Shown: one piece after another, positions 1-64,000 of the stretch
Position numbering within the stretch: position 1 is the first letter of the stretch
Layout: each line of letters begins with the position of its first letter
Position numbers and translations under genes: made by a program
The notes under the pieces: model-generated
What the model was told of the DNA's origin: nothing
Database searches by the model: none
Seen by the model: the letters and a program-made list of their open reading frames with translations, nothing else
Sequence record: OR062525
Origin: Escherichia phage vB_EcoM_10C2_SA_NWU
Strand: one strand, 5' to 3'
Length of the DNA stretch: 64,000 nucleotides

Positions 1-48
1 TTCATTACAGCATCCAACCATCTTGCAGAGTAACTAACAGGAGGGGCT

Positions 49-1188
49 TTGAGTAGAGAATATCCACTTATTGAATCTGTAGATTGTCTTGCTGATCTTC
101 TCGAACCTGACGCTATAGTTTATTATGACTTCGACCAGGTTGCATATCAAGCTGCGGCAAGTTGTGAAAAAAGGACAATTGAGGTAACACACAAAGCCTC
201 CGGACGCAAGAAGATGTTTAAAACACGAACAGAGTTCTGGGGGCGGCAGAAGAACACCGTTGGTGGTTGGTTAAAAGCTGAGAATACCAACCGTGAAGCC
301 GCATGTAAAAAGGCTGGAAAGGAGTTTATTCCGTGGACACGCGAAGATTTCGATGTCTTGGATATCCAAACCCCTGATCCTGTAGAGAACTGCTTACACA
401 CAATTAAGTGTAAAGCTAATGCAGTTCTTAACTATCTAGGTATTCCGGAAGAGCGATGTGTCGGGGTGTTGGGAGGCACAGGTAACTTCAGACTAGATCT
501 TCCAATGCCGGAAAGATACAAAGCCAACCGTAACAATACTCTTCGACCACTGCTGCTTGGAGATGCAAGACAGTATCTACAAAAGCAGTATAATGCTCAA
601 GTGATCAACGGTATCGAGGCTGACGACTGGTTAGCTATCCAGCAATTTGAAGGTTGGAACCACTACCAAAAAACAGGTAAGTTCAACAAGTTTATTATCT
701 CTATTGATAAGGACCAAAGAACACTACCGGGGCTTGTGTTCGATCCCATGCGAAACGATAAGGGAGATTTTGTAAGGGAAACCCCTATGCTGATCGATAA
801 CGGTATGGGGAACATCTTCATGAAGCCCAATGGAGAGGTTGGTGGTTACGGAATGCTGTTCTTCGGATACCAAATGCTGTGTGGTGACTCTGCTGACAAT
901 ATCAAGCCGTATCAAGGACTTATCGGTAAGGGTAAGTTCGGGGATGCCTCAGCATTCTACCTACTGTCTCAGTGCAGCACTCCAAAGGAGATGTGGGTGG
1001 CTATTATTGATCAGTACAAGAAGTGGTTCCCGAAAGGTGTTGTTAAGTATACTGACTTCAATGGTGTTGATCGTAGAATTTCCGTAGGTCAATGGATGAG
1101 TATAATTTTTGACTGTTTGTATATGAAGCGAACATTCAATGATCAAACAAAACTTGTTAACGTTCTTAGAAATGTTGGAGCAATTTGA
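49..1188 (+). CDS. 5'-3' exonuclease / flap endonuclease (FEN, RNase H-like)
   Basis: GIEADDWLA acidic motif (cf. GYEADD of T4 RNase H / T5 D15 / Pol I 5' nuclease) and H3TH-like GDSADNIKPYQGLIGKGKFG; TTG start after GGAGGGG. Confidence 0.7.
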   Translation: MSREYPLIESVDCLADLLEPDAIVYYDFDQVAYQAAASCEKRTIEVTHKASGRKKMFKTRTEFWGRQKNTVGGWLKAENTNREAACKKAGKEFIPWTREDFDVLDIQTPDPVENCLHTIKCKANAVLNYLGIPEERCVGVLGGTGNFRLDLPMPERYKANRNNTLRPLLLGDARQYLQKQYNAQVINGIEADDWLAIQQFEGWNHYQKTGKFNKFIISIDKDQRTLPGLVFDPMRNDKGDFVRETPMLIDNGMGNIFMKPNGEVGGYGMLFFGYQMLCGDSADNIKPYQGLIGKGKFGDASAFYLLSQCSTPKEMWVAIIDQYKKWFPKGVVKYTDFNGVDRRISVGQWMSIIFDCLYMKRTFNDQTKLVNVLRNVGAI

Positions 1189-1520
1189 TGACTAAAAATT
1201 CTGTAGATAATGCAATTATGGAAGCTGTTTTTGAGGATGATCATACAACAGGGACCATTAAAACAAAAAATACATTTATTGTTGCCACAGGTATGTGGCG
1301 GTTGTACGAAGATGACACCATTTCATACATCCTGTACACGGATGATTACGCAGATGACCGTGTATGGTCTGCTGTTTTAAAAGAGGATTGTGAGCTGATT
1401 GAGGGCGAGCGGTTATGCATGTTCACCAGTGTGGAAACAGATGTTAAGCTTTGCTCTCTCGTCCTGTTCAAAGATAAGGCTTATGCTCCTGATGAAGGAG
1501 AGGAGGATGAGGAAGCATGA
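1185..1520 (+). CDS. hypothetical protein, acidic C-terminus
   Basis: ORF overlapping neighbours by 4 nt; no motif recognised. Confidence 0.4.
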   Translation: MMTKNSVDNAIMEAVFEDDHTTGTIKTKNTFIVATGMWRLYEDDTISYILYTDDYADDRVWSAVLKEDCELIEGERLCMFTSVETDVKLCSLVLFKDKAYAPDEGEEDEEA

Positions 1521-2146
1521 GAGAGCGTCTATTATCCATAGACCAGTCGTTGACACACACAGCTTGCGTTGTATGGGACGATGGAAAGCCTGTTCACAAG
1601 GTTGTGTTACGAACTCAAAGCTCATCTGCAAAAGAGAAGAAACCAGGGACGGTTTCTTTTGCAACAGCTGCTGAGCGTATTGACTGGATCTGCAAACAGG
1701 TCAGATATTATATCCACACGCACGGCGTTGACACCGTGGTTATGGAAGGGCTTTCCTTTGGATCACGCGGGGATGCCACACGTGAACTGGCTGGGTTGTT
1801 TTACGGTCTCGAAGTTATGCTTTGGGATGCTTTAGCTGATTGTGAAAATGACGGCCTGTTTAAGGTTCACACAGTGACACCAACAACTGCCAAAAAGTTT
1901 GCTCGTAGTCATCTTCCTGAAGAACTTGCTTTTGAGGAGAAGAAAAAGCTTGACAAAAAGACAGGTAAAGAGCATACTGTGAAGAAACCTGTTACGATGG
2001 ATAAAAAGTTGATGGTTAAGGCCTGCGAAGTATCTGAACCTGGGTTCCTAGACGGGATCAATTTGGTACAAGGTAAGGCCGATCTCGCAGATGCTTATTG
2101 GATAGGTAGGGCGCATCTGGAGGGATTATCGCAAAGCGTAAAATAA
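1517..2146 (+). CDS. RuvC-like Holliday junction resolvase (putative)
   Basis: N-terminal LSIDQSLTHTACVVWD, VVMEGLSFGS acidic motif, C-terminal ADLADAYWIGRAH resemble the RuvC fold catalytic pattern. Confidence 0.45.
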   Translation: MRERLLSIDQSLTHTACVVWDDGKPVHKVVLRTQSSSAKEKKPGTVSFATAAERIDWICKQVRYYIHTHGVDTVVMEGLSFGSRGDATRELAGLFYGLEVMLWDALADCENDGLFKVHTVTPTTAKKFARSHLPEELAFEEKKKLDKKTGKEHTVKKPVTMDKKLMVKACEVSEPGFLDGINLVQGKADLADAYWIGRAHLEGLSQSVK

Positions 2147-2223
2147 GAAAGAAAGCTGTCAAAGCACCCGTTCATAACGGGTGGCTAAAAGATTCTAAGG
2201 ACATAGCCAACTTTCGAAAAGAA

Positions 2224-2703
2224 TTGTCAGAGGAGCAGGATGGTCTTGATCCGATCTTGTGCGAGCCACTTCGTAAGCCTTGTTTAGATCATGATCATCT
2301 GACTGGTCGTTGCAGGGGTGTTTTGTCTCAGTGCACTAATACCTTTGAGGGGTATGTGCTTAAATACTGGATGAAATACTGTAACGAGTATACAGATTGC
2401 AGTTTATCAGAGGCGTTGCGCCGGATGGCTGACTATTTGGAGAAAGACTACAGCGACTTCCCGCTCCACAAAAACTACAGAGATGATATGACAAAGTTCT
2501 TGAGGAGATGCTCTAAAGCTACGATCATTGCACGAGCAGAATCAGATCTCAATCTTGTCATTAATCCAGAGTGCACCAAGCATGAGGCTATTGAGCTCTA
2601 CATGCAGGAGTTTATAAAGAAAACTGAGGAGAGAGATTTCTATGGGGATGAAAAAGGTATTCAATCCTTGCGACTCAGTCCTGATCAGGATGAAATACCG
2701 TAA
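2224..2703 (+). CDS. endonuclease VII-like (T4 gp49 family) recombination endonuclease
   Basis: CLDHDHLTGRCRGVLSQCTN matches the Endo VII DHDH-x-TG-x-x-RG zinc/His-Me finger signature. Confidence 0.7.
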   Translation: MSEEQDGLDPILCEPLRKPCLDHDHLTGRCRGVLSQCTNTFEGYVLKYWMKYCNEYTDCSLSEALRRMADYLEKDYSDFPLHKNYRDDMTKFLRRCSKATIIARAESDLNLVINPECTKHEAIELYMQEFIKKTEERDFYGDEKGIQSLRLSPDQDEIP

Positions 2704-2875
2704 CTGGAAAGGTGTTGTTGCAGATCGCTGCGTTACTGAGCCCAATTTATGGTTTGGCTCTACAGAGTATCATAAAGAAGAGCAGTGGTTGATGCGTGCC
2801 TTCGATGTAGACAAGGGCGAATATCGTGACTTCGCTTTAAAAGACATTCTTCAGTTTTACTAAGGAATCTTAACG

Positions 2876-3859
2876 ATGATGACAAAGTTAACTCTTGAGC
2901 AAATTTTAACACTAAAGCAACAAGGATACACTAATAGACAAATTGCTCGTGAATTTTTAGGCCGTGAGTCACGTGAGAGCTGGATCCGACTACAGCTTAA
3001 ACGTGCACAAGAGAATATGTCAGAAATTGTAGGAGAAGCAACGGAGCGCTTCCTTGAAGAGCACAAAGGTGCTAAAGTTTGGGTGTATGATACAGAGACA
3101 TCCCCAACAAACGGCTGGTTCTTTGGGCACTATAAGACCAACATTCAAACCTGTGGTATTGAAGTTATGCCCTATATGCTAACTTTCGCAGGTAAGTGGT
3201 TAGACAGCCCTAGTGTGGTTGATTGCGCTCTTCCAGATTACAAAATGTGGGATGAGGATATTCACAATGATCTCGAATTGATTCAGGATTTGTGGTATTA
3301 TCTGGATAAATGCGATGTCGCAGTAGCCCACAATTCAGGTTTTGACTGCGGGTGGGCCAACCAACGATTTGCATTTCACGGGTTGCCTCCAACAAGCCCC
3401 TACAAAGATGTTGACACCCTTAAAATGATCAAAAAGGCATTTCGTTTGAATGCAAACACTTTAGAGTATGCATGCAAATACTTCCAACTGGCCCGACAGA
3501 AACTGATTGATCACACATTTGAAATGTGGATCAAGTGTGTCCATGGTGATCTTGAGGCATTTAAACAGATGCGGGAGTATAATGTTGGTGATATCCTGTC
3601 TCTGGAAGGACTGTATTTGCTGGCTCGCCCGTTTGCTAAGCAGCACCCAAACATGTCATTGTACTACCAGGACGAGGAGCCAAAGGTTCGTTGCCCACGC
3701 TGTGGTGGAGAACACCTTCACGAGGAAGAAGCTTTGGCATATACTCAGCTGAGTGCATTTAAAACATACCGCTGTGAAGGTTGTGGATCTGTTGTTCGTG
3801 ATCGTAACAACATCCGTACCCGAGAAGAGATGAAAAACACCCTGATTCAGATAATCTAA
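2876..3859 (+). CDS. DEDD-type 3'-5' exonuclease with C-terminal zinc ribbon
   Basis: Exo I VWVYDTETS, Exo II VAVAHNSGFDCGW, Exo III YNVGD; C-terminal CPRCGG...CEGCG. Confidence 0.5.
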   Translation: MMTKLTLEQILTLKQQGYTNRQIAREFLGRESRESWIRLQLKRAQENMSEIVGEATERFLEEHKGAKVWVYDTETSPTNGWFFGHYKTNIQTCGIEVMPYMLTFAGKWLDSPSVVDCALPDYKMWDEDIHNDLELIQDLWYYLDKCDVAVAHNSGFDCGWANQRFAFHGLPPTSPYKDVDTLKMIKKAFRLNANTLEYACKYFQLARQKLIDHTFEMWIKCVHGDLEAFKQMREYNVGDILSLEGLYLLARPFAKQHPNMSLYYQDEEPKVRCPRCGGEHLHEEEALAYTQLSAFKTYRCEGCGSVVRDRNNIRTREEMKNTLIQII

Positions 3860-3904
3860 CAAGTATAGGGAGGCGCAAGCCTCCCTTTTCCTTTTGGAGG
3901 CACT

Positions 3905-4723
3905 TTGAGTAAGAAAGAGTCCAACGACAAATATTACACAAACCCTGAGTATGCAGAATATCTTGTTGGTAAAGTAAAAGATAAGTATGGGAATTGTGCA
4001 TACGTTGAGCCTTCTGCTGGGAGAGGTTCTTTTTCAAAACTATTTTCAGAGATACTGTCGTACGATTTAGTACCAGATCCTGAATTTGAAGGACCAACAC
4101 CGTGCATTCAGGCAAACTTCTTGGAGGTGCACCCCAAGGCAGATGTCTTCATAGGTAACCCACCGTTTGGTAAGAATTCATCTTTAGCTTGCAAATTCTT
4201 TAACCATTGTGCATCATTGCTAGAGCTTGGCGGGGCTATAGCCTTCATCTTGCCACGGACATTTGAAAAAATATTTTTTTCAAACAAACTTGACATGTCT
4301 ATGCACCTTGTCTACAGCGAAAGGTGCCCTAAGAACTCGTTTTTACTTAATGGCAAACCTTATGACGTGCCATGTGTTTTCCAAATTTGGGAGAAAAAGG
4401 CGTGCAATAGGGATCCTGTAGAGATTGGAGAGAATAAGTTATTTTCTTTTAGCACACCGGATGACTACGACTTCTGTGTAAGACGTGTTGGGTATAACGC
4501 TGGAAAAGTATTGGGTGATGATGATCCAAAATCTGAAGAATCTACATATTTCATAAAATCTTTAGTTGACGGTGTTGACAGAGTGTTTGCTGAATGCTAT
4601 TCTTCTTTTCAAGAAGAGGCAGGTAAGACTGCTGGAATGAAGAGTATAGGCAAGAAAGAACTACAATACATTTTGGAGACCCGGTATGATCAAAAGCATA
4701 GACTTGACCAAAGAACTTACTGA
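3905..4723 (+). CDS. DNA N6-adenine methyltransferase
   Basis: Motif I-like EPSAGRGSF and motif IV IGNPPFGKN; TTG start after GGAGG. Confidence 0.7.
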   Translation: MSKKESNDKYYTNPEYAEYLVGKVKDKYGNCAYVEPSAGRGSFSKLFSEILSYDLVPDPEFEGPTPCIQANFLEVHPKADVFIGNPPFGKNSSLACKFFNHCASLLELGGAIAFILPRTFEKIFFSNKLDMSMHLVYSERCPKNSFLLNGKPYDVPCVFQIWEKKACNRDPVEIGENKLFSFSTPDDYDFCVRRVGYNAGKVLGDDDPKSEESTYFIKSLVDGVDRVFAECYSSFQEEAGKTAGMKSIGKKELQYILETRYDQKHRLDQRTY

Positions 4724-5144
4724 TGCAAAAGCTTTTGGTGAGACAGCGGTACAAAGAGGCCAGGCTATGGGACTGGCACTACCTTTCGTCTTAAAAGAGC
4801 ACTTTACAGATTTTCAACTTATCAAGGGTGATAAGGGAATGCTTATCCTAGAGCATAAGTTGAGTAAGAAACGCTATAAAGTTGTTTTTAATTCTAAAGC
4901 TCCAACAAAACTGGGATTCAGAACTTACAATCTTAACCCATCCTACACTAAGGGTGTTGGAAGAGTAGAACAACAGCATTTCAGTGCTAGAGCTTCTTTA
5001 GCCCCCTTGATGCTAAATTTTTCAGGGGTGGCTTTAGGATACCTTGACAAGAAAAGAGTTCTTCATGTCCGTTTCACAGACTTTGTAACGCTTTTAGCTA
5101 ACAATGAGGTAGATGAAAAGGGACGTGTAAAAACAAACTTCTAA
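4686..5144 (+). CDS. hypothetical protein
   Basis: co-directional ORF, no motif recognised. Confidence 0.4.
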   Translation: MIKSIDLTKELTDAKAFGETAVQRGQAMGLALPFVLKEHFTDFQLIKGDKGMLILEHKLSKKRYKVVFNSKAPTKLGFRTYNLNPSYTKGVGRVEQQHFSARASLAPLMLNFSGVALGYLDKKRVLHVRFTDFVTLLANNEVDEKGRVKTNF

Positions 5145-5159
5145 TAACGCATAGTATGA

Positions 5160-5363
5160 TTGGAGACCGCAATGACACTAAAGTTAACAGTTCCAGACAG
5201 CTTTTCAGAAAACTTTATCCCAGAAATGATGGATAAGATGCGATCATTGCTTGATCAGATTGAAGAGGCTGTTTGGGAAGACGATGCTGTAGTGGCTAAC
5301 GAGCTGGTAGATAAGTGTAAAAGTATTATTGATGCAGTTGAAGAATACCACGGAGGTTTTTGA
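5160..5363 (+). CDS. hypothetical small acidic protein
   Basis: TTG-start ORF, stop overlaps next start. Confidence 0.4.
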   Translation: METAMTLKLTVPDSFSENFIPEMMDKMRSLLDQIEEAVWEDDAVVANELVDKCKSIIDAVEEYHGGF

Positions 5364-5965
5364 TGGATATTATTGTTCTTAACGCCCCACCCAGCAGTGG
5401 TAAGGATCACATTGCAGATCTCTTGTTGGAAGCTATTCCTAACTCACACCATCGTGAGGTTAAGGAGATACTCTTCAGCGTGGCAATTAAGGCAGCTGGT
5501 GTAACCCCTCAACTCTGGAATGCACTCTATGATCGCCGCTACAAAGAAGAACCATGCCCGTTCTTAATGATAGACGGCAAGCATGTTTCTCCGCGAGAAT
5601 GGATGATCCATTGTAGTGAAAATCTGATTAAACCTATCTTTGGTGAAGACGCTTTCGGTAAGGCCGCAGTCGCATCCTTGAAGAAAGATTTCCCTGAAGG
5701 TAAAGGGGTTGTTGTTTACTCCGATGGTGGCTTCAAAGAGGAGCTGGCATGCCTTGGCGAGTACGCATACAGCACAGGTGGCGATCTTCTACTGTTCCGT
5801 ATCCACCGTGCAGGATATGATTGGGGAAATGATTCCAGAACTTACCTTAGCCTAGAGAAGAACGGGATAAAAGGTATCGAGTTTGATGTTGTTAATCCTG
5901 AGGGGTCTCCTTGGGAGTGCGCATCTGAGATTGTGTGCAAGTATATTGATGCTAAAGAGGTCTGA
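5363..5965 (+). CDS. deoxynucleoside monophosphate kinase-like (T4 gp1-like)
   Basis: N-terminal IIVLNAPPSSGKDHIAD P-loop-like motif as in T4 dNMP kinase (SGKD..AD); start taken at ATG 5363. Confidence 0.55.
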   Translation: MDIIVLNAPPSSGKDHIADLLLEAIPNSHHREVKEILFSVAIKAAGVTPQLWNALYDRRYKEEPCPFLMIDGKHVSPREWMIHCSENLIKPIFGEDAFGKAAVASLKKDFPEGKGVVVYSDGGFKEELACLGEYAYSTGGDLLLFRIHRAGYDWGNDSRTYLSLEKNGIKGIEFDVVNPEGSPWECASEIVCKYIDAKEV

Positions 5966-5970
5966 GAACA

Positions 5971-6564
5971 ATGCTGATCGGAATTGATGTAGATTTAACA
6001 CTGGTAGACTCAGGAACAGCATGGTGGGAGTGGCTAGAGCGTTTATATGGTCCAGCCAGTAAGACAGTTGCTAAACCTTCTAACGGACTGATGTATTACG
6101 ATCTGTCAAAGTATTGGCCTGATCGCCCCAAAGAAAACATCATAGGGCCTTTTGATTTCTGGAGTGATCCGTTCCTCTACGACTTTCTTAAGCCTGAAGA
6201 GGGGGCTATTGAGGTTATGAAAGATTTGGTTGCTCGTGGTCACAAGCTTGCATTTATCTCTGTATGCAAGAAAGGTCACCTTGCATCTAAATCAAGGTTC
6301 TTAAAGCGTTGGACCAGCGATTTTATGGATCTTGACGATCACACCCAGGGCCACGGCTTCTATGCCACACATTTCAAAGGAAATGTGGCTGTAGATGTTA
6401 TAATTGACGACAGGCATGAATACCTGAACCAATTCGCTTCACGCCCTGAAGTTATTAAAATCTTAAAAGACACTCCTTATGAGCAATTCGAGGAGTTGAA
6501 GGTCAGTGTTGACTATACCACCAATAGTTGGTATAAAATAGGAAAGTTTTTAGAAGGTATTTGA
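5971..6564 (+). CDS. HAD-superfamily hydrolase, possible 5'(3')-deoxyribonucleotidase
   Basis: N-terminal IGIDVDLTLVD (HAD motif I DxDxT); sits among nucleotide metabolism genes. Confidence 0.45.
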   Translation: MLIGIDVDLTLVDSGTAWWEWLERLYGPASKTVAKPSNGLMYYDLSKYWPDRPKENIIGPFDFWSDPFLYDFLKPEEGAIEVMKDLVARGHKLAFISVCKKGHLASKSRFLKRWTSDFMDLDDHTQGHGFYATHFKGNVAVDVIIDDRHEYLNQFASRPEVIKILKDTPYEQFEELKVSVDYTTNSWYKIGKFLEGI

Positions 6565-6565
6565 A

Positions 6566-6766
6566 ATGGGCAGATGTTCTAAAGGTGGCGATCCTGTAGT
6601 CAGATACGGTGACTGGCTAGAGGTATATGATCTTGGAGGTAAGCTAGTGTATGCCTCCAGGATCACCCAAGACATGTGCTCTGATATGTTTAACAGATAC
6701 CTTGCATTTAAGGCCAACATAAACCCAGACGAAATTTCCAAAATTAAAACAAGGAGAGCTAAATAA
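6566..6766 (+). CDS. hypothetical protein
   Basis: short ORF between HAD and ThyX-like genes. Confidence 0.35.
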   Translation: MGRCSKGGDPVVRYGDWLEVYDLGGKLVYASRITQDMCSDMFNRYLAFKANINPDEISKIKTRRAK

Positions 6767-7749
6767 TGCTAAAACTGTGCACTGCAAAGATTATTGCCGA
6801 CAGCATTTCCGAGAAAGGTAAGCGTATCACCACTTTTGAGCTAGAGTATCCTCGAATTATTCACTCAGAGCTTATGACACATCGAGTGTTCAGCCGAAAC
6901 GCCATGTCTTCTCGTGCAGTTCCTGTCGGTAAGATGCTGCAGCAGATCGTGGAGAATCCGGCAATGCCAGTTCGCTTCGGTGTAAATAAGCGAGGGATGG
7001 AAGATGGTGGGGAACACGATCAAAAGATCCGTGTAGAGTATACCGACATGGAGTTAACTCCTGAAGAGTTTTGGAAAGAAGCTGCAAAAAACGCCGCGTG
7101 GCATGCAGAGAAGTTCGCCCTTGCGGGTTACCATAAGCAGGTATGTAATCGCTTAGTGGAGCCGTTTCAGCGCATGAAAACAGTTGTAACAAGCACCGAG
7201 TGGAATAATTTTTTCCACCTGCGTTGCTGGCACGATGCTGATCCTACGATTCAGATGCTGGCTAATTGTATGTGGGATGCTCTTATGAATAGCACTCCTG
7301 AAACCCTTAAACCGGGTCAATGGCACACCCCATATGTAGAGCACGTTTATTTGGACGGTGAGTTTAACTACGCTGTACGTGACACAGAAGGGAAGCTATG
7401 CATTCTCGATACTAAAGAAGCTCTATCTATTAGTGCTAGTTGCTGTGCACAAGTATCTTATCGAAATATTGACAGCACGTTTGAAAAGGCAGACAGTGTG
7501 GCTAAAAAATTGATTGGCGGGGATCGTATTCATGCAAGCCCTTACGAGCACCAGGCAACACCTATGGATCACGATAACGCAATGGAACGTTTAAACTACT
7601 ACCTGTCTTCATGTGAAATCACACAGGACAGCTGTGTTTGGCAGGAAGGTGTAACCCATCAAGACCGTGATGGTAAATTCTGGTCTGCCAACTTTTGTGG
7701 GTGGGTTCAGCACAGACAGCTGCTTAATAACCACTTCATCAAAGGTTAA
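6766..7749 (+). CDS. thyX: flavin-dependent thymidylate synthase ThyX-like
   Basis: THRVFSRNAMSSRA fits ThyX signature [RT]HR-x7-S-x-R; RBS AAGGAGA; longer than typical ThyX. Confidence 0.45.
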   Translation: MLKLCTAKIIADSISEKGKRITTFELEYPRIIHSELMTHRVFSRNAMSSRAVPVGKMLQQIVENPAMPVRFGVNKRGMEDGGEHDQKIRVEYTDMELTPEEFWKEAAKNAAWHAEKFALAGYHKQVCNRLVEPFQRMKTVVTSTEWNNFFHLRCWHDADPTIQMLANCMWDALMNSTPETLKPGQWHTPYVEHVYLDGEFNYAVRDTEGKLCILDTKEALSISASCCAQVSYRNIDSTFEKADSVAKKLIGGDRIHASPYEHQATPMDHDNAMERLNYYLSSCEITQDSCVWQEGVTHQDRDGKFWSANFCGWVQHRQLLNNHFIKG

Positions 7750-7847
7750 TCCTATCACAGCGATAGGTAACTTTTGTGTTGACTAATAGTATTAGATAAT
7801 CTATAATAATGGCTCACTTTGTTGGTGAGCCAGAAATGGAGACAGAT

Positions 7848-8309
7848 ATGAGTAATGTTATGATTCCTAAAAAGACATTTATTTCAGTTACTTTAGATTT
7901 CCTATCTACTGTTCCCGGATTTAACGTTCGCACACGAAACGGTCTCCGAGCTGCACTCTTCGCCGTAGGGTTTGATTTAAAAAATATTGATGTTCTTCGT
8001 GGAAAAAACGTTCGATGCAAAAATAAGCCAACACATTATAGAAAGGCAGATGTATTTGCTGGTGTCATGCGTGCAGACTTTAGATACCCGCAAATGTATA
8101 ACGGTGTAGATATTTTAGATGTAGATAAAGCACCAGATGAGGCAATGCTTGTTCAAGATCTTCCATATGATATCCCTGTGGAAGATCGTGTTAATGTAAG
8201 AAAGTATACAAAACAATCTGAAAAGGCTGAAGATATTCATATTGTTGATGAACCTTTCAATTTTGAAGATCTGCATCGCCTGGAAAAATTATTCGGTATT
8301 GAAAGCTAA
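7848..8309 (+). CDS. hypothetical protein
   Basis: start moved to internal ATG with GGAG RBS because a TTGACT-N17-TATAAT promoter (7779-7807) overlaps the track start. Confidence 0.4.
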   Translation: MSNVMIPKKTFISVTLDFLSTVPGFNVRTRNGLRAALFAVGFDLKNIDVLRGKNVRCKNKPTHYRKADVFAGVMRADFRYPQMYNGVDILDVDKAPDEAMLVQDLPYDIPVEDRVNVRKYTKQSEKAEDIHIVDEPFNFEDLHRLEKLFGIES

Positions 8310-8319
8310 GGTGGTGAAG

Positions 8320-8550
8320 ATGAGTCATAACTCCAAGTGGAAGGATCTTGGTTTTGCAAGTCGGTCAGAGTATGTTGGTTGGCTTTGGTTCAACGGCCTG
8401 ACAAACGATATTAAAATGTATGATGATGTTTATTATGACGAGTATACAGGTAAAATTATAAATATCTCTGTAGAAGAGGATACCTTTATCCAACAAGATA
8501 CTGATACCTGCCTTGATAAATACGTTGATGAAGTGGAGGAAGCAAATTGA
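8320..8550 (+). CDS. hypothetical acidic protein
   Basis: ATG with AAGGTGG RBS; stop overlaps nrdA start. Confidence 0.4.
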   Translation: MSHNSKWKDLGFASRSEYVGWLWFNGLTNDIKMYDDVYYDEYTGKIINISVEEDTFIQQDTDTCLDKYVDEVEEAN

Positions 8551-10862
8551 TCACCAAGGTAATTAAAAGCAACGGATGTGAAGTAGCATTCGATCCGGAA
8601 CGTTTAAATAAGGCAGCTATTTTCGGTGACGACGGTAACGGCAATTGGTCACATATTGCACTTGATGCATACAAACGGCTGTATGATGGATGCACAACCA
8701 AAGAAGTTAACCAAGCTATTATAGACTCCTGTGTTAGCCGTAAAGACGAAGCACATTCCCGTATGGCTGGTCGTGTTCTTATTGGTCAGATTTATAAAGA
8801 GGCTTTTGGAGGGTTTACAAAGATCCCTTCCTTACCATCATTTTACAATACCATGGTTGAGAAAGGGTATTGGGAGGATATGGGTTATAGCTTTACCGAG
8901 CTAAACACTTTAGACGCTGTTATTGACCACAGTAAAGATCTCGGTTATGGCTATGCAGTCCTTAAACAGTTTCGCGACAAATACGGGATCAAGGATACTC
9001 TTAAAGACACCTTGTTTGAATCTCCCCAGATGATGTTTATGGGGATAGCAATGGCTGTCATGAAGAATATGCCGAAAGAACGTCGTATCAACGATGTTGT
9101 AAAATTATACACTTATCTGTCCGACTTAAAGATCAATGCCCCGACACCGTACTTAAACGGGCTGCGCACAGGTAAGACAGGGTATGCATCTTGTTGTGTA
9201 ATAAAAGCTGACGATACAGCAAAATCTATTGGTGTGGCACGTGAAGTTGCGTACACAATGACGGTTAACCAAGCAGGTATCGGCTACTATTTATCATCAA
9301 GATCTGCAGGCGATGGTGTTCGTGGTAACACTATTAAACACATGGGTAAGATTCCATATTATCGAGGTATTGATGCTGGGGTTAAGGAGAACAGACAACA
9401 ATCACGTGGCGGTTCTGCAACAGTATCATTTCTTGCACTAGACCCGCAGATTGATGAGCTAATCCGTTTGAGAAACCCTATGACTGTTGCTTCAAAAAGA
9501 ATCAACACCATGGACTACTCTATAGGTATTAATAGGTCGTTTATCAACCGTGTGGCTAAGAATTTAGATTGGATGCTTGTTTCTTATAAGCACGCGCCTC
9601 AACTGCATGAAGGTATCTTCACCATGTCTATGGAGGAGTTTGATGCAGAGGTTGATCGTATCGCTAAAGATGATAGTATTCCTAAAACATGGATCCGAGC
9701 TAGAGATCTTGCTGTTGAGCTGATCACGCAGCGTACTGAGGTTGGAAGGCTGTACGTATACTGGACAGACGAGATGAATAGACATACACCTTTTAAAGAT
9801 GTGATCTATTCAAGTAACCTGTGTGCAGAAATAGCCCTCCCGACAAAAGGCTATTCAGATATGCGTAATATCTTCAAGCACGATGTTGATGACGGCGAAG
9901 TTGCATTGTGCTTCCTGTCATCCCTTGTAGCTGGAAGGGTTACTCCAGAAGAGTATGAGGATGTTGCATACTACACGGTGCTTATGATTGACAATGTTAT
10001 GGAAATCATGACATATCCGTATGAAAATATGGAGAGCACTGTTAAAAAACGCAGATCCATCGGGGTTGGCCTTACCAACGTTGCACATTTTATTGCCAGC
10101 CACAAGGTTACTTACGGATCTCCTGAAAGTAAACAGCTTGTTCACGATCTTGCAGAACTTCACAGCTACAGCTTGCATAAGGCAAGTTTACGGTTGGCAA
10201 AAGAGCGTGGTGTCTGCGAGTGGATGCATAAAACAAAATATCCAGAAGGTTGGTTGCCAATCGACACCTATAACAAAGAGGTCGATAGCGTGGTGAAAGA
10301 TCCTTCTCTTAAACAGGATTGGGAAGGGTTACGTAAAGAAATCATTGAAAATGGTGGGCTACGTAATAGCGTTCTTGAAGCATATATGCCTAATGAAAGC
10401 TCTTCGCTGGCAACAAACACCACTAATGGGGTTTATCCTGTCCGTGAGCACATTATCTTTAAAAAATCGCCACAAGGGCAGGTGCTGTTTATCGTTCCTG
10501 ACTATGATGAGTTGAAAGAGTATTACACCTCGGCTTGGGACGTTGATACTAACGACATGATCGATATGTATGCTGTGATTCAAAAATTCACAGGTCAGGC
10601 AATCAGCGCGGATTTATACATAGACTACACCAAGTTGAAAGATGGTAAAATTTCAATGAAGGAGCAGCTAGGGTACCTTATCCGTGCCACTAAATTCGGG
10701 ATGAAGACATGGTATTATTTAAACTCTAGGGTTGGTGCTGGTGACTCCTTGGCAGAGGAACTTAATGCCAAGAAACAGGCTGAAGATGAAACCAGAAAGA
10801 ACTACCCTTTGATTGCAGATAGTTCAGTTGAAGATCCGTATTGCGAAAGCTGTGCACTATAA
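8547..10862 (+). CDS. nrdA: ribonucleotide reductase large subunit (class Ia NrdA)
   Basis: N-terminal ATP-cone; active-site NLCAEIAL; about 770 aa; TTG start after GGAGGA. Confidence 0.85.
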   Translation: MITKVIKSNGCEVAFDPERLNKAAIFGDDGNGNWSHIALDAYKRLYDGCTTKEVNQAIIDSCVSRKDEAHSRMAGRVLIGQIYKEAFGGFTKIPSLPSFYNTMVEKGYWEDMGYSFTELNTLDAVIDHSKDLGYGYAVLKQFRDKYGIKDTLKDTLFESPQMMFMGIAMAVMKNMPKERRINDVVKLYTYLSDLKINAPTPYLNGLRTGKTGYASCCVIKADDTAKSIGVAREVAYTMTVNQAGIGYYLSSRSAGDGVRGNTIKHMGKIPYYRGIDAGVKENRQQSRGGSATVSFLALDPQIDELIRLRNPMTVASKRINTMDYSIGINRSFINRVAKNLDWMLVSYKHAPQLHEGIFTMSMEEFDAEVDRIAKDDSIPKTWIRARDLAVELITQRTEVGRLYVYWTDEMNRHTPFKDVIYSSNLCAEIALPTKGYSDMRNIFKHDVDDGEVALCFLSSLVAGRVTPEEYEDVAYYTVLMIDNVMEIMTYPYENMESTVKKRRSIGVGLTNVAHFIASHKVTYGSPESKQLVHDLAELHSYSLHKASLRLAKERGVCEWMHKTKYPEGWLPIDTYNKEVDSVVKDPSLKQDWEGLRKEIIENGGLRNSVLEAYMPNESSSLATNTTNGVYPVREHIIFKKSPQGQVLFIVPDYDELKEYYTSAWDVDTNDMIDMYAVIQKFTGQAISADLYIDYTKLKDGKISMKEQLGYLIRATKFGMKTWYYLNSRVGAGDSLAEELNAKKQAEDETRKNYPLIADSSVEDPYCESCAL

Positions 10863-10900
10863 TTTTAAAGGGGCTTCGGCCCCATTTTAGAGGTAGAATA

Positions 10901-11989
10901 ATGGCTGTATTTAATGCTGAGAACACCGCTCATAAAACTGGTGACTATCCGCTGTTTCTGGGACAGCAAATGGGTATGTACGACTCTATCAACAAAAAAT
11001 ATCCACAACTGTTCGAACTGTACAAAAAACAAAAAGAACAAGACTGGGCAGAGGATGAAGTGGATTTGTCGCAATCTATTTCAGATTTTGTAACATGCTC
11101 CAAGTCAACTTATGATGTGATGGTGCAGACCTTGATGTGGCAATGGGAGGCTGATAGCGTTGCGGCAAGATCGATCATCTGCCTCTTTTCACCATTCATC
11201 ACTAATAGTGAGCTTTTCACTCTATTGATGAAACAGTCAGAGATTGAAGTTCTTCACGCACTAACTTACTCAGAGATTGTTAGACAATGCCTCCCCAATG
11301 CCCGTGAGATTATAGAAGAGATTCAGGAAAACCAAAACGTTCTGAGCAGATCTGGCGTTATTGTCAAATACATGCAAGAGCTTGAGGTTATTGGTGCAAA
11401 ATACCGACTGGATCCTTCTAGTGTTGAAGAAGATATTGTGCGGAAATGCATTCTTAGAGCGCTTTTTGCACTTTTAGCTCTGGAAAGTATTGAGTTTATT
11501 GCAAGTTTTGCATGCACTTTCGCAGTAGCTGAACAGGGTATTTTTGTTCAGGTGGCACAGCTTGTTCAAAAAATCATGCTTGACGAAATGCTACATTCGA
11601 AAGGTGATTTTGCCATCATTGATATCCTGCTTAACGATCCAGCATGGGAGAAAAGCTTCCTGGAGATAAAAGGGGAGTTAAAAGAGATTCTTGATGAAGT
11701 ACGAACCAAAGAGTACGGTTGGAGCGACTATATTTTCAGCGAAGGAAGAGCGATTATAGGCCTTAACTCACCGTTGCTTAAAGAATGGGTTGACTATAAC
11801 TGCTCACCGATTTATGATTACTACGATATCGACAAAGACTTTGTGCCGCCAACAAAGGACCCGCTACCGTTTATGCAGGTGTGGATGAAACCTTCATTGC
11901 AACAGACGGCGAACCAAGAAATGTCGAACACTGACTACCGAGTCAACACAACTGTTAACGACGCTGAAGAAGAAATTTGGGAGTTTTAA
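10901..11989 (+). CDS. nrdB: ribonucleotide reductase small subunit (NrdB)
   Basis: ferritin-like helices with E..H iron ligands, C-terminal EEIWEF tail; follows nrdA; start at ATG 10901 with GAGGT RBS. Confidence 0.8.
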   Translation: MAVFNAENTAHKTGDYPLFLGQQMGMYDSINKKYPQLFELYKKQKEQDWAEDEVDLSQSISDFVTCSKSTYDVMVQTLMWQWEADSVAARSIICLFSPFITNSELFTLLMKQSEIEVLHALTYSEIVRQCLPNAREIIEEIQENQNVLSRSGVIVKYMQELEVIGAKYRLDPSSVEEDIVRKCILRALFALLALESIEFIASFACTFAVAEQGIFVQVAQLVQKIMLDEMLHSKGDFAIIDILLNDPAWEKSFLEIKGELKEILDEVRTKEYGWSDYIFSEGRAIIGLNSPLLKEWVDYNCSPIYDYYDIDKDFVPPTKDPLPFMQVWMKPSLQQTANQEMSNTDYRVNTTVNDAEEEIWEF

Positions 11990-11992
11990 TAC

Positions 11993-12271
11993 ATGAGCTG
12001 TGAAAAATCTTTTTTCTTTATTATTTACGGTAAAGATAACTGCCCACATTGTGTAAGAGCAAAAGAATTTGCAGTCAGTAAAGGTCTGCCTTTTGTATAT
12101 AAGACACTTGGCGAGGGTTACACAAAAGAAGAGCTTATTGAGAAGTGCAGTCCAATCGTACCCAGAACGTTGCCGCAGATCTTCTTAGAAAGTAATCTTG
12201 AAAGTGCCCATATAGGCGGTGCCGATGATTTCATCTCTTTTGTTAAGAATGGTTTTGGAGAGAAAAAGTGA
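11993..12271 (+). CDS. glutaredoxin/thioredoxin-like protein (NrdC/NrdH-like)
   Basis: CPHC redox motif near N-terminus, about 90 aa, between nrdB and nrdD. Confidence 0.6.
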   Translation: MSCEKSFFFIIYGKDNCPHCVRAKEFAVSKGLPFVYKTLGEGYTKEELIEKCSPIVPRTLPQIFLESNLESAHIGGADDFISFVKNGFGEKK

Positions 12272-13128
12272 AAGTTGTAAAACGGGACGGTAGAGAAGAG
12301 GTCTATAACGGAATTAAGGTGATCAAGGCGGCAGAGTCCGCCTTACTTGAGTCTGGACATACTGAAGAAGAAGCTTACCGGATCGCCTGCGCGGTTAATG
12401 AAGTTGTTGCTAACAATCTACCAACCGACCAGTGCACGATCTCTGTAAAAAATATCCATATCCTTGTTGAAGACGCTCTTATGGATATGGGTTTAAAATG
12501 TGCAGCCAGAGAATACATCCAGTATAGGCAGACAAGAGATAATAACAGAGAGGCAGGTGGAAAACTGCTTGCAGATATTAGTGGCTTCTTGGATCGCACT
12601 TGTGATGAATTTACAAAAGAAAACGCAAATAAGCCTACCAATCATGTACACACTCATCGTGACCTGCTTGCAGGCATCCTTAGCAAACACCTTGCATCAA
12701 CACAGATCCTGCCAGACCGTGTCTCAGAAGAGCACAATAAAGGCTTCATCCATGTGCATGATCTTGACTACTTGATCAGTCCGTTAACAAACTGTTGTTT
12801 GGTAAATTATCCAGATATGTTGGAAAACGGATTCAACATTGGCAACGCCCATGTCAGTAAGCCGAAGTCAATAGGGGTTGCAACAACAATCCTTAGCCAA
12901 ATCTCTAGTGCAGTAGCTAGTGCTCAATATGGAGGTCAGACTATGAGCCATATTGATCATTATCTGGCACAGTATGCTGAGGCTACCTATGAGAAGAATC
13001 TTAAATTTTGCCAGGAGCACTGGTTGCCAGATGCTGAAGGTGTTGCAATGCAGATGACTGATAAAGACGTGTTTGACAGCATGCAGACGTTGCTTTATCA
13101 AATCAACACGTTAACTTCTGTCAACGGT
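12268..13128 (+). CDS. nrdD: anaerobic ribonucleotide reductase NrdD, exon 1
   Basis: ATP-cone-like N-terminus (VKRDGREEVYNGIKVIKAAE); frame ends GGT then TAA at a predicted group I 5' splice site. Confidence 0.7.
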
Positions 13129-13282
13129 TAACAAACTGGCCGTTGTAAAACTCTCCTAACCTCATAAGAGGGGTCGGTAAATCCGGCTAACGGGGAACGC
13201 TAAGGCGAAAGCTATGCCAATCCCGTGACTAGTTCTTACAGGAGTTGGAACGGTTGTAACGACTAACGAAAGGCAGAGATGC

Positions 13283-13311
13283 TTGACAAACATTTCTGAA
13301 CCAAGTAGTGT
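13283..13311 (+). promoter_or_regulatory. sigma70-like promoter for the intron homing endonuclease
   Basis: TTGACA-N17-TAGTGT upstream of GGAGAGG RBS and ATG 13353. Confidence 0.4.
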
Positions 13312-13352
13312 AGGGGTTAGTTGAAATACTAACTTCGAAATGGAGAGGCTCT

Positions 13353-13886
13353 ATGAAAAAGATCATTCTTAATGGTGAAGAATCAAACTATGTGATTGAT
13401 GAGGTTGGAAACGTATACGGAAAACGTGGAATGCTACACCCAATATTGTGGGGAGGTTATGGAAAAGGTAACAAGCATGTTAAACGCCGTTATATGTACT
13501 CTTTCAACCACAAAGGTAAAAAGATTCGAATCCAAACCTCAAGGATTGTTGCCTTGTATTGTTTGCCAGATGTCCCAGAAGACCCTGAAAACTGGGAAGT
13601 GAATCATAAAGATGGCAATACATTGAATGATCATCCGTCTAACCTAGAGTGGGTTTTGCCGGAAGATAATAAGAGACATGCTTTCCGAACAGGACTTTGT
13701 CCAGGCAAGTGCTATAGGAAAGTGCAGGCATACAAAGGGAAAACCTTAGTTGGTGAATATCCTTCACTCTATGCCTGTGCAAAAGCCTTAAATTTGAACG
13801 TAGGTAACGTTCATAGGGCTATCGAAGGAAATGCCGAAGGTAAGCATCTAACAATAAAGGGTTATTATCTTATTGAAGTAGAGTAA
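13353..13886 (+). CDS. HNH homing endonuclease (intron-encoded)
   Basis: EVNHKDGNTLNDHPSNLEWVLPEDNKRH HNH motif; N-terminal NUMOD4-like NYVIDEVGNVY; C-terminal HTH-like. Confidence 0.75.
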   Translation: MKKIILNGEESNYVIDEVGNVYGKRGMLHPILWGGYGKGNKHVKRRYMYSFNHKGKKIRIQTSRIVALYCLPDVPEDPENWEVNHKDGNTLNDHPSNLEWVLPEDNKRHAFRTGLCPGKCYRKVQAYKGKTLVGEYPSLYACAKALNLNVGNVHRAIEGNAEGKHLTIKGYYLIEVE

Positions 13887-13967
13887 GAGATAGTCTGGCC
13901 CTGTGGAAACACAGGGAGGAGACAGCAGACTCCATTCATCACATTAAGTTTAGGACTGGATACCTCG

Positions 13968-15188
13968 GTCTTTGGTAGAATGATTACCAAAAATTACTTG
14001 AAAGTCCACAAAATGGGTCTTGGTGAAGAACGGATCACACCTGTGTTCCCTAAAGTACTGTTCTTCCTAGAAGAGGGTGTCAACATGAACCCCGAGGATC
14101 CTAACTATGATTTGAAACGATTAGCTCTGGAATGCTCTGCAGAGCGGATTTATCCTGACTTTGTTTCTGTTCCACTAAATCGTAAAGTGACAGGCTCGAC
14201 AGATGGTAAAGTAACGAGCATGGGTTGCCGGAGTTTTCTTAGCAAATACAATGACTTGGAAACAGGCGAGGAGAAATACCTTGGCAGATTTAACTTAGGC
14301 GTTGTTAGCCTTAACCTACCAATGATTGCGGCAAAAGCTAAAACGGAAGGTGTTGATTTCTTTGCAGTTCTTGACGAGTACTTGGATCTGGCATACGAGG
14401 CTCACCTTGTAAGGGTTAACCGTCTAAAAGGAACAAAGGCAGGGCAGAACCCCATCATGTGGTGTGAAGGAGCCCTTGCTCGCCTGGATCCTGAAGAGAG
14501 TATTGATAAACTCTTCTATGACGGGTATGCTTCCATAAGTATTGGGTATATTGGTGTGTATGAAACCTGCCAGATTTTAGGCAGAGAGGGAGACAAGTCC
14601 TTAGCTCTTGGGATCCTTCAGCACATGAAAGACGCTTGTGATCGGTACAAAAAAGAAAGTGGTCTGGCATTCAGCTTGTACGGCACTCCTTCAGAGAGCT
14701 TGTGCTATAAGGCTGCAACATGTCTAGATCGTGAATATCCTGAAGTGTTGAAGCACGAGCACGAATACCTTACCAACAGTTTCCACCAGCCCGTGTGGAT
14801 CAATAGCTCACCTTTTGACAAGTGGAAGTATGAGGAAGGTTTTGCTATGATCTCTTCTGGCGGTAACATTGGATACATAGAAACACCTAACCTGAAAAAC
14901 AACCTGGATGCTTTGGAATCCCTTGTCGATTTCGGGTATAAACACATTATGTATTTTGGTATTAACCAACCTGTGGATAAATGTCTTAAGTGCGGATTCT
15001 CTGGTGAGTTCAGTGCAAAAGCTAAAGGCTTTGTATGCCCAGAGTGCGGAAACCATGAAGAGGGAACGATCAGTGTGATTAGACGTGTATCTGGGTATCT
15101 GTCCAGTCCAAACTCCCGACCTTACAACAAAGGTAAGCAAGCGGAAGTTATAGAACGGGTTAAGCACTACGGAAGCTGTGGTTGCTGA
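13968..15188 (+). CDS. nrdD: anaerobic ribonucleotide reductase NrdD, exon 2
   Basis: C-terminal glycyl-radical motif RRVSGYLSS and Cys cluster CLKCG...CPECG; in frame with exon 1 if spliced at 13128/13968. Confidence 0.7.
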   Translation, partial: VFGRMITKNYLKVHKMGLGEERITPVFPKVLFFLEEGVNMNPEDPNYDLKRLALECSAERIYPDFVSVPLNRKVTGSTDGKVTSMGCRSFLSKYNDLETGEEKYLGRFNLGVVSLNLPMIAAKAKTEGVDFFAVLDEYLDLAYEAHLVRVNRLKGTKAGQNPIMWCEGALARLDPEESIDKLFYDGYASISIGYIGVYETCQILGREGDKSLALGILQHMKDACDRYKKESGLAFSLYGTPSESLCYKAATCLDREYPEVLKHEHEYLTNSFHQPVWINSSPFDKWKYEEGFAMISSGGNIGYIETPNLKNNLDALESLVDFGYKHIMYFGINQPVDKCLKCGFSGEFSAKAKGFVCPECGNHEEGTISVIRRVSGYLSSPNSRPYNKGKQAEVIERVKHYGSCGC

Positions 15189-15251
15189 TACTTGACAAAA
15201 GCCACAAGGATGTGGCATATTGTTGTTACACAGTAAACTAGGAGGTGCAGT

Positions 15252-15365
15252 ATGTCGTCAGGTATTTATAAAATTTGCAAGTGTGGTTGTCATTGCAATC
15301 TTCGTTGGTGCAAGGCACTGGATGATTTTATTTGGCATTGTCCTAAATGTGATGCGGAGTACTTA
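15252..15365 (+). CDS. small Cys-rich protein (37 aa)
   Basis: ATG after TAGGAGGTG RBS; MSSGIYKICKCGCHCNLRWCKALDDFIWHCPKCDAEYL; stop overlaps nrdG start; absent from ORF track (too short). Confidence 0.4.
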
Positions 15366-15838
15366 TGAATATTGTCGGATACACAGAAATATCCTACACC
15401 GAAGGGCCAGGTCTCAGGACGGCCTTGTGGGTATCTGGGTGCCCACACGCTTGTCCTGGTTGCTTTAATCAAGCATTTTGGTCCAAAGATAGGGGAAGAG
15501 AATTCACTGAAGAAGATTTGCAGAGAATTTTGTCAGATTTGGACAATGAATCTATATGCGGTATTTCTTTGCTTGGTGGAGAGCCTTTGGCTACGTATAA
15601 TGAGCCCGGTATTATTAAACTTATGAGGAGAATTAAGGAAAAGTTTGGTGACAAGAAAACTATTCTTGTGTATACTGGGTTCACATTTGAGCATATCTCT
15701 AGTGATGTTCTTGAGCTGGCTGATATCATCATTGATGGCAAGTATGTAAAAGATTTACCAACAAAGAAACCATTCCGAGGCAGCGATAACCAAAGAATGT
15801 TTAAAAAGGTAGCAGGCGGTTGGGTTCAGGTTGACTAA
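15365..15838 (+). CDS. nrdG: anaerobic RNR activating enzyme NrdG (radical SAM)
   Basis: CPHACPGCFN cysteine cluster, about 157 aa, directly after nrdD. Confidence 0.8.
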   Translation: MNIVGYTEISYTEGPGLRTALWVSGCPHACPGCFNQAFWSKDRGREFTEEDLQRILSDLDNESICGISLLGGEPLATYNEPGIIKLMRRIKEKFGDKKTILVYTGFTFEHISSDVLELADIIIDGKYVKDLPTKKPFRGSDNQRMFKKVAGGWVQVD

Positions 15839-15842
15839 TCGT

Positions 15843-15872
15843 TGACAAAGCTTTGGTAAGTTGGTTATAATT
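15843..15872 (+). promoter_or_regulatory. sigma70-like promoter
   Basis: TTGACA-N17/18-TATAAT followed by GAGGAGG RBS. Confidence 0.5.
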
Positions 15873-15901
15873 ATCGTAATGAAAGCAGAGGAGGTGCCAA
15901 A

Positions 15902-16015
15902 TGGCTAAAAAAGCCTTGAAGAAGGCGTACAAGAAAGAGATTGCGCTTGAGCTTAAGAAAAAACACAAGCGTGAAAAGAAATATCATGAAGATGAAGAGG
16001 GGGTGCAACAGTGAC
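15902..16015 (+). CDS. small Lys-rich protein (37 aa)
   Basis: strong promoter and RBS upstream; MAKKALKKAYKKEIALELKKKHKREKKYHEDEEGVQQ. Confidence 0.35.
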
Positions 16016-16361
16016 ACAAGAGCGTATTGATTTAGCCAGTAAGTTTGTAGATCTCATTTTGCCACGGTTGGTTACTCAACATGCAGACGCTATTTCTACC
16101 AATCTTGATGGCTTACGCCTAATGCTGAACCGAACAGATGACCCACGTATTCGGGCCGATTTAGAGGCCTCTGCCAACAAACTGGAAAAGTTCTTGCAAG
16201 TAGACACGCAAGAAGCCTTGCACAAGATTATGGTGGAAGGTTTCTCTAAAGAATTCACCGTTAAAGAGCTTAAGGAGCTGATCCGCCAAGAAGAGATGAA
16301 TATCCGAGTTCAGGCTGTTGCAAGCAGCATGGAAGCGGCTATTGAAAAACTGTTGCAGTAA
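16011..16361 (+). CDS. hypothetical protein, predicted helical
   Basis: GTG-start ORF, no motif recognised. Confidence 0.4.
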   Translation: MTQERIDLASKFVDLILPRLVTQHADAISTNLDGLRLMLNRTDDPRIRADLEASANKLEKFLQVDTQEALHKIMVEGFSKEFTVKELKELIRQEEMNIRVQAVASSMEAAIEKLLQ

Positions 16362-16399
16362 AAGTCCTTGACACATCTCAATCTGAAAGGAGTCCCAAC

Positions 16400-17188
16400 A
16401 TGGGTCGAGCTAAAGAAACAAAACGCATGCGTGATGAAGCCAGAGAGGCTCGCAAATCTGATCGCCTGCGTAAGGCTGCTGAGAAATTTGCTGACGAACG
16501 AGAGCACACAGCTCCAGCTCTCCGACCAATGAACAAAAAGCAGCAAAAGTATCTTGATTATCTAGGATCGCGTAAGATTATTATTGTAAACGGTGTGTTT
16601 GGATCCGGTAAGACATTCATGGCATCTGCATATGCAGGTGATCTTTTGCGTAAGAACGAGATTGATAAGATCATTGTTGCACGCCCTTACGTTCAGACAG
16701 GAAAGACTTCAGGGTTTAAACCTGGAAACGCAATGCAGAAACTGTGGCCATATCTCCGAAGCATGATGGACACGATTTGTCGTCGTGTTGGCAAAGGTGC
16801 TTTTGCCGCAATGCTGGGAGATGGTCAGAACAGTCGTATCGAGATCTGTGAAGTTGAAAGCATTCGTGGTCGTAGTTTCGATGAGCGGTGCTTTGTCCTA
16901 ATTGACGAGGCACAGCAAACTAACCCTGAAGAAATGTTGTCAATTATCACAAGGATCTCTGATCAGGCCACACTTGTAATCATGGGTGATAATAGCCAAC
17001 GTGACATTCCTGGTAAGTCTGGGCTTGCATGGGTAACGGATTTCTTTACTCGTCATCCAGATCCTGAGGTTGGGATGATCAGCTTTGATAGCCCAGATGA
17101 TGTTGTTCGTTCTGGATTGGGCCGTCAGATTGCACTCAATCTTATTAAGGATCGTGCAAATCATATTTGGACACCTGTTTCCGAGTAA
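16400..17188 (+). CDS. phoH: PhoH-like ATPase
   Basis: Walker A GVFGSGKTFMA and VLIDEAQQT; PhoH-family length and layout. Confidence 0.8.
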   Translation: MGRAKETKRMRDEAREARKSDRLRKAAEKFADEREHTAPALRPMNKKQQKYLDYLGSRKIIIVNGVFGSGKTFMASAYAGDLLRKNEIDKIIVARPYVQTGKTSGFKPGNAMQKLWPYLRSMMDTICRRVGKGAFAAMLGDGQNSRIEICEVESIRGRSFDERCFVLIDEAQQTNPEEMLSIITRISDQATLVIMGDNSQRDIPGKSGLAWVTDFFTRHPDPEVGMISFDSPDDVVRSGLGRQIALNLIKDRANHIWTPVSE

Positions 17189-17232
17189 TACAAAAGGGTG
17201 GTTATTCCACCCTTAAATATCTAAAACAATTA

Positions 17233-17261
17233 TTGACAAACAGATAAGTTTTAGGTATTAT
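17233..17261 (+). promoter_or_regulatory. sigma70-like promoter
   Basis: TTGACA-N17-TATTAT upstream of AAGGAGAA RBS. Confidence 0.5.
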
Positions 17262-17286
17262 CGAACAAAACAAGGAGAATGACAGT

Positions 17287-17598
17287 ATGGCTACAATACA
17301 AGAGAGACTGAATAAGATATACTGCCTATTTGTCTATAACGGTGAGACAATTTTGGCAAACAAAGGATACAAGAATGTGTGGATTAAGGACAGCGGTGGT
17401 AACATAATCAACTTGGCGCTACTACGTGAGCGAAGACACCGATTCTTCACTGAGTCCCGTGTTATTGAAAGCAACACATTTTACAGAACAGGGGATAAAG
17501 TAATTGTTGACAATGACACGTGGTATGTGGTAGACTGGCAATCGTTGACCTGTGATGCTTCTGACAATTGTAAGTATTCCATGGTAATTGCTAAATAA
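17287..17598 (+). CDS. hypothetical protein
   Basis: ORF with promoter and RBS. Confidence 0.45.
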   Translation: MATIQERLNKIYCLFVYNGETILANKGYKNVWIKDSGGNIINLALLRERRHRFFTESRVIESNTFYRTGDKVIVDNDTWYVVDWQSLTCDASDNCKYSMVIAK

Positions 17599-17659
17599 AG
17601 GCAAATGAGAATCAGGTTTAAATAGATCGCTTTTAACTTTCCAACATTAAGGACCTCAC

Positions 17660-18709
17660 ATGAATTTAACACCTCGCAGCACCATGGTACACGGCATGAA
17701 AGAAAAACAGAACGGCTTCGAACCGATGAGTAATAAAATGTTTGGTATGCCTGGTGGTATTATGGAAACATACAGCTACCCAACGCCAGTTGTTGACCAC
17801 GTGCTTTATATTGACGATCTTGATGATTTGCAGGATCATATGTCCCGTTTACAAACAATTCGTATGGCACAGCCGGAAGAAAGTATCCGTGTAATTGTTA
17901 ACAGCCCTGGTGGTTGCGTCCACATTGCTATGGCGTATTTGCAGGCATTCCGCGAGTCTCAGGCAAGCGTTGTTGTACACGCTGAAGGGATGTGCTGCTC
18001 AGCAGGAACAATCTTATGGCTGGGTTGCAAAGAACGAACTGTGGCTCCGGACACAGAGTTTATGTTCCACTACTATCAAGGTGGCACCTATGGCAACGGT
18101 GTGAACATGAATACTCAGGTCAACTACTGGAAGAAACGTTTTGAACGCCTGATCGAAAAATACTACGGTGGGGTTCTGACAGAAGATGAGATCGCATCCA
18201 TCACGGCTGGTGGAGAAGTGTGGTTGGATGGAGAAGAGCTGGCAGCTCGAACTGGTGCTATCATTCTGGACGATGAAAACATTCAGCGCATTCAGAATGG
18301 GCAGAAACCGAAAAAGCTTTTGGCAAAAAGTGATGAAGAAGGTGTGCTAGGCGAAGCAGGCCTGCCAGAGATTCACCAATGCACATCTCTGGACGAGCTG
18401 GTTCACGCTGTTGAGTCTGCAAAAGCAAATGGTATGAAAGGTGATGTTCACACTGTGTTCCTGAATCTGCAGATGGAGAGTGGTGAGACCGTTAAGATTG
18501 CACTGGGTGAGATTACCTCGGAAGATCTGCAGCGATTCTCTGTGGTAGAGCTTCAGGACATTTTGTCCCAATTGAAAACCACCCTGAACGGAGGTGAAGA
18601 AGTTCAGGTTAAAGATAAGACCCGCAAGCGTCTGGTGGACAATATTATTAAAACAGCAAAAGAGCTCAATGAAAAAATCCTGGGCGCAGGAATTGTCGAA
18701 GAAGCTTAA
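17660..18709 (+). CDS. ClpP-like serine protease (S14 family) with C-terminal extension
   Basis: VNSPGGCVHIAMA, catalytic Ser context GMCCSAGT, His context MFHYYQGG; about 150 aa extra C-terminal. Confidence 0.6.
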   Translation: MNLTPRSTMVHGMKEKQNGFEPMSNKMFGMPGGIMETYSYPTPVVDHVLYIDDLDDLQDHMSRLQTIRMAQPEESIRVIVNSPGGCVHIAMAYLQAFRESQASVVVHAEGMCCSAGTILWLGCKERTVAPDTEFMFHYYQGGTYGNGVNMNTQVNYWKKRFERLIEKYYGGVLTEDEIASITAGGEVWLDGEELAARTGAIILDDENIQRIQNGQKPKKLLAKSDEEGVLGEAGLPEIHQCTSLDELVHAVESAKANGMKGDVHTVFLNLQMESGETVKIALGEITSEDLQRFSVVELQDILSQLKTTLNGGEEVQVKDKTRKRLVDNIIKTAKELNEKILGAGIVEEA

Positions 18710-18721
18710 ACATTAATCTTA

Positions 18722-18745
18722 AAGCCCTCTTCGGAGGGCTTTTAT
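18722..18745 (+). terminator. rho-independent terminator
   Basis: AAGCCCTC-TTCG-GAGGGCTT hairpin followed by TTTAT. Confidence 0.55.
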
Positions 18746-18760
18746 GATCTGGAGATTTGC

Positions 18761-19294
18761 ATGACTTGTGCTAGAAAACCTGACGAACAACGTAACGCCT
18801 ATGATGAATATGTGACACCAGAGTGGTGTGCAGAAGGGTTGTATGACCTCATTCCGTTCCCAGAAGATTGGACCTATTTGGAGCCTTGCAGGAATAGCGC
18901 CTCAGGTGTGTTCTACTCCCGTATGCCGTTAGGATCTGCATGGGGAGAAATCCAAGAAGGTGTTGACTATCTGAATACAGAATACAACCATGTTGACTGT
19001 ATTATCACCAACCCGCCGTACAGCCTGGCTCGTGAGTTTGTGGACAAGGCGTTGAAAGATGCCGACGTAGTTATTATGCTTTTGCGTCTTAATTTTCTGG
19101 AAAGCAAGGCCAGATTTGAATGGTGGCTTGATAATGCCCCTACCACTGTGATCACAATATCTAAGCGTCCATCATTCCAATCGAATGGCAGAACTGACGG
19201 GCAAGCATATGCATATTTTGTGTGGGACAAGAAGAACCGTTTAGACCTACCGCCATTTATGTGGTTGGCACCTCCGGAGGCAGACTTGAAATGA
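18761..19294 (+). CDS. DNA N6-adenine methyltransferase-like (small)
   Basis: IITNPPYSLA (NPPY motif IV); only 177 aa. Confidence 0.5.
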   Translation: MTCARKPDEQRNAYDEYVTPEWCAEGLYDLIPFPEDWTYLEPCRNSASGVFYSRMPLGSAWGEIQEGVDYLNTEYNHVDCIITNPPYSLAREFVDKALKDADVVIMLLRLNFLESKARFEWWLDNAPTTVITISKRPSFQSNGRTDGQAYAYFVWDKKNRLDLPPFMWLAPPEADLK

Positions 19295-19575
19295 AAATGA
19301 GTGCTAAGGACAAGTTGCACCAGTTAGCGCTAAAACGTCCTGTAACTCTCCCTGACGAGCTTAACTCCATTTATGATGCGATTGTAGGGGAGATACAAAA
19401 TAAGGCGTTAGCAGGCTTTCTGGGATGCGGATTTTCGATAAATCTTCCATCACACCTCTCAGACTACTTCCCACACATCGTTGGGGATTTGAGGGCAGGA
19501 GGTCTGCAGGTGGATGTTGTTGGCATCTCCCCGGAGAAAAATAACACAGTTGCCTACTTGACAGTGACCTGGTAG
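19291..19575 (+). CDS. hypothetical protein
   Basis: ATGA overlap with upstream stop. Confidence 0.4.
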   Translation: MKMSAKDKLHQLALKRPVTLPDELNSIYDAIVGEIQNKALAGFLGCGFSINLPSHLSDYFPHIVGDLRAGGLQVDVVGISPEKNNTVAYLTVTW

Positions 19576-19610
19576 TAGTGTATTTTGTTTTCAACAAGAG
19601 GGGGTTATCT

Positions 19611-19850
19611 ATGTATAAGTCATTTTCAATTTACTCAAGACAGGCAAAACACTACACAGAGATTCTGATCACTCAGAAAAAATCTGTGGAAGGTGAGTGG
19701 GAATATCATCATAAAATGTTGCGTCCAGACTGGGTTTTTGATAGGCTTATTGCTATGATCCCTCTTGGAGAAGTATACCCTCTGACAGGTCATAGGGATG
19801 CTTGGGATTTAATTGATTACATAGATTCATTTAAGGAGCCCAGTGTATGA
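19611..19850 (+). CDS. hypothetical protein
   Basis: internal ATG with GAGGGG RBS. Confidence 0.35.
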   Translation: MYKSFSIYSRQAKHYTEILITQKKSVEGEWEYHHKMLRPDWVFDRLIAMIPLGEVYPLTGHRDAWDLIDYIDSFKEPSV

Positions 19851-20245
19851 AGATTGAGATCACTAAAGAAGGTAAGAAAGTGTCTGGAGACTATGCAACA
19901 GTAATTCGAGATGTAATGTTTGAAGCCACCAAGTTCGGCACATCTAAAGTTGGTCAAACTGTTAGTGTGCAAGGCAATATCGCCACAGGGGAGAAGATAA
20001 TCATTGTAATCAAAGGGCAGGATCCTGTGGAAGGAACAGTGGGCCGAGGAGGCTACCTGTGTATTTCTGAAGAACCGCGCATGCTGGTTGCTGATAACCC
20101 CACAGGTAAAAAGCGGGTATGTAACACGGACGAGGTGATGATTATCTATCCAGTCAACCCAGATGATCCGGCAACATGGATTGTGGGAAATGAAATCTTC
20201 TCTTTAGAAGAGTTATCCTTCCCAGCTCCGCGCTCTGTTCAGTAA
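19847..20245 (+). CDS. hypothetical protein (MKIEIT N-terminus)
   Basis: ATGA-coupled ORF. Confidence 0.4.
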   Translation: MKIEITKEGKKVSGDYATVIRDVMFEATKFGTSKVGQTVSVQGNIATGEKIIIVIKGQDPVEGTVGRGGYLCISEEPRMLVADNPTGKKRVCNTDEVMIIYPVNPDDPATWIVGNEIFSLEELSFPAPRSVQ

Positions 20246-20284
20246 TAATTTATCTTACCAGGGACGGTAGAAGTAGGAGGTAGC

Positions 20285-20518
20285 ATGAAAGTTAAATTTC
20301 TTACAGATTTAGGATACCCTTCCTTGGTTGACTGTGTTGGTAAAATTGTGGAAGCAAAACAGCTATCTGCAAACGATAATGTTGTCATGGTTAAGGGAAA
20401 AGATTTATTAGCTGCAGGTGCAGAGTCTGGCAGGATCTCTTCTGACTATACGTATTACCTGTCTTTAAGTAATCTACCAGAACGAGGCGGCAAAGGCCTT
20501 GAAGTTGTGGAGGAGTGA
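20285..20518 (+). CDS. small acidic protein, MKVK-x-L / DLLAAGA paralog family
   Basis: MKVKFL..VGKIVEA..VKGKDLLAAGA...LEVVEE; GGAGG RBS. Confidence 0.5.
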   Translation: MKVKFLTDLGYPSLVDCVGKIVEAKQLSANDNVVMVKGKDLLAAGAESGRISSDYTYYLSLSNLPERGGKGLEVVEE

Positions 20519-21048
20519 CAAGTATGCTTCTGATTAACTGGGAAGACCTCTATGGGGACAAAGACCCTGTTGCGTTTGTTGATCGTAGATGGAGGTACAC
20601 TGAAGAACAACTGGCTGCAAAAAATTTAACTGCAAAACGCAGAAAGATCATCCAGTGCAAATACAAATACGCACAGTTTGCTGCAAAAGTGTCTCCACAA
20701 ATCGAGAGCTTTGTGCTTAAATTGTATGACGAGTACCTCAAATTCAAATTGGATTTTGTACAGGTATACCGTGCACAGGTACGCCCAGATACCAGCATTT
20801 GTAGATGGAAGGTTGTTTGTGACGGTAAAGATTTGCCACTCAGTTTGACAATTGAGCAGCGCTGGGGGTATCATGAGTGCGGTCTGTATGAGACTTGGGA
20901 TGTCATTGTAGATCCTGCTAAGTACCTGAACACAGAGGAGCTGGAATATATCAATAAGGTTATCCTAGATATGTTTTTCAGCTACACCTGTGAAAACTCT
21001 AAGAAAGAACGGGATAATTTTCTTGACACCATCAGTAACCATCTGTAG
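20515..21048 (+). CDS. hypothetical protein
   Basis: co-directional ORF; start GTG 20515 or ATG 20524. Confidence 0.4.
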   Translation: MTSMLLINWEDLYGDKDPVAFVDRRWRYTEEQLAAKNLTAKRRKIIQCKYKYAQFAAKVSPQIESFVLKLYDEYLKFKLDFVQVYRAQVRPDTSICRWKVVCDGKDLPLSLTIEQRWGYHECGLYETWDVIVDPAKYLNTEELEYINKVILDMFFSYTCENSKKERDNFLDTISNHL

Positions 21049-21078
21049 TATACAATTTAACCTACAAAGGGAGGGCTA

Positions 21079-21315
21079 ATGAGTATAAATGTTGTGCTAA
21101 TAGGTTACCTGGTAATAGCCGTTATAACAGCGGTATTCTTGACAGGTGTATGCATCGTGTCTAGACGAAGGGTGAAGTTTGATGATTTTATCACCATCAT
21201 CACTGCTGCACCTTTTTGGCCTATTGTTATCTTCATCGTAATAATGTGCCTAGTTGATTACTACAAGAATATCCGTAAGGAGAAAAAGGAGAGTAGGGAT
21301 GGAGACCGCACCTAA
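21079..21315 (+). CDS. small membrane protein
   Basis: two hydrophobic segments; GGGAGGG RBS. Confidence 0.4.
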   Translation: MSINVVLIGYLVIAVITAVFLTGVCIVSRRRVKFDDFITIITAAPFWPIVIFIVIMCLVDYYKNIRKEKKESRDGDRT

Positions 21316-21534
21316 AACTGTTTATACTGTTCTTAAAGAGATTGCGTTCTACGCAGATCTTAGCCAGGCACCTTTATGGGAAAAGAGCATGTATTTAAAA
21401 TGGTGCGTTAATTTAGGGAGACCTTCCAGTGTTTCAAGCTATGTTTATTGAGATGCTATCTGGGGTATTGTTACTGGTAGCCATCTTAGGTGGTGCAGTT
21501 CTGATGTATAACTATCTTGAAAAAGGAGACAGCA

Positions 21535-21720
21535 ATGGCAAAAAATAAATCTTTAGAGCAGGCTGAAAACCTTCTCCACGAGCTGGTAAAGGAGTGGAAA
21601 GTTGAATACTCGGATTTTAATGCACGAGAGGGTGAAGATTATTGGCCTACGGAGCGCTCAGAGGGCGAATGGTATCAAGATTTTATAGAGTGGTTATATC
21701 AGACGTGTGATGAGGGGTGA
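21535..21720 (+). CDS. hypothetical acidic protein
   Basis: AAGGAG RBS before ATG 21535. Confidence 0.35.
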   Translation: MAKNKSLEQAENLLHELVKEWKVEYSDFNAREGEDYWPTERSEGEWYQDFIEWLYQTCDEG

Positions 21721-22178
21721 CGATGTTTGTTAAATATGTAAAAACGTGCCTCAACAGTCTTGGCAGAGAGCATTGGTACACCTTACTTGAAAAAGGAGAA
21801 ATTTTAACAAAATCTGGAAAGATAACTTTGATACCCTTGGACGATAAAGACCCGTCACTCCTTGTCATAGATGATTACGTTACAGGTGTGTCGTACGAGG
21901 TCTCTGTGGAGAGGTTAATACGCAGAGCTGGCGGCCCTTATGACCGAAGAGAGTATATTTTCGATTCTGTTACAGAGAAGGAAGATCCGTCTCTAATGTT
22001 CAGGATGGTAATCAGGGATATGAAATCATCTATAAATAGGATCGTAAAGGATATTAAGGAGCCTTTTAGGGTAAAAGTTAAGAAGTTTTTTGATTCTAAG
22101 ATTAACATACTTGCCGTTGTGCTAGGCGTAATTCAACTTCTGTTAATTTTGCACTATCTTGAACTGTTATTTAAGTAG
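21717..22178 (+). CDS. hypothetical protein with C-terminal hydrophobic helix
   Basis: ATGA-coupled ORF. Confidence 0.4.
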   Translation: MTMFVKYVKTCLNSLGREHWYTLLEKGEILTKSGKITLIPLDDKDPSLLVIDDYVTGVSYEVSVERLIRRAGGPYDRREYIFDSVTEKEDPSLMFRMVIRDMKSSINRIVKDIKEPFRVKVKKFFDSKINILAVVLGVIQLLLILHYLELLFK

Positions 22179-22238
22179 TGTGCAATAAGGCACAAAGGAT
22201 GTGCCATAACTAAATAAACTAAGAAAGAGGTAGAGAGA

Positions 22239-22586
22239 ATGCCAAAGATTAAATCGATATTAATGTGGGTAGCTGTTGTAGCTTTTGTAGGATACTGGAC
22301 TTGGGAAACTGAATTAAAAGATATCGGATATACCAGTCTTGAGAACAAGGCGTGCATTGGCATAACCGATGCATTCAGGCAAAATGCTATGGATCACGAA
22401 TGTGTTGATGCAGATATAGATGAGAAACTGTCTAAGGACAAAGACTTCTACCACGGGTATGCTTTGCTTGATAGTGGTGACACTGTAGAGTTCTGGTCGT
22501 GGTTCCGTAAAGATGGAACAATAAAAACAGCAGTAAAGATCTCTAACAAAGAGTTAATGCTGTTGCAGCAGAAGGAGGCTCAATGA
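22239..22586 (+). CDS. membrane-anchored hypothetical protein
   Basis: N-terminal hydrophobic segment ILMWVAVVAFVGYW; GAAAGAGG RBS. Confidence 0.4.
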   Translation: MPKIKSILMWVAVVAFVGYWTWETELKDIGYTSLENKACIGITDAFRQNAMDHECVDADIDEKLSKDKDFYHGYALLDSGDTVEFWSWFRKDGTIKTAVKISNKELMLLQQKEAQ

Positions 22587-22870
22587 TCTGGATATCCTAT
22601 GCTGATGGCACCATGCTGTATACTGCAGGTACCAGGTATGAGGTTCAGGAGGACGATAAAAAATTTATCGTAAAAACATTTGACAAGGACGACAACCTTT
22701 TGCTAGAATTGACTTACAAAGTGGGAGAGGTATCCAATATCCAATTGGATTGTGGTCATAAAGATAATCCACTCAAAAAACCTGGAATAGGCAAGGCTTC
22801 AGAAGAACGTTTGTCTCGTATTGCAGAAAGCGTTTCTCCCCAAAAATCTAAGAAGAGGATTAGAAAATGA
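22583..22870 (+). CDS. hypothetical protein
   Basis: ATGA-coupled ORF. Confidence 0.4.
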   Translation: MIWISYADGTMLYTAGTRYEVQEDDKKFIVKTFDKDDNLLLELTYKVGEVSNIQLDCGHKDNPLKKPGIGKASEERLSRIAESVSPQKSKKRIRK

Positions 22871-23067
22871 GTGACAAAATTCTTAAATTTAATACCTACT
22901 ATGAGAATGATTTGAACGATCTGTATTATATAGTGCGTAGCGAAAACCCAAATGTAGTACTGTTTTGCCGAGAACCTTTCAAAAAAGAGGAGATTGAATC
23001 TACCATGGATGTGGATCAGATTTCACACCTACTGCTCCTTGGATCATTAAAAGAGGCGGTATTCTAA
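22867..23067 (+). CDS. hypothetical protein
   Basis: ATGA-coupled ORF. Confidence 0.35.
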   Translation: MSDKILKFNTYYENDLNDLYYIVRSENPNVVLFCREPFKKEEIESTMDVDQISHLLLLGSLKEAVF

Positions 23068-23086
23068 ACCAAGGTAGAGGGTTTTT

Positions 23087-23272
23087 ATGAAGCACTATTG
23101 TCTGTCTGGTAGAATGGGTGCAGATTGTGATTGGGTTTTCTTAAAACTTGTCAGCATTCGAGAGTTCATCCCAGAGGAAGAGCAAGAAAGTGAGCTGATG
23201 TCATGGATCAACCATTACGGTAACACTTTTCGGCATGTTAAGGTGGAAGAGTTGCCAAGCGAGGCTGATTGA
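23087..23272 (+). CDS. hypothetical protein
   Basis: ORF with GAGGG RBS. Confidence 0.35.
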   Translation: MKHYCLSGRMGADCDWVFLKLVSIREFIPEEEQESELMSWINHYGNTFRHVKVEELPSEAD

Positions 23273-23367
23273 CTATGATTGCATCAATATTAACGTTTAT
23301 GGGCGGCGTGGCATTCGGATTCATTGTTTGCCTGTTTATAGTGATTATGTCTATGCGAGGCTGAATT

Positions 23368-23664
23368 ATGAAACTTTTTGAGTGGTTTAAAAAGTTTAAA
23401 TATAAAGCTGTAGCTATCGTGCCATGGTCCATTCAATGGGTGGACGATGAGGGATTACCAATTCCGGGTGATAAAGACACGGGATACTGGATCATGCTTG
23501 AAAACGGGTTTGGAAAGCGAAAATATACGTGCACAAACTCTACTCGATCTGCACTTAATAGAGTGCCTGGTTACAAACTTATGGTTGTGTGGAAAATGTC
23601 AGGCGTGCCTCCGGCTAATGCTCAATTTCTTACTGACAATCCAACCACGGTGGAGGGAGATTGA
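23368..23664 (+). CDS. hypothetical protein
   Basis: co-directional ORF. Confidence 0.4.
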   Translation: MKLFEWFKKFKYKAVAIVPWSIQWVDDEGLPIPGDKDTGYWIMLENGFGKRKYTCTNSTRSALNRVPGYKLMVVWKMSGVPPANAQFLTDNPTTVEGD

Positions 23665-23666
23665 TA

Positions 23667-23948
23667 ATGAAAAAGATTAACAGTGGTGAAGTTGAGTTTA
23701 AACTTGTCGGGAAAGGCACTTACTGGGAAGTTCGTCAAAAGGTATATTTGTTCGGTCTTATTCCCTATTGGTCTAAATTCTACTGGGGAGCTAACGAGTT
23801 GGGAAGATACGCCACCAAATCAATGGCACTTATTGGTATAGCAGAGTACATTGCAGCCAGAGATAGGGTTGGAGACACTTATTACTATACTGCGGACGAT
23901 ATTCGTAACAGTGTTTACGTCCCACAACCACCTGATGGAGACCGTTGA
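23667..23948 (+). CDS. hypothetical protein
   Basis: ATG with GGAGGGAG RBS. Confidence 0.4.
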   Translation: MKKINSGEVEFKLVGKGTYWEVRQKVYLFGLIPYWSKFYWGANELGRYATKSMALIGIAEYIAARDRVGDTYYYTADDIRNSVYVPQPPDGDR

Positions 23949-24172
23949 TGAAAGTTAAAGTTTTAGATTCAAGCTTCTATATTGGTCAGGAGCCTTTAGT
24001 AGGGAAAGTGTTTACTGCTGTCCCTAACGAAGATTATCCTGACCTTTTAAAAATAAAAGGTGCAGATCTTATTGCCGCTGGTGCATCTCAGGACTGCTTT
24101 GACAGTCAGTGGACCTACAACTTTGCCCTAGGTGAGGATGTAGAGATAGTGGAGGACGATCATGAAGGTTAA
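23948..24172 (+). CDS. small acidic protein, MKVK-x-L / DLIAAGA paralog family
   Basis: MKVKVLDSSFYIGQ..GKV..AV..GADLIAAGA..VEIVEDD; closest paralog of next gene. Confidence 0.5.
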   Translation: MKVKVLDSSFYIGQEPLVGKVFTAVPNEDYPDLLKIKGADLIAAGASQDCFDSQWTYNFALGEDVEIVEDDHEG

Positions 24173-24416
24173 AATTCTTGATTCTAACGTCTACTTGGGA
24201 CAATCCTTCCTGAAGGGAAAGGTCGTTCCTGCGGTATACTTTGAAGGGTTGCCGTGGGATGATCCTGTGCGGCAACATCACAGCTATGTAGGCCACAACG
24301 TGGTGTTTATTTTGGGATCAGACCTGATCGCTGCTGGTGCACCGGAATATTATTTCGGGGAAGAGTCATATTATGCCTTTGGGGCAGGGTCAGATGCAGA
24401 TATTGTAGAGCTGTGA
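24162..24416 (+). CDS. small acidic protein, MKVK-x-L / DLIAAGA paralog family
   Basis: MKVKILDSNVYLGQ..GKV..AV..GSDLIAAGA..ADIVEL. Confidence 0.5.
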   Translation: MKVKILDSNVYLGQSFLKGKVVPAVYFEGLPWDDPVRQHHSYVGHNVVFILGSDLIAAGAPEYYFGEESYYAFGAGSDADIVEL

Positions 24417-24428
24417 TAGGTAACCGTT

Positions 24429-24827
24429 GTGAAAAATAAACTATTCAAAGTTACAATGAAAATTCGCGGAGCTTGGAGCGTAAAGCAAGGGCGTATCCCA
24501 GAATTTGAGAAAGACTTCTACGTAGTCTCCACCTCGGAGGAGGCTGCATGCTGGCAGGCTGGCTATGCCTATGCAAGAACCTGGTACGAAGGATACCAGA
24601 CCGGGGGATATGACGGAGAAATTATCAGCAGAGGTGTGGAAGAAATTAATGTGTTGACAAGTGAAAAAGTTTTTGTTATAGTGCATCCAGATTCCAGAGT
24701 GAAGCATTACTGGAACGCCAGAACAAAAACTTGGACACCGTTTGCAGATTCTGCTACGCCACTTTTAAACCAGAAAGCTCTTGACTCTGCCCCAAGTTAT
24801 GGGATTGTTGAAGAAAAGCTAAACTGA
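24429..24827 (+). CDS. hypothetical protein, paralog of 26637..27032
   Basis: shared HPDSRVKHYWNARTKTWTP vs HPHSNIAYYWDVLNNEWTP. Confidence 0.45.
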   Translation: MKNKLFKVTMKIRGAWSVKQGRIPEFEKDFYVVSTSEEAACWQAGYAYARTWYEGYQTGGYDGEIISRGVEEINVLTSEKVFVIVHPDSRVKHYWNARTKTWTPFADSATPLLNQKALDSAPSYGIVEEKLN

Positions 24828-24844
24828 AACAGTGAGGTACTAAC

Positions 24845-25135
24845 ATGATGGATTTAGTTCTGGACACGGATAACACCGGAGAGTTTAAAAAGGATGGTGT
24901 AACAAGCGTTGACCAATCCTTCCCTGCCAAGATTGACTCAAAATGGACCTACAAGTTCGATGGAGAGATCTTCGCAAATGATGAGAAGGTTGTAGATGCT
25001 GCAGCCATTTTGAACGCTCTAGGGTACGACCCTGTGAATTCTTTGATCAAGGATCCTGTTGAGTTTGCAGAGTATGTTCGAAAAATGGCAGATCTTGCTG
25101 TGGATATTTTAAAAACTATCGACGACAAGCTGTAA
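24845..25135 (+). CDS. hypothetical acidic protein
   Basis: GAGG RBS. Confidence 0.4.
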   Translation: MMDLVLDTDNTGEFKKDGVTSVDQSFPAKIDSKWTYKFDGEIFANDEKVVDAAAILNALGYDPVNSLIKDPVEFAEYVRKMADLAVDILKTIDDKL

Positions 25136-25141
25136 AAACTG

Positions 25142-25170
25142 TTGACACAACGCTTCAGATTTAGTATCAT
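25142..25170 (+). promoter_or_regulatory. sigma70-like promoter upstream of hpf homolog
   Basis: TTGACA-N17-TATCAT, then leader hairpin AGAGGG-TTTGGTT-CCCTCT. Confidence 0.45.
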
Positions 25171-25217
25171 TGTTTTCAAAGAGGGTTTGGTTCCCTCTTC
25201 TTTAAAAGGAACACGTT

Positions 25218-25535
25218 ATGCAAATTGAAATCACTGGCAACGTAGAAATCACTGAAGGTATGGTGTCTTTCATTTCCCACAAAATGTCTAAGCTGGAGCG
25301 TTTGCACCCATCTGCCAACTATGCACGTGTGAGTGTAAAAGTTGAAAATGATCACCAGGAAGTTATGGCGTTCATTTTTGACAATTCTGGAAAAGAAGTT
25401 ATTGCCAAGGCTAAAGGCAGTGATGCTTACGAGGCAACTGACCGTATGGTAGATGTTGCAGCACGTCAGCTGGCTAAATGCGGTGGAAAGAAAGGTAAGG
25501 GGAAAGGCAAAGTAAAGATTGACTTTGGAGAATGA
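25218..25535 (+). CDS. hpf: ribosome hibernation promoting factor / RaiA-like protein
   Basis: MQIEITGNVEITEGMVSFISHKMSKLERL...VSVKVEN...DAYEATDRMVDVAARQLAK aligns by eye with my recollection of E. coli Hpf (MQLNITGNNVEITEALREFV...YAAIDGLIDKLARQL); Lys/Gly-rich tail. Confidence 0.65.
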   Translation: MQIEITGNVEITEGMVSFISHKMSKLERLHPSANYARVSVKVENDHQEVMAFIFDNSGKEVIAKAKGSDAYEATDRMVDVAARQLAKCGGKKGKGKGKVKIDFGE

Positions 25536-25672
25536 GGTGCTACAATGGGTGTGATTAAGAAATTAGTCCCAAATGTAGAGATTGCATGCTTTGAAATTAT
25601 GTTTGCAATCGCAGTTGTAGTTAATGTGTTAGGTTACGGCTATTAATATCAAATAATTGAGGAGACCTCTAA

Positions 25673-25942
25673 ATGAAAATTAAATTATTCAAAACCGAGC
25701 TGGCAGACAAAAACTGTGGACTGGTTGAAGGCATGATCGTTGAAGCACAACCAGTAGACTACATGAAGGTAGTTCGTGATGCCTTGGGTGAAGGTTTTGA
25801 TCTGATGGAACCAGCTCTGCGAGAAGATGTTATCGAGATGGCTAAAAAGCACACACCTGAAGGCATGGTGGTGTTTGTTGCACCGGGTAACGGAGAAGAG
25901 TTGATTGTAACCCCTGATGTGTATGAGATTGTAGAAGAGTAA
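25673..25942 (+). CDS. small acidic protein, probable member of MKVK paralog family
   Basis: MKIKLF...LVEGMIVEA...YEIVEE. Confidence 0.4.
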   Translation: MKIKLFKTELADKNCGLVEGMIVEAQPVDYMKVVRDALGEGFDLMEPALREDVIEMAKKHTPEGMVVFVAPGNGEELIVTPDVYEIVEE

Positions 25943-26036
25943 TCCTGCTTGGATTAGCATACTTCCTCAATAAAAAGAAAAGTTTGTAATTATTTGTGGG
26001 AAAGGAATCCCAATCTCTTACCAGAGGTGATACTAT

Positions 26037-26300
26037 ATGATTGTTTATTTTAAAACTTCAGGTGGATACCCTGATTCTCAAAGCTTGATCGGAAAAACGT
26101 GCACAGCATACTCACCTCTTGATGAAGAGGTAGGTGATATTCTACGAAATATGTATCGGATTGACCCCCAAGAAGCTTTTGATCAAAACCTTGTATTTGT
26201 CAAAGGCTCAGACATGAAGTCTTTGGGAGCATTCCCTGAAGCAGATGATGATGCCGTTTATTCGTTCATGACCCCTTTTGAAGCTATGGTTGTTGGGTGA
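26037..26300 (+). CDS. small acidic protein, MKVK paralog family (N-terminally divergent)
   Basis: GYPDSQSLIGK..VFVKGSDMKSLGA shared with 20285 paralog. Confidence 0.45.
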   Translation: MIVYFKTSGGYPDSQSLIGKTCTAYSPLDEEVGDILRNMYRIDPQEAFDQNLVFVKGSDMKSLGAFPEADDDAVYSFMTPFEAMVVG

Positions 26301-26304
26301 TAGT

Positions 26305-26637
26305 ATGAAAGTACGCTTTATTGGTGAAACAATTCCTGTGCATCTCCGGTCGCCTGAAGATTCTGCAGATCTTGCATCTCAGAAGGCGAGAGGTTATGAT
26401 AAGAAAGTAATCTCAACCGATGTAGAACTTGAGGCTACTAGTCTACCTGACCCTGCTGCATTCTTTAATCATTATGGATACTATTTCAGCAATCTGATGA
26501 ATATCGGTGAACTTGTGTTTATTAGTGGTGGAGAAATTGTTAGCAAGCTTGGCGGCGATCCGGATGTCTTTCATGAAACCTGTCCTTTTGCATTTGTGGT
26601 GGGTTCAGATGTGGAAGTTATTGAGGAGGTGCGGTAA
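26305..26637 (+). CDS. small acidic protein, probable member of MKVK paralog family
   Basis: MKVRFIG...FVVGSDVEVIEE. Confidence 0.4.
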   Translation: MKVRFIGETIPVHLRSPEDSADLASQKARGYDKKVISTDVELEATSLPDPAAFFNHYGYYFSNLMNIGELVFISGGEIVSKLGGDPDVFHETCPFAFVVGSDVEVIEEVR

Positions 26638-27032
26638 TGGTAAGCCTATACCGTGTTGAGTATAGCTCAGATACTGTGTACAACGTAAGAAGCAAAGATC
26701 GCAGCGACAGAGTGCAAGAAATGTATGTTCTTGCCGACAGTCCGTTATCTGCAGCGTTCAAGGCAGGGGCTCTTGCATCTCGTTGGAAATTTGAAGGCGG
26801 ATCTTTCTATGAAGAAACCCTTGAAGATTCTGTTGTTATTTCTTCTGTAGAGGTTTCAGATGACTACGAAGGGAAAAAGTTCGTAATGCGGCACCCACAC
26901 AGCAACATTGCGTACTACTGGGATGTTCTGAACAACGAGTGGACCCCAGATCTTCAGAAGGCTACTGTGCTAACACCGTTTTTGGCAGATAAGTTCCCAC
27001 CAGAAGGTAATTTATCCGCACTGTTTCAGTAA
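26637..27032 (+). CDS. hypothetical protein, paralog of 24429..24827
   Basis: shared motifs with 24429 ORF. Confidence 0.45.
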   Translation: MVSLYRVEYSSDTVYNVRSKDRSDRVQEMYVLADSPLSAAFKAGALASRWKFEGGSFYEETLEDSVVISSVEVSDDYEGKKFVMRHPHSNIAYYWDVLNNEWTPDLQKATVLTPFLADKFPPEGNLSALFQ

Positions 27033-27111
27033 TTTTCTTGCACACAGGTGTTGACAACGCCAACCCTGTGTGAAATAATACCTTCATCTTAACAAGACAG
27101 GAGACCGATTG

Positions 27112-27369
27112 ATGAAGATTAAATTGAAAAACCTTGAAACGGCAGAGATTCAGGACGGTGTTGATTTCCGTTCTAAAGATGGTGACATCTTAGAGGTAAA
27201 TATTCCAACCTACGAGCTGATCAAAGGTTTTGGCAACGTCCCAGAGGAAGGTATCGCAGACGTTCTTCTAATGTTAATCGTTAGTGGGACAGTGTTCTTG
27301 GGTGAAGGTGAGAACGCTATTGCAATCCCAAGCCATTTTTATGAAGTAGTTGACGAAGAGGTGCTGTAA
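27112..27369 (+). CDS. small acidic protein (MKIKL N-terminus)
   Basis: GGAGA RBS; ends YEVVDEEVL. Confidence 0.4.
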   Translation: MKIKLKNLETAEIQDGVDFRSKDGDILEVNIPTYELIKGFGNVPEEGIADVLLMLIVSGTVFLGEGENAIAIPSHFYEVVDEEVL

Positions 27370-27720
27370 ATGAAAGTAGAAATTACTGGTTTTGATGTTA
27401 GTGTGGTTCCGGAAGATATTTTAGCTAAACTTCCAGAAGGTTTTGGTAACGGCGTTGTTGTGGATGCTGTTCCTCCTACCAAAGACATTCTGCTGCAGTA
27501 CGGTGTAGCAGAGGAAGATGTCGATAAAGTTCTTACAATGATGGCAATCGATCGTGTTGTCGTTGTTAAAGGTCTCGATAATTTTGAGAGTGATCCCCTG
27601 ATTATTCGTGGAGATGACTACAAAATCATCGATAATGAAGGCCAAGAGTTCTATGAGCCTTGTGCAGAAGATATTCTTAACTTATTACTGGAAGCAGGCA
27701 CCGAAGAGGAGGACGAATAA
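27370..27720 (+). CDS. small acidic protein (MKVEITG N-terminus)
   Basis: ATG overlapping upstream stop. Confidence 0.4.
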   Translation: MKVEITGFDVSVVPEDILAKLPEGFGNGVVVDAVPPTKDILLQYGVAEEDVDKVLTMMAIDRVVVVKGLDNFESDPLIIRGDDYKIIDNEGQEFYEPCAEDILNLLLEAGTEEEDE

Positions 27721-28049
27721 TGAAGATTGACCCGTTACTGAAGGCTCGTGCAGAAAAAGCGTACACCATTAAGTTGACCAACTTGGTTCCTACTTGTCAT
27801 CCGGATGTAGGTTGGCCCGAAGGTTTGGTGGAGGGAACTGTAACAGCTGCATACCTTCCTAACATCAAATACCTCATGGAAATCTTGGAGCTGGATGAGG
27901 AAACGGCAGAAGAGTTTCAGTTGGACATGAAACAAAGTGGGACTCTGGTTATTCACGGGTGGTACAATACTAAAGATGCAGAAGATCCTCTGGTAACTTC
28001 TAATCTGGCATATGAAATCTTAGGACCTTTGAACCTGGAGGAAGACTAA
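27720..28049 (+). CDS. small acidic protein
   Basis: ATGA coupling. Confidence 0.4.
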   Translation: MKIDPLLKARAEKAYTIKLTNLVPTCHPDVGWPEGLVEGTVTAAYLPNIKYLMEILELDEETAEEFQLDMKQSGTLVIHGWYNTKDAEDPLVTSNLAYEILGPLNLEED

Positions 28050-28336
28050 TGAAAGATCTGGTTAAGATTAAGATTAAAGATACCAATGGAGAACTCAGCC
28101 ATTTTGGAATTAATGATGGTGACGAGCTGATCGCACACCTGCCTACCAAGGAGGTTGTAAGCAAAGCAGTTGCCGGAGAAGAAGCTGCAATGCAGGCTGC
28201 AGGTGTGGATGAAAACTATGTAGCTATGTGCATGTGCCGAGATCAGGTTGTTCTGTATAAAGCGTATCGACCAAACGGAGCCACGGAGTGGCTTGTATTC
28301 CGACCCGAAGGATATGAAATCTTAGAGGCACTATGA
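28049..28336 (+). CDS. small acidic protein
   Basis: ATGA coupling; ends YEILEAL. Confidence 0.4.
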   Translation: MKDLVKIKIKDTNGELSHFGINDGDELIAHLPTKEVVSKAVAGEEAAMQAAGVDENYVAMCMCRDQVVLYKAYRPNGATEWLVFRPEGYEILEAL

Positions 28337-28425
28337 TAAATCTTGCCAAGGTTGCAACGGCACTGTTAATTATTTGCTGGTCAGTAACCTTAACACTGTG
28401 TCTTGTATTTCAGTGAGGTGCTTGT

Positions 28426-28689
28426 ATGAACATCCTGATGTGGGTTATAGCAGTGGCGTTTGTTGCATGTTTTTGCTGCTGGGTTGCGGTGAGGATTTCT
28501 GTAGCTACCCTTCGGAAGTTGGGGTTCTCAGAATGGGATATTAATATCCTTTCTTTTCGCAATGAAACAATCTCAGCCGCCCTGCTTTGTAAGAAATTCA
28601 AGTGGGAACCTTGTGAGGTCATGAACTATCTAAGAACAGGTGATATTCCTGAAAGATTTAAAAAAGTTCTTGACGGCAAGGATAAATGA
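28426..28689 (+). CDS. membrane-anchored small protein
   Basis: N-terminal hydrophobic helix ILMWVIAVAFVACFCCWVAV. Confidence 0.4.
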   Translation: MNILMWVIAVAFVACFCCWVAVRISVATLRKLGFSEWDINILSFRNETISAALLCKKFKWEPCEVMNYLRTGDIPERFKKVLDGKDK

Positions 28690-28844
28690 CAGTATAGTGA
28701 CTAACAAGAGGTGAGGAGTGACTGATTTTACTGAAGCTTTAATGATGGCCTTGTCTGTTTTAGCGCTATCGGTGTGTTTTGGGGCGTTATTCACATCTCT
28801 GGTTAAAGTTTTACATACAGTATTATTACCCGAGGAGCGCAGTA

Positions 28845-29096
28845 ATGACGAAGATTGACTTGAATGCTGGCGACCATGTTGTTGTCAAATGCATCGGAGA
28901 TTATCTTGGATTCACAATCGGCAATACTTACGAGGCGGTAGTGGCGAAGGTTTATCATGATAAAGTCCTCAGTCTTGTATTTGACTGCGATGATGATGGG
29001 GATGACCGATACGTCTGTGAGGTGCTGGCACGAGACGATAGTGAAGACCAGAAATTCCTGGTTATTGAACTGAACGGTATTTTTGTAGAACGTTAA
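28845..29096 (+). CDS. hypothetical acidic protein
   Basis: ATG with GAGGAG RBS. Confidence 0.4.
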   Translation: MTKIDLNAGDHVVVKCIGDYLGFTIGNTYEAVVAKVYHDKVLSLVFDCDDDGDDRYVCEVLARDDSEDQKFLVIELNGIFVER

Positions 29097-29124
29097 TTTA
29101 AAACAACATAAGGAGACTCTTACT

Positions 29125-29430
29125 ATGGCTAAATCTAAAGTTGAACTGTTCACCTCTCTTCCTTCTGACACTGCAGAACGTGATCGCCTTCGCAAAACAA
29201 TCGAAGAGCTGGTGGAACTCCAGCTTCAGATTAAAGATCTGAAAGATGCCATCAAGGATATCATTCTTGTTGAGAAGCAGGATCATCTGTATTCTCCTAA
29301 ATTCATCAAATCTTTGGTGGCTACAGAGTTTGATATCCGCTACGAAGCTGAAAAACGTCGCGCTAAGATTGAAGAAGAGGTTGAGCACATGTCTGAGGCA
29401 GACATTCTGTTCAAACGCTCTGTAGAATAA
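29125..29430 (+). CDS. hypothetical coiled-coil protein
   Basis: AAGGAGA RBS; charged helical sequence. Confidence 0.4.
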   Translation: MAKSKVELFTSLPSDTAERDRLRKTIEELVELQLQIKDLKDAIKDIILVEKQDHLYSPKFIKSLVATEFDIRYEAEKRRAKIEEEVEHMSEADILFKRSVE

Positions 29431-29437
29431 TATGGCA

Positions 29438-29462
29438 GAGGGGCTACGGCCCCTCTTTCACT
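29438..29462 (+). terminator. rho-independent terminator / attenuator
   Basis: GAGGGGC-TACG-GCCCCTC hairpin then T-rich tract. Confidence 0.5.
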
Positions 29463-29482
29463 ATTTGCAAAAGGAACCAGCT

Positions 29483-29809
29483 ATGAGAATGCCAATCACT
29501 GTGAAAGAGCTAAATGAACGTGATGCAGGTGGTCTATGGCCTGCACGAAAAATCCGCTGCGTCTATATGAAAGAGAATCTTGAACATCTTGATCAACAGA
29601 TCAAGGTCGGTGATATTTTCGAGGTCTTCTACTCCAATCGTCGCAACTGGGAAACCATTCAGCCTTCTGGTTTTGTTCTTGCCAAACTTGACACTGGAGA
29701 AGTGATTATCCCTGGGTTGGATATTGTCTTCGAAATTATCCAGGAGTGGGATCCGGATAAGATTAGATACGAAGAATTATTCGGTAAAGGTATTATCAAA
29801 CCTGTGTGA
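29483..29809 (+). CDS. hypothetical protein
   Basis: start moved downstream of terminator hairpin to ATG with AAGGA RBS. Confidence 0.4.
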   Translation: MRMPITVKELNERDAGGLWPARKIRCVYMKENLEHLDQQIKVGDIFEVFYSNRRNWETIQPSGFVLAKLDTGEVIIPGLDIVFEIIQEWDPDKIRYEELFGKGIIKPV

Positions 29810-30117
29810 GGTGGATTATGTCTACAAAGGCGGCTAAATACTCCTATATGCCATCAACCTCTGCAGAGGTAGACTTTAGTTTCGATGTATTTCCACTGTT
29901 TGAGGTGGTTCTGGCATACCCTACAATACTATCCACTCCTGAATCACTTGTGCCTGTTAAGTTGCAGAACGCTATGCATTCCATGCACTACAACAATAAA
30001 TGTAGGCACAGATGGTGTCAGGACGAGGAAAAAGATTTGGATAGTTTGAGGGATTTTGACAGTCACCTTTTGACACCTTTCAGCTACTCCAACCTTGATA
30101 AGCCCTCATGGGTATAG
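29806..30117 (+). CDS. hypothetical protein
   Basis: ATGA coupling. Confidence 0.4.
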   Translation: MRWIMSTKAAKYSYMPSTSAEVDFSFDVFPLFEVVLAYPTILSTPESLVPVKLQNAMHSMHYNNKCRHRWCQDEEKDLDSLRDFDSHLLTPFSYSNLDKPSWV

Positions 30118-30142
30118 CAAAATATCAAATTTAAGACACCTA

Positions 30143-30170
30143 GGACGCTCTGTGGCGTCCTTTTCTTTAT
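30143..30170 (+). terminator. rho-independent terminator
   Basis: GGACGC-TCTGTG-GCGTCC hairpin followed by TTTTCTTTAT. Confidence 0.6.
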
Positions 30171-30810
30171 CTGGTGCACGATTGCATACCTTGGACAGAT
30201 AATCTCATTACAGAGCGTTTAAGAGCTTCCTACAAACAACTCCATATTTCGAGCGTAGCGAGAACGCACGTCCGTTTTGACCCAAATCACCATACGCTCG
30301 GATTTTAACCAAACCCTCGCGGCGTTTCTGTTGACACATTGCCGCTCCAGTGATAGTATCCACACATCGTTTGGAGAATATGGGATACACAATGAAAACA
30401 TTGTCAGAGGTTTTGGTGGTGATTCTGATGATCATTACGTCCATAGTGGCTGTTGCCGGAATACTCACGGGTGGAATATGATAAACACACATGCATCTGA
30501 AGAGACATCCAAAGGAGTGACTATATGTCCCTTGGCTGAGCCAGTGAAAGAGGAAAACTTCGATTCTGAAGATTCTCCATCTTCGCTCCAGGTAGATCCT
30601 GAGGCTGATGACCTAACGTGGGAAGACATCGTAGATATCTGGTTCTCTATTATGCCTGAGCACGAAGAGTTCAGGGGTGGTAGACTATGAAGCACCGAGC
30701 CCACACAGGTTCCTCATGCTAAAGCATGGCCTGAAGAGGCAAACGTGCATAATTCCAGTGCATTGGAACATATAAACCCTGTTCACATTCTCATTTCCAG
30801 AGGAGATTTC

Positions 30811-31026
30811 ATGAAGATAGAAATATTTGGTGGAGCTGACAACACTCGTGGCCTGATTTACCTTGAATTCGATGAATCATACCTGCCAGAGGTGTTAAAT
30901 ATAGACTCTGTTGCTGAGGCTTTGGGAGTAAGTCCTAAAGATCTCTACTCTGGTGCTGAGATTGATGGTTGGGAGGAGACCATGAACATTGATTTCAGTG
31001 AAGTAGGTGATGAACCACTGGACTGA
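30811..31026 (+). CDS. small acidic protein (MKIEIFGG N-terminus)
   Basis: GAGGAG RBS before ATG 30811; last + strand gene before noncoding region. Confidence 0.4.
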   Translation: MKIEIFGGADNTRGLIYLEFDESYLPEVLNIDSVAEALGVSPKDLYSGAEIDGWEETMNIDFSEVGDEPLD

Positions 31027-32536
31027 CACACAATTAGCTACCCGGCTAAAGTGCTGGGAGCACCTATAACACATCTTTCAACTAAATTTCCTACCACCAC
31101 AATCACTTACCTCCCACACATGACTGTTTGCTTGTTTAGTGAGCAGTCATGCCTTGACATTCTTGCCTATCCTGATAAAATTAAGTTCTTCTCTTTTCTT
31201 TTACCGAGTAATTCGGGTTTTCTGTTCTCTTCGGTTTGAAGGGGTATGGAGATACACCTGAGTGAACAGGGTGAACAACCGAACCATTGGCTATGGCATT
31301 AGCATGGCGAAGCGGACGGGTGACGAAAGAGGGGCCGGAGGACACCAGTCACTGCCATATGGTATATGGGTGATAACCTGAAGAGTCTGAATAAGTGTTT
31401 AAGTACCAGTCAGAGGAAAAGGTGAATGGTAGCCGAAGGGGGAGGGGGGTTTCTTGTATCTTTAATTTGTATATTATGTATACACTTGTAAACCAATATC
31501 ATCTGAATCTGTTTACCACACAAAGTGGATAGAGACAAATATCACCTATTAAACTTGAATTATTTATAGAAAATACCACAACACCGCTTAAGTCTTTGAT
31601 TTTACACACAAATCCTACAGATATTCACCCTCCATATTTAACATACTTGTAACATATTCCATACTCTACCTGTCTGATCAATTTCCCCAACTACATCCCC
31701 ATATTTTCCCTGTCTGTACTACCCCTGCCCCGCCGGGAGTCCCGTCATATCTGGCTTTCCAGCAAATATCACACCCACAAATATCATTGCCTGAAGAGGG
31801 TTTCATCCCATAATACCTGCCTTACCTGAAGAGCGCTTCATACACCACGTAAATTTTTTAATTGACCTCCCCCTGCCCCGCCGGAGAGGTTGGCTTTTCC
31901 CACACAGACCTGAAGAGTCAGCCAGAAATATCTGAATAGGCCCAATTCTACCACGATTTTGACCTGACCTACAGGGAGGCCCGAAGGGTCTAGCTTTCAG
32001 CTAGAGTCCTTGCAGGACCTACAGGAGCGCTGCCAGGCGGACGGAATGGGAATACTTCTCATTCTTATAACAATTCTCAAATATCGAGGCAGTGAGAGAA
32101 ATTAATAGGCCAGGCCGTTCACACAGTGGCACAACATTTGCAACCTATTTTGTGTGGATGAATGAGAATACCTATCATTGTGAGAACTGTTATCATTACG
32201 GGCAATTTAACATAATACCCATTATGCGCACCACTGGCGATACATACAGGGATTGATAACATGGGTTACTGTTTACGCACATAACAATTATATTTCTTAT
32301 TATTTGTGGGGGATATAGTTAGCAGCCGATAGATTAGATATTGACCTGCGGACTTCTGACCGTCTAGACGTCTAAACGCCCACACAGCAAGGGTTATACA
32401 TACATCACTGAATGTAAACAGGACTGCAAAAATGCTACCATACAAGCTTGTAAATTTTTCATGTAGCACTTGACAAAGAGGAGAAAAACTTGTCTGACAT
32501 AATGGTGACACAATATGACATAATTGACATGCCTGA

Positions 32537-32632
32537 CTGTTTACGCTATTACTATTCACGCTCTTACTGTTTACATGCTTAATGGTTTACATGACCAATA
32601 GTTTACATAGCTAACTATTTACATTGAAATGA
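32537..32632. repeat. tandem array of about 16-bp imperfect direct repeats (core GTTTACAT)
   Basis: GTTTAC/ATTTAC at 32569, 32585, 32601, 32617 with exact 16-bp spacing, plus copy at 32539. Confidence 0.6.
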
Positions 32633-32663
32633 TAAGCCATGACATTCGTTTGCATGAAAACAA

Positions 32664-32693
32664 TTAACAAGTTAACAATTAACAAGTTAATAA
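32664..32693. repeat. tandem 8-bp repeats TTAACAAG/TTAACAAT (about 4 copies)
   Basis: TTAACAAGTTAACAATTAACAAGTTAATAA. Confidence 0.6.
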
Positions 32694-32698
32694 TCTAT

Positions 32699-32850
32699 GA
32701 CATAATATAAAAGCAGGGCAACTATTAGAAGATCTATAGTTGCCTTGCTTGTTATGTCATGATTAACTAAATACAAGGCAACTATGATCTGATTAATAGT
32801 TTGCAGACAAACTATCACGGGGGTGATGGTTACTGCTTTTATATTATGTC
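32699..32850. repeat. perfect 18-bp inverted repeat pair flanking GGCAACTAT palindromic sites
   Basis: GACATAATATAAAAGCAG (32699-32716) and reverse complement CTGCTTTTATATTATGTC (32833-32850); GGCAACTAT/ATAGTTGCC copies between. Confidence 0.6.
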
Positions 32851-33546
32851 GCGACTCCGTCGCGCCATGCCATTCGTTTGCATAGTTGCCTTATTGTTAC
32901 AGGTAAAATAATTACATTATTAATTATTTCTTATCTTTCTCTTAGTCATCTAATGATTCCAGTCAGTATAGTAATGTACAGTAAACATTAGACGACTAAA
33001 GATTTCTCTGTTTATGATAACTCATCGTGATAATTTCGGACTGTTTACGAAAAATGTTGACACCTGAGCTGATTTATGTTATGCAGTTTACACGAATAAT
33101 TATTTTATGCAGGTATTGACTATTCCGTTATTCTGTGGTTGGAATAAATACTTTGCAGGCTATAGAATGGCGTGCGTACGTGAATTCTGAGATCTGGCGG
33201 CTATAGTTATACTCGATTTTTCGCGTAGAACACGCTTTCGATGCTGTGTAAGTGTATGACTTATAAAGATTTTTAGTTGTTGACAAGATATTGGATATGT
33301 GCATCAGGTTAAAATTTGTGCAATAGCGGCATTACGTGCACTTTTGGGAGAGAAAACGGGTAAAAATGGACTTGCTACCACACAATGAAAAATTATGCAA
33401 TAGTTATTTTCCATGTATATTTGTACAGTGTGTGGGATTGATGGCTAGTCAATTATTCCACTTACCAGGCTGGGCCGTTTGTGGTAGGAGAAATACAGAC
33501 AAAAAGAAAGGGGCCTTTTAAAGCCCCTGATAGTTTAGTTAAGAAA

Positions 33547-33966
33547 TTATAATGATTCGTATATTTCATAGATTCGATTTGCCAGGTCGTTACGGTAGCG
33601 GAATTTTTCCTCACGTTTGATCATAAGATCTTTATAGCCGTACTCTTTAAGCACTTCATTAACTTTATGGCGGCATACTTTCATATTATCCTGCGCGTCA
33701 CCAATAAATCTGTTGCTATGGTGCATGGCTTTAATTTCTTCTTCCAGGACCAGGGCAACTATGCGGACCGGATCAAGCTGATAGGCGGTAACATCAATGC
33801 GGCATTGTAAACGGCTTTTTACGTCTGCCACCGGATATACTGCAACCTCTTCCCCGTCAACATTGACAATAATTAGTTTACCATCGATTTCGAATCCTTT
33901 CGCCGCCGGACCGTGACAAAAAGCGTTATCAAAGCTATATGCCGGATTATTAGATTTAATGTTCAT
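33547..33966 (-). CDS. hypothetical protein
   Basis: first gene of - strand array. Confidence 0.45.
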   Translation of the reverse strand: MNIKSNNPAYSFDNAFCHGPAAKGFEIDGKLIIVNVDGEEVAVYPVADVKSRLQCRIDVTAYQLDPVRIVALVLEEEIKAMHHSNRFIGDAQDNMKVCRHKVNEVLKEYGYKDLMIKREEKFRYRNDLANRIYEIYESL

Positions 33967-34109
33967 GGTGTTTTTACCTCTTAGTTAATTTTCTTACAAC
34001 TTCCCTTCAAAAAGAATATAGCAAAACTGCCGATCCTTGTCAACCAAGGATAGCATAATTTTTATGCGATCAAGGGGCTTTATTGCCCCTGACCATGTAA
34101 CTTGTTGTA

Positions 34110-34373
34110 TTATTTGTTGCTCATCCAGTTTTCCCAAGCTGCCTGATAATCTGCCTCACTACGGCGGATCTCTTCTTGTTCTTCAAGTCGGATCTCTTCT
34201 TCCAGGTATCCCAGGATATCGGCTTTTTTGGTCTGGCGTAACATCCAATCATCTTTTTTACGGGTAAAGATCTTATATGCTTTCTCGCAAACCTCTTTTT
34301 TGCTACCTTTTTGGACTTCAAGAACTTTGTAGGCCATGTACTGAACTAGTTTAAGCTGATCAAGACGTTTCAT
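34110..34373 (-). CDS. hypothetical charged protein
   Basis: co-directional ORF. Confidence 0.4.
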   Translation of the reverse strand: MKRLDQLKLVQYMAYKVLEVQKGSKKEVCEKAYKIFTRKKDDWMLRQTKKADILGYLEEEIRLEEQEEIRRSEADYQAAWENWMSNK

Positions 34374-34433
34374 GATGTTTACCTCTTTGTGTGGTTCTGA
34401 TTAGTGGGCCTCCCGGCCCGTGTCATTATCTTA

Positions 34434-34706
34434 TTACTTACGGCGGCAGAATTCAAGCGTTTTTAATTGATAATCTTCCTCAGCCTGGAGTACAACCGCC
34501 TCGATCATTTCGTTGGCATTGTTGAAGCCATACCCTTTAGCGAACTCGTCCGCACCACCTTCGTGATCATGTTCTGCGTTCATCGCTTCCACAAAATGGA
34601 ATTCCAAATTGTTGAGGTAGGGGCTTGATGTGCCGTCTTCTTTTTCGATGAGATCCCAAATAGCATTAAAACGTGATTCGACTTCTTGATTAATCCAGCT
34701 TGACAT
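34434..34706 (-). CDS. hypothetical acidic protein
   Basis: co-directional ORF with upstream GC hairpin. Confidence 0.4.
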   Translation of the reverse strand: MSSWINQEVESRFNAIWDLIEKEDGTSSPYLNNLEFHFVEAMNAEHDHEGGADEFAKGYGFNNANEMIEAVVLQAEEDYQLKTLEFCRRK

Positions 34707-34924
34707 AGTGTTTTCCTCTCTTCTGGTTGTTGTGTGGGCACCTTTGCCCCTTCAAGATAAATGTTACCCCACCCCCTGGCAGATGTCAACGGTTTTTATA
34801 GTTCTTATATGACAGGCAGGCCTGGTGATTGTCTCCCCCTGTTCCCAAGTGCCGCCCGTTTAATAAGAATAGCAAAAGGGGCCGAACAAGTCAACCCCAA
34901 AATCAGTACCAAAACACTTTTTAT

Positions 34925-35236
34925 TTATACGGTCCGGTCATTGGCCTTTGTCCAGGACCTGGCGATCCGTTTCCCAGTCACCTGGAACGGAGACTGCATT
35001 GTGTGTAATGAATCCAGCGTAAGGGAGGACCGTTTACGGCGTATCTTCAGGATCGCCAATGTATTGTCCATCTCACGGCCAGGTCCTGGGCTGTATGGTG
35101 TGCCTCCAGCGTTAAGGTTGATGATCTCATGTATTGAGATCCGGCGTTGTTTTGCTTCCGCATCTTTGAAGATAGCCAGCGGAGGCGCTATGCGTTGCCG
35201 ATACCAATCTAAAACGGTTGGCGTAATAGCGATCAT
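34925..35236 (-). CDS. hypothetical protein
   Basis: ATGA overlap with upstream gene; preferred over antisense + ORF 34761..35285. Confidence 0.35.
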   Translation of the reverse strand: MIAITPTVLDWYRQRIAPPLAIFKDAEAKQRRISIHEIINLNAGGTPYSPGPGREMDNTLAILKIRRKRSSLTLDSLHTMQSPFQVTGKRIARSWTKANDRTV

Positions 35237-35424
35237 ATTTTACCCCCTATGTAGTCCGGTCGGTTTTTCTCTGTCATACGCTTAAGCAATTCTTGCATGT
35301 TGCTTATGGCTTGTAGTGTATCCTCTTCAAGGGATGAATCAAGATAATCAGGATCATTCTTCACCTTGCAATGATTATGATAACGCAGTACCGCCAGTAC
35401 TTTTTTAACTTCTTCCGCTGTCAT
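35233..35424 (-). CDS. hypothetical protein
   Basis: co-directional ORF. Confidence 0.4.
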   Translation of the reverse strand: MTAEEVKKVLAVLRYHNHCKVKNDPDYLDSSLEEDTLQAISNMQELLKRMTEKNRPDYIGGKI

Positions 35425-35569
35425 TATCGCGCCTAAAACAATGAGTTAATATATAACACCAGATCGCTGACTACCAGGACAACATTAATCAGCACATACC
35501 TAACCATAAAGGGAAAGATCGCCAACATTGCCGCCACGATCCCCATGGTAATAATTATCTTTCTCATGG

Positions 35570-35854
35570 TTAACGGTTCACGTAAGTTTTCCCGTTCACG
35601 GTTATGGGCAGATCCTCCAGGTCTGGATCTTCCTTAAGGTCGCGAGCAAGCTCACCGCACCGGATACCCTCGAATCCGTAGTACTCTGTTGTGCCGTCCT
35701 TAAAAGTTTTAGCGGCAAGGCATAAGCGATAAGTAACCCCGATTTGATTGACGGCATGAATATCCGTTAGATTAACCTCTTTTGCCAGCTCTTTAGCCAT
35801 TACAGGCGCATTAAGTCCAACAACCAGGGTAACCACTGCGATCATCTTTTTCAT
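35570..35854 (-). CDS. small secreted/periplasmic protein
   Basis: N-terminal signal-peptide-like MKKMIAVVTLVVGLNAPVMA followed by AKE; two Cys. Confidence 0.45.
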   Translation of the reverse strand: MKKMIAVVTLVVGLNAPVMAKELAKEVNLTDIHAVNQIGVTYRLCLAAKTFKDGTTEYYGFEGIRCGELARDLKEDPDLEDLPITVNGKTYVNR

Positions 35855-35945
35855 TGTGTCTATCCTCTTTCTGCTACGTTTAAGGCGGCGGTAACCGCCT
35901 GTTTATGCTTTGTTGGTTAATTTTCAGGTATCTGTATAAATTAAA

Positions 35946-36161
35946 CTATGCTGTACGCTCAACTATAACAACGGTTTGGGGGATCTCCCCTTCCACCACT
36001 AGTAAGGCCTTTTTCTGCGTGATAGATATCTTTACCCGTTGCAGCGTGGCGGTGAAGTCTTTCATTTCGTCACGCGGTGTTTTAGTGCAGTACCAGATCT
36101 CAGGCTTGCCGATCTGTAAGTTGCGTAAAAATTCCGTTTTGCCTGTTTTGTTAGTGATCAT
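35946..36161 (-). CDS. hypothetical protein
   Basis: co-directional ORF. Confidence 0.35.
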   Translation of the reverse strand: MITNKTGKTEFLRNLQIGKPEIWYCTKTPRDEMKDFTATLQRVKISITQKKALLVVEGEIPQTVVIVERTA

Positions 36162-36352
36162 TTGCCAACCTCACCCGATACCGTTGGAAGACAAGATCAT
36201 ATTAGACATGGTTGCAATCAGGCCAATACCCAGGGCAATAACCAAGATCACTGCATCGATTAATTTCTGTTTCATGGTGTTTATTCTCTTCTGTTAGTAA
36301 CCTTATTCATGGGGCCGCTACCACAGCCCCAGGGTAAGGCAGCTATGTGCTT

Positions 36353-36598
36353 TTAGTGTTTCATTCCAACCATCGCGGCACGGATCGCCGTAGTGCTGTA
36401 CTTGAAGCCGTCCGGGGTCTTATCTTGTCCGGTTAGCTCCAGAAAAAGCATCATATCCCGCGCCGCATCATTACGATTAGCATTGGCGTTAATAAAGCCT
36501 TGGGCCAACCGGTACAATGACTCATCGTTATTAATCCAAAGGCTTACATTCCAATGAGTTTTGTTTTTGTAACCGTTATAACCTTTATTGCTTTTCAT
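36353..36598 (-). CDS. hypothetical protein
   Basis: start placed at internal ATG with AGAGGT RBS. Confidence 0.4.
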   Translation of the reverse strand: MKSNKGYNGYKNKTHWNVSLWINNDESLYRLAQGFINANANRNDAARDMMLFLELTGQDKTPDGFKYSTTAIRAAMVGMKH

Positions 36599-36940
36599 GG
36601 TGTTTACCTCTTCTTTGTTCCAGGTGGCGGACCATTCCACCGCCTTATGTATTATGCTTTGTAAGATGGCTGTTGTCAAACTATTTTAACGATAATCATC
36701 GTACGCTTTATTAACCTGGCGGATATAACATTCAAAAGCCAGATCAATAGATTTATATTCACGGATATACTCACCATAGGAAACCACATACATTTCTATA
36801 GCTTCCTCATATGCGAGGAGAATAGAATCTAAGCCTACGATCTCAGTCTTTGCAATAATAGCCATGATTTTTATCCTCTTTGTAGTTGGTGGGGTTCGTT
36901 GCCCCCTTTGATTTATATATTACAGTCTTATATGGTCATG

Positions 36941-37174
36941 TCAACTATTTTCAAAAAATTTTTCTGCTGTGATATTCTTCCCGGTAGGGTTCGCTACTTT
37001 CAAAATTTTATCATGCACTGGACGCCCAAAAGAATAAGCGCCGTACACAGTAAACCAATAATCGCCGTCAGGTTGTACTATTACTGCCGCATATGGTACG
37101 CCTTTTTCGTTTTTGCTGACAAAATAGATCACGTTGCCATTAATAGCCTCGGCGCGTTTAATTTGTTCCATCAT
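36941..37174 (-). CDS. hypothetical protein
   Basis: co-directional ORF; GC hairpin in leader. Confidence 0.4.
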   Translation of the reverse strand: MMEQIKRAEAINGNVIYFVSKNEKGVPYAAVIVQPDGDYWFTVYGAYSFGRPVHDKILKVANPTGKNITAEKFFENS

Positions 37175-37229
37175 GATGATTTGCCTCTCTTTATTTTCAT
37201 AATTGGGGGCCTTTTCGGCCCCGCCAGGT

Positions 37230-37514
37230 TTATTTATTGATAGCGTGCAGCGGGAAAGCTACGCCAGGTTGATAAATAACCTTTACAACCTCATCAGGAC
37301 AAAAGAAGTTGCAGAACTCACCGCAATAGGCCTCATCCTCTTTCAACTCTTCATCAACATACTCAAAAAAGTAGTCGATGCTTGGATAATCCTGGCCGTG
37401 ATTATAGTCAACCATCGTTAATAATAACTCTTGATCATTCCGTAGGATGTGCATACCCGCTTTTAAGTATTTTGCTTCCATTTCTACTACATCGCCAGCG
37501 GTAACAATAGCCAT
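37230..37514 (-). CDS. hypothetical acidic protein
   Basis: AGGAG RBS; GGGGGAGGCCCCC hairpin in leader. Confidence 0.4.
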   Translation of the reverse strand: MAIVTAGDVVEMEAKYLKAGMHILRNDQELLLTMVDYNHGQDYPSIDYFFEYVDEELKEDEAYCGEFCNFFCPDEVVKVIYQPGVAFPLHAINK

Positions 37515-37647
37515 GATTTTAACTCCTATCTATCTGGTCAACGATTGGGGGCCTCCCCCTCGACAACTCTTATTATCCATATTGTCGGGAATGATGCAAG
37601 TACTTCTTTAAAAATTTTTTAAGCGCCCCGTATGCCGTTGTAACGCC

Positions 37648-37678
37648 AAAATAATAAAGGCCATGCAACCGCATGGCC
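37648..37678 (-). terminator. rho-independent terminator (possibly bidirectional)
   Basis: GGCCATGC-AACC-GCATGGCC hairpin flanked by A-run on one side and T-run on the other. Confidence 0.5.
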
Positions 37679-37716
37679 TTTATGTGATTATATTGCTGCA
37701 GGCCCTGCTAGGGGCC

Positions 37717-38067
37717 TTATTTTGCATTCTTGCCTGTATTGCCGCCACGGTACCAGCGTTTGCGGTGAAAATGGTAATAATCCCCCTCGGCATTAAACAT
37801 CAGATGATTTTCAATAACCAGCTTACGAAGGTGGGCCGGATCTTGTTCCATTCTTGCCAGATTCCGGCGGCTGTTACGTAAGCGTATAAATTCCATATTC
37901 AGGCCGTTGATTGCAGCATGGATGTCAAAGTAACCACCTTTGAGACGTTCACGCATGGCGTTAAGCTCAACACAATATACAGATTTCTCACAAATCAAGG
38001 TATTAGCTAGGGCGCGGACCTGGGCAAGGGGGTTAAGCTCATTGAGGTAATATAGTTTGACTTTCAT
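37717..38067 (-). CDS. hypothetical protein
   Basis: co-directional ORF. Confidence 0.4.
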   Translation of the reverse strand: MKVKLYYLNELNPLAQVRALANTLICEKSVYCVELNAMRERLKGGYFDIHAAINGLNMEFIRLRNSRRNLARMEQDPAHLRKLVIENHLMFNAEGDYYHFHRKRWYRGGNTGKNAK

Positions 38068-38084
38068 AAAATCGCCTGCTGAAA

Positions 38085-38393
38085 TTAGTTTGAGAAAACA
38101 TCGTTCACAATAGCGATCACAATGCCGCCCACCTTGTCACGGTCAACAATGCACAAATCACCATGGATCATGCGGTAGTCTGGATGATCTTTCACAGAAT
38201 AGTCAATAAGTGTTTTCTTGTCGTCCAGCTTCGTAACTTCCATTCTCATAACGATATGAGAATCATCAAAGGCATTATTCCGAAAAGTCATAGCCTGACC
38301 GCCAGGGCACCCGGTGATCTCCACTTCCACACCATCTACGATCTGACCATCAAAGAAATAAAGATTATTAGCCTGGATAAACATGTCTATCAC
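38085..38393 (-). CDS. hypothetical protein
   Basis: co-directional ORF. Confidence 0.4.
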   Translation of the reverse strand: MIDMFIQANNLYFFDGQIVDGVEVEITGCPGGQAMTFRNNAFDDSHIVMRMEVTKLDDKKTLIDYSVKDHPDYRMIHGDLCIVDRDKVGGIVIAIVNDVFSN

Positions 38394-38431
38394 TCCTTGT
38401 TAACTGCGTGGTATTTTAACAGGGTTTAAAT

Positions 38432-38475
38432 TTACTTTATCGATGGCCCTGAAGTCAAGGCCATCTAAAAATAAA
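38432..38475 (-). promoter_or_regulatory. repeated 44-bp intergenic element with GATGGCC-N10-GGCCATC palindrome (copy 1)
   Basis: near-identical to copies at 42146 and 42765; TTGACT in loop on - strand. Confidence 0.5.
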
Positions 38476-38477
38476 TT

Positions 38478-38678
38478 TTACAGGCCTACAATCTCTTTGA
38501 TTCGTTTAACTGCTGCCTCAGCGCCTTGGGGGTAGAAATTATGATAACCAATCACGCGAGTGATACTAATCGCCGTTTGATGATCTTCATAGTCGCCCTT
38601 GAAGATTTCTTGACCGTCAATCAGCACGGCAATTTTTTCTTCTTTTTTGAAGTTAATAACGCGGATATTGTTGCTCAT
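38478..38678 (-). CDS. hypothetical protein
   Basis: co-directional ORF. Confidence 0.4.
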   Translation of the reverse strand: MSNNIRVINFKKEEKIAVLIDGQEIFKGDYEDHQTAISITRVIGYHNFYPQGAEAAVKRIKEIVGL

Positions 38679-39155
38679 TTTGTTTCTCCTTTCTGGTTTT
38701 TGTGGTGGTGGAGATTAGCTCCCCGTTGATTGTTATTATCCACATTCCGGACCGGATTGCAACACCCCGGAAGAAAAATTTTTTAAAAGATAGGCCCCCA
38801 TGATCGGGGGCCGCTCTTAGTTACTTACAGCGATAAAGTACATCCCTACGCCTAACAATATTTCAAGGGCGATAATCTCAAGCCATACCATAACACGGCG
38901 CACCTTATCAGCGCATGGCTTATCCTTGGTTGTCATCGTCTCCCCCTTCCCTCCTGTTAGTAGTGACGTGGTTTACAATGGCCCCCAGGAGTCCTATCAC
39001 CACGCACACCACAAGAAAAATTATCTCCGCTGTTGTTCGATCCATTGTTATAAAATTCCTCAAGATCAGGCCTGAAAATAAAGCGTTCGTTATTGAATCC
39101 GTCACGCCAGGCGGCTGGCTTCAAATCTTCACTAAAGGGATTAATTAACGTGGCG

Positions 39156-39527
39156 TTATTTAAACGGCTGGTCCACATATTTTCTATTCCTCTCAAATAG
39201 GCGATCCGCTTCAGTTAAACATATCTCATGGGCTTGGTCTCTGGTTTTAGCCTCATCAAAAACCTGTTGTGCCAGGCTGCAGCGTAGGGAGACTGGAAGA
39301 TCACTATAATAGGCGTTGACAAACGTTTGTGCGTCATACAGGTCGGAAAACACTTTACCCTTTCTATTATCGCCCTTGTCAACAATTGCAAGGATAACCA
39401 ATACAATAGTTGCAACCACTCCCAGGAAAATAGATATAACAAACCATAGAAAAGCGGATCTACCTATCTTGCCAGCGATCCAGGCGTTGAACAAGGCAAC
39501 TACTACAGCCAAAATAATAAATTCCAT
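39156..39527 (-). CDS. small membrane protein (two predicted TM helices)
   Basis: internal ATG with AAGAGGT RBS; MEFIILAVVVALFNAWIAG and FLWFVISIFLGVVATIVLVILAIV. Confidence 0.45.
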   Translation of the reverse strand: MEFIILAVVVALFNAWIAGKIGRSAFLWFVISIFLGVVATIVLVILAIVDKGDNRKGKVFSDLYDAQTFVNAYYSDLPVSLRCSLAQQVFDEAKTRDQAHEICLTEADRLFERNRKYVDQPFK

Positions 39528-39591
39528 TCTATGTACCTCTTTTGCAGTTCTGTTTAACAATAAGGCGGCAAATATGCCGCCTGTTACCTGA

Positions 39592-39972
39592 TTAAAAATT
39601 ATCGCCGTAAATCTTTCCGCTTTCTGCCCACACCACCACGCGGGGCATGTTATCCCATACATCTTGTTTTAGATTTAACGCGTGCAATTCTTCGGTGGTG
39701 CTCATACCAGGCACGGGCTGATTGTATACTGCAAAACGACCACCTGCATAATCATAGGCCAGAGTTAAATCACACTGAATCATCTTTTTGATCATGGCGT
39801 TAAGCATAGCGTTAGCCGCATACTGGTCACGTTTTAAAGGCAACTCTTTGATTAGTTTGCGATAGTTTTCAATGTGATCGCACACTGTTTCACGTGGAAG
39901 ATCTTTCATATCTTCACGGAATGTAACCAGGTTAAACATAACGGTGTCAATAGCTTTAGTAGTGTTTTTCAT
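39592..39972 (-). CDS. hypothetical protein
   Basis: co-directional ORF. Confidence 0.4.
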   Translation of the reverse strand: MKNTTKAIDTVMFNLVTFREDMKDLPRETVCDHIENYRKLIKELPLKRDQYAANAMLNAMIKKMIQCDLTLAYDYAGGRFAVYNQPVPGMSTTEELHALNLKQDVWDNMPRVVVWAESGKIYGDNF

Positions 39973-40060
39973 AATGTTTACCTCTTTGTTTTGTGTGGGG
40001 CAAACGTCTTGCCCCTTGAGTTTTAATATAGCAGGTTTTTAGGTTATTGCAACACTTTAT

Positions 40061-40684
40061 TTATGAAAAAGTCATCTCACCGTGTTCATCGACATCAAAC
40101 CGCCAATCATTGGCCTCGATAAGGCCGATCAAGTTTTCGGCGGTGAATTGTTCAAGATAGGCCTCCTCCAGGTCTACGTAAACCTTGCGGGATAACTCCC
40201 GTACCGTCTCGGTGATCAGCTCTTCCAGATCTTCCACTTTGTTTTCTTGTTTGGTGGTCAGGTCTAGCCATGTAGTATCGATGTATCCGTTTACAGTGTT
40301 TTCGTGACTATAGCGGCTATATGGATCACGCTCAACACTTGCGGATAACTCGCCATCGTGCATTGTGCCGAACAAGTGACGAATTGAGCGGAATTTAGTC
40401 AGAGACTTGACTTTACGCAAGAATTTTTCTAAATCCACGTTTTCCGCACTGATTGACGCGCCGTCACCCTGGCACCAAAAGCCTGACCAATGTACATCGG
40501 TATCTTCAAGGCCGTACTCTGGAAAAACATATTCTTTATAGTACTCAATTACACTTTCTGCAAAAAAGTTATCCCCGCTGTGTTCTTCTCTTTCGCGGAC
40601 CATTTCCACGGCTTTTTCTTTTTGTTCGTCGGTCAGCACGTCGAAAGCTAAATTGTAACCTGTGGTAATGTTAACGGTGGTCAT
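40061..40684 (-). CDS. hypothetical acidic protein (207 aa)
   Basis: ORF with consensus promoter, leader hairpin and AGGAGAAAA RBS. Confidence 0.5.
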   Translation of the reverse strand: MTTVNITTGYNLAFDVLTDEQKEKAVEMVREREEHSGDNFFAESVIEYYKEYVFPEYGLEDTDVHWSGFWCQGDGASISAENVDLEKFLRKVKSLTKFRSIRHLFGTMHDGELSASVERDPYSRYSHENTVNGYIDTTWLDLTTKQENKVEDLEELITETVRELSRKVYVDLEEAYLEQFTAENLIGLIEANDWRFDVDEHGEMTFS

Positions 40685-40712
40685 GATATTTTCTCCTGTT
40701 TTCTTTGTTAGT

Positions 40713-40731
40713 GGCGGGAAGTTTTCCCGCC
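40713..40731 (-). promoter_or_regulatory. conserved 5' leader hairpin GGCGGGA..TCCCGCC (copy 1)
   Basis: inverted repeat between promoter and RBS; same hairpin at 42558 and 43226. Confidence 0.5.
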
Positions 40732-40741
40732 TGTGTTTTTA

Positions 40742-40770
40742 ATTATACTTATTGAGATTTACTTGTCAAC
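40742..40770 (-). promoter_or_regulatory. consensus sigma70-like promoter
   Basis: TTGACA-N17-TATAAT on - strand. Confidence 0.6.
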
Positions 40771-41019
40771 ACTATTTTTTAAATTATTGTGGCGCAAAAT
40801 GTTTAAAATCTCTTCAACGTCATCAACACGGCGGCAATTTTTAAACGCTACCAATTGCCCCATGATTTTAATCACTGGGCGGCCTTGCCAGTGCCCCTGG
40901 AGAAAGCGCGCCTTGACTTTATCGGTGGAACTATCACGCCACCAAACGGCCTTGTTATTGCAGTAGTAAAAATTATTCAGGACAATATCAACTTTATCAA
41001 AATTTTTTAATTTACGCAT
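40759..41019 (-). CDS. hypothetical protein
   Basis: co-directional ORF. Confidence 0.4.
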   Translation of the reverse strand: MRKLKNFDKVDIVLNNFYYCNNKAVWWRDSSTDKVKARFLQGHWQGRPVIKIMGQLVAFKNCRRVDDVEEILNILRHNNLKNSVDK

Positions 41020-41239
41020 GGCGTTTACTCCTTACTTCTCGCTTTGATGTGATTAGTATATCTAGAATATTTTAGATGTCAACAATATTTTTAACGCTTT
41101 AAAACAGCCTTTGACGATGTTTTCAGGTTAAGAAATGGGATTGCATGGGTAGGGGGCTTTTAGGGCGTTGTGGGGCCAACCAGGGCGCTATTCGTAGGGT
41201 AGAAATAAAAAGCCCCGCACGATGGCGGGGCGTTGGTTG

Positions 41240-41461
41240 TTAGTTGCCTTTGTGGCGGTATCGTTCCGCCTGCCGTTCACGTTCCAAAAGGAGGCCCGGC
41301 AATTTACGATCATAATGATTCCGCCAGATCTTCCCAAATCTTTTTGGCTTATTCAGTTTATTGTTACGCTGGCGGCGTTCCGGCAGCTCTTCGGAATCAT
41401 GAGATCGCTTTACAATTTTCTCAAAATTAATCTTCATATATTCCCCCCTTGCTAACTTCAA
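41240..41461 (-). CDS. small basic protein
   Basis: Arg/Lys-rich ORF. Confidence 0.35.
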   Translation of the reverse strand: MKLARGEYMKINFEKIVKRSHDSEELPERRQRNNKLNKPKRFGKIWRNHYDRKLPGLLLERERQAERYRHKGN

Positions 41462-41780
41462 TATTGGCCTGAATAGCCCGGATACGGCGCTTTATAACTT
41501 CCTGATCTGTGTGATCGTATCCCCAAAAGTCCACAATTTTTGCGCCCCCTGCCTCCAAGCGGTATAGTGTTTCCTGCATCTTGTAAGCCGGGATCGGTCG
41601 CGGTGTTACTTGGTCACCTTCTTTATTTTTATACTTTATAATATAATCTTCGTTATCGTTGAATGTCCAAAATGGATATTCTGCAAGGGCGGTACTTCCT
41701 CTTTCCTTTTTATCCTGGATCTTGTTTACAATTAAAGCTGTAGCAATAGCGCCAATAATAAAACTAGCCCCGCTGATCAT
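41427..41780 (-). CDS. membrane-anchored hypothetical protein
   Basis: N-terminal hydrophobic segment ASFIIGAIATALIV. Confidence 0.4.
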   Translation of the reverse strand: MISGASFIIGAIATALIVNKIQDKKERGSTALAEYPFWTFNDNEDYIIKYKNKEGDQVTPRPIPAYKMQETLYRLEAGGAKIVDFWGYDHTDQEVIKRRIRAIQANIEVSKGGIYED

Positions 41781-41855
41781 GTACTTTCTCCTTTCATGGT
41801 GTTAATAAACTATCTTTATAGATGGCCCTGCCACTAGGGCCACCGAAAAAACAGC

Positions 41856-42101
41856 TTATTTGACAATACCGACAAAACAGATCCCACCTTCCCCAACATA
41901 GGCGATGTCGGTCACCTTATAATTGGTTAAGATCTGCTTATTTAGTTCATTAATAAAATCGGTCATCGCGTTGGTGTAGTTGTCTTCCATGTCTAGGGAA
42001 TAATCCCAAGTGTAAACCTTTTTACGTCCGAAGCCTTTTACCATGATACGGGCGCTTTTGGTGTTGGTAGGGGCGTAATATTTAGTGATTAGTGCTGCCA
42101 T
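41856..42101 (-). CDS. hypothetical protein
   Basis: co-directional ORF; AGGAG RBS. Confidence 0.4.
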   Translation of the reverse strand: MAALITKYYAPTNTKSARIMVKGFGRKKVYTWDYSLDMEDNYTNAMTDFINELNKQILTNYKVTDIAYVGEGGICFVGIVK

Positions 42102-42145
42102 GGTTTTAACTCCTATGCATTAGTTCAGTGTTAACAGTATAAAGT

Positions 42146-42190
42146 TTACTTTATTGATGGCCCTGGAGTCAAGGCCATCTAAAAATAATC
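42146..42190 (-). promoter_or_regulatory. repeated 44-bp palindromic intergenic element (copy 2)
   Basis: TTTACTTTATTGATGGCCCTGGAGTCAAGGCCATCTAAAAATAA. Confidence 0.5.
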
Positions 42191-42532
42191 TTACTCGTTT
42201 TCTTCCAGCTCCGCAAGCTCTTCTTTTGCTTCTTCCAACTCTGTCTGTAATTCCTGGTATTCTTCATCGTCCTCAATATCCAGGCTGTCGATGTAGTCGC
42301 TAAATCCGCAGCGGTAAGCGATAGGATCTAGCTCCTTGAGGATACGCGACGGAAGAAAAGAAATGTTTCCGATCATAATTTCGCCGTAGATCTCGTCTAA
42401 CCATTCATCATAGTTTTCGTCGTACTTGTCCTCGTCGATTTCAAAGTTATCGATCTTATTCTCAAGGTCTGCGATCTGTTTTTTCAGGGCAGCGATCTGA
42501 ATAGCTTTTTCTGCGGCGGTCATAGTGGTCAT
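42191..42532 (-). CDS. hypothetical acidic coiled-coil protein
   Basis: ORF with promoter (TTGACA-N16-TATACT at 42583-42610), leader hairpin and RBS. Confidence 0.45.
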   Translation of the reverse strand: MTTMTAAEKAIQIAALKKQIADLENKIDNFEIDEDKYDENYDEWLDEIYGEIMIGNISFLPSRILKELDPIAYRCGFSDYIDSLDIEDDEEYQELQTELEEAKEELAELEENE

Positions 42533-42764
42533 GGTGTTTTCTCCTTTTGTGTGTTCTGGGAAGTTTTCCCGTTGATGTGTTTAGTATACCGATCTAAGTT
42601 AGCTTGTCAATTAAAAGTTTAAGAAAAATTTTGCGACACCGTTGGCGCTACCCATCAACATTTGCGCCAGGATATAACCAATGATGCAAACGATAATAGT
42701 TACCTTTGTGTGCTGGCGTGTAGTGCTCATCTTCAAGCCTCCTTTTAGCTTAACTAGGATTAGT

Positions 42765-42809
42765 TTACTTTATTGATGGCCCTGGAGTCAAGGCCATCTA
42801 AAAATAAAC
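42765..42809 (-). promoter_or_regulatory. repeated 44-bp palindromic intergenic element (copy 3)
   Basis: identical core to copy 2. Confidence 0.5.
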
Positions 42810-43205
42810 TTAGTAAGTTTTCAGTACTTTCCCATCCAGTCTGTCAAGCTGGATCTCGATAGCTGCAGAAAACCTATTATAAACCACATCGCCCAGGGAG
42901 TCCAGCCAATCTATGACGTTATACACCTGCTCTTTATTCTTGCAAGTCCGGATCCGTTTCATTACGTAAGACGGATCAATATTAGTGCTCCCGTTGTTGT
43001 GGTCATGCGCCTGGCCTGCTGCACTGGTTATAGATTTTACAACCACCTGAAAGGGCTTTAAGGTGCCTTTTGCGTTCATCTCACGCGCTTTTGCGGCGCG
43101 GTTGTTATATGTTACACAACGGCGGCAAATGTTGACCAAATGCATATCAATAATTTTTTCATCGTTTGCCAGTTCGTTCATGATGCGGCGTACGTTCTTA
43201 TTCAT
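42810..43205 (-). CDS. hypothetical protein
   Basis: ORF preceded by conserved leader hairpin. Confidence 0.45.
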   Translation of the reverse strand: MNKNVRRIMNELANDEKIIDMHLVNICRRCVTYNNRAAKAREMNAKGTLKPFQVVVKSITSAAGQAHDHNNGSTNIDPSYVMKRIRTCKNKEQVYNVIDWLDSLGDVVYNRFSAAIEIQLDRLDGKVLKTY

Positions 43206-43295
43206 GATCTTTTTTCCTTTGTGTTGGCGGGAAACATTCCCGCCTTTTGTGTCTAGTTTACTTTAATTTTGCAGCGTGTCAATAATTTTTTTTTT

Positions 43296-43694
43296 TTATT
43301 CGTGGGCGCATGTCACAATGTGCTTTTTATACCCCAGGTGGGCAGCAAGTGCTGACAAAAACTCATCTTCATAGATCCAGCCGTTGGCAGTGATCCCCAT
43401 AGCATTTAACGCGCTTTCAAGTGCTGCATTGGCCTTATCATAACCGTGACCGCTCGCCTTGCCACCAGTATAACCGTACTTATTATTCTTGTTGTCGTGT
43501 ATCCAAAAAACGCAGTAGTTAGTGTTACCGCTGGCGGCGGCATAGTACCGGATCTCCGCTACTTCGTGCAAATTATTATCATCGTCTAGGCCCACCAGAT
43601 TATAAGCCTTGTAAAATCCACGATCACGGCGGCAGTTCTTGACATCAGAAAAAGAAAAGTCCGCATTATCAAAATTAAAGGTAGTGGTTTTCAT
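43296..43694 (-). CDS. hypothetical protein
   Basis: co-directional ORF. Confidence 0.4.
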   Translation of the reverse strand: MKTTTFNFDNADFSFSDVKNCRRDRGFYKAYNLVGLDDDNNLHEVAEIRYYAAASGNTNYCVFWIHDNKNNKYGYTGGKASGHGYDKANAALESALNAMGITANGWIYEDEFLSALAAHLGYKKHIVTCAHE

Positions 43695-43757
43695 GATTTT
43701 ATCCTCTTAGTGTCTTTTGCGATTTCAGTATATTTTGTGTCAGACCATATGTCAATA

Positions 43758-43955
43758 TTATTTTTTATTAAACCAGTGGTTGATCTGACCTTTTGTCAGG
43801 GCGCAACGGTTAAGCTGTTGCAGGGTATAGCTATGACCGCGACGAAATTTATAAAGGCCTTGCCCGTTGTTGATGGTTACATCCACCCGGCAAATCACTT
43901 GATTGGTGACCACCTGGCGAGTGTTGCGACGTACTTTAATTCCGTAGGCGTTCAT
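43758..43955 (-). CDS. hypothetical protein
   Basis: co-directional ORF. Confidence 0.35.
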   Translation of the reverse strand: MNAYGIKVRRNTRQVVTNQVICRVDVTINNGQGLYKFRRGHSYTLQQLNRCALTKGQINHWFNKK

Positions 43956-44033
43956 GATTTTTTATCCTCTCTGTTAATTGGTGTGGTGTTGTTCACCTTG
44001 CGAGGATAAGAATAACAAGAACTGTCCGAGCTG

Positions 44034-44216
44034 TCAACCATTAGTTAAAATTATTTTTGGGTAGAATTCTCCAGCCGCCGCCCCTGCCAGGTTAACCATC
44101 ATTTTTTCGTACTCTTCTTTATGTTCCAACGCTCCCGCCATAGCCTTTTCAACCAGGGCGATAGCCTCAGCGTCATTAATAGCTACATTTTCCAGGGGGA
44201 TCATATTACCTTCCAT
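44034..44216 (-). CDS. hypothetical protein
   Basis: co-directional ORF. Confidence 0.35.
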   Translation of the reverse strand: MEGNMIPLENVAINDAEAIALVEKAMAGALEHKEEYEKMMVNLAGAAAGEFYPKIILTNG

Positions 44217-44410
44217 TTTTGTACCTCCTCTTCAATTGTTACCTATCCTATAGCATAGGCCCACCAGGTTTGCAAGCCTTCATTATCTCCTACCTGGTCA
44301 GTTAGGCCCTGCCAGGCTGGCCCCGCCAGGTTGCAGCGGTCAGCGCATCAGGTTAGAATTTTTTTTTTTTGAAAAGTGTTGACAGCGGCCCCGCCAGGTG
44401 GCACAATATA

Positions 44411-44650
44411 CCTATCGAAAGGACGGCAGGCACCGGTGACGGGGGAGACAACCACCGGGGATGGGCGCTGCATAAAATGAGAACGGTTATCATTATCATT
44501 TAAAAATTTATGCAAAAAATCCTTGCTTTCTTTGTCCTGTGTGATACTATAATAACAAGCCGGGGCAACAGGGGCCGGGAGACAATCACCGGGCCTGCCC
44601 GTTATTCTGCAAACGAGAATGATTATCATTCAAAATTCTAAATGAGAACT
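44411..44650. repeat. two tandem homologous units of about 95 bp (candidate small RNAs or protein-binding modules)
   Basis: GGGAGACAA[CT]CACCGGG and GAGAA-N-TTATCATT shared by unit 44411-44510 and unit 44555-44650. Confidence 0.5.
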
Positions 44651-45235
44651 CCTCGCATTTAATAAATTTAATTAGCATGCTAATTACCCTCCGTAACAAT
44701 TTCCTATAAAACAGTATCCCATAAAATATTCCCATATAGAAATTTTAAAAATCCATTTCTGAAAACGAAAAATCGATTTCGTCCCCAAAAATTTCAGGTC
44801 GAGATCCGGAACGATTTCCAGAAAATCCGATTCAGAAAACGAAAAACAGATCGAGTACTGAGAAATTTATCGAGAAAAATTTTCAGAAAATCCAAGCCAT
44901 GAAATGAAAAGTAGATCGAGTACTTGGAAAGCTGCACCGCAACTTCAAGATAGTGGTTAGATTGTTACCATAGAAGGTTAAGGGCAAGTGGAGGAAGTTC
45001 TAGTAGAGGGAGGTTAGCATGTGCGGGAAATCTATAATGGTGGCCTGGAATATGGTGCAAACGATAGGATGAGTTATTCAGCTTGTCGCGCCTACTCTGA
45101 AAAATCCATTTTAGTTTTCGATCCATTTTCTGATTTTCTAAGAATTTTAAAATATCCAGCCCGGTGAAATATCAAAAGGAGGAAATCCATTTTAGAAATC
45201 CCCCTTACACTTGATATGCCAGGAATTTTCAAGTA

Positions 45236-45565
45236 TCAGCTGTCTTTGTTTTTAGGTTTGTACATGCGTAGAGGTATGGTCTTTGTAACATTCCATTTCC
45301 TCAATCCTTCCCAGCTCCAGTTGTGGGCGTGGTATCCGGTTATGCATGCACTACTGGAGTGATCGTAAGCATAAGAGAACGCTAAGCGCACCAGGTGGGG
45401 CCAGTCCTTCCATGGTTGTGGACCGTAAGCTTTTCTCCAACACCGACACAAACTAAATGTCTCAAGGATAGGAAGGATAACAAACCCATACACTGTCACC
45501 AAAATAGTCAGTGCAATGATTGTCAGGAACACATACCCTGCAGTTGAAATGATGATCTCTGTCAT
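45236..45565 (-). CDS. membrane protein (hypothetical)
   Basis: N-terminal hydrophobic stretch IIISTAGYVFLTIIALTILVTVYGFVILPIL. Confidence 0.4.
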   Translation of the reverse strand: MTEIIISTAGYVFLTIIALTILVTVYGFVILPILETFSLCRCWRKAYGPQPWKDWPHLVRLAFSYAYDHSSSACITGYHAHNWSWEGLRKWNVTKTIPLRMYKPKNKDS

Positions 45566-45765
45566 TTGTCGTCCCCTTTCTTACGGATATAAATGTGAGA
45601 ACCTGCCTGTATATAAATTTCTCGACCATCTTCTGCGAAGATGTGGAATACACGGTCACCTTCGTACTCAATACGAGATATCTTCATAATGGTCTTTCCA
45701 CCTGGGATACGGATCTCGTCCCCCACAGCGATGTTCCATGCAGATTTAAGCTTAAACATCTGCAC
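45562..45765 (-). CDS. hypothetical protein
   Basis: ATGA-coupled ORF. Confidence 0.4.
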   Translation of the reverse strand: MQMFKLKSAWNIAVGDEIRIPGGKTIMKISRIEYEGDRVFHIFAEDGREIYIQAGSHIYIRKKGDDK

Positions 45766-45997
45766 CCTCCTTTGGGAACTTGAACTCTGGCATAGCCATA
45801 TACGCTACAACAGGGTTGTGATCAAAGTAGAACTGACCGTTAATTATCCCGGTTTTACTCACATAGTTACCAGATCCTGCAAGAACAACCTCGCAAGCTC
45901 CGAAATCTACATTGCCATCCTCATCAGCCATGGCTACGATATACTTTCCTAGAGGCATGTTTTTAACGCCGTCTACAAATGTCCACCCTTTGTTCAT
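45752..45997 (-). CDS. hypothetical protein
   Basis: co-directional ORF. Confidence 0.4.
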   Translation of the reverse strand: MNKGWTFVDGVKNMPLGKYIVAMADEDGNVDFGACEVVLAGSGNYVSKTGIINGQFYFDHNPVVAYMAMPEFKFPKEGADV

Positions 45998-46017
45998 ACT
46001 TTATCTCCTGCACTTTC

Positions 46018-46350
46018 TTAAGGTAACCAGTAAACAATCTCGCCTTTCAGCTTCATGTCGTTTCCAACATAAATTTCCCAGCCATCCATCTTAGCACTTG
46101 CAGGCCCAAAGTCAACCGCACCCCTTACCTCTTTCCAGGCTCTGTAGTCAGGTTGCCAGATATAGAATCCACCTTCTTTGTCCCATGCTCCGTACACTAC
46201 GTTTAACAGGTTTCCCATTGCAACAATGGTGGGCCGTGGGAATAATACATCTACAGATGCGCCACAATTTCTGGTATCTTTTAAGTTGCAATCCCAAAAG
46301 ATGTCTGCCAGTGTGGCGGCGATAGCTTTACGTCTTTCCAATGTTACCAT
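46018..46350 (-). CDS. hypothetical protein
   Basis: co-directional ORF. Confidence 0.4.
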   Translation of the reverse strand: MVTLERRKAIAATLADIFWDCNLKDTRNCGASVDVLFPRPTIVAMGNLLNVVYGAWDKEGGFYIWQPDYRAWKEVRGAVDFGPASAKMDGWEIYVGNDMKLKGEIVYWLP

Positions 46351-46360
46351 GGCACGATAC

Positions 46361-46552
46361 TCACTTGTTGTTAATAAGTTCTAAAACTTTCTGTCTTACT
46401 TTGTCAAGGTCTGTTGATTCAAAAACTGTACGATATCCCCAACTTTGCCCATAGGAGTGACTGCAATCCCCGTAGCACCATTGCTCAATTTGATAGTATT
46501 CAAGGAACGGGTGCTGTCTAACTATGATACCATCCCGGTTAAAAATTACCAT
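46361..46552 (-). CDS. hypothetical protein
   Basis: co-directional ORF. Confidence 0.35.
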   Translation of the reverse strand: MVIFNRDGIIVRQHPFLEYYQIEQWCYGDCSHSYGQSWGYRTVFESTDLDKVRQKVLELINNK

Positions 46553-46615
46553 AATACATCGCTCTCTGTTAGTTTATGTGTATACTATACACTGCAGTTT
46601 TCAGATGTCAACCTC

Positions 46616-46867
46616 TTATAGATTGCTCCAGTACAATCGGCATTTACATTTTGGGCAATGAGGTTCTTTTATGTAATAACCGTCAGTCTTTGGAACACTT
46701 TTTGGTGCAGTTTTAAGATTGTACCGAGTAAAACACCGGAAGCAGGTTACCTCTCCGACCTGTTGATCGTTGATCCACTCGCCAGAGTAAAGCTCTTTCT
46801 TGTTTCTCATAATTCTCTCCCCAATCCTCTGCAATCTTCTACCAGAATCTCCAGCCAGAAAGCACAA
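46616..46867 (-). CDS. small zinc-ribbon protein
   Basis: CFRCF...CPKCKC cysteine pairs. Confidence 0.4.
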   Translation of the reverse strand: MCFLAGDSGRRLQRIGERIMRNKKELYSGEWINDQQVGEVTCFRCFTRYNLKTAPKSVPKTDGYYIKEPHCPKCKCRLYWSNL

Positions 46868-47063
46868 GGGAACACTTTAAGGATTGAATCTTTACTCGGT
46901 TCGGAAGTTATTTTTCCGTAGGGCAGGTAGAAATACCCTCCTGCAGATTCGAACACGGCCCCTTCGGTCGTATCTATCACAGCCAGAATTAAGATTTTAG
47001 TCTCCATAGTGGTGCTCCCTCTCTCAATCGTTGTGGTGACTATACCATCTCAAAAGTCAGCTG

Positions 47064-47621
47064 TCAACACTCTTTGTACTCCACCACGATAATATCTATA
47101 TCAAAAGTGGCGAGGTTAATAACGTCCTCTACGTGCTCCCACTTCAAACCGCCTATGCCGCATCCGATCTTAGGGATGTAGAATGGTAAAGTCGATCCAC
47201 TGAATACCTCATTGACTAGCTCAAAGCCTTTCAGGATTGAGAAATATTCAGCATTAGGTCCTGGGTAGAACTGAGTATACAGATTGATTCCGTAGACAAT
47301 ACCTCTCGGAGATAAGTGCTCCCATCGGGAGAACGCACCCAGTTTACTTAGGCAACCGTGTCTGGTCTCTTTGTCAGCTGCCAATGCTTGAGGGAACTCA
47401 CGGGCAATCTGTTTTGCTATCCCCTTGCCCATTGTGTGGAAGCAGTTACAACCGTGGATCAGGTGACCAGCACCGCTCTTAAAAAGGGAGATTAAATCTC
47501 CCTCTACAGTATCAATAATCACGGTATGCCAGCTCCTCTTCCGCAATTTCAAAAAACTCATCCCAACCTTGTGGCATATTTGAGTTGCCGAAGTGGCTTT
47601 CATAGTAAAGGTTCTCACCAC
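47064..47621 (-). CDS. macro domain protein, TARG1/OARD1 (DarG-type) ADP-ribosyl hydrolase-like
   Basis: GDLISLFKSGAGHLIHGCNCFHTMGKGIAKQIAREFP ... YIPKIGCGIGGLKWEHVEDVI ... IDIIVVEY aligns by eye with TARG1-type macro motifs as I recall them; true start probably internal (about 47561). Confidence 0.55.
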   Translation of the reverse strand: MVRTFTMKATSATQICHKVGMSFLKLRKRSWHTVIIDTVEGDLISLFKSGAGHLIHGCNCFHTMGKGIAKQIAREFPQALAADKETRHGCLSKLGAFSRWEHLSPRGIVYGINLYTQFYPGPNAEYFSILKGFELVNEVFSGSTLPFYIPKIGCGIGGLKWEHVEDVINLATFDIDIIVVEYKEC

Positions 47622-47937
47622 TTGGGAGATAGAAATCTGTTACCTCGTAGAATCCACAATCGTCGCACTCGCCTTCTTCAAACTTGGCCTCAACCTTAAT
47701 ACCGAGGAAGGTGAAAAGTTTATGAATATCTTCAGTTTCGAACTCCCAGTGAATGTTGTTTTCCGCATCGGTGTAGAACTGGATCAGCAGACCATTGTCC
47801 AGTTTACCAAAATACTCTGTGAAGTAACTTCCTTCCCAGAAATCTCTATGACAAATAATATCCATGCGTTTGCCCATAATAATGGTGTGAGCGTTTTGGG
47901 CATCGTCGCGAATCAGTTTTGGCATTTCATAGATCAT
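47512..47937 (-). CDS. hypothetical acidic protein
   Basis: co-directional ORF. Confidence 0.4.
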   Translation of the reverse strand: MIYEMPKLIRDDAQNAHTIIMGKRMDIICHRDFWEGSYFTEYFGKLDNGLLIQFYTDAENNIHWEFETEDIHKLFTFLGIKVEAKFEEGECDDCGFYEVTDFYLPSGENLYYESHFGNSNMPQGWDEFFEIAEEELAYRDY

Positions 47938-48005
47938 CTTAGTTCTCCGGGTTCAACAGGTGGTGGTGCTACAGGAAGATCATAAAACATGGCGATCACA
48001 TTCTC

Positions 48006-48203
48006 TTACGCAGGGATTGCTTCAAACAGGCCGTTATCGATACCATCCTTCAAGTAAAGATTATACTCTATGTCAGTATCTGTGTAAAGGGCAGCATCTA
48101 GCATTCTATCTGTTAGTCCATCCATTGGGTGGAGAAACCACCACCCACGCCAGTCAAAGTAACAACCTGGGGCATCTTCTCTCACACGGATTCGATAAAT
48201 CAT
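48006..48203 (-). CDS. hypothetical protein
   Basis: co-directional ORF. Confidence 0.35.
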   Translation of the reverse strand: MIYRIRVREDAPGCYFDWRGWWFLHPMDGLTDRMLDAALYTDTDIEYNLYLKDGIDNGLFEAIPA

Positions 48204-48299
48204 GGGCAGTGGCCTCCTGTTAGTTACACATCCCAGTTTTCTTCGTTCATCACATCCTCCAGCTCAACAAGGTTATAATTGCACACCTTACAACCTGTG

Positions 48300-48716
48300 T
48301 CAACAGAAAACTTCAACAAATTCTTCCACAGTTTTAATGTCGTGGGAAAAAGGTTTGCGGCTATAACGGGCAATAGCACTGTCAACCACCGCCCGGTACT
48401 CCAAATCTTCAGAATATTTCATGAAGCATTGCAACGTCTCCGGACAGATAGCCAGATAGCTCCACCACCCCTCTTCAGATTGGTAGTCAAATCCCATACT
48501 CTCTAGCCACGAAGCGTATACACCTGCACCCTCAAGCCAGTGAGTATTTTCATCAAGGAACTTGTTAACAGTCATGTGAGCTTCTAAGCACTTGTCCAGC
48601 TCTTTTCCGTTAACCAGCCACGCACTAACTGTGGCGCATCCAAGGTCTACAGATTGAGTTGACAGGTTGTATTGGTCATAGTTCTCAGGTTTAACAATGA
48701 TATCTTCTAATGTCAT
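48300..48716 (-). CDS. hypothetical acidic protein
   Basis: co-directional ORF. Confidence 0.4.
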   Translation of the reverse strand: MTLEDIIVKPENYDQYNLSTQSVDLGCATVSAWLVNGKELDKCLEAHMTVNKFLDENTHWLEGAGVYASWLESMGFDYQSEEGWWSYLAICPETLQCFMKYSEDLEYRAVVDSAIARYSRKPFSHDIKTVEEFVEVFC

Positions 48717-48735
48717 TTTTCAGATCTCCTTATAC

Positions 48736-48763
48736 AAAAATGCCCTACCCTTTCGGGCAGGGC
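48736..48763 (-). terminator. rho-independent terminator
   Basis: GCCCTGCCC-GAAA-GGGTAGGGC hairpin followed by TTTTT on - strand. Confidence 0.55.
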
Positions 48764-48778
48764 TATGTTAGTTAGGTG

Positions 48779-49402
48779 CTAAAAGTATTCATAGAGGTAT
48801 CCATCTGGGGCTGGAATTTTTTCATGAATGTAGTAATCAACACATATTCCGGTTTCTCTTCTACAAGAATTGTGGGATACCCATTCTTTAAGAACGTTTC
48901 CATTCATGTCCAGCCTCCTTACATTTTTACACCGTCTACCGCTGGTGCTTCTATGCAACAGAATATCCTCTGTCTGCTTGTCTTTATTTTCTCCCCAAGT
49001 CGTTAAACGGATATTATCAAAAGAGTACCCTTTGAAATCATCTATCCTGTCACAAGAAGGCTTTTTCCTTTTGTCGTACCCGCTGGCTACCCACTGATCA
49101 TACAACTCTTTGTAACCGTTTAGGTATAGCCACTCCTTAAACTCTTTTTTGGTGTAAGTCGGAGGCTGGTGACCTCTTTGCTTGCTGTTGCACTTTTGAG
49201 TCTTGTACAGCACGCGTATTACACCTTTTTCTGAAGAGTCGTTGGAAAATTGGTCAGCCTCTCTGCTGGCCTTCTTACAACACTCTTTGCACTTATTAAG
49301 ATGACCGTCAGACATCTTTGGGTGTTTGTAGAACTCGGAGAGGTCTCTCACCTCTCCGCACTTGATGCACCTCTTACAATGCGTGGATTCTACTTTTGCC
49401 AT
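48779..49402 (-). CDS. Cys-rich zinc-finger protein, possible freestanding HNH-type endonuclease
   Basis: N-terminal HCKRCIKCGEV...DGHLNKCKECC; start overlaps 3' end of SSB-like gene; own terminator; family not resolved. Confidence 0.3.
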   Translation of the reverse strand: MAKVESTHCKRCIKCGEVRDLSEFYKHPKMSDGHLNKCKECCKKASREADQFSNDSSEKGVIRVLYKTQKCNSKQRGHQPPTYTKKEFKEWLYLNGYKELYDQWVASGYDKRKKPSCDRIDDFKGYSFDNIRLTTWGENKDKQTEDILLHRSTSGRRCKNVRRLDMNGNVLKEWVSHNSCRRETGICVDYYIHEKIPAPDGYLYEYF

Positions 49403-50645
49403 ATTGCAAACCTACCGGAGCGAAAGGTATGTCATCACAGAAGTCATACTGCGCCGGATTCTGATCCATCGGGTCGTCTTCCCCATCATTTACAGGAGGA
49501 GCGTCTACAGTGTTTTGCTGTGGAGCTGCTTCCTGTTTGGCAGCCTGAGGTTCTTGATGGTCAGTTGACCCAGCACCGTTCTTGATCCAATCGTACAACG
49601 GCTCAGCCAGATTAGTCAAGACATCTTTTGCTTCTGCAGTAATTGCCGCTGCAAAATCATCAACTTTCGTTTTCTTGTCAATACGGCGACAAGCGTTCAA
49701 CACCGCATTACCGACACTGGCACCTACTTCATCTTCAGTTCGGTTGGTGGCTTGAGCATACTCTTTCTTAAGCTCGATGGTGACTACGTGCAGTGTTTTA
49801 GCCACGCCTAGTGGGTCGTCTACCTTAAACCCACGATCCAGGATGATCTGCAACGCATTGATGCTATGCCCCGTCTCCACACCAATAGGGTCGTAAGAGG
49901 ATTTACGCTTGCCACCAGGGCCTTGAGTGCCGTTCTCTGCCTTAGGTGGGTAGGCTTTGAAACCACTGATAATGTTTCCGGTGTCTTTGTCCACAATGGC
50001 TGCAACACGACCACCTACCACCAGGTCTTTAAGCTGCTCATCAGTTACAACCATAGCACCTTCGCCAATCTTGTGGTCATTTACAGTAACCACGTTGCCA
50101 ACAATCTGAGTCACATCACCATAGATGCGTAAAACGTCCTGATTGGCATTCTGCTGAGGTTTCTGCTTCTGGCCTTGTGATTGTGCACCTTGTTGCTGTT
50201 TTTGCTGCTGAGTCGCTGCTGGAGCCTCTCCTGCGCCCAGCTTAACCATCTTAGCCAGTGAGCCTTTGTAATAGGTCTTACCGTTATGCTCGTTTGCCTT
50301 CAAAGGGATATTTACGATCCATCCTGGCGTTACGGTTTCCCACTTGTCATCAATTTTAACAGAGACAGAGTCTTGATGACCCGGTTTAAGCAGCTTATCG
50401 CCCATACTGATCCAAACTTCTTCACCACCTTGAAGTAGGTTATCAGAGGAATCCAGTTCAGAAATCAGTAAAGAGATGGTGTGGCTGGACTCAATTTTCT
50501 TACCTTGCCACACAGTGGTTTTAATACCTGTTGTAGGATCAGCACCTTTGATAGGCTTGATGCTGACGCGTTTAATCATGCCGTGAGCCAGTAAAACAGT
50601 TTCACGCGGATTCATCGGGTTAGCGAATTGTTGAATAACGCTCAT
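49374..50645 (-). CDS. single-stranded DNA-binding protein-like with acidic DDIPF tip motif
   Basis: Gln-rich linkers and near-C-terminal YDFCDDIPF resembling what I recall as the bacterial SSB tip (MDFDDDIPF); adjacent to replication genes. Confidence 0.45.
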   Translation of the reverse strand: MSVIQQFANPMNPRETVLLAHGMIKRVSIKPIKGADPTTGIKTTVWQGKKIESSHTISLLISELDSSDNLLQGGEEVWISMGDKLLKPGHQDSVSVKIDDKWETVTPGWIVNIPLKANEHNGKTYYKGSLAKMVKLGAGEAPAATQQQKQQQGAQSQGQKQKPQQNANQDVLRIYGDVTQIVGNVVTVNDHKIGEGAMVVTDEQLKDLVVGGRVAAIVDKDTGNIISGFKAYPPKAENGTQGPGGKRKSSYDPIGVETGHSINALQIILDRGFKVDDPLGVAKTLHVVTIELKKEYAQATNRTEDEVGASVGNAVLNACRRIDKKTKVDDFAAAITAEAKDVLTNLAEPLYDWIKNGAGSTDHQEPQAAKQEAAPQQNTVDAPPVNDGEDDPMDQNPAQYDFCDDIPFAPVGLQYGKSRIHAL

Positions 50646-51010
50646 TCTTTGTCTCCTTGTTCTTCGTTAGTGTTTGCCGTGTGTGCAAACCCTGCTTGAA
50701 TTAATTTGTCCTGAACTTGAGCCAACAGGCCCATTGCAAAACTTGTGGTCCCAGAGAGGGCCATCAGCATATCTCGTTGTTGAGCTACCCAACCTAAGGC
50801 ATAGTCCAAACGACGATATTTTTCTTCTTCACGCAGAGCCTGGAATAATTGTTCAGCCTCTGGCTGTTGTGTAAGCTCCTGAAGTCTTCCCATGAAAGAA
50901 GAAAGCACTAGCAGAAGAGACACTTGATCTTTACTTAACCCTAAGAAAAATTCTTGAGGTTGTTCTTGCTCGTTCATCGCAACCGACGCTTGATCGTTCA
51001 TTTGTTCCAT
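50642..51010 (-). CDS. hypothetical acidic protein
   Basis: ATGA-coupled to SSB-like gene. Confidence 0.4.
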   Translation of the reverse strand: MEQMNDQASVAMNEQEQPQEFFLGLSKDQVSLLLVLSSFMGRLQELTQQPEAEQLFQALREEEKYRRLDYALGWVAQQRDMLMALSGTTSFAMGLLAQVQDKLIQAGFAHTANTNEEQGDKE

Positions 51011-51093
51011 TATGGAATCTCCGATTTTATTTGAACAACATAGAAGGAGACACTATTTTAGCATCCCCTTCTGTAAATTACAATAGGTATTTG

Positions 51094-51339
51094 TTAGCCA
51101 ATCACTTCGAAAGTTCCCCAATTCCCGTCCAGCAGGCAGGTGATCGGATCCCCATCGTCGTCAAAGATTTCAAAGTTTTCAGCATCTAGGATGTGGCCCT
51201 CGAACACAATACTTTCGTCGCCACCACCAGAGATAACAGCATATTCCTTGCCTTGAGTCAAGTTTTGACACCCTTTGCCACCAAAACCTACTTCAACACA
51301 ACGTACTTTCTGTCCTGCGCGAGCAACTGCTTCAGTCAT
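51094..51339 (-). CDS. hypothetical protein (DDDGDPITC motif family)
   Basis: shares Asp-Gly-Asp...Cys motif with 52038 and 52362 ORFs. Confidence 0.4.
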   Translation of the reverse strand: MTEAVARAGQKVRCVEVGFGGKGCQNLTQGKEYAVISGGGDESIVFEGHILDAENFEIFDDDGDPITCLLDGNWGTFEVIG

Positions 51340-51356
51340 CTTAAGGTCTCCTGATA

Positions 51357-51677
51357 TTAATCGTCAAGTTCAAAATAGATTTTAACAGCTTCATCAAAGA
51401 TTGGAATCCCGATGTTGTTGATAAGCTGCCAAACTACCATATCTTTACCTGGGTCTGGGAGAATGTCAACCTTTCTCCATGCGCTGTATATCCAGTTTGG
51501 ACCACCTTCTGCACTAACTGGCAGATTTTCACCAGCCTCCTGCAGATACTTATACAGCAAAAGATATTCTGGATACTCTAGAACACTGTCCTCTGTAGTA
51601 TATAGCAGTTCACGGTATACTTTTAAGAACCCTGCTGGGGTGATGTTTTCAGTCTTCATTTGCTGCTTCTCCTGCAT
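51357..51677 (-). CDS. hypothetical protein
   Basis: co-directional ORF. Confidence 0.4.
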   Translation of the reverse strand: MQEKQQMKTENITPAGFLKVYRELLYTTEDSVLEYPEYLLLYKYLQEAGENLPVSAEGGPNWIYSAWRKVDILPDPGKDMVVWQLINNIGIPIFDEAVKIYFELDD

Positions 51678-52041
51678 TCATCAGATCTGCCATAGCGTCA
51701 CCCACGAAGAGAACAACCACATCGTTGACCGCGTCAGCATCATCTTTGTTGACGTTGCTGAATTTAGGACACACAGCAATAATCATATAGACACCGTTAC
51801 CAACCTGAACTGTCCGTGTGGTGCACATCATGGCTGTATTTGTACCTTCTTTGAAAGCGAATCCTTGAAGACGCTCCTCCAAAGTGTTACCGGTAGATTT
51901 CAGAAGCGCCAGCTCGTCCAAGGCATAGATGATATCTCCGGAAGTTAGTGTTGCCTTGCCATCAGACACCATAATCACTCCATCAGCACCGTCAAGCTTA
52001 GAGGCTTCAAAGATATCGATATCCCAAATATTTTTCATCAC
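51649..52041 (-). CDS. hypothetical protein
   Basis: co-directional ORF. Confidence 0.4.
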   Translation of the reverse strand: MMKNIWDIDIFEASKLDGADGVIMVSDGKATLTSGDIIYALDELALLKSTGNTLEERLQGFAFKEGTNTAMMCTTRTVQVGNGVYMIIAVCPKFSNVNKDDADAVNDVVVLFVGDAMADLMNAGEAANED

Positions 52042-52358
52042 GCTTCCTCGTCGTCTAAGGAGTTGAAGATTTCACCGAAATATTCTAAGACTTCTAGCTC
52101 TCGTGTGGTGCAGAAAACACAGTCACCGTTGTCATCCTCGATAACGGCCTCTTTACCCAGCACATCTACTTCAAGTTTATCGTTCAACAGGACAGCCCCT
52201 GTGTAAACTTTGTCGGCTGTGCAGTCCCGAAAAGCAGAGTCTTTCTCCAGATAGTCTGGCTTAACCTTGGCTTTAATTCGTTGATATTGTTTGGTCATTG
52301 CTGTGGTCCCCTTTCGTTTTGATAGGGCCATTATATTAGGCCCCATCACTGTTGTCAA
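52038..52358 (-). CDS. hypothetical protein, paralog of 52362..52616
   Basis: shared KPDYLEKDSAFRDCT / KPECVANDRAFKDCT and DDNGDCVFCT / DDEGDSVWCT. Confidence 0.45.
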   Translation of the reverse strand: MTTVMGPNIMALSKRKGTTAMTKQYQRIKAKVKPDYLEKDSAFRDCTADKVYTGAVLLNDKLEVDVLGKEAVIEDDNGDCVFCTTRELEVLEYFGEIFNSLDDEEA

Positions 52359-52361
52359 GTA

Positions 52362-52616
52362 TTAATGTTCAGGTTTTACAAAAACTACTTCATTAACAGT
52401 GCACCAGACAGAGTCTCCTTCATCATCTTTAAAGGTAAGGCACTGTGCTGAGTTTTCCAGCTCATCAATCTCTTCTTGTGATAAAGGGGCCCCTTCTTCC
52501 AGAAGGGCTTTTACCAAAGGGTTCTCACAAAACTCTGCTTCATAAGTAGCGCCAAGTGTGCAATCTTTAAAAGCTCGGTCGTTTGCAACGCATTCTGGTT
52601 TCAACATGATTTTCAT
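52362..52616 (-). CDS. hypothetical protein, paralog of 52038..52358
   Basis: see paralog motifs. Confidence 0.45.
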   Translation of the reverse strand: MKIMLKPECVANDRAFKDCTLGATYEAEFCENPLVKALLEEGAPLSQEEIDELENSAQCLTFKDDEGDSVWCTVNEVVFVKPEH

Positions 52617-52692
52617 CTTAGAGGTCTCCTTAATTATTTAACAATCAATACTCTGTTTGTGAGGAGTATCTTACATCTAACCTTACTTCTTG

Positions 52693-53091
52693 TCAACGAC
52701 TATTTTCAATCAGCCACACAGGGTCTAGGTAAATTTGTTGGCGTGTTGCCCAATGACAAACTTCATTGTACATCTGAATCTCTTTGTCCGTCAGTTCACG
52801 AATAGGCTCATCTATACCCTCATTTTTGTGGTAATCCCAGTCGGCATCGATCTCCCACAACCACGACTTGTTGTCACCACGCTTACGCACACAGAAGTCA
52901 CCGGGACGGCCTGCCAATGCATTTAAGAACTCGTTCTCCGCTCGCTCCTGAAGAATACTAAGGAGCAAAACGTTGGAGCATGACCGTAAAATATGCTTCA
53001 GCTCACAATCATCAATCTCAACTTCAATACGTTGTTTGACTGTGTGGGTACCTTTTACTAACATCCTGCCTCCTCTAAACGAACTCTGCAA
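52693..53091 (-). CDS. hypothetical protein
   Basis: co-directional ORF. Confidence 0.4.
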   Translation of the reverse strand: MQSSFRGGRMLVKGTHTVKQRIEVEIDDCELKHILRSCSNVLLLSILQERAENEFLNALAGRPGDFCVRKRGDNKSWLWEIDADWDYHKNEGIDEPIRELTDKEIQMYNEVCHWATRQQIYLDPVWLIENSR

Positions 53092-53269
53092 GAGTTGTGT
53101 TGTTCACTGCACCGCAGTAAATGGAGTATCCCAGCCCATTAGAGTGCAGAAACCACGGCGTGCCGAAATTATCTTTCACGTAGACATCGCCGTTGTTTGT
53201 AAAGGGCCAATATTCTTCACCAAGGGTAAAATACCTATTCATACCTTCAGCAAGATACTTTACTTTCAT
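53075..53269 (-). CDS. small protein, tandem paralog set (W[FY]L..NG motif)
   Basis: KDNFGTPWFLHSNGLGYSIY similar to next two ORFs. Confidence 0.4.
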   Translation of the reverse strand: MKVKYLAEGMNRYFTLGEEYWPFTNNGDVYVKDNFGTPWFLHSNGLGYSIYCGAVNNTTLAEFV

Positions 53270-53493
53270 AGGTCCTCTTCAACAACTACAAACTTGGCAA
53301 GCAAAGTGGTTCCGTAGATATGATACTCACCGTTTGCCAGGTGAGAGATATACCAGTCAACCCCTTCCTCGTCTTTAATCATTTTGTTTGCACGAGCTTT
53401 ATCGTAATAAACCTCGTAGGTCTTTCCTTCTTTAAAGAATGACATGTCTGTCATCTTTTCTTCTACAAAGGTGGCTTTAACCAAAGTCGTCAT
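53266..53493 (-). CDS. small protein, tandem paralog set
   Basis: KDEEGVDWYISHLANGEYHIY. Confidence 0.4.
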   Translation of the reverse strand: MTTLVKATFVEEKMTDMSFFKEGKTYEVYYDKARANKMIKDEEGVDWYISHLANGEYHIYGTTLLAKFVVVEEDL

Positions 53494-53864
53494 TGATCGG
53501 TCTCCTTCTTGTTAAGTCTGAATACTGCAATAATAGCATTCCCAAGGTGCAGTGTCAAGTCATTTCCAAGATACCACAGCATCCCACGGTCATCTTTAAT
53601 GAAAGGGTAACAATCTGGTGCCTTCCAGACATTGTACACTTTCCCAACCTGAAAGAAATCAGGCCCTGTTGGGATTTTGGTGCCAGGCCACACTTGAGAT
53701 ACCTGAACACACTCCACCTGCATAATAACAGGGATAGTCATGGATGTAAATGTTTTTGTTGGTTCTACTACCATAAAAGTCTCCTCTTTGCTCAACAACA
53801 CTTCCATGTGTTGATAGTTTACATTAGTGACAATCACCCCAATTACGACCACACAGGTATTCAC
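53490..53864 (-). CDS. small protein, tandem paralog set
   Basis: KDDRGMLWYLGNDLTLHLG. Confidence 0.4.
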   Translation of the reverse strand: MNTCVVVIGVIVTNVNYQHMEVLLSKEETFMVVEPTKTFTSMTIPVIMQVECVQVSQVWPGTKIPTGPDFFQVGKVYNVWKAPDCYPFIKDDRGMLWYLGNDLTLHLGNAIIAVFRLNKKETDQ

Positions 53865-54180
53865 CTGTGATCTGGAACGGGACGCCCATCATTTTAGAAG
53901 CTTGCCAGAAGCAATGCACCACCATTTCACCCACAGGGCTCCAGATAAGTTCAAGCTTTCCGTCATCGTTCAGGATAGGATCGTACACCGTGTTTCCGTC
54001 TCTGTCAACCACTTCGTTTCCGTCCTCATCCTTGCGTGCCTTTTTGTACTTATGACCGTCGAACACATGAAGTTTGGCCTCCTGCTCTGCCTTAAATGCT
54101 TCCAGTTCTTCGATTGTGTCGAAGGTGTACACAGTCTTATACTTCGGTGTGTCAGGGACTTGAAGTTGGTACTCATCCAA
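53824..54180 (-). CDS. hypothetical protein
   Basis: co-directional ORF. Confidence 0.4.
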   Translation of the reverse strand: MDEYQLQVPDTPKYKTVYTFDTIEELEAFKAEQEAKLHVFDGHKYKKARKDEDGNEVVDRDGNTVYDPILNDDGKLELIWSPVGEMVVHCFWQASKMMGVPFQITGEYLCGRNWGDCH

Positions 54181-54447
54181 TAGTTCAGGTAGGTCGTTAA
54201 GCTACCCCGCACCATTACGTGCATAGCCATACGTTTTCACGTAGGATCGGACCATCTCATATTCCTATGATAAGCAACCACAGGAATCCTCCCATTTAGA
54301 CCGCACTTGCTGGTCTACTTCCTTTCGGAATGGCCTCTGAGCGTTCGCTCTTTTGAGCGCTTCGTTGCGGATTACCTTGCCATAAGGTTTAGGCTTCCCG
54401 CAGTTAAAGAGGTTATTCGACATAGATTACTCTATGAAGCCACAATG

Positions 54448-56877
54448 TTATTTATGGTAATAAATAATACGACGAACACCTTCATCGTACCACCCACGCT
54501 TCACCATCTGGTGGTGCATGAGTATTCCAACTAAGTCACACAACGATGCACCGCCATTTTGTTGGTATGCATTAAGTAAAGAGTGTTTAGATCGGGTCCA
54601 GATAGCATGACCATCAAAAGAGTAGATAAACTTCTTACCTGTTGCTTCCCAGAATTTCTCCAGATCCTCTTTGCGCCCCTTAAGACCTGGGTTGGCATCC
54701 CAGAGTGCATCGATTACCCTTTGTCCCAACTCTGGGGAGATGTCCAGCATATCTGCAACTTTATCTTTTTGTGCCCCGTACATAACCCCATACGTGATAG
54801 GTTTACCGTCGTTACGGGACACCTCTCTGCCTGCCACTTTTGTATATGCCTCAGCATTGTTTTGGTGTGCGTCTCCGTTACTTACAACATCATAATACAA
54901 GCCGTTGTCGAACTCAAAGGCACCCCAAGCCCCGATAAGCTGCTCTAAGTTGGACCCGTCAATACCGATCTCAAAGTATCCCGGAGGAACACCCCACAGA
55001 CTACGCATCTCTTTACCCATAACCACTTTAGGAGATGGTTTAGGCATGTTTGCACAAATACTGTGTTTCTGTCTGGAAGTGTTTGTTAATCCAGAGCTTT
55101 TAGCAGGAAGCTTATGGTCAATCTTCAAACGTGGGTGATTAAGAAGACCAGTATCAACCTTATCCTCCTTGATTGGATCAAGGACCGATCTGCGGTTTCG
55201 CAATGATAACCACAAGACGATATCTTTAGCCATCTCTCCGTTCAATTTTTCAAGATTTGGGCATAGGTGTCCAAACGTATCTTTCAGTTGCGGAGAAGTA
55301 ATAAGTGCCCTGGCTTTTCTACGTATTTTCCCGAATACTTCCTTTTTAATCCTTTCGGAGTTAGGAAAGCTTCGGAACTTGTGCACGGTTGTCTGGAACT
55401 TAGCATCAGTTTTGTTCCAGAAGTTGATAATTAGGTCACAATACTCTGACTCCAAAAGCTCGTCCATATATGCATATACTCGTGCATCAACATCTGCATC
55501 AGGTAAAGCTTTCTTCTTGCTGTCTTTAGTTACATCTTTAGTTCTCCACATTGTTGGTAACCATCCGGCCCCGATAAGGTATCTTTTGATATCATCCTGA
55601 TTACTTATCTTCATAGGAACACGGCAGTCTGGCATTCTCTTCTGCCGCAAATCCTGCATTGCTTGCCGCATCAGGTTTTCTGGAAGAGGTTGTGGTTTAG
55701 CAGACCCTTGCAAGTAGCCACGTAAAAACTCAGGCATCATTTCTGGGTCACTGCACCCCATTTCAATACACCACTTAGCGCCAATTTTGCTAACATCCCC
55801 AGATGTTGTAAATGCCCGTTTTGGAGGCTCTTTGAACTCAAGGGCTTCCATATCAACAGGGTAACCAAGCTTATCTTTTAACCACTTCCAGCCGTTGTTT
55901 GAAATCGTACCATCCTGGTTAAAAGGTTTCTCTGGGAATTTCGGTCTTTGTGATTGAGACAGCTCTTTTAGCGGCAACTGAGGCTCCACACGATCCGCGA
56001 TCTCTTTCATCCAAGCATCACAACGATCTCTGAGCGCCAACGCACCATCTATGTCGAAATATACCCCTTGTCGGGCCTGCAATTCCATTAAAAAATGTTG
56101 CAGCATCCCTCTACGTAGTGCATTTTTCCAGTTAATCTTTTTAAAGCCGTGTGGTTTCTCTTTCTCTGGATCATACATAAAGTTCTGCATGTCAGATTTA
56201 CCATAAAACACACCTTTAGCCTCTGCTGTCAGTTCCTTCCATAGAAGTTCTTGAATGATAACGTCTTCAAATACACGATCAACATACTTCCACAGAGGTA
56301 AATTTCTCCAGTCATCAATTTTAACCTTCTGGTTTCCTAAAGCGTACCCCCACGCCATTAGGCCATGAGGACCTACCTGCTGCATACGTTTTGTAACAGG
56401 ATTGTATACAGAATCAGGGCATCCTTTAGGTAACGGTCTGTCGGGCCATAGTATACGACTCATTGGCAGAGTGTCGAACAGGTTCACCTGATGATTATTG
56501 ATTGTCCCCATACACTTGGGATCACGGAACATATCAAAATGAATACCAGACAGCTTCTCCATCAAGATAAAGTCATAACTAAAACAGTTGTGACAACTTA
56601 ATGATGTGGGTGACCAATCGGAGTTCCCGGTTAACCACCATTCAAGCTGGCTGAAATCCGCAATACGGACAGAGCAGCTAGGATAGATATCTTGCTTTGC
56701 CAGCATAAATTGTTTTGCTTTTTCAACCTCCTCTTCACTGTAATGAGATCTATCATTGATAGGCAAAAACAACATAAAATTATTTTTATTCAACTCTTTA
56801 AACAGGCCACAATGGTAGTAAAGATCTTCCTCGTCCAGAAGACCTGAGGCCTCAAAGTCAAAATTCCACATACTCAT
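54448..56877 (-). CDS. family A DNA polymerase with N-terminal 3'-5' exonuclease domain
   Basis: Exo I FDFEASG, Exo II HNCFSYDF; motif A-like GIDGSNLEQL, motif B-like RNDGKPITYGVMYG, motif C variant WYDEG; AAGGAGAA RBS. Confidence 0.6.
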   Translation of the reverse strand: MSMWNFDFEASGLLDEEDLYYHCGLFKELNKNNFMLFLPINDRSHYSEEEVEKAKQFMLAKQDIYPSCSVRIADFSQLEWWLTGNSDWSPTSLSCHNCFSYDFILMEKLSGIHFDMFRDPKCMGTINNHQVNLFDTLPMSRILWPDRPLPKGCPDSVYNPVTKRMQQVGPHGLMAWGYALGNQKVKIDDWRNLPLWKYVDRVFEDVIIQELLWKELTAEAKGVFYGKSDMQNFMYDPEKEKPHGFKKINWKNALRRGMLQHFLMELQARQGVYFDIDGALALRDRCDAWMKEIADRVEPQLPLKELSQSQRPKFPEKPFNQDGTISNNGWKWLKDKLGYPVDMEALEFKEPPKRAFTTSGDVSKIGAKWCIEMGCSDPEMMPEFLRGYLQGSAKPQPLPENLMRQAMQDLRQKRMPDCRVPMKISNQDDIKRYLIGAGWLPTMWRTKDVTKDSKKKALPDADVDARVYAYMDELLESEYCDLIINFWNKTDAKFQTTVHKFRSFPNSERIKKEVFGKIRRKARALITSPQLKDTFGHLCPNLEKLNGEMAKDIVLWLSLRNRRSVLDPIKEDKVDTGLLNHPRLKIDHKLPAKSSGLTNTSRQKHSICANMPKPSPKVVMGKEMRSLWGVPPGYFEIGIDGSNLEQLIGAWGAFEFDNGLYYDVVSNGDAHQNNAEAYTKVAGREVSRNDGKPITYGVMYGAQKDKVADMLDISPELGQRVIDALWDANPGLKGRKEDLEKFWEATGKKFIYSFDGHAIWTRSKHSLLNAYQQNGGASLCDLVGILMHHQMVKRGWYDEGVRRIIYYHK

Positions 56878-56939
56878 AGTATAAACGTTCTCCTTAAAGG
56901 GGAGGCGGTTGTACTACCCCTCCCACTCTTTGTTAAACA

Positions 56940-59018
56940 TTAAAAAGGCGTTTCATCATCCTCAAAACCAGGGACTGGGTCAGAGGATGGATCATCATAC
57001 GGAAGGTCTTCTTGTGTGTCAACAGGCTTAACAGTAGGAGTTACAACCTTATCAGCCACAACCTTGCCCATAGGTGTTTCTACAACTGCATGCTCCTGAT
57101 CCTCAAACATAGCCTGAGGTCTCCAAACAACCTCCCCACCTTCTCCATCTGTAAACATTTGCATTTCTTTGTCCCAGTACCAATTACTGGCATCATGAAA
57201 CTTACCTGTATGTGGGTCCATAACCAAAGTGTCTGCAATACCCAATGTTTTTGCTGGACGGTTTTTAAGACCTACTAAACGGACACGCCCACGAGAACGA
57301 TCCACCATTTCTTCGGCCTCGACACCTATGACTACCCAACTCAACTGTTCAAGCCCAGCCGATCCTCGCAAATTCTCTTTTCGCACAGGATACCAGAAAG
57401 GTAACGGGTTACCATCCTTGTCTTTAGGAGGCACAATCTCTGTACGTTTGAGGTGAGCGATCACCAAGATAAACACGTTAAACTGCTTACAAAACGCAGC
57501 CAGTTGGGTCATAGCCATGTCCAGCTCTTTTCGCTCATCCTTAACATTAAGCCCCGAAATTACCATGGACAAGTGATCCAGCACAATATAACGACAATGG
57601 TACAGGCAAACCATTTGCTTAAGCTTGGTAATCAACTCGTCCACCGGAATAGACCCGAAATGTTTGAACACTTTGATTTTTCCAGCTTTTGCCCATGATT
57701 GGTGAATCTCTGCGTGTTCTTGATCAGTTAAAAACTGGCTAGGATCTTCAACAAACTCTTTAACATCAAACCCTAACTGGTTTGCATACAAGGAGTTAAT
57801 TGCTTCCTCTGGGTCCTCCTCAAGATGAATCATGCATAGACGATCATCCTCTTCGTAATCATCAGCTTTTGGACATGTCGGGTCCATTAGGTATCTTGCA
57901 ATACAGTGTTCCAGTTTTTTAGCTACAGTTGTTTTACCGCCTCCTGATGGACCTGTAAGCATTACGAGTGTCCCTTTGTGCAAGCCTTTTAGCATTTTTT
58001 GCAGTTTTGGGAACTCTGCGCTGATATCTACCCCGTTGGAAGTCTTTTTCCGCAAAGACTCGATAGAGAAGTCTTCTAAATCCGACACAGCATCAGGCAC
58101 ATATTTAACAGGGTGCCGGAACATGTTGACAATATCTTCCAGCTTTTTAGCCTTCAGCATGTCACGGATATCTTTTACCCCGTCAGGGTCATTTACTTCA
58201 CCAGGGTATTCTACGTGGTAAACGTTATCAGCCATCAAAAATGCTGCGATATTGTGCGTGGCCTCAACACCTTTAATGACGTGTTTTTGCTTCTCTACCT
58301 CGTTAGCTGCATCGTTATCCATTGCCAGCACAACTGTTCCATAGCTACGGATAAACTTCTCATTGTTTGCAAAAGTATCTACTGCGTTTGCACATCCACA
58401 GTTAATTCCAACAAAAGGCAGGCAGGGTTTTCCTGCCAGATCACCACCGTTGATAACTGCGTCGATCCCGTCCTGGACCTCTTTAGCCCACTGCTTCACC
58501 TTTGCCGGGGCTTTAGCGTTGGTGAGAATCCCTTTTACTTGTATCTGATATGCAGCCTGCCATGCTGCAATAACATCACCTTCTCCCTCACAAACGTTAA
58601 TCTGCTTACGGTTGTTGGAAGATGCACACAGCTTTTGACCAAACATCTGGGAGTTGGCCTTTACGATGCCAACAACGGAGAAGTGGCCCCTTTGTTCTTT
58701 AGGAATAGTCCAGTCACGCTTTTTGAAACCGGACAGATTTCCGTAGCGGTCGTAATATGGGAAATATGTTGCAGTGACTGTCACACCGTCTTCTTGTGAC
58801 AATGCTGATCGCACACCAAAATATTGTGCAGCCATCAGACCGATATTTTGTTGTGGGACAGGGACAATTTTAGTATTTTCTAAAACAGTCTCTACAGTTT
58901 CAACCTCTTTTTCATCACGATAGTCTCGTTTCACACTTCCCCCACTTTTATACTTAGTTGCTTTCGGGTTTGGCTCACCGAAACGGTTGTATGCAGATGC
59001 CATAAATTTACTTCCCAT
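56940..59018 (-). CDS. primase-helicase (TOPRIM primase fused to DnaB/gp4-like helicase)
   Basis: TOPRIM motifs CEGEGDVIAA and LAMDNDAANE; Walker A MLTGPSGGGKTT; Walker B IVLDHLSMV; AAGGAG RBS. Confidence 0.7.
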   Translation of the reverse strand: MGSKFMASAYNRFGEPNPKATKYKSGGSVKRDYRDEKEVETVETVLENTKIVPVPQQNIGLMAAQYFGVRSALSQEDGVTVTATYFPYYDRYGNLSGFKKRDWTIPKEQRGHFSVVGIVKANSQMFGQKLCASSNNRKQINVCEGEGDVIAAWQAAYQIQVKGILTNAKAPAKVKQWAKEVQDGIDAVINGGDLAGKPCLPFVGINCGCANAVDTFANNEKFIRSYGTVVLAMDNDAANEVEKQKHVIKGVEATHNIAAFLMADNVYHVEYPGEVNDPDGVKDIRDMLKAKKLEDIVNMFRHPVKYVPDAVSDLEDFSIESLRKKTSNGVDISAEFPKLQKMLKGLHKGTLVMLTGPSGGGKTTVAKKLEHCIARYLMDPTCPKADDYEEDDRLCMIHLEEDPEEAINSLYANQLGFDVKEFVEDPSQFLTDQEHAEIHQSWAKAGKIKVFKHFGSIPVDELITKLKQMVCLYHCRYIVLDHLSMVISGLNVKDERKELDMAMTQLAAFCKQFNVFILVIAHLKRTEIVPPKDKDGNPLPFWYPVRKENLRGSAGLEQLSWVVIGVEAEEMVDRSRGRVRLVGLKNRPAKTLGIADTLVMDPHTGKFHDASNWYWDKEMQMFTDGEGGEVVWRPQAMFEDQEHAVVETPMGKVVADKVVTPTVKPVDTQEDLPYDDPSSDPVPGFEDDETPF

Positions 59019-59772
59019 TAATTCTGCTCCTTACTACAGGCTCGTTTGCTAAGAATACGGCTTTTGCCCAGCCACGTGGCGTGAGGCTTCGGATCATCTT
59101 CGTTCTTGCACTCTTTCCACCCAGCTTGGCGTGTTGCATGGAATACCCGCTAACCGCGTCAACTATTTGCGGGACAGGTTTTGTGGCCGGGATTATAAAT
59201 CCATTGCCTATCCAGCCGCAAGTTATTTTTGGATAGGCATCACGTGGAGCTATAAATTCAGGAAACCAGGGGTTTACATCATCCTCCGGTAAATACCCAC
59301 CATAATCCGAAGGATGAAAACGGTAATCAGGTTTTCGCCACAGTGTGGACATAACCCCTACAGGATTCTCTACATGCCACGGGCAATCGTAAATCTCTCC
59401 CAACTCTTCCGCAACCCGAGCATCCTTTACAGCATTAATTTGGATCAAAGGATCCTTAGCCAGCTTTTTCTTAAAATGTGCAGCACCTGATACCGCTAAA
59501 TGCGTGCACGGAGGAAATGCAAGAATAAAGTCTGGAGCTGGATACATGCAAAAAGTTTCCTGAGGGAACCATGGGTCAATCCAATAATCCACATAGTGAA
59601 TGTTAGGATGATCGGTTATCACCTCTGCATAACTGCCGTGGTCAGCACCTTCTGCATTAAAGCACAGGCACAGGTACCCAGCTTTTGCCCAGTCAATAAC
59701 TGCACCACCAGACCCGTCAAATAGACTCCACACAACACCTTTGTGGTAGTGTTCTTTGTAGATGAATTTCAA
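59008..59772 (-). CDS. DNA (cytosine-5)-methyltransferase-like protein (small)
   Basis: motif I FDGSGG, motif IV-like FPPCT, motif VI VENPVG; start moved to in-frame TTG after GGAGA because the track start lies inside the upstream terminator stem. Confidence 0.5.
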   Translation of the reverse strand: MKFIYKEHYHKGVVWSLFDGSGGAVIDWAKAGYLCLCFNAEGADHGSYAEVITDHPNIHYVDYWIDPWFPQETFCMYPAPDFILAFPPCTHLAVSGAAHFKKKLAKDPLIQINAVKDARVAEELGEIYDCPWHVENPVGVMSTLWRKPDYRFHPSDYGGYLPEDDVNPWFPEFIAPRDAYPKITCGWIGNGFIIPATKPVPQIVDAVSGYSMQHAKLGGKSARTKMIRSLTPRGWAKAVFLANEPVVRSRINGK

Positions 59773-59790
59773 TTTGCTGTCTCCTAATGC

Positions 59791-59817
59791 AAAAAGCCCC
59801 ACCCTTTCGGGCAGGGC
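59791..59817 (-). terminator. rho-independent terminator
   Basis: GCCCTGCCC-GAAA-GGGTGGGGC hairpin with G.U pairs followed by TTTTT on - strand; near-duplicate of terminator at 48736. Confidence 0.55.
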
Positions 59818-59823
59818 CTAGTG

Positions 59824-60306
59824 TTAAACCCGGATACCTATTGTATACTCGGTGGATACCAATGTCAAATCTAAATTTAAAATTTCTTGCATCTCATAAT
59901 ATGCGTCCAGGGTTAGGTACATTTCCCCATCCTTTTCTACATACTTGTCCAAGTGCTTGAGGCATTTCGGATAACTATCAAGTGCAGCTTTCAGGCACTC
60001 AAACTCTGTGCTGTTGATGAATCCTTCCATCTTGGCTACCCGTTCTGGGGTAATGATAGCACTGTAGTGAGATTTAGCTTCCTGAATGCAATGGGTCCAA
60101 GCATCAACCTTCTCTTCGAAAAGTCCAAAGAACTTCTTTTTGGTGAGCTTCAGATTCTTTAAGTGCTTAAGCACTCGGTTGCCGATTACAGCCACATCAC
60201 GAAACTTAAGAATCACTTTGTCGATATCCTCGCGACCTATTTTCACAAAACAGGCCTTACACATTTCAGGGGAGGAATAACCAACTTTCCACATAAAATC
60301 TGACAT
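59824..60306 (-). CDS. hypothetical protein
   Basis: co-directional ORF. Confidence 0.45.
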   Translation of the reverse strand: MSDFMWKVGYSSPEMCKACFVKIGREDIDKVILKFRDVAVIGNRVLKHLKNLKLTKKKFFGLFEEKVDAWTHCIQEAKSHYSAIITPERVAKMEGFINSTEFECLKAALDSYPKCLKHLDKYVEKDGEMYLTLDAYYEMQEILNLDLTLVSTEYTIGIRV

Positions 60307-60318
60307 ACCACCTTCTCC

Positions 60319-60714
60319 TTATTCCTTAAAAGCTATGATATCATAGGAACTTGCAGATGATTCTGGTGAAGAATGACTCCAGTCCAGGTCATCAGAATAG
60401 TCAGCGTACTGTGCGCCACTACGCAGTTTGTATTTTACCCACTTACCTGGTGCAGGGTTTTCACCACCTTCCCATACTTCCCAGCCTTCTGGCAGGCCGT
60501 CCTGAGCGTAGTCATCCACCTCACTAATGATCTTAGGGTTTGGCACCAAGATCCCCGCAGGCTCTTCCTTCCGGATAAGTGTCCACACAGCGTATGTGTC
60601 TGAGCAGGCGCATGATAGCAAAGTATATCCACTATTCAGAACTTCTGCAAGCTCTTTTTCAGCATCTTCCAATTTGGTTAAGTGGTATTGGATAATCTTC
60701 ACACCTGTAATCAT
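60319..60714 (-). CDS. hypothetical protein
   Basis: co-directional ORF. Confidence 0.4.
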   Translation of the reverse strand: MITGVKIIQYHLTKLEDAEKELAEVLNSGYTLLSCACSDTYAVWTLIRKEEPAGILVPNPKIISEVDDYAQDGLPEGWEVWEGGENPAPGKWVKYKLRSGAQYADYSDDLDWSHSSPESSASSYDIIAFKE

Positions 60715-61016
60715 CAGAAACCTCCCACTTCTTCAGCAAATGCAGCTGCTGTCGTCGCTGCATCCAGATAGGACTCTAGTTCACGGGCTGCACGTTTGTA
60801 AATTGAGTGGCGCATATCGTTTGGCAGTTGGTGGAAGTCCACCTCTTCACCGTTGTGGTAAACACGCACATCGGTAATTTGTCTAAACCCGTAATAGTCA
60901 ACATCAGAGTCACGGCACTCCGAGTCTGGCAACTGGACAACTGCCTGAGCTTCCACAGTAAACATATCGTCAAGTTCGAAATCGATTTCAAAAGTGTATG
61001 GTTTATAACGTTTCAT
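60714..61016 (-). CDS. hypothetical acidic protein
   Basis: co-directional ORF. Confidence 0.4.
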   Translation of the reverse strand: MKRYKPYTFEIDFELDDMFTVEAQAVVQLPDSECRDSDVDYYGFRQITDVRVYHNGEEVDFHQLPNDMRHSIYKRAARELESYLDAATTAAAFAEEVGGF

Positions 61017-61076
61017 CGTTTAGTGCTTCCTTAGTTTTTGTGGGGAGGAGTGCCTCCCCTTTATACTCACATCTTA

Positions 61077-61418
61077 CTACTCAAGGTCTTCAGAGTCAAG
61101 CTCAAAAAGAATCAAACTGTGCATGCCTGCAGAGAGATCAACACACCCTGCAACAATAAGGGTTTGATAGTAAGGTTCAGCACCCTCAATGTCTTCGTTA
61201 AAATCCACAACAAGGTAGTCACCTTTGTTAAAGGTGTATTTGTCCGATGTAAACGCAAAACCTGCCCAGTCCCCTACTGCAGGATCTTTATCAGTCACCT
61301 TGGTTAGCAGTAGATCTTTTTCACGAGATCTTTTAGTAAAATCGTGAATCACAACATCCTTCTCTTCAGGAGTTGGATTGCCGCACACGTAGTTAACGAT
61401 ATTTCTCCACAAACTCAT
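61077..61418 (-). CDS. hypothetical protein
   Basis: ATGA-coupled to helicase gene. Confidence 0.4.
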   Translation of the reverse strand: MSLWRNIVNYVCGNPTPEEKDVVIHDFTKRSREKDLLLTKVTDKDPAVGDWAGFAFTSDKYTFNKGDYLVVDFNEDIEGAEPYYQTLIVAGCVDLSAGMHSLILFELDSEDLE

Positions 61419-62785
61419 ACGTCCCCCTCTTCTGCTCTGGTTTCAAAATCTTTCCTGACAATTCTGTCTAAGTCAGGGAATGTTGTATTGTAAAACTCTA
61501 CGACTCGCGGGTCAACAATAATGTCAACCTCTCTTAGTGGACGCAACAAGTTTATTCCTTGTATTGTCTTAACTCTACTCAAAGCGACATACGTCATCCC
61601 AGGAGAGAAAGCTCCGTTCTTTCCAAGGTCTAGGTTGTAACAATCTAGTGTAAGTCCTTGACTTTTATGAGATGTTACAGCGTACCCAGATTTCAGAGGA
61701 AGTTGCTTGTATGACCCAATCACTACCCTCTCTATAAACTTCTCCATCTTCCTTTCTGCAATGTTGTATCTCTGGGATGGCTTATACTCGTTATTCTCCC
61801 ACAACCTCTGCTCTATGTCAACCTGTGTTCCATCTTCAAGCTCTACCACCACCGCCTTGTTCTTAAATTTAACAATTGTAGCACGTGTTCCGTTAACATA
61901 ATAAGGTACTTTGTGCGTCGGGTCAACATCGTTGGCGGTTATCATAACTTTCATGCCAATTTTCAACTTCATCTCCTGCTCAACTGGCAGGGTGGAGGGA
62001 AACTTACCCTTCATTTCACCAGTGTATACCTTCTCTGGGGCGTTGATGGCATCATAGAACCTTCTGTTCACTTCCTCTGCTTGTTTGTTGGTGGCGCAAA
62101 TTGTGAGAGCGTCTGTTGGTACACCTCCTTTGTAACAGCGAGCATTAAGTTCTGCTACAACCTCTTTTATGCGACGACCCTCACGAACACAGTTGAGCAT
62201 TGTAGTAAATCGAATAGACTCCTGTCGGAACTGATCTATTAGGGCTATGTTGTGGAGGTCAAGCTCTTTCCAAGATTCGGTATAGCAACACAGGTCCGTA
62301 TGGTAGAAGTTGAAGTAGGCTTCCTTCTCCATAGAAGAGACAACAGGAGGTGCCTGGTAAAAATCGCCAAACAATATGACCTGTATGCCTCCGAAAGGTT
62401 TGTCATTTTTTCGAAGGAAGCGGAGTTTCCTATCCATCTCTATAAACTTATCAGCACGGATCATAGAGATTTCATCGATAATTAGGATGGTAAATGCCTT
62501 GCTTTTCAAAGGCTTTGCTGTTTTTGCCCTTATTGCGGTCCAGTCTGACTCCATGCTCACACCTGCTGCAAGATCGAAGGTTCGGTGTGCTGTTGCTCCA
62601 TTAACGTTTAAAGCGGCTACCCCTGTCGGGGCAACCGTTATGCAAGAGTCTCCATACATCGACTGGATCATGTTGATGAGATACGTCTTCCCACAACCTG
62701 CAGGTCCTGAAACGAAGACATTCTCACCGCTCATGATTGCAACGAGGGCAGCATCTGTGCCTACATCATACTGCCCTTTTTCCAT
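61415..62785 (-). CDS. Dda/RecD/Pif1-like SF1 DNA helicase
   Basis: Walker A VSGPAGCGKTY, Walker B ILIIDEISMI, C-terminal VTSHKSQGLT motif. Confidence 0.7.
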   Translation of the reverse strand: MEKGQYDVGTDAALVAIMSGENVFVSGPAGCGKTYLINMIQSMYGDSCITVAPTGVAALNVNGATAHRTFDLAAGVSMESDWTAIRAKTAKPLKSKAFTILIIDEISMIRADKFIEMDRKLRFLRKNDKPFGGIQVILFGDFYQAPPVVSSMEKEAYFNFYHTDLCCYTESWKELDLHNIALIDQFRQESIRFTTMLNCVREGRRIKEVVAELNARCYKGGVPTDALTICATNKQAEEVNRRFYDAINAPEKVYTGEMKGKFPSTLPVEQEMKLKIGMKVMITANDVDPTHKVPYYVNGTRATIVKFKNKAVVVELEDGTQVDIEQRLWENNEYKPSQRYNIAERKMEKFIERVVIGSYKQLPLKSGYAVTSHKSQGLTLDCYNLDLGKNGAFSPGMTYVALSRVKTIQGINLLRPLREVDIIVDPRVVEFYNTTFPDLDRIVRKDFETRAEEGDV

Positions 62786-63990
62786 TACGCCTCCTCGTAA
62801 AGAATGTCGATAGTGTTACCGTCACGATCAACTACATATTCAATAGGGTCTCCATCTTTGCGTGCTTCCGGAGCTACCACAATCTCATAGCGGCATGCAC
62901 GGCACTTGGCGCTATTGTGTTGGTATGGCACACTAACCACATCTGCAGGGTCAACCATGACAGTCATTACAGTGCCGTAGCTCTTTGCATACTCTTTGCT
63001 GGCGCAGTGTAAGCCATAGGAGCACGCAGCTTCCGGATCATCCTCTACAAAGTTACGAGGCATGGATACAAAAGCACCCTGGTATTGTGGAACTTTACCA
63101 CTGTGCCAATCCACCCACTTGCTGCCGTTAAACTGAACCCCTTTGTAGCAAATGATTCGACCATCTTCTGCAATCTGGATATCGTTGGCCTGCATAAAAT
63201 CGTAGAGCATGTTTACAGATTTTGCAGAAGGATTGCGTAGCAGGCGAACGAGGAATTTCACATAGCGGTCATCCAGCGTTCCGTCTGCATAATCTTTCTC
63301 AATTTTCTTTGCAATGGTGGATCGCATCTCTACACCGTAGTAGTAGAGCTTACCATCTTTCATGATCAGGTTGTCTGCAAGTGTGGTGAACTCATTCTTG
63401 CGTTCCAGCCAGACAAGGATTTCACCAATTGCCTCATCATATTCCTGAACAGAGATATGGTCGAAGACTTTCTGGTAAACTTCCTCACTTTCGCTGCGGC
63501 GAATTTCAAAAATGCCTTCGTTGCAGGTGATCTGGAGGAGTTCCCCACAAATAACTACCAAAGGCTCGATGCTTCGAGTCTGTTGCTGAGACACACTGCT
63601 CACCACCTCCAGCACCGGATCTTTGACTTCTACTAAAGGTTCTTCTGACTTGATTGCTACCCCAGTGAACCCCACACCGTGAACAACACACAGGGGGTAT
63701 ACCACGCCCCAACGTTTAACGGAACCTTCGCCTAAATCTAAGATCATAGCGTACTTACCGTTATCTTCCAGACCGTATCGAAATAAACGGGCCTCTTCGC
63801 GGGTTTCAAAATCCTCACGGGTGTAGCAGACGCTGTCACGGTCAGGATCGAACAACTCTGGGGCACCAACTGCCAGTGTCCAGGTTGTGTCGCCTTTCTC
63901 AATGGCACATGTGAAACCCTTCTTCTCAAGTTCTGCACGGCGGTCTCGTGCTTCTTTACGGGTTTTGAAATGTTCGTAGATGAAAATCAT
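62785..63990 (-). CDS. hypothetical protein (401 aa)
   Basis: long ORF heading the replication gene array; no motif recognised. Confidence 0.45.
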   Translation of the reverse strand: MIFIYEHFKTRKEARDRRAELEKKGFTCAIEKGDTTWTLAVGAPELFDPDRDSVCYTREDFETREEARLFRYGLEDNGKYAMILDLGEGSVKRWGVVYPLCVVHGVGFTGVAIKSEEPLVEVKDPVLEVVSSVSQQQTRSIEPLVVICGELLQITCNEGIFEIRRSESEEVYQKVFDHISVQEYDEAIGEILVWLERKNEFTTLADNLIMKDGKLYYYGVEMRSTIAKKIEKDYADGTLDDRYVKFLVRLLRNPSAKSVNMLYDFMQANDIQIAEDGRIICYKGVQFNGSKWVDWHSGKVPQYQGAFVSMPRNFVEDDPEAACSYGLHCASKEYAKSYGTVMTVMVDPADVVSVPYQHNSAKCRACRYEIVVAPEARKDGDPIEYVVDRDGNTIDILYEEA

Positions 63991-64000
63991 CTTGGTCTCC

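What the first reader, a model, noticed from the sequence alone, without database searches (positions are those of the whole stretch)
40713..43244. Near-identical 5' leader hairpin GGCGGGA-loop-TCCCGCC upstream of three unrelated early genes
The same inverted repeat lies 15-30 nt upstream of the start codons of the 40061-40684, 42191-42532 and 42810-43205 genes (40713-40731, 42558-42570, 43226-43244), each downstream of a TTGACA-N16/17-TATA[AC]T promoter. Other genes in this block carry different short GC hairpins in the same position (e.g. GGGGGAGGCCCCC at about 37541, GGGGCAAACGTCTTGCCCC at about 39990). The recurrence suggests a shared post-transcriptional control or processing signal.
Basis: seen in the sequence. 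Interest (0 to 1): 0.45.

Follow-up and report, generated by a model that had tools for sequence, protein, structure and literature searches.

The report
Hairpins capping phage early mRNA leaders
The repeated GGCGGGAA...TTCCCGCC hairpins are real and belong to a large, apparently undescribed family of short GC-rich stem-loops placed just after early promoters in rV5-like and phi92-like coliphages, where they most likely form a protective structure at the very 5' end of early mRNAs.

Summary
The window is 100% identical to Escherichia phage vB_EcoM_12A_SA_NWU, an rV5-like Vequintavirus. Two perfect 8-bp hairpins, GGCGGGAA-N3-TTCCCGCC, lie at 40713-40731 and 43226-43244. The third site, 42558-42570, keeps only the 13-nt core GGGAAaacTTCCC.

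Each hairpin starts 10-12 nt after the -10 hexamer of a sigma70-type promoter, at about +3 to +6 of the predicted transcript. An unstructured A/C-rich spacer, a Shine-Dalgarno sequence and ATG follow.

About ten other early leaders in the window carry different GC hairpins at the same offset. In 20 related genomes the stems are kept, loops vary or flip, one pair runs G-C > G.U > A-U, and hairpins swap between leaders.

The same design and the same GGCGG...CCGCC hairpin family follow most early promoters in the Stephanstirmvirinae phages examined (phi92, VEcB, A110a, B15, KP13-26).

My best reading is a 5'-terminal mRNA stem-loop. It sits in a modular promoter-hairpin-leader cassette like the PeSLs of T4-type phages. 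It probably shields early mRNAs from 5'-end-dependent decay. That function and the start sites are inferred, not shown.

RNase III processing, nut-like sites, operators and terminators fit poorly. A sequence-specific binding factor is not excluded.

The parts
40713..40731 (-). Leader hairpin GGCGGGAAaacTTCCCGCC (8 bp, 3-nt loop, -14.6 kcal/mol) upstream of gene 40061-40684
   Evidence: It starts 10 nt after the -10. It is conserved in 18 of 21 Vequintavirus loci, with a loop inversion in L015 and a U.G wobble in L004.
40742..40769 (-). Sigma70-type promoter TTGACA-16-TATAAT (rV5 P185 equivalent)
   Evidence: rV5 Table S4. The stop codon of the upstream gene lies in its spacer.
40682..40712 (-). 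Unstructured A/C-rich spacer, SD AGGAG (40693-40697) and ATG of gene 40061-40684
   Evidence: It is unpaired in both the MFE and centroid folds.
43226..43244 (-). Leader hairpin GGCGGGAAtgtTTCCCGCC (8 bp) upstream of gene 42810-43205
   Evidence: The identical 19-mer follows an early promoter in Phapecoctavirus B15. The loop is inverted to ACA in L004.
43255..43282 (-). Sigma70-type promoter TTGACA-16-TAAACT (rV5 P194 equivalent)
42558..42570 (-). Truncated copy GGGAAaacTTCCC (5 bp, -5.5 kcal/mol) upstream of gene 42191-42532
   Evidence: It is identical to 40716-40728 and starts 12 nt after the -10.
42583..42610 (-). Sigma70-type promoter TTGACA-16-TATACT (rV5 P192 equivalent)
39997..40015 (-). 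Leader hairpin GGGGCAAgacgtTTGCCCC, 9 nt after -10 TATATT, upstream of gene 39592-39972
   Evidence: The loop is inverted in L140/L142. It is transplanted onto the g34706 leader in L141.
37547..37559 (-). Leader hairpin GGGGGaggCCCCC, 12 nt after -10 GATAAT, upstream of gene 37230-37514
   Evidence: Relatives show a G-C / G.U / A-U series at its third pair.
36622..36645 (-). Leader hairpin AGGCGGTGGAatggTCCGCCACCT (GGCGG type), upstream of gene 36353-36598
   Evidence: It resembles the phi92 leader GGCGGTGGaatagcCCACCGCC.
36891..36906 (-). Leader hairpin GGGGgcaacgaaCCCC upstream of gene 36686-36865
38710..38724 (-). Weak leader hairpin GGGGAgctaaTCTCC upstream of gene 38478-38678
   Evidence: Relatives have GGGGA/TCCCC or GGGGAG/CTCCCC with different loops.
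34736..34749 (-). Leader hairpin GGGCAaaggTGCCC upstream of gene 34434-34706
34406..34419 (-). Leader hairpin GGGCCgggaGGCCC upstream of gene 34110-34373
   Evidence: The loop is GGGA, AAAA or GAAA in relatives. The whole cassette is absent in rV5-type relatives.
43985..43997 (-). Weak leader hairpin GGTGaacaaCACC upstream of gene 43758-43955
61042..61059 (-). Same design outside the block: GGGGAGGcactCCTCCCC, 11 nt after -10 TAAGAT, followed by ACAAAAAC

Best explanation
The GGCGGGAA...TTCCCGCC repeats belong to a family of short GC-rich stem-loops encoded 9-12 bp downstream of the -10 hexamer of sigma70-type early promoters. RNA polymerase normally starts about 7-8 bp after the -10. The stem should therefore begin at about +3 to +6 and form the extreme 5' end of each early mRNA. 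An unstructured A/C-rich spacer, the Shine-Dalgarno sequence and the start codon follow.

Promoter, hairpin and leader make up a modular cassette. It resembles the promoter-early stem-loop (PeSL) cassettes of T4-type phages. Cassettes are duplicated, converted and recombined among small ORFan genes. That is why unrelated genes share near-identical hairpins.

The most likely job of the hairpin is to act as a 5'-terminal stem-loop. Such a structure would hinder 5'-end-dependent decay (RppH conversion and RNase E entry). It would also give every early cistron the same insulated, open ribosome-binding region.

Shown here: presence, excess over chance, fixed offset from the promoter, conservation of stem over loop, sense-strand bias, cassette shuffling, and spread across two phage subfamilies.

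Inferred, not shown: the transcription start positions and the stabilising effect.
For: 1. Position. Ten of 12 window hairpins start 9-12 nt after a -10 hexamer although their sequences are unrelated. In Stephanstirmvirinae plus the window, 42 of 68 start at 9-12 nt.

2. Excess over chance. Hairpins at -8 kcal/mol or better occur in 7 of 16 early leaders, against 1.2 in shuffles. For phi92 the figures are 12 of 17 against 3.1. For B15 they are 16 of 22 against 6.0.

3. No U-tract follows on the sense strand. The terminator scan lists these hairpins only on the opposite strand.

4. The rest of the leader, including SD and AUG, is unpaired in the MFE and centroid folds.

5. Variability across 21 Vequintavirus sequences, as minority states per column: stems 0.35, loops 0.89, 5' flank 0.50.

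6. Changes that keep the structure:
- the third pair of the g37514 hairpin is G-C, G.U or A-U;
- the g38678 stem stays GGGGA/TCCCC with five different loops;
- there are U.G wobbles in g40684 (L004), g43955 (L004) and g34706 (L140);
- three loop inversions leave the stem intact.

7. Among paralogues, the stem position just inside GCGG/CCGC is G-C, C-G or U-A.

8. Imperfect hairpins are more stable as sense RNA. All 7 differences above 2.5 kcal/mol favour the sense strand, and Wilcoxon p = 0.024 on 29 hairpins that are not fully independent.

9. Cassette behaviour. One hairpin is transplanted between leaders (L141). A110a has a chimeric hairpin. Gene indels between relatives have junctions at cassettes.

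10. Established knowledge: a stem-loop at or within a few nucleotides of the 5' end stabilises E. coli mRNAs against RNase E. The sources are Emory 1992, Bouvet & Belasco 1992, Arnold 1998 and Bricker & Belasco 1999, seen as references 92-95 in PMC3997798.
Against: - No transcription start has been mapped for any rV5-like or phi92-like phage that I could find.
- The predicted 5' overhangs are 0-6 nt, typically 3-4 (for example AUAG in phi92-type leaders). That is at the edge of what should still block RppH and RNase E.
- Four to six early promoters in the block have no such hairpin (41055, 43727, 34015 and the cassettes with -35 in the loop).
- In rV5-type relatives the g34373 leader lacks the hairpin, so it is dispensable for some genes.
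- Related cassettes in the window and in KP13-26 put the hairpin around the -35, or between the -35 and -10. There it cannot be in the RNA made from that promoter. That hints at a role on read-through RNA or on DNA.
- Among within-genus polymorphisms, single-sided transitions are symmetric: 8 keep a sense-strand wobble and 8 would keep only an antisense wobble (my count).
- The near-invariant GGCGG base and ACATAG flank in Stephanstirmvirinae are more sequence conservation than a purely structural cap needs.
Confidence: 0.5

Rival explanations
1. A sequence-specific recognition element. The GGCGG...CCGCC hairpin with its ACATAG 5' flank would be bound by a phage or host factor, either an RNA-binding protein or a DNA-binding repressor. 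That factor would co-ordinate the whole early regulon, for example shut-off, timing or translation.
For: - In phi92, VEcB, A110a, B15 and KP13-26 most early promoters are followed by nearly the same (C)AC(A/G)TAG-GGCGG...CCGC(C/T).
- The exact 19-mer of window 43226-43244 occurs in B15, which belongs to another subfamily.
- In Stephanstirmvirinae the loops in the promoter-SD orientation are TGG, TAG, ATAG or ATGG. My count found none in the inverted orientation.
- Promoter spacers and downstream leaders of the paralogues differ while the hairpin stays identical.
Against: - The distance between the conserved GCGG and CCGC cores varies from 15 to 20 nt. Stems are 6-10 bp and loops 3-6 nt. That does not fit a rigid dimeric DNA operator.
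- In Vequintavirus the same position holds unrelated hairpins such as GGGGCAA.., GGGGG.., GGGCC.. and GGGGAG...
- Loops flip to their reverse complement in natural isolates.
- Sequence identity can also arise from cassette duplication and gene conversion.
Confidence: 0.2
2. A transcription attenuator or terminator, or a barrier protecting 3' ends, acting on RNA that reads through from upstream promoters. This is the PeSL interpretation. It is also how the EdH4 and Alma records annotate the two 8-bp hairpins.
For: - The EdH4 and Alma GenBank records label the 43226 hairpin as a putative terminator. Alma also labels the 40713 hairpin.
- Upstream genes end inside or next to the promoter with no terminator between, so read-through RNA must contain the hairpin.
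- In RB49 a PeSL stem-loop reduced a downstream reporter as much as rrnB T1 (PMC2839356).
- Sister cassettes carry the hairpin over the -35 or in the spacer. A promoter-less intercistronic hairpin lies at 37206-37222.
Against: - No U-tract follows any of these hairpins on the sense strand. The 3' flanks are ACTAAC, AACACA, AGAACA and ACACAA.
- True terminators with T-runs exist separately in the same block, at 41212-41231, 39563-39582, 38793-38812 and 37654-37683.
- The fixed 9-12 nt offset from the -10 is not needed for a terminator.
- A barrier role for upstream 3' ends is compatible with the best explanation rather than exclusive of it.
Confidence: 0.15
3. Repeats with no role in expression. 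The stem-loops would persist because palindromic, repeated cassettes spread by recombination or template switching. They would serve only as substrates for modular gene shuffling.
For: - Three loop inversions, a signature of template switching at palindromes.
- Hairpin transplantation and chimeras.
- Deletions in L018/L003 and L019 lie exactly between repeated cassettes.
- G-run and C-run length polymorphism in the stems.
Against: - Stems are clearly more constrained than loops.
- Unrelated hairpin sequences share the same offset from the promoter.
- Imperfections are biased towards sense-strand G.U pairs.
- The design is maintained across two subfamilies and different hosts.
Confidence: 0.1
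4. Intrinsic terminators for antisense (plus-strand) transcription entering the early block.
For: On the plus strand, 43226-43244 is followed by TTTTGTGTCT and 40713-40731 by TGTGTTTTTA. The scan lists them and two others as terminator-like.
Against: - The T-richness is simply the complement of the A-rich start region.
- It is absent from most family members. The Stephanstirmvirinae 5' flank is CACATAG, and only 2 of 13 antisense copies of the commonest hairpin have a T-run.
- Imperfect hairpins are weaker on the antisense strand.
- Only two short plus-strand genes lie in the block.
Confidence: 0.05

Closest known systems
PeSL (promoter-early stem-loop) cassettes of T4-type phages RB49, phi1, PST and nt-1 (Arbiol et al. 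2010, PMC2839356; Comeau et al. 2014, PMC4122927)
   Same: - A strong sigma70-type early promoter sits next to a stable G-run/C-run stem-loop and ends in SD plus ATG.
- Cassettes are repeated in the intergenic spaces of an ORFan-rich region.
- Stem-loop positions vary relative to the promoter, including downstream of the -10, over the -35, and between -35 and -10.
- Indels between close relatives have junctions at the cassettes, and crossovers occur inside the stem-loop.
   Different: - The phage lineage differs: Vequintavirinae and Stephanstirmvirinae, not T4-like.
- The commonest position here is 9-12 nt after the -10, that is inside the transcript. In phi1/RB49 the commonest positions are between -35 and -10 or over the -10.
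- One stem sequence (GGCGG...CCGCC) with a conserved 5' flank dominates across genomes.
- The hairpins lack U-tracts, so the terminator role proposed for PeSLs is doubtful here.
- Mini-circles were not tested.
5'-terminal stabiliser stem-loops of E. coli mRNAs (ompA 5' UTR hp1, papA; also the T7 phi10 leader used in pET vectors, the latter from memory)
   Same: - A short stable stem-loop sits at or within a few nucleotides of the 5' end.
- No particular sequence is needed.
- An accessible ribosome-binding region follows.
   Different: - Here the 5' ends are only predicted, and no half-life data exist.
- The element is repeated at 10-18 promoters per genome. That is not known for the classic cases.
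Rho-independent terminators (as annotated in the EdH4 and Alma records)
   Same: A GC-rich hairpin of 8 bp at -14.6 kcal/mol. Elsewhere in viral contigs the same palindrome usually sits before a T-run (77 of 116 sites).
   Different: There is no U-tract on the coding strand. The hairpin lies downstream of a promoter and 20-28 nt upstream of a start codon.
Lambda-type nut sites (boxA + boxB) and HK022 put RNAs
   Same: An RNA hairpin encoded just downstream of early promoters.
   Different: - No boxA lies nearby.
- Loops are 3-4 nt, variable and invertible, not a GNRA-like pentaloop.
- put RNAs are about 70 nt with two stem-loops.
- Here nearly every gene has its own promoter.

Membership tests
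PeSL cassette | Consensus-like sigma70 early promoter with an AT-rich upstream region | tested here: met
   TTGACA-16-TATAAT, TATACT and TAAACT at 40742-40769, 42583-42610 and 43255-43282, with A/T-rich upstream sequence. The same promoters are listed for rV5.
PeSL cassette | Adjacent stable stem-loop, often polyG then polyC, at a variable position relative to the promoter | tested here: met
   GC hairpins lie after the -10, around the -35, and between -35 and -10 or over the -10 in KP13-26.
PeSL cassette | Repeated in intergenic spaces of an ORFan-rich variable region, ending in SD plus start codon | tested here: met
   The ten downstream proteins tested have no known function.
PeSL cassette | Cassettes flank the indels that distinguish close relatives (modular shuffling) | tested here: met
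   L018 and L003 lack window 42189-42749, which lies between two identical cassettes. L019 lacks 41831-42138. Other junctions fall at 34383-34397, 34877, 36667-36671 and 41077-41082.
PeSL cassette | Stem-loop acts as a transcription terminator or attenuator | tested here: inconclusive
   There is no U-tract on the sense strand. Activity cannot be measured with these tools.
PeSL cassette | Described in T4-type myoviruses | tested here: not met
   The phage is a Vequintavirus. The relatives carrying the same element are Stephanstirmvirinae.
5'-terminal mRNA stabiliser stem-loop | Stem-loop no more than a few unpaired nucleotides from the 5' end of the transcript | tested here: inconclusive
   The offset from the -10 is 9-12 nt in 10 of 12 window hairpins. 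That predicts overhangs of about 2-5 nt. No start site has been mapped.
5'-terminal mRNA stabiliser stem-loop | Structure, not sequence, is what is required | tested here: met
   Unrelated stems sit at the same position. Loops are free, and compensatory and wobble changes occur. The caveat is the conserved GGCGG base in Stephanstirmvirinae.
5'-terminal mRNA stabiliser stem-loop | Prolongs mRNA half-life in an RNase E/RppH-dependent way | not testable with these tools
   This needs rifampicin-chase or reporter experiments.
Intrinsic terminator | GC-rich hairpin immediately followed by a U-tract on the transcribed strand | tested here: not met
   The sense-strand 3' flanks are ACTAACAAAG, AACACAAAGG and AGAACACACA. 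The scan lists the hairpins only on the plus strand.
RNase III processing site (T7 early type) | Duplex of roughly 20 bp or more | tested here: not met
   Stems are 5-10 bp.
Lambda-type nut site | boxA consensus plus a boxB hairpin with a conserved purine-rich pentaloop | tested here: not met
   No boxA match lies near any hairpin. Loops are AAC, TGT and others, variable and invertible.
Palindromic operator of a dimeric repressor | Constant spacing of conserved half-sites | tested here: not met
   The GCGG-to-CCGC span is 15-20 nt among family members.
Any Rfam family | Match to a curated covariance model | tested here: not met
   For 33000-45500 there are only two sub-threshold chance hits.

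The most novel reading that the evidence does not exclude
The GGCGG...CCGCC stem with its ACATAG 5' flank would be a dedicated cis-element of an early regulon, shared by Vequintavirinae and Stephanstirmvirinae. A phage-encoded or host RNA-binding factor would read it at the 5' end of 10-18 early mRNAs per genome. That factor would set the lifetime, translation or shut-off of those mRNAs together.
Probability: 0.15. Interest if true: 0.7.

Novelty: new variant of a known kind. Interest (0 to 1): 0.45.

Why it matters
- Early genes of rV5-like and phi92-like coliphages are almost all of unknown function, and their regulation is unstudied. These phages are widely used in therapy and biocontrol collections.
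- A single design rule appears to govern most early transcripts in two subfamilies: promoter, 5' hairpin at a fixed offset, open A/C-rich leader, SD. That gives a directly testable handle on how these phages keep early mRNAs alive or co-ordinate them.
- It corrects a recurring annotation error, since these hairpins are deposited as terminators.
- It extends the PeSL idea of mobile regulatory cassettes beyond T4-type phages.
- The cassettes are also compact, natural promoter-plus-5'-UTR parts for expression in E. coli.

Tried and rejected
- RNase III or other processing site: stems are too short and there is no cleavage evidence.
- nut/boxB or put: no boxA, and the loops are variable.
- Operator: variable half-site spacing.
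- Antisense terminator: the T-run is not conserved in the family, and hairpins are weaker on the antisense strand.
- Rfam: no family.
- Scan of IMG/VR for the exact palindrome. Of 116 sites, 77 look like ordinary terminators. Only 4 have promoter-leader context, and at least two of those look rV5- or phi92-like. The palindrome itself is therefore not diagnostic.
- Protein-based search for related loci in IMG/VR gave only two close relatives. The distant homologues showed no similar leader.
- Counting single-sided transitions among within-genus variants for strand asymmetry gave 8 against 8, so it was uninformative.
- A covariance model of the phi92 leaders was not built. The MAFFT alignment (A1) misaligned the 3' arms of stems of different length, and a same-length subset would only have restated the sequence motif.
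- Literature searches for transcriptomes or start-site maps of Vequintavirus or phi92, or for any description of these hairpins, found nothing. The rV5 genome paper lists the promoters but not the hairpins.


Full report
**Identity and setting**

The 4-kb stretch around the finding is 100% identical to Escherichia phage vB_EcoM_12A_SA_NWU (OR062528.1), genus Vequintavirus, which is rV5-like. It is 90-95% identical to more than 110 other records.

The finding lies in a minus-strand block of tiny genes at about 33.5-44.5 kb. All are annotated 'hypothetical', and most have their own intergenic leader. The ten proteins I scanned have no known function.

**The observation**

Read on the minus strand, 40713-40731 is GGCGGGAAaacTTCCCGCC and 43226-43244 is GGCGGGAAtgtTTCCCGCC. 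Both are perfect 8-bp stems with 3-nt loops at -14.6 kcal/mol. They are the only two matches to GGCGGGAA-N3-TTCCCGCC in the window even with three mismatches, against 0.09 expected.

The third site, 42558-42570, is only GGGAAaacTTCCC. It is identical to the core of the first hairpin. It has 5 bp, and its leader does not fold better than shuffles (z = 0.08).

The promoters are TTGACA-16-TATAAT, TTGACA-16-TATACT and TTGACA-16-TAAACT. They correspond to rV5 promoters P185, P192 and P194. The rV5 genome paper lists these promoters but says nothing about the hairpins.

**Anatomy**

The hairpins start 10, 12 and 10 nt after the last base of the -10 hexamer. They end 28, 25 and 20 nt before the ATG.

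E. coli RNA polymerase usually starts 7-8 nt after the -10 (established knowledge). The stems should therefore begin at about +3 to +6 of the RNA. Folding the predicted leaders gives one isolated 5' hairpin. The A/C-rich spacer, SD and AUG stay unpaired in both MFE and centroid structures.

None of the hairpins is followed by a T-run on the coding strand. The terminator scan lists them only on the opposite strand. The stop codon of the upstream gene lies inside or next to the promoter, so read-through RNAs also contain the hairpin.

**A general design, not three sites**

Other early leaders carry different GC hairpins at the same place:
- 39997-40015
- 37547-37559
- 36891-36906
- 36622-36645
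- 38710-38724
- 34736-34749
- 34406-34419
- 43985-43997
- 61042-61059, outside the block

Ten of these 12 hairpins start 9-12 nt after a -10 hexamer although their sequences are unrelated.

In the early block, 7 of 16 promoter-bearing leaders fold at -8 kcal/mol or better within 42 nt of the -10. Dinucleotide shuffles give a mean of 1.2 and a maximum of 4 in 200.

Four other leaders instead carry a hairpin around the -35 hexamer: three 24-nt copies plus a variant at 41821-41844. Three or four leaders have no hairpin.

**Comparison within the genus**

I compared 20 other Vequintavirus sequences. Leaders were anchored on the downstream gene.

Stems are less variable than loops. Minority states per column are 0.35 for stems and 0.89 for loops. 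The 5' flank scores 0.50, the 3' flank 0.39 and the SD-ATG region 0.19.

Specific changes preserve the helix:
- The third pair of the g37514 hairpin is G-C (GGGGG/CCCCC), G.U (GGGGG/CCTCC) or A-U (GGAGG/CCTCC).
- The g38678 stem stays GGGGA/TCCCC, or becomes GGGGAG/CTCCCC, with five different loops.
- U.G or G.U wobbles appear in g40684 (L004), g43955 (L004) and g34706 (L140).

Three hairpins show exact loop inversions with intact stems. These are AAC to GTT in L015, TGT to ACA in L004, and GACGT to ACGTC in L140/L142. This is the signature of template switching at palindromes.

In L141 the g34706 leader carries the g39972 hairpin. Some variants break a pair (L003, L016, L012). In rV5-type phages the g34373 leader has no hairpin, so the element is not indispensable.

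My count of single-sided transitions was symmetric: 8 sense-wobble against 8 antisense-wobble. It gives no strand information.

Comparing sense and antisense folds of 29 hairpins does give some. Nineteen are more stable in the sense strand, and all seven differences above 2.5 kcal/mol favour it. The mean difference is -0.95 kcal/mol with Wilcoxon p = 0.024, on hairpins that are not fully independent.

**Beyond the genus**

The early ORFan block of phi92 (Stephanstirmvirinae) has the same layout and the same hairpin family. The -10 hexamer is followed by about 7 nt and then ACATAG. Next comes one of these hairpins:
- GGCGGGAAAtggTTTCCCGCC
- GCGGGAAttgTTCCCGC
- GGGCGGCAatagTGCCGCTC
- GGCGGTGGaatagcCCACCGCC

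An A/C-rich spacer, SD and ATG follow.

Hairpin-bearing leaders (at -4.5 kcal/mol or better) number 14 of 17 in phi92. They number 13 of 16 in VEcB, 14 of 18 in A110a and 17 of 22 in Phapecoctavirus B15. All four are well above shuffles at the -8 kcal/mol threshold.

B15 contains the exact 19-mer of window 43226-43244 behind one of its promoters. Klebsiella phage KP13-26 shows the same family. It also has cassettes whose hairpin lies between the -35 and -10 or across the -10.

Among paralogues the base GCGG/CCGC is nearly invariant. The next pair is G-C, C-G or U-A, and stem length and loop size vary. The GCGG-to-CCGC span is 15-20 nt.

Elsewhere in IMG/VR the same palindrome is mostly an ordinary terminator, at 77 of 116 sites. 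Only 4 sites have the promoter-leader context.

**Cassette behaviour**

Gene-content differences between relatives have junctions at these cassettes:
- L018 and L003 lack exactly the DNA between two identical cassettes with the -35 in the loop (window 42189-42749).
- L019 lacks 41831-42138.
- Other junctions fall at 34383-34397, 34877, 36667-36671 and 41077-41082.

A110a has a chimeric hairpin. This matches the published behaviour of PeSL cassettes in T4-type phages. There, promoter plus stem-loop units at several positions relative to the promoter mediate modular shuffling, and crossovers were mapped inside the loop (PMC2839356; PMC4122927).

**Interpretation**

The near-identity upstream of unrelated genes is best explained by shared cassette ancestry and conversion. 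What selection maintains is a sense-strand RNA stem at a fixed distance from the promoter.

The mechanism I consider most likely is a 5'-terminal stem-loop that hinders 5'-end-dependent decay. It would also leave a standardised, open ribosome-binding region. This rests on well-established E. coli work (references 92-95 in PMC3997798). The start sites and any effect on half-life are inferred.

Points against this reading:
- The predicted overhangs of 3-4 nt are borderline for protection.
- Some leaders lack the hairpin.
- Sister cassettes place hairpins upstream of the start site.
- The sequence conservation of the GGCGG base and ACATAG flank in Stephanstirmvirinae leaves room for a specific binding factor.

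**Rejected or weak alternatives**

- RNase III: the stems are too short.
- nut-like sites: there is no boxA and the loops are invertible.
- Dimeric operator: the half-site spacing varies.
- Sense-strand terminator: there is no U-tract. EdH4 and Alma nevertheless annotate these hairpins as terminators.
- Antisense terminator: the T-run is not conserved in the family.
- Rfam has no matching family.

I found no paper describing these hairpins and no transcriptome for these phages.

**Verdict**

The feature is real and non-random. It is a new variant of a known kind: PeSL-like promoter/stem-loop cassettes, here with the stem-loop in the transcribed leader and one dominant stem family across two subfamilies. 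Interest is moderate. It would rise if a specific factor reads the hairpin.

Noticed in passing
window 38442-38465, 42156-42179, 42775-42798 (minus strand); variant at 41821-41844: Three near-identical 24-nt hairpins, GATGGCCTTGACTCCAGGGCCATC, carry a -35-like TTGACT in the loop. They sit inside cassettes of about 45 nt (TTTTTAGATGGCC...CCATCAATAAAGTAAACT) directly after stop codons. Relatives L018/L003 and L019 have deletions whose ends lie in these cassettes.
   Followed up: partly
window 37217-37230, 44080-44093, 44305-44318, 44319-44332, 44387-44400 (minus strand): The motif AACCTGGCGGGGCC occurs five times with 2 or fewer mismatches, against 0.16 expected. It is clustered upstream of gene 44034-44216 and after gene 37230-37514. 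Several indel junctions between relatives fall in the 44.1-44.3 kb cluster.
   Followed up: no
window 44632-45237: A gene-free stretch of about 600 nt holds three direct repeats of about 62 nt (44730-44930, spacing 65-74 nt). It also has four copies of AAATCCATTT(C/T)(T/A)G. It looks iteron-like and its function is unknown.
   Followed up: no
window 32062-33546: A gene-free stretch of 1.5 kb separates the plus-strand block from the minus-strand early block. In the Gotham record the genome end and its 459-bp terminal repeat lie about 1 kb beyond the last early gene. This is probably the region of the physical genome terminus.
   Followed up: no
window 37206-37222 (minus strand): Hairpin GGGGCCgaaaaGGCCCC lies between two genes. 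It has no promoter and no T-run, and it ends 18 nt before the next SD. It is an intercistronic hairpin, which suggests such stems also punctuate polycistronic RNA.
   Followed up: no
L015, L004, L140/L142 versus window 40713-40731, 43226-43244, 39997-40015: Exact reverse-complement flips of hairpin loops with unchanged stems: AAC to GTT, TGT to ACA, and GACGT to ACGTC. This is the signature of template switching at palindromes.
   Followed up: partly
L147 (Klebsiella phage KP13-26), leaders of the genes starting at 3667, 6370, 6607, 10761 and 11048: These promoters have a GC hairpin between the -35 and -10 (TTGACGCGCCCaaggaaaGGGCGCATAAT) or spanning the -10. These are the same PeSL subclasses described for RB49/phi1.
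   Followed up: no
GenBank records MK327930.1 (EdH4) and OV101294.1 (Alma): The 8-bp leader hairpins are annotated as putative transcription terminators although they lack a U-tract and sit between a promoter and its gene. Alma labels the equivalents of both 40713-40731 and 43226-43244. EdH4 labels the equivalent of 43226-43244.
   Followed up: yes

What the first reader, a model, noticed from the sequence alone, without database searches (positions are those of the whole stretch)
44217..45235. Second noncoding island: two tandem homologous ~95-bp units plus AAATCCATTTT repeats
Units at 44411-44510 and 44555-44650 share GGGAGACAA[CT]CACCGGG and GAGAA-N-TTATCATT blocks, each preceded by a promoter-like sequence (TTGACAGCGG...CACAAT; TATAAT at about 44546). 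The GAGAA..TTATCATT motif recurs twice at 32163-32200 in the other noncoding region. From 44740 to 45200 the motif AAATCCATTT(T) recurs at least four times (44748, 45102, 45121, 45183), and a 12-nt T-run sits at 44359-44372. This looks like paired small-RNA genes or a multi-site binding platform for a regulator.
Basis: seen in the sequence. Interest (0 to 1): 0.5.

Follow-up and report, generated by a model that had tools for sequence, protein, structure and literature searches.

The report
Conserved phage control island, Fur-like boxes
This 1-kb gene-free stretch of an rV5-like E. coli phage is a strongly conserved control region with promoter-driven leader elements, binding sites that look like those of the host iron sensor Fur, and a set of long repeats; it has not been described before and its function is still unproven.

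Summary
The two units are homologous (local score 26 against 8.8±1.7 in shuffles). GAGAA-N5-ATCATT occurs 4 times exactly (0.06 expected), only in the two noncoding islands. AAATCCATTT occurs 3 times exactly, all inside this island.

New findings:
- **Third copy.** A covariance model finds a third copy of the 55-nt unit at 34804-34860 (-). All three copies start 0-14 nt after a sigma70-like -10 hexamer.
- **Conservation.** The unit and its two-locus, inverted arrangement about 10 kb apart recur across Vequintavirinae and Stephanstirmvirinae. Rfam and E. coli genomes give no match.
- **Structure.** Covariation does not support a single hairpin. What is conserved is mainly the primary sequence.
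- **Fur-like boxes.** A matrix built from 11 published iron boxes ranks the two sites here first and second in the 64-kb window. All 14 related loci carry 1-5 such boxes just after the unit, commonly 29 bp apart.
- **Downstream blocks.** Three iteron-like 62-nt repeats spaced 65-74 bp apart and an AAATCCATTT block follow. Both have counterparts in other Vequintavirinae genera.
- **Selection.** The core (44376-44885) varies less than the flanking genes, and the ORFs annotated inside it are not coding.

Best reading: a noncoding hub in which early-type promoters fire antisense into operators bound by host Fur, next to a possible origin. Function is inferred, not shown.

The parts
44258..44403 (.). 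Divergent-promoter zone. It holds four copies of the GC-rich motif GGCCC[CT/A][GA]CCAGG(T) at 44258, 44305, 44319 and 44387; a fifth lies in the neighbouring gene at 44080. A minus-strand promoter-like site, TTGCAA-17-TATAGG, precedes the gene that starts at 44216.
   Evidence: Repeat family D2, motif scan and sequence reading. Within the genus, 44256-44315 is poorly conserved while 44316-44345 is conserved.
44359..44370 (+). T12 run (A/T tract) just upstream of promoter P1, in the position of an UP element.
   Evidence: The length of the run varies by indels between relatives.
44379..44407 (+). Promoter P1: TTGACA-17-CACAAT with TG before the -10. The context AAAAgTGTTGAC matches the early-promoter consensus AAAA(N3)TGTTGAC reported for Certrevirus.
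   Evidence: Consensus scan, 10 of 12 matches; PMC7344957; 0.01 variable sites per position within the genus.
44422..44476 (+). Copy 1 of the conserved 55-nt leader element, containing GGGAGACAACCACCGGGG.
   Evidence: Covariance model R1, 45.5 bits, E = 7e-12.
44476..44497 (.). Fur-box-like operator 1 (AATGAGAACGGTTATCATTATC).
   Evidence: The 19-mer at 44479-44497 scores 21.9 bits with a matrix built from 11 published iron boxes. This is the best score in the whole window; the training sites score 14.0-26.6.
44523..44553 (+). Promoter P2: TTGCTT ... TATAAT. Its counterpart in other genera has a canonical 16-17-nt spacer.
   Evidence: Sequence reading. The generic promoter scan did not call it because of the 19-nt spacer.
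44554..44610 (+). Copy 2 of the conserved leader element (GGGAGACAATCACCGGGCCTGCCCGTTATTCTGC). This is the copy that is conserved across genera.
   Evidence: Model R1, 60.8 bits. BLAST identity of 70-88% to Phapecocta-, Mydo-, Seuna-, Certre- and Henunavirus and to Serratia phage Kashira, while the flanks do not match.
44612..44659 (.). Fur-box-like operator 2 (44612-44633) and a degenerate box 3 (44641-44659), 29 bp apart.
   Evidence: The 19-mer at 44615-44633 scores 18.2 bits, second best in the window. No variable sites at 44616-44645 within the genus.
44730..44930 (.). Three iteron-like direct repeats (62-nt aligned copies at 44730-44791, 44804-44865 and 44869-44930, spaced 74 and 65 bp start to start). 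Copies 2 and 3 end in AGATCGAGTAC. The surrounding block 44663-44930 is AT-rich (GC 0.32).
   Evidence: Repeat family D1; GC content. Other Vequintavirinae carry three roughly 70-bp repeats, most ending CGATCGAG[AT][AC]C (Henunavirus differs), and Phapecoctavirus carries different repeats. Most of the block is conserved within the genus.
44931..45095 (.). Unconstrained spacer. The ORFs annotated over this stretch in GenBank records are probably spurious.
   Evidence: 0.23-0.46 variable sites per position, the highest in the 3-kb alignment. Annotations are listed.
45096..45200 (+). Conserved AT-rich block holding AAATCCATTT (45102, 45183; a third exact copy is at 44749), GATCCATTTT (45120) and two AAATATC motifs.
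   Evidence: The homologous block GAAAACCATTTCGAAAACCATTTCG plus CAAATATC repeats is present in other genera. 0.02-0.10 variable sites per position.
34804..34895 (-). Third copy of the leader element (34804-34860) with its own promoter, TTGACT-17-TATTCT (34894-34866). It lies 9.7 kb from copy 2 and in the opposite orientation.
   Evidence: Model R1, 57.1 bits; motif search; sequence. Conserved in 240 phage records, with the same inverted arrangement 10-12 kb apart in Phapecoctavirus (one search compared).

Best explanation
The island is a conserved, non-protein-coding control hub inside the minus-strand early gene cluster of rV5-like phages.

**Proposed mechanism.** Two host-type (sigma70) early promoters, P1 and P2, fire on the + strand, which is antisense to all neighbouring genes. 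Each transcript begins with a conserved leader element of about 55 nt. From about +55, each transcript runs into one or more 19-bp palindromes that have the sequence properties of operators for the host iron sensor Fur. I propose that iron-loaded Fur occupies these boxes. Bound Fur would then gate how far the antisense, untranslated transcription proceeds into the downstream AT-rich block of three iteron-like repeats, which I regard as a candidate replication origin or other protein-assembly site. The bound boxes would also soak up Fur as phage DNA multiplies.

**What is shown:**
- the anatomy of the island;
- that it is noncoding;
- purifying selection on its core;
- conservation across subfamilies;
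- Fur-box-like scores of the palindromes.

**What is inferred:**
- that the promoters fire;
- that Fur binds;
- that the repeats act as an origin.
For: - **Identity and context.** The window is 100% identical to Vequintavirus vB_EcoM_12A_SA_NWU. The island lies between small minus-strand ORFs.
- **Noncoding.** In the annotated 93-aa ORF, variable sites fall evenly across codon positions (11/13/12). It carries non-triplet indels. In 9 of 10 loci from other genera every equivalent reading frame carries stops (one frame is open in PVP-SE1).
- **Constraint.** 44376-44885 and 45096-45185 vary at 0-0.16 sites per position (most 30-nt bins at or below 0.11). Much of the flanking coding sequence varies at 0.1-0.3, and the internal spacer at 0.23-0.46.
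- **Leader element.** There are exactly three covariance-model hits in the 64 kb, and each starts 0-14 nt after a sigma70-like -10 hexamer. The element is conserved in more than seven genera of two subfamilies while its flanks are not.
- **Fur likeness.**
  - A matrix built from 11 published iron boxes (list in PMC10665472) ranks 44479-44497 (21.9 bits) and 44615-44633 (18.2 bits) first and second in the window.
  - In 200 random sequences, a best score of 18.2 or more occurred in 3.5%, and two such sites never occurred.
  - All 14 related loci have 1-5 boxes of 11-23 bits immediately after the element. Overlapping hits shifted by 6 bp are common, and neighbouring boxes are commonly 29 bp apart.
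  - The paralogous third-copy locus also carries boxes in SSBI34, CR9 and FKP3.
  - The consensus of 33 distinct sites is AATGAGAAT-N-ATT(C/A)TCATT. It keeps the G, the T's and the AT-rich centre that Fur contacts (PMC4506495). AATGAGAATCATT also occurs in the published iron box GATAATGAGAATCATTATT.
- **Repeats.** Three 62-nt direct repeats spaced 65-74 bp apart lie in a block with GC 0.32. The three-repeat layout is conserved in other genera, with lineage-specific sequence in Phapecoctavirus.
Against: - No transcription or binding data exist. Literature searches found nothing on this island.
- The boxes lie downstream of the promoters, at about +55 to +105, and overlap no convincing promoter. 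Classic Fur repression works by overlapping the promoter.
- The left half-site is almost always TGAGAA (G in 29 of 33 sites) rather than the Fur consensus TGATAA. A different, possibly phage-encoded, protein could therefore be the real ligand.
- The leader element shows no significant covariation for one hairpin (65% of cells paired; 172 of 500 shuffles do as well). Its RNA-level role is therefore unproven.
- For the origin idea: there is no DnaA box, no GATC enrichment and no GC-skew turn at the island. The roughly 280-aa neighbour gene of other genera has no homologue in the window.
Confidence: 0.4

Rival explanations
1. The units are two (in fact three) genes for short trans-acting small RNAs. 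A conserved single-stranded stretch, GAGACAAUCACC, would pair with a host or phage mRNA, and the palindromes would be RNA hairpins or weak terminators within those RNAs.
For: - Each element follows a promoter and has strongly conserved sequence.
- Each sequence can individually fold into an imperfect GC-rich hairpin followed by a U-rich stretch, UUAUUCU.
- Several changes keep pairing through G-U, which works only on the + strand, and one pair changes G-C to A-U in Kashira (sequences).
- In other genera the first promoter drives another conserved element, unit A, with some compensatory changes.
Against: - Covariation for a common hairpin is not above shuffles.
- The fold z-scores are modest, -1.2 and -2.1.
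- No intrinsic terminator is found on the + strand.
- There is no Rfam family.
- The palindromes vary in the spacers between them but not in the protein-contact positions, which is typical of DNA sites.
Confidence: 0.2
2. The palindromes are operators for a phage-encoded (or other non-Fur) DNA-binding protein, and the resemblance to Fur boxes is convergent. The island would then be an early/middle transcription switch run by the phage's own regulator.
For: - The left half-site carries G where Fur prefers T in 29 of 33 sites, and the motif is asymmetric.
- The boxes are often regularly spaced at 29 bp and do not overlap promoters.
- The motif also occurs in the other noncoding island, at 32045-32197.
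Against: - The sites outrank every other 19-mer in the window under a matrix made only from bacterial iron boxes, and they score inside the range of the training sites.
- The motif is the same in phages of seven or more genera whose early genes are otherwise very different, which fits a conserved host protein.
- No candidate regulator gene is linked to the island; the flanking proteins have no known domain.
Confidence: 0.2
3. The island is primarily the phage's replication origin. The iteron-like repeats would bind an initiator, the AT-rich blocks would unwind, and the tandem promoters would supply an activating or primer transcript, as at the T7 primary origin or the T4 origins. The Fur-like boxes would be accessory.
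For: - Three long direct repeats lie in a block with GC 0.32, followed by a second AT-rich repeat block.
- The repeat sequence changes with phage lineage while the layout is kept.
- Two tandem promoters point into the repeats.
- The region is under stronger constraint than the neighbouring genes.
- The rV5 paper could not locate an origin (PMC3606486).
Against: - There is no GC-skew inflection.
- There are no DnaA boxes and no excess of GATC.
- No initiator gene has been identified.
- A second island with related parts lies 10 kb away, and another at 31.5-33.1 kb.
- Large lytic phages may rely on recombination-dependent replication.
Confidence: 0.25
4. The region is ordinary coding sequence, namely the hypothetical proteins annotated in GenBank (for example the 93-aa ORF at 44348-44629 on the minus strand and the 48-aa ORF at 45021-45167 on the plus strand).
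For: The ORFs are open in Vequintavirus genomes and are annotated in several records.
Against: - Substitutions show no codon periodicity (11/13/12), and indels are not multiples of three.
- The nucleotide sequence is conserved in other genera, where in 9 of 10 loci all three equivalent frames are closed.
- The + strand ORF lies in the least conserved stretch.
Confidence: 0.03

Closest known systems
Fur boxes (iron boxes) of Enterobacterales, e.g. the aerobactin iucA operator GATAATGAGAATCATTATT
   Same: - A 19-bp AT-rich palindrome with the 7-1-7 layout (TGAnAAT-N-ATTnTCA).
- Scores of 18-22 bits under a matrix built from published iron boxes.
- Clustered sites, including overlapping hits shifted by 6 bp.
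- The G, T and AT-rich-centre contact positions are kept.
   Different: - The sites lie in a virulent phage genome.
- They sit about 55-105 nt downstream of the promoters rather than over them.
- The left half-site is almost invariably TGAGAA.
- In many relatives the arrays are spaced at 29 bp.
- Binding has not been tested.
Transcription-activated phage origins: the T7 primary origin (two tandem promoters followed by an AT-rich region) and the T4 origins with a promoter plus an unwinding element or iterons (from general knowledge, not tested here)
   Same: Tandem promoters produce untranslated transcripts that run into an AT-rich, repeat-containing noncoding block inside the early/replication gene region.
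   Different: - The promoters here are of host sigma70 type.
- The transcripts begin with a conserved 55-nt element followed by Fur-like boxes.
- There is no evidence of initiation at this site and no skew signal.
Promoter-proximal leader RNA sites such as lambda nut or HK022 put (from general knowledge)
   Same: Short conserved elements lie immediately downstream of several promoters in one genome. They occur in both orientations and on divergent transcription units.
   Different: - There is no sequence similarity to these sites.
- No supported hairpin was found.
- No partner protein is known.
- This is an analogy only.
Pseudo-ToxI noncoding repeats of the rV5-like phage PhiTE (PMC3475682)
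   Same: A noncoding, repeat-containing RNA locus in a related phage.
   Different: - The PhiTE locus lies elsewhere, next to tRNA and terminase genes.
- The island has no similarity to ToxI (score 10 against a null mean of 11).
- The repeats here are 62 nt long (spaced 65-74 bp) and only 61-76% alike.

Membership tests
Fur operator (iron box) | Match to the 19-bp consensus GATAATGATAATCATTATC, or the 7-1-7 form TGATAATNATTATCA, at the level of known sites | tested here: met
   The two sites score 21.9 and 18.2 bits; the training sites score 14.0-26.6. They are the top two of all 19-mers in 64 kb on both strands. Two such sites were never seen in 200 random sequences.
Fur operator (iron box) | Key contact bases are kept: the G read by Arg57, the T's read by Tyr56, and an AT-rich centre with a narrow minor groove | tested here: met
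   Across 33 distinct phage sites: G at position 4 in 30 of 33, AA at positions 7-8 in 32-33 of 33, T at positions 12-13 in 30-33 of 33, and C at position 16 in 31 of 33. The contacts are described in PMC4506495.
Fur operator (iron box) | Operator overlaps the -35/-10 of the regulated promoter | tested here: not met
   The boxes lie at about +55 to +105 relative to the predicted starts of P1 and P2. Box 1 ends 25 nt upstream of the P2 -35. No promoter-like site overlaps a box.
Fur operator (iron box) | Metal-dependent binding by Fur and iron- or fur-dependent expression | not testable with these tools
   This needs gel shift or footprinting, Fur ChIP, or a Fur titration assay.
Trans-acting small RNA gene | Own promoter and a defined 3' end (intrinsic terminator) | tested here: inconclusive
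   Promoter-like sites are present and conserved. No terminator-like site is found on the + strand of the island; there is only a U-rich UUAUUCU after a possible stem.
Trans-acting small RNA gene | Conserved secondary structure supported by covariation | tested here: not met
   With 25 distinct sequences and 14 pairs, 65.3% of cells pair against 64.8% in shuffles (172 of 500 do as well). The covariation score is 0.166 against 0.152.
Any Rfam family | Covariance-model match | tested here: not met
   Nothing relevant up to E = 10 in the island, and nothing up to E = 1 in five related loci.
Iteron-type replication origin | Three or more direct repeats next to an AT-rich region | tested here: met
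   Three 62-nt repeat copies, spaced 65-74 bp apart, at 44730-44930. GC is 0.32 against 0.43 for the window. The layout is conserved in other genera.
Iteron-type replication origin | DnaA boxes, GATC clustering, or a strand-skew switch | tested here: not met
   There is no TTWTNCACA in the island. GATC occurs 4 times per kb against 5.5 per kb in the window. Cumulative GC skew runs through the island without turning.
Iteron-type replication origin | Adjacent initiator gene; initiation mapped to the site | tested here: inconclusive
   The flanking proteins have no known domain. The roughly 280-aa neighbour gene of other genera is absent from the window. Initiation mapping cannot be done here.
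Type III antitoxin-like RNA repeats (ToxI / pseudo-ToxI) | Tandem near-identical repeats of 34-45 nt similar to a known antitoxin | tested here: not met
   The repeats are 62 nt long (spaced 65-74 bp) and 61-76% alike. They have no similarity to ToxI. The PhiTE pseudo-ToxI locus is a different locus.

The most novel reading that the evidence does not exclude
A whole lineage of virulent phages (Vequintavirinae and Stephanstirmvirinae) carries arrays of operators for the host iron sensor Fur in conserved noncoding hubs. The phage would then do one of two things. It could read the host's iron state to gate antisense or origin transcription. Alternatively, as its DNA multiplies, it could titrate Fur away from the host chromosome and so switch on host iron uptake and the iron-sparing response for its own iron-dependent enzymes. 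The 55-nt leader element that always precedes the boxes would be a new cis-acting RNA or DNA signal of this system.
Probability: 0.3. Interest if true: 0.75.

Novelty: new variant of a known kind. Interest (0 to 1): 0.55.

Why it matters
- rV5-like phages are widely used for E. coli O157, Salmonella, Klebsiella, Cronobacter and Pectobacterium biocontrol. Their regulation and replication origin are nevertheless unknown; the rV5 genome paper could not find an origin.
- This island is one of the most constrained non-coding stretches of the early region, and it is mis-annotated as hypothetical proteins in many records.
- If host Fur really binds here, it would link iron status to the programme of a strictly lytic phage. 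I found no report of this in the searched literature.
- The idea is directly testable with simple experiments, and it bears on phage efficacy in iron-poor environments such as the gut or infected tissue.
- The island also supplies three defined sequence families for comparative work: the leader element, the palindrome and the long repeats.

Tried and rejected
- **Rfam.** The whole window at gathering scores gave only a group I intron elsewhere. The island at E up to 10 and five related loci at E up to 1 gave nothing relevant.
- **Host origin.** There is no similarity to 5,426 E. coli genomes.
- **Pseudo-ToxI idea.** The PhiTE escape locus is a different locus, and ToxI does not align to the island.
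- **Single-hairpin RNA model.** RNAalifold on a MAFFT alignment found almost nothing. A hand-derived two-helix model, realigned with a covariance model, gave covariation no better than shuffles.
- **Second hairpin (GUUAUUCU with AGAAUGAU).** Not consistently kept; KaOmega gives a C-A mismatch (by inspection).
- **Pattern scan of IMG/VR** with a 14-base pattern. It returned mostly chance hits and only a few real contigs.
- **Fetching relatives through the flanking 109-aa protein.** This gave only 2 loci.
- **Flanking proteins.** No Pfam domain apart from a NADAR domain in Phapecoctavirus, and the PHROGs families are of unknown function.
- **Origin markers.** DnaA boxes, GATC density and GC skew are all negative.
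- **Coding reading of the annotated ORFs.** Rejected.
- **Promoters formed by neighbouring palindromes.** The spacing would leave a 15-nt spacer, which is too short (by inspection).
- **Mini-ORFs starting at the ATG inside the palindromes** (MRTVIIII* and MIIIQNSK*). There is no ribosome-binding site, and the lengths vary as a by-product of the palindrome. Not pursued.
Full report
**Identity and setting.** The 1019-bp region is 100% identical to Escherichia phage vB_EcoM_12A_SA_NWU. It is 85-100% identical to 121 records, almost all of them Vequintavirus (rV5-like) phages. In the window, + strand genes run to about 31.3 kb. A first noncoding island lies at about 31.3-33.1 kb, and minus-strand genes fill the rest. 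The finding lies inside that minus-strand cluster of small early-type ORFs. It sits between the gene starting at 44216 and the gene ending at 45236. ARAGORN finds no tRNA in the window. Rfam finds only a group I intron at 54228-54463.

**Check of the observation.**
- The two units align far better than chance: local score 26, against a null of 8.8±1.7 and a maximum of 17.
- GAGAA-N5-ATCATT has four exact copies, all on the + strand and all in the two noncoding islands. Shuffles give 0.06.
- AAATCCATTT has three exact copies in 64 kb, all within the island.
- The T12 run is at 44359-44370.
- P1 (TTGACA-17-CACAAT, 44379-44407) is called by the promoter scan. The TATAAT of P2 is at 44548-44553.

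**Noncoding and constrained.** GenBank records annotate small hypothetical proteins inside the island.
- In the largest, the 93-aa ORF at 44348-44629 (-), variable columns fall 11/13/12 over the three codon positions.
- Its indels near the T-run are not multiples of three.
- In 9 of 10 loci from other genera, all three equivalent minus-strand frames carry stops although the DNA is conserved.
- A six-genome Vequintavirus alignment shows 0-0.16 differences per site over 44376-44885 and 45096-45185, with most 30-nt bins at or below 0.11.
- Much of the flanking coding sequence shows 0.1-0.3, and the internal spacer 44946-45095 shows 0.30-0.46.

The island's core is therefore under stronger constraint than its neighbouring genes.

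**The unit is a conserved promoter-proximal element with three copies.** A sensitive BLAST shows that only about 60-160 nt around unit 2 is recognisable in other genera, at 70-88% identity. These include Phapecoctavirus, Mydovirus, Seunavirus, Certrevirus, Henunavirus and Serratia phage Kashira. Reading 12 such loci shows the same order everywhere: a sigma70-like promoter with a 16-17-nt spacer, then a conserved start (CAT[AG]GCG...), then GGAGACAAWCACCGGnCCTGCCyGyyATTC.

A covariance model built from 20 copies finds exactly three hits in the window: 44554-44610 (+, 60.8 bits), 34804-34860 (-, 57.1 bits) and 44422-44476 (+, 45.5 bits). The third copy has its own promoter, TTGACT-17-TATTCT. It is conserved in 240 records. 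In Phapecoctavirus it again lies 10-12 kb from the island copy and in inverted orientation (one search compared).

In other genera the first promoter of the island drives a different conserved element, here called unit A (GCCACCCCACGGCGAAAAGGCGGGGCTAAC...). Unit A is absent from the window and has no Rfam match. Unit 1 of the window is thus a Vequintavirus-specific copy of the unit-2 element sitting in unit A's place.

**Is it a structured RNA?** Individual copies can fold into an imperfect GC-rich hairpin. Some changes keep pairing through G-U on the + strand only. A common two-helix model, however, pairs 65.3% of cells against 64.8% in shuffles, and 172 of 500 shuffles do as well. No terminator-like site follows on the + strand. 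What is conserved is primary sequence, so an RNA-level role is possible but not demonstrated.

**The recurring motif is Fur-box-like.** In relatives the GAGAA..ATCATT motif expands to a 19-bp palindrome repeated 1-5 times directly after the element, commonly 29 bp apart. The consensus of 33 distinct sites is AATGAGAAT-N-ATT(C/A)TCATT. That is the 7-1-7 Fur layout, TGATAAT-N-ATTATCA, with G in place of T at one left-half position.
- A matrix built only from 11 published iron boxes (list in PMC10665472) ranks 44479-44497 (21.9 bits) and 44615-44633 (18.2 bits) first and second among all 19-mers of the window. The training sites score 14.0-26.6.
- In 200 random sequences a best score of 18.2 or more occurred in 3.5%, and two such sites never occurred.
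- All 14 related loci show 11-23-bit hits at the same place, often as pairs shifted by 6 bp.
- The paralogous third-copy locus carries a box in SSBI34, CR9 and FKP3. It does not in the window.
- A degenerate third box lies at 44641-44659. The other island has three to four weaker boxes at 32045-32197.
- The bases that Fur contacts are kept: a G, adjacent T's and an AT-rich centre. Fur is known to tolerate much degeneracy (PMC4506495).

Against a classic Fur operator, the boxes lie downstream of the promoters and overlap none of them. The near-invariant left-half G could also point to another ligand.

**Downstream blocks.** After the boxes comes a block with GC 0.32 (44663-44930) containing the three long repeats. 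Copies 2 and 3 end in AGATCGAGTAC. Seuna-, Mydo- and Certrevirus and phage Kashira have three repeats of about 70 bp, with AAAAATTTTTTCG in most and ends of the form CGATCGAG[AT][AC]C; Henunavirus repeats end differently. Phapecoctavirus has different repeats in the same place. Next comes an unconstrained spacer, and then a conserved AT-rich block with the AAATCCATTT and AAATATC motifs. Other genera carry GAAAACCATTTCGAAAACCATTTCG plus CAAATATC repeats at that position. No DnaA box, GATC excess or GC-skew turn marks the island. The flanking proteins have no known function.

**Interpretation.** The anatomy fits a noncoding hub. Early-type promoters fire antisense to the surrounding genes, and each transcript starts with a conserved leader element and meets Fur-like operators before reaching an iteron-like array. 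I think the most likely mechanism is that host Fur occupies the boxes and gates this transcription, and that it is titrated by them as phage DNA accumulates. The repeat array would be a candidate origin or assembly site. I put about 0.4 on the promoter-leader-Fur module, and about 0.25 on the origin role taken separately. The rivals are true small-RNA genes (0.2), a non-Fur ligand for the boxes (0.2) and coding sequence (0.03).

**Prior knowledge and novelty.** Searches of the paper library found no description of this island, of Fur boxes in these phages, or of transcript maps for them. The components are known kinds: sigma70 promoters, iron boxes and iterons. Their conserved combination in virulent phages, and the 55-nt element itself, appear to be undescribed.

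Noticed in passing
window 54228-54463 (-): Group I intron (Rfam RF00028, 64.7 bits, E = 4e-14). It lies just upstream of the large 809-aa minus-strand ORF at 54448-56877, among short ORF fragments, which suggests an intron-split gene.
   Followed up: no
window 31345-33130: A first noncoding island of about 1.8 kb lies where the + and - gene clusters converge.
- It shares the Fur-like palindrome with the studied island (32045-32063, 32161-32179, 32179-32197).
- It has three exact CAAATATCA copies (31536, 31763, 31778).
- It also has CCCCTGCCCCGCCGG twice, CCTGAAGAG three times, and a run of GTTTACA-type repeats at 32530-32640.
- Several GenBank relatives appear to start their numbering inside the equivalent region.
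   Followed up: partly
L011 1795-1925, L012 1826-1945, L003 2372-2490 and equivalents: In all non-Vequintavirus relatives the island's first promoter drives a conserved element of about 120 nt, unit A (GCCACCCCACGGCGAAAAGGCGGGGCUAAC...GGAAGGUGGAUCGCCGGUAG).
- Its loop CCCC could pair with the downstream GGGG, like a pseudoknot; this changes to CCAA/UUGG in Raoultella phage Ro1.
- A variable hairpin shows compensatory changes.
- There is no Rfam match, and it is absent from the window.
   Followed up: partly
window 37220, 41176, 44083, 44260, 44308, 44322, 44390: The GC-rich motif GGCCC[CT]GCCAGG(T) recurs. Five copies fall within 320 bp at the left edge of the island. It lies in the spacer of P1 and, in inverted form, next to -35-like hexamers of minus-strand promoter-like sites. 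In Certrevirus the two divergent promoters are inverted copies with the same GC-rich spacer.
   Followed up: partly
L003 2075-2341 (+), L007 1575-1841 (+), L010 1528-1794 (+): In Phapecoctavirus and Serratia phage Kashira, an 88-aa + strand gene (phrog_19316, function unknown) sits just upstream of unit A. It is the only + strand gene in the minus-strand cluster. The window has no counterpart.
   Followed up: partly
GenBank records MG065646, MG065647, MG065658 and similar: Sixteen records named 'Campylobacter phage', with Campylobacter jejuni given as host for 15 of them, are 95-97% identical to this E. coli Vequintavirus region. The host label looks doubtful.
   Followed up: no
L140 1290-1660, L142 1290-1680 (third-copy locus in SSBI34 and CR9): In Certrevirus-like phages the third-copy locus is itself a noncoding stretch of about 400-500 nt. 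It contains a duplicated ACCGGACCTG, a Fur-like box, and further promoters whose transcripts begin CACGTAGGGC followed by a hairpin. This suggests that 5' leader hairpins are a general feature of early transcripts in these phages.
   Followed up: no
window 43286-43297: A second 12-nt homopolymer run (A or T) lies at 43286, near the gap between the ORFs at 42810-43205 and 43296-43694. Together with the T12 run at 44359, these are the only runs of 9 or more A/T in the window.
   Followed up: no

What the first reader, a model, noticed from the sequence alone, without database searches (positions are those of the whole stretch)
47064..47621. TARG1/DarG-type macro domain protein: candidate counter to ADP-ribosylation defense
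The ORF carries what I recognise as the signature blocks of TARG1/OARD1-type macro domains (GDL...HGCNCFHTMGKGIAKQI...F, YIPKIGCGIGGLKWEHVEDVI, IDIIVVEY), the same macro type as the DarG antitoxin that removes DarT-installed ADP-ribose from DNA. A phage copy would be a natural counter to DarTG-type or other ADP-ribosylating defenses. The reading frame overlaps its upstream neighbour by over 100 nt, so the real start is probably internal.
Basis: partly seen in the sequence, partly recalled or inferred. Interest (0 to 1): 0.6.

Follow-up and report, generated by a model that had tools for sequence, protein, structure and literature searches.

The report
Phage macrodomain, T4 Tk.4/AdfM family

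Summary
The ORF is real. The window is the last 64 kb of Escherichia phage vB_EcoM_12A_SA_NWU, a Vequintavirus.

It belongs to the phage T4 Tk.4 family. It is 39% identical to T4 Tk.4 (E 2e-40) and 68% identical to the gene in the tk.4 position of a Krischvirus. A 2025 preprint named T4 Tk.4 AdfM, because deleting it sensitises T4 to DarTG2.

The catalytic Lys of TARG1/DarG is absent. An invariant Gln (Q84; 230 of 230 family sequences) takes its place, as in Streptomyces SCO6735. That enzyme hydrolyses thymidine-linked ADP-ribose on DNA and needs this Gln.

Most likely function: an enzymatic eraser of DarT2-type DNA ADP-ribosylation. This rests on homology and has not been tested for this protein. 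Main rival: clearing ADP-ribose by-products of the phage's own sirtuin/RNA-ligase module.

Verdict: a correct call on a new member of a known kind, of modest interest.

The parts
47064..47522 (-). Macrodomain gene (152 codons plus TGA), a member of the T4 tk.4/adfM family. This is the corrected extent of the reported ORF.
   Evidence: sequence and translation; 459-nt CDS annotated in phages I29 and rV5_ev168; 39% identity to T4 Tk.4, E 2e-40; AF2 pLDDT 97.
47520..47522 (-). GTG start codon. It overlaps the stop of the upstream gene within GTGATTATTGA, an 11-nt gene overlap that suggests translational coupling.
   Evidence: N-termini of 54 homologues.
47533..47538 (-). Shine-Dalgarno sequence GAGGAG, 10 nt upstream of the GTG.
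   Evidence: read directly from the sequence.
47523..47621 (-). 5' extension of the mechanical ORF. It is not part of the gene; this DNA encodes the C-terminus of the upstream gene in another frame.
47445..47456 (-). Codons H23-G24-C25-N26. They match SCO6735 H24/N27, DarG N22 and Poa1p H23. N26 is present in 233 of 233 ungapped family sequences.
   Evidence: roles of the equivalent residues from PMC9411070 and PMC5179494.
47421..47429 (-). Codons G32-K33-G34, the GxG loop of the ADP-ribose cleft. K33 aligns with SCO6735 K34, but is Ala or Ser in most family members.
47271..47285 (-). Codons N80-L-Y-T-Q84. Q84 occupies the column of the catalytic Lys of TARG1 (K84) and DarG (K80), and of the essential Gln85 of SCO6735.
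   Evidence: alignments; Q in 230 of 230 ungapped sequences, never K; Q85A inactivates SCO6735.
47148..47165 (-). Codons G120-C-G-I-G-G125, the phosphate-binding loop. G124 lies at the TARG1 D125 column.
47512..47937 (-). Upstream gene of 141 aa, acidic (pI 4.27), phrog_8157, function unknown. It is probably co-transcribed and translationally coupled with the macro gene. It is not a conserved partner of the family.
   Evidence: Homologues occur in 176 phage records. The tk.4 neighbourhood of Krischvirus kvi carries no gene of its size; the neighbours there are vs, tk and small ORFs. No Pfam, NCBIfam or PADLOC hit.
48060..48088 (-). Sigma-70-like promoter (TTTACA-17-TATAAT, 11 of 12 matches) upstream of the two-gene unit. 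A consensus match only.
47039..47067 (-). Sigma-70-like promoter (TTGACA-17-TATAGT with an upstream TG) overlapping the macro stop codon, positioned to serve the next small gene. A consensus match only.

Best explanation
The gene encodes a stand-alone 17-kDa macrodomain ADP-ribosyl glycohydrolase of the phage Tk.4/AdfM (T4-type) family. It is probably transcribed from host-type promoters within a long leftward block of small accessory genes downstream of the replication genes. The proposed mechanism is as follows. When a host DarT2 toxin ADP-ribosylates thymidines in single-stranded phage DNA and blocks replication, the enzyme binds the ADP-ribose in its cleft (GxG loop 32-34, G-rich loop 120-125). 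It then hydrolyses the ribose-thymine bond, releasing ADP-ribose and restoring unmodified DNA. In effect it is an orphan antitoxin: the macro half of DarG, without the DarT-binding domain and without a toxin partner. Chemistry is probably not the lysine-dependent route proposed for TARG1 (covalent lysyl-ADP-ribose intermediate) and inferred for DarG. Instead an invariant Gln84, held by Asn26, would position the distal ribose for water-mediated hydrolysis, as proposed for SCO6735. Shown here: the fold, the class, family membership, the active-site residues, and the absence of a DarT hit among the tested neighbouring and large ORFs. Inferred from homologues: catalytic activity, the DNA-thymidine substrate, the anti-DarTG2 role and early expression.
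Against: There is no experiment on this protein or on any Vequintavirus orthologue. The Bas54 (Vequintavirinae) transposon library was not challenged with DarTG2. The T4 evidence is genetic, from a preprint, with no biochemistry. At 39% identity, substrate specificity could differ. This class is promiscuous: TARG1 and SCO6735 also act on protein Glu/Asp-ADP-ribose, and Poa1p is an ADP-ribose-1''-phosphate phosphatase. The DNA-contacting lysines of SCO6735 (K34, K89) are not conserved in the family, and the protein is mildly acidic (pI 5.8). A published comparative survey argued that phage macrodomains mainly target soluble ADP-ribose derivatives (PMC9503650).
Confidence: 0.65

Rival explanations
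1. A housekeeping enzyme for soluble ADP-ribose derivatives, working like Poa1p. It would dephosphorylate ADP-ribose-1''-phosphate, or clear O-acyl-ADP-ribose, produced by the phage's own NAD+-dependent RNA-repair module. It would not act on DNA adducts.
Against: The macro gene lies about 52 kb from that module and is not linked to it. Iyer et al. note that this sirtuin is not coupled to an adjacent Macro gene. The family occurs in 2780 phage records, including T4. The only phenotype known for the family is DarTG2 sensitivity. Poa1p has Ser, not the family's invariant Gln, near the catalytic column. The two roles are not mutually exclusive.
Confidence: 0.15
2. An eraser of ADP-ribose on proteins or RNA. 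It would counter other ADP-ribosylating host defences (for example mRNA- or protein-targeting transferases), or reset modifications made by phage or host transferases.
For: TARG1 and SCO6735 remove Glu/Asp-linked ADP-ribose from proteins. The class is broadly promiscuous, and the phage encodes a sirtuin that could in principle ADP-ribosylate macromolecules.
Against: SCO6735 strongly prefers the DNA substrate over protein in competition assays. No ADP-ribosyltransferase domain was found among the window ORFs tested, and none is annotated in the rest of a related genome. The T4 orthologue came out of a DarTG2 screen.
Confidence: 0.12
3. A non-catalytic macrodomain. Having lost the catalytic Lys, it would only bind ADP-ribose or sequester a toxin or signal molecule.
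For: Lys and Asp are absent at the TARG1 catalytic columns. SCO6735 and DarG can also inhibit DarT by binding it. Some macrodomains are pure readers.
Against: Gln84, Asn26, His23 and the Gly-rich loops are invariant across 235 diverse sequences, which is the pattern expected of an active site. The Gln-type enzyme SCO6735 is more active on T-ADPr DNA than the Lys-type enzymes.
Confidence: 0.05

Closest known systems
Phage T4 Tk.4 = AdfM (anti-DarT factor Macrodomain; HIDEN-SEQ preprint 10.1101/2025.11.20.689424)
   Same: Same family. Full-length alignment at 39% identity, E 2e-40. Same size (152 vs 155 aa). Same motifs: HGCNCFHTMG, NLYTQ, IG(C/A)GIG. The family profile scores it at 163.8 bits. 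A Krischvirus gene in the tk.4 position is 68% identical to the window protein.
   Different: A different phage subfamily (Vequintavirinae vs Tevenvirinae) and a different neighbourhood: here it follows a 141-aa acidic protein, not vs. The anti-DarTG2 phenotype is shown only for T4. Neither protein has published biochemistry that I could find.
Streptomyces coelicolor SCO6735 (PDB 5E3B) and Bacteroides BT1257 (2FG1/2AFC)
   Different: Only about 23-24% identity. SCO6735 and BT1257 have a 'mobile loop' five residues longer after the Gln, which the phage family lacks. The DNA-contacting K89 is absent and K34 is not conserved in the family. These are cellular housekeeping proteins, not phage proteins.
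DarG antitoxin macrodomain (Mtb 5M3I, T. aquaticus 5M31/5M3E; NCBIfam NF048014)
   Different: DarG uses a catalytic Lys80 where this family has Gln84. DarG also has a C-terminal DarT-binding domain and an adjacent darT gene. Here the match is 47 bits against a 250-bit cut-off, covers only the macro part, and no DarT hit was found among the tested neighbours.
PhiKZ gp104 = AdfM of chimalliviruses (PMC13309987)
   Same: A phage-encoded stand-alone ALC1-like macrodomain, shown biochemically and genetically to reverse DarT2 modification of DNA. It falls in the same broad PHROG, phrog_335.
   Different: Only 21% identical, BLASTP E 2e-5. The family profile scores it at 46.8 bits, below the four cellular reference enzymes scored alongside it. 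It is Lys-type, with N23 and K78, and is imported into the phage nucleus. It was probably recruited independently, so two different subfamilies now share the name AdfM.
Human TARG1/OARD1 (4J5R/4J5S) and yeast Poa1p (6LFQ)
   Different: TARG1's catalytic K84 and D125 are Gln and Gly here. Poa1p has a roughly 25-residue insertion and Ser near the catalytic column. Both are eukaryotic, with different physiological substrates.

Membership tests
Macro domain superfamily (Pfam PF01661) | Profile match above the curated cut-off, plus the macrodomain alpha/beta fold | tested here: met
ALC1-like macrodomain class (TARG1 / DarG / Poa1p / SCO6735) | Closer in sequence and structure to members of this class than to MacroD, PARG, viral nsP3 or macroH2A types | tested here: met
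TARG1/DarG catalytic type | Catalytic Lys (TARG1 K84, DarG K80), plus Asp125 in TARG1 | tested here: not met
   Gln84 aligns with the Lys and Gly124 with Asp125. The column holds Gln in 230 of 230 ungapped family sequences and never Lys.
SCO6735-type (Gln-type) ALC1-like hydrolases | Essential Gln at the Lys column, held in place by a conserved Asn | tested here: met
   Q84 and N26 align with SCO6735 Q85 and N27. Both are invariant in the family.
SCO6735-type (Gln-type) ALC1-like hydrolases | Extended 'mobile loop', five residues longer than in DarG/TARG1, reported as characteristic of the subclass (PMC9411070) | tested here: not met
   The phage family has a five-column gap where SCO6735 has GMKTG. 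It is therefore a separate Gln-type subfamily, not a member of the SCO6735/BT1257 subclass.
DarG antitoxin of DarTG2 (NCBIfam NF048014) | Full-length two-domain protein (macro plus DarT-binding C-terminal domain) scoring above cut-off | tested here: not met
   47.3 bits against a 250-bit cut-off. Only model positions 3-143 of 338 are matched. The protein is 152 aa.
DarG antitoxin of DarTG2 (NCBIfam NF048014) | An adjacent darT toxin gene | tested here: not met
   No PADLOC hit in six neighbouring ORFs. No DarT-type Pfam domain in the large window ORFs tested.
Phage Tk.4 / AdfM (T4-type) family | Full-length homology to T4 Tk.4, with the shared HG(C/A)NC ... NxYTQ ... IG(C/A)G(I/L)(G/A)G signature | tested here: met
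   BLASTP 39% identity, E 2e-40. Profile score 163.8 bits, against 63 bits or less for outgroups. 68% identity to the Krischvirus gene in the tk.4 position. Signature confirmed.
Phage Tk.4 / AdfM (T4-type) family | Protects the phage from DarTG2; removes ADP-ribose from thymidine in DNA | not testable with these tools
   Needs plaque assays and enzymology. It is shown genetically for T4 only. The Vequintavirinae Bas54 library was not tested on DarTG2.

The most novel reading that the evidence does not exclude
The T4-type AdfM family, including this protein, would be a separate Gln-type branch of the ALC1-like macrodomains. It was recruited by phages independently of the Lys-type PhiKZ AdfM and works by a lysine-independent, water-mediated mechanism. 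In rV5-like phages it might serve two roles. One is erasing DarT2 marks on DNA. The other is clearing ADP-ribose-1''-phosphate or O-acyl-ADP-ribose made by the phage's own sirtuin/RNA-ligase repair module. That would link an anti-defence enzyme to phage NAD+-dependent RNA repair.
Probability: 0.15. Interest if true: 0.5.

Novelty: new member of a known kind. Interest (0 to 1): 0.3.

Why it matters
The result assigns a likely function to a gene carried by about 120 sequenced rV5-like coliphages, several of which are candidates for therapy or biocontrol against O157 and O177 strains. It predicts that these phages resist DarTG2-type defence. It also records two points that are easy to miss. First, the two phage proteins now called AdfM (T4 Tk.4 and PhiKZ gp104) belong to different subfamilies with different catalytic residues (Gln vs Lys). 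Second, absence of the TARG1/DarG lysine is not a valid criterion for rejecting DNA de-ADP-ribosylase activity. Beyond that, the finding is a correct annotation of a known family, not a discovery.

Tried and rejected
1. The full 185-codon ORF or the internal ATG at 47561 as the start (one GenBank record annotates a 498-nt CDS). Rejected in favour of the GTG at 47522, on the Shine-Dalgarno, the overlap with the upstream stop and the N-termini of homologues.

2. The upstream acidic 141-aa protein as a split-off analogue of the DarT-binding, DNA-mimicking C-terminal domain of DarG. It has no NCBIfam or PADLOC hit, even at permissive thresholds. It is confined to Vequintavirus and Krischvirus-like phages, and the tk.4 neighbourhood of Krischvirus kvi carries no gene of its size. 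There is no support; its structure was not modelled.

3. A complete DarTG-like toxin-antitoxin pair carried by the phage. No DarT or defence-model hits were found nearby.

4. PHROG membership as proof of orthology with T4 Tk.4. Rejected as too coarse, because the Lys-type PhiKZ gp104 also falls in phrog_335. A family profile built here and gene order were used instead.

7. A literature search for data on Vequintavirinae sensitivity to DarTG2 found none.

Full report
**Where the window comes from.** A megablast of 46000-49500 matches Escherichia phage vB_EcoM_12A_SA_NWU (OR062528.1) at 100% identity. This is a Vequintavirus (rV5-like) isolated from cattle faeces on E. coli O177. About 119 related phage records also match at 80-100% identity. 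The coordinates show that the window is the last 64 kb of that 136,483-bp record.

**The observation.**
- The ORF at 47064..47621 on the minus strand exists, and its translation contains all the quoted motifs.
- It overlaps the upstream gene (47512..47937) by 110 nt.
- Reading the minus strand shows GAGGAG at 47533-47538. A GTG follows at 47522-47520, embedded in GTGATTATTGA, whose last three bases are the upstream gene's stop codon.
- Related phages annotate a 459-nt CDS with this start.
- All 54 aligned homologues begin at the equivalent Met-Ile-(Ile/Val).
- The gene is therefore 47064..47522, encoding 152 aa (16.9 kDa, pI 5.8).

**What the protein is.**
- Pfam Macro is above its gathering score.
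- PHROGs places it in phrog_335, labelled 'phosphatase', at E 1.5e-59.
- The NCBIfam and PADLOC DarG models match its macro part only.
- Single-sequence search of the PDB finds the M. tuberculosis DarG macrodomain first (E 2.9e-7). Poa1p, SCO6735, BT1257 and TARG1 follow.
- With a 54-sequence family profile, all of these score E 1e-14 to 3e-16. Coronavirus Mac1 scores only 3e-3.
- An AlphaFold2 model built on 53 homologues is very confident: pLDDT 97.0, pTM 0.91.

**Which family within the class.**
- tblastn finds homologues in 2780 of 50,697 phage records. In T-even-like phages the hit sits next to the valyl-tRNA synthetase modifier gene vs. That is the position of T4 gene tk.4.
- Direct BLASTP against T4 Tk.4 gives 39% identity over the whole length, E 2e-40.
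- In Krischvirus phage kvi, the gene between vs and tk is 68% identical to the window protein.
- A profile built only from the window protein and metagenomic relatives scores T4 Tk.4 at 163.8 bits. It scores Mtb DarG at 63.4, TARG1 at 60.9, SCO6735 at 59.0, Poa1p at 51.6 and PhiKZ gp104 at 46.8.
- In BFVD, the tk.4 product of Acinetobacter phage 133 superposes at TM 0.89.
- The family is large: 1321 representatives at 50% identity with E of 1e-30 or better.

**What is known about the family.**
- The HIDEN-SEQ preprint (10.1101/2025.11.20.689424) reports that tk.4 was the single significant hit when a T4 transposon library was grown on a DarTG2 host.
- A clean tk.4 knockout made T4 sensitive to DarTG2, and the gene was named adfM.
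- Independently, a chimallivirus macrodomain (PhiKZ gp104, also named AdfM) was shown to remove DarT2-made ADP-ribose from an oligonucleotide. It also rescues cells from DarT2 and protects the phage (PMC13309987).
- The same preprint built a library in the Vequintavirinae phage Bas54 but did not challenge it with DarTG2. I found no data on Vequintavirinae and DarTG2.
- The function of the window protein therefore rests on homology.

- In the profile-to-PDB alignments and in a ten-sequence reference alignment, TARG1 K84 and DarG K80 align with Gln84 of the window protein (motif NLYTQ). TARG1 D125 aligns with Gly124. I confirmed the Poa1p reference sequence against 6LFQ.
- Across 235 aligned family domains, the column is Gln in 230 of 230 ungapped sequences and never Lys. 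N26 is found in 233 of 233 and H23 in 229 of 233. T4 Tk.4 also has Gln.
Published work shows the criterion is unsound.
- SCO6735 lacks the Lys and Asp and has Gln85 at that column.
- Q85A abolishes its activity, and N27S (the equivalent of N26 here) nearly does.
- SCO6735 removes thymidine-linked ADP-ribose from DNA faster than DarG or TARG1, does not act on guanosine-linked ADP-ribose, and rescues cells from DarT (PMC9411070).
- The Tk.4 family thus has a SCO6735-like catalytic position.
- It is still not a member of the SCO6735/BT1257 subclass. It lacks their five-residue-longer mobile loop and the K89 contact.
- PhiKZ gp104 is Lys-type (N23/K78) and only 21% identical to the window protein, although it falls in the same broad PHROG.
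- The two proteins called AdfM are therefore different subfamilies.

**Context.**
- The gene lies in a long leftward block of small genes of unknown function, downstream of rIIB, helicase, primase/helicase and DNA polymerase.
- Sigma-70-like promoter matches lie upstream of the two-gene unit and at its end. This suggests early expression by host RNA polymerase, but it is inference only.
- The upstream 141-aa acidic protein overlaps the macro gene by 11 nt. It has no Pfam, NCBIfam or PADLOC match. It occurs only in Vequintavirus and Krischvirus-like phages, and the kvi tk.4 neighbourhood carries no gene of its size.
- No DarT or other defence model matches the neighbours. The macrodomain is an orphan, not half of a toxin-antitoxin pair.

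**The main rival.**
- The same phage genome, 4-7 kb before the window begins, encodes an RNA ligase, a cREC protein, a SIR2 protein, a P-loop kinase and a calcineurin-like phosphoesterase.
- Iyer et al. describe this as the 'phage V5-type' sirtuin-centred RNA-repair neighbourhood. They predict it removes RNA 2'-phosphates with NAD+, producing ADPr>P or ADPr-1''P. They note that no Macro gene is adjacent (PMC9503650).
- A Poa1p-like macrodomain elsewhere in the genome could clear such products. Poa1p is structurally as close as DarG, and its H23 and S30 align with H23 and T30 here.
- Against this, the macro gene is about 52 kb from the module. The family is widespread, including in T4. The only phenotype known for it is DarTG2 sensitivity.
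- The two roles are compatible, because this class is promiscuous.

**Verdict.** The protein is a new, untested member of a family whose T4 representative was recently named AdfM. Homologues are already annotated in GenBank as 'macro domain protein' or 'phosphatase'. My confidence that it is an active ALC1-like ADP-ribosyl hydrolase is about 0.85. My confidence that its main biological role is countering DarT2-type DNA ADP-ribosylation is about 0.65.

Noticed in passing
window 12268-15188 (+): The anaerobic ribonucleotide reductase gene nrdD is split into two ORFs. The first (12268-13131) carries the ATP-cone and the NRDD N-terminus; the second (13980-15188) carries the NRDD C-terminus and the glycyl-radical domain. 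An HNH endonuclease ORF (13353-13886) lies between them. In phage JES2013 the gene is a single 2124-nt CDS. This looks like a homing-endonuclease or intron insertion.
   Followed up: partly
outside the window: OR062528.1 64778-68630 (locus L009 1779-5631): The same phage carries a cluster of RNA ligase (RNA_lig_T4_1), cREC_REC, SIR2, an unassigned 237-aa protein, a P-loop kinase and a calcineurin-like phosphoesterase. This is the 'phage V5-type' sirtuin RNA-repair neighbourhood of Iyer et al. 2022. It is a possible source of soluble ADP-ribose derivatives for the macrodomain.
   Followed up: partly
window 47512-47937 (-): A 141-aa, strongly acidic protein (pI 4.27, phrog_8157) is translationally coupled to the macro gene. 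It has no family or defence-model hits. Homologues occur only in Vequintavirus and Krischvirus-like phages, and the tk.4 neighbourhood of Krischvirus kvi carries no gene of its size. Function unknown.
   Followed up: partly
window 47064-47522 compared with Krischvirus kvi (L005 3001-3453): The Vequintavirus macrodomain is 68% identical to the Krischvirus (RB49-like) tk.4 product but only 39% identical to that of T4. This suggests fairly recent gene exchange between rV5-like and RB49-like phages. The upstream 141-aa gene shows the same two-group distribution.
   Followed up: no
BFVD hit A0A481YV05: The best viral structural match is the macro part of a 302-aa 'SNF2 subfamily protein' of Marseillevirus LCMAC103 (TM 0.93, 40% identity). 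A giant eukaryotic virus thus carries a close relative of this phage family.
   Followed up: no
window 46616-46867 (-): A small downstream gene encodes a Phage_zn_bind_2 zinc-binding domain protein (Pfam PF23903, E 1.6e-22; phrog_4864). Relatives annotate a shorter 195-nt CDS.
   Followed up: no
megablast hit list: Sixteen records named 'Campylobacter phage' (for example A147, D1) are 94-96% identical to this E. coli Vequintavirus over the queried region and carry no annotation. They are probably mislabelled or contaminant assemblies.
   Followed up: no
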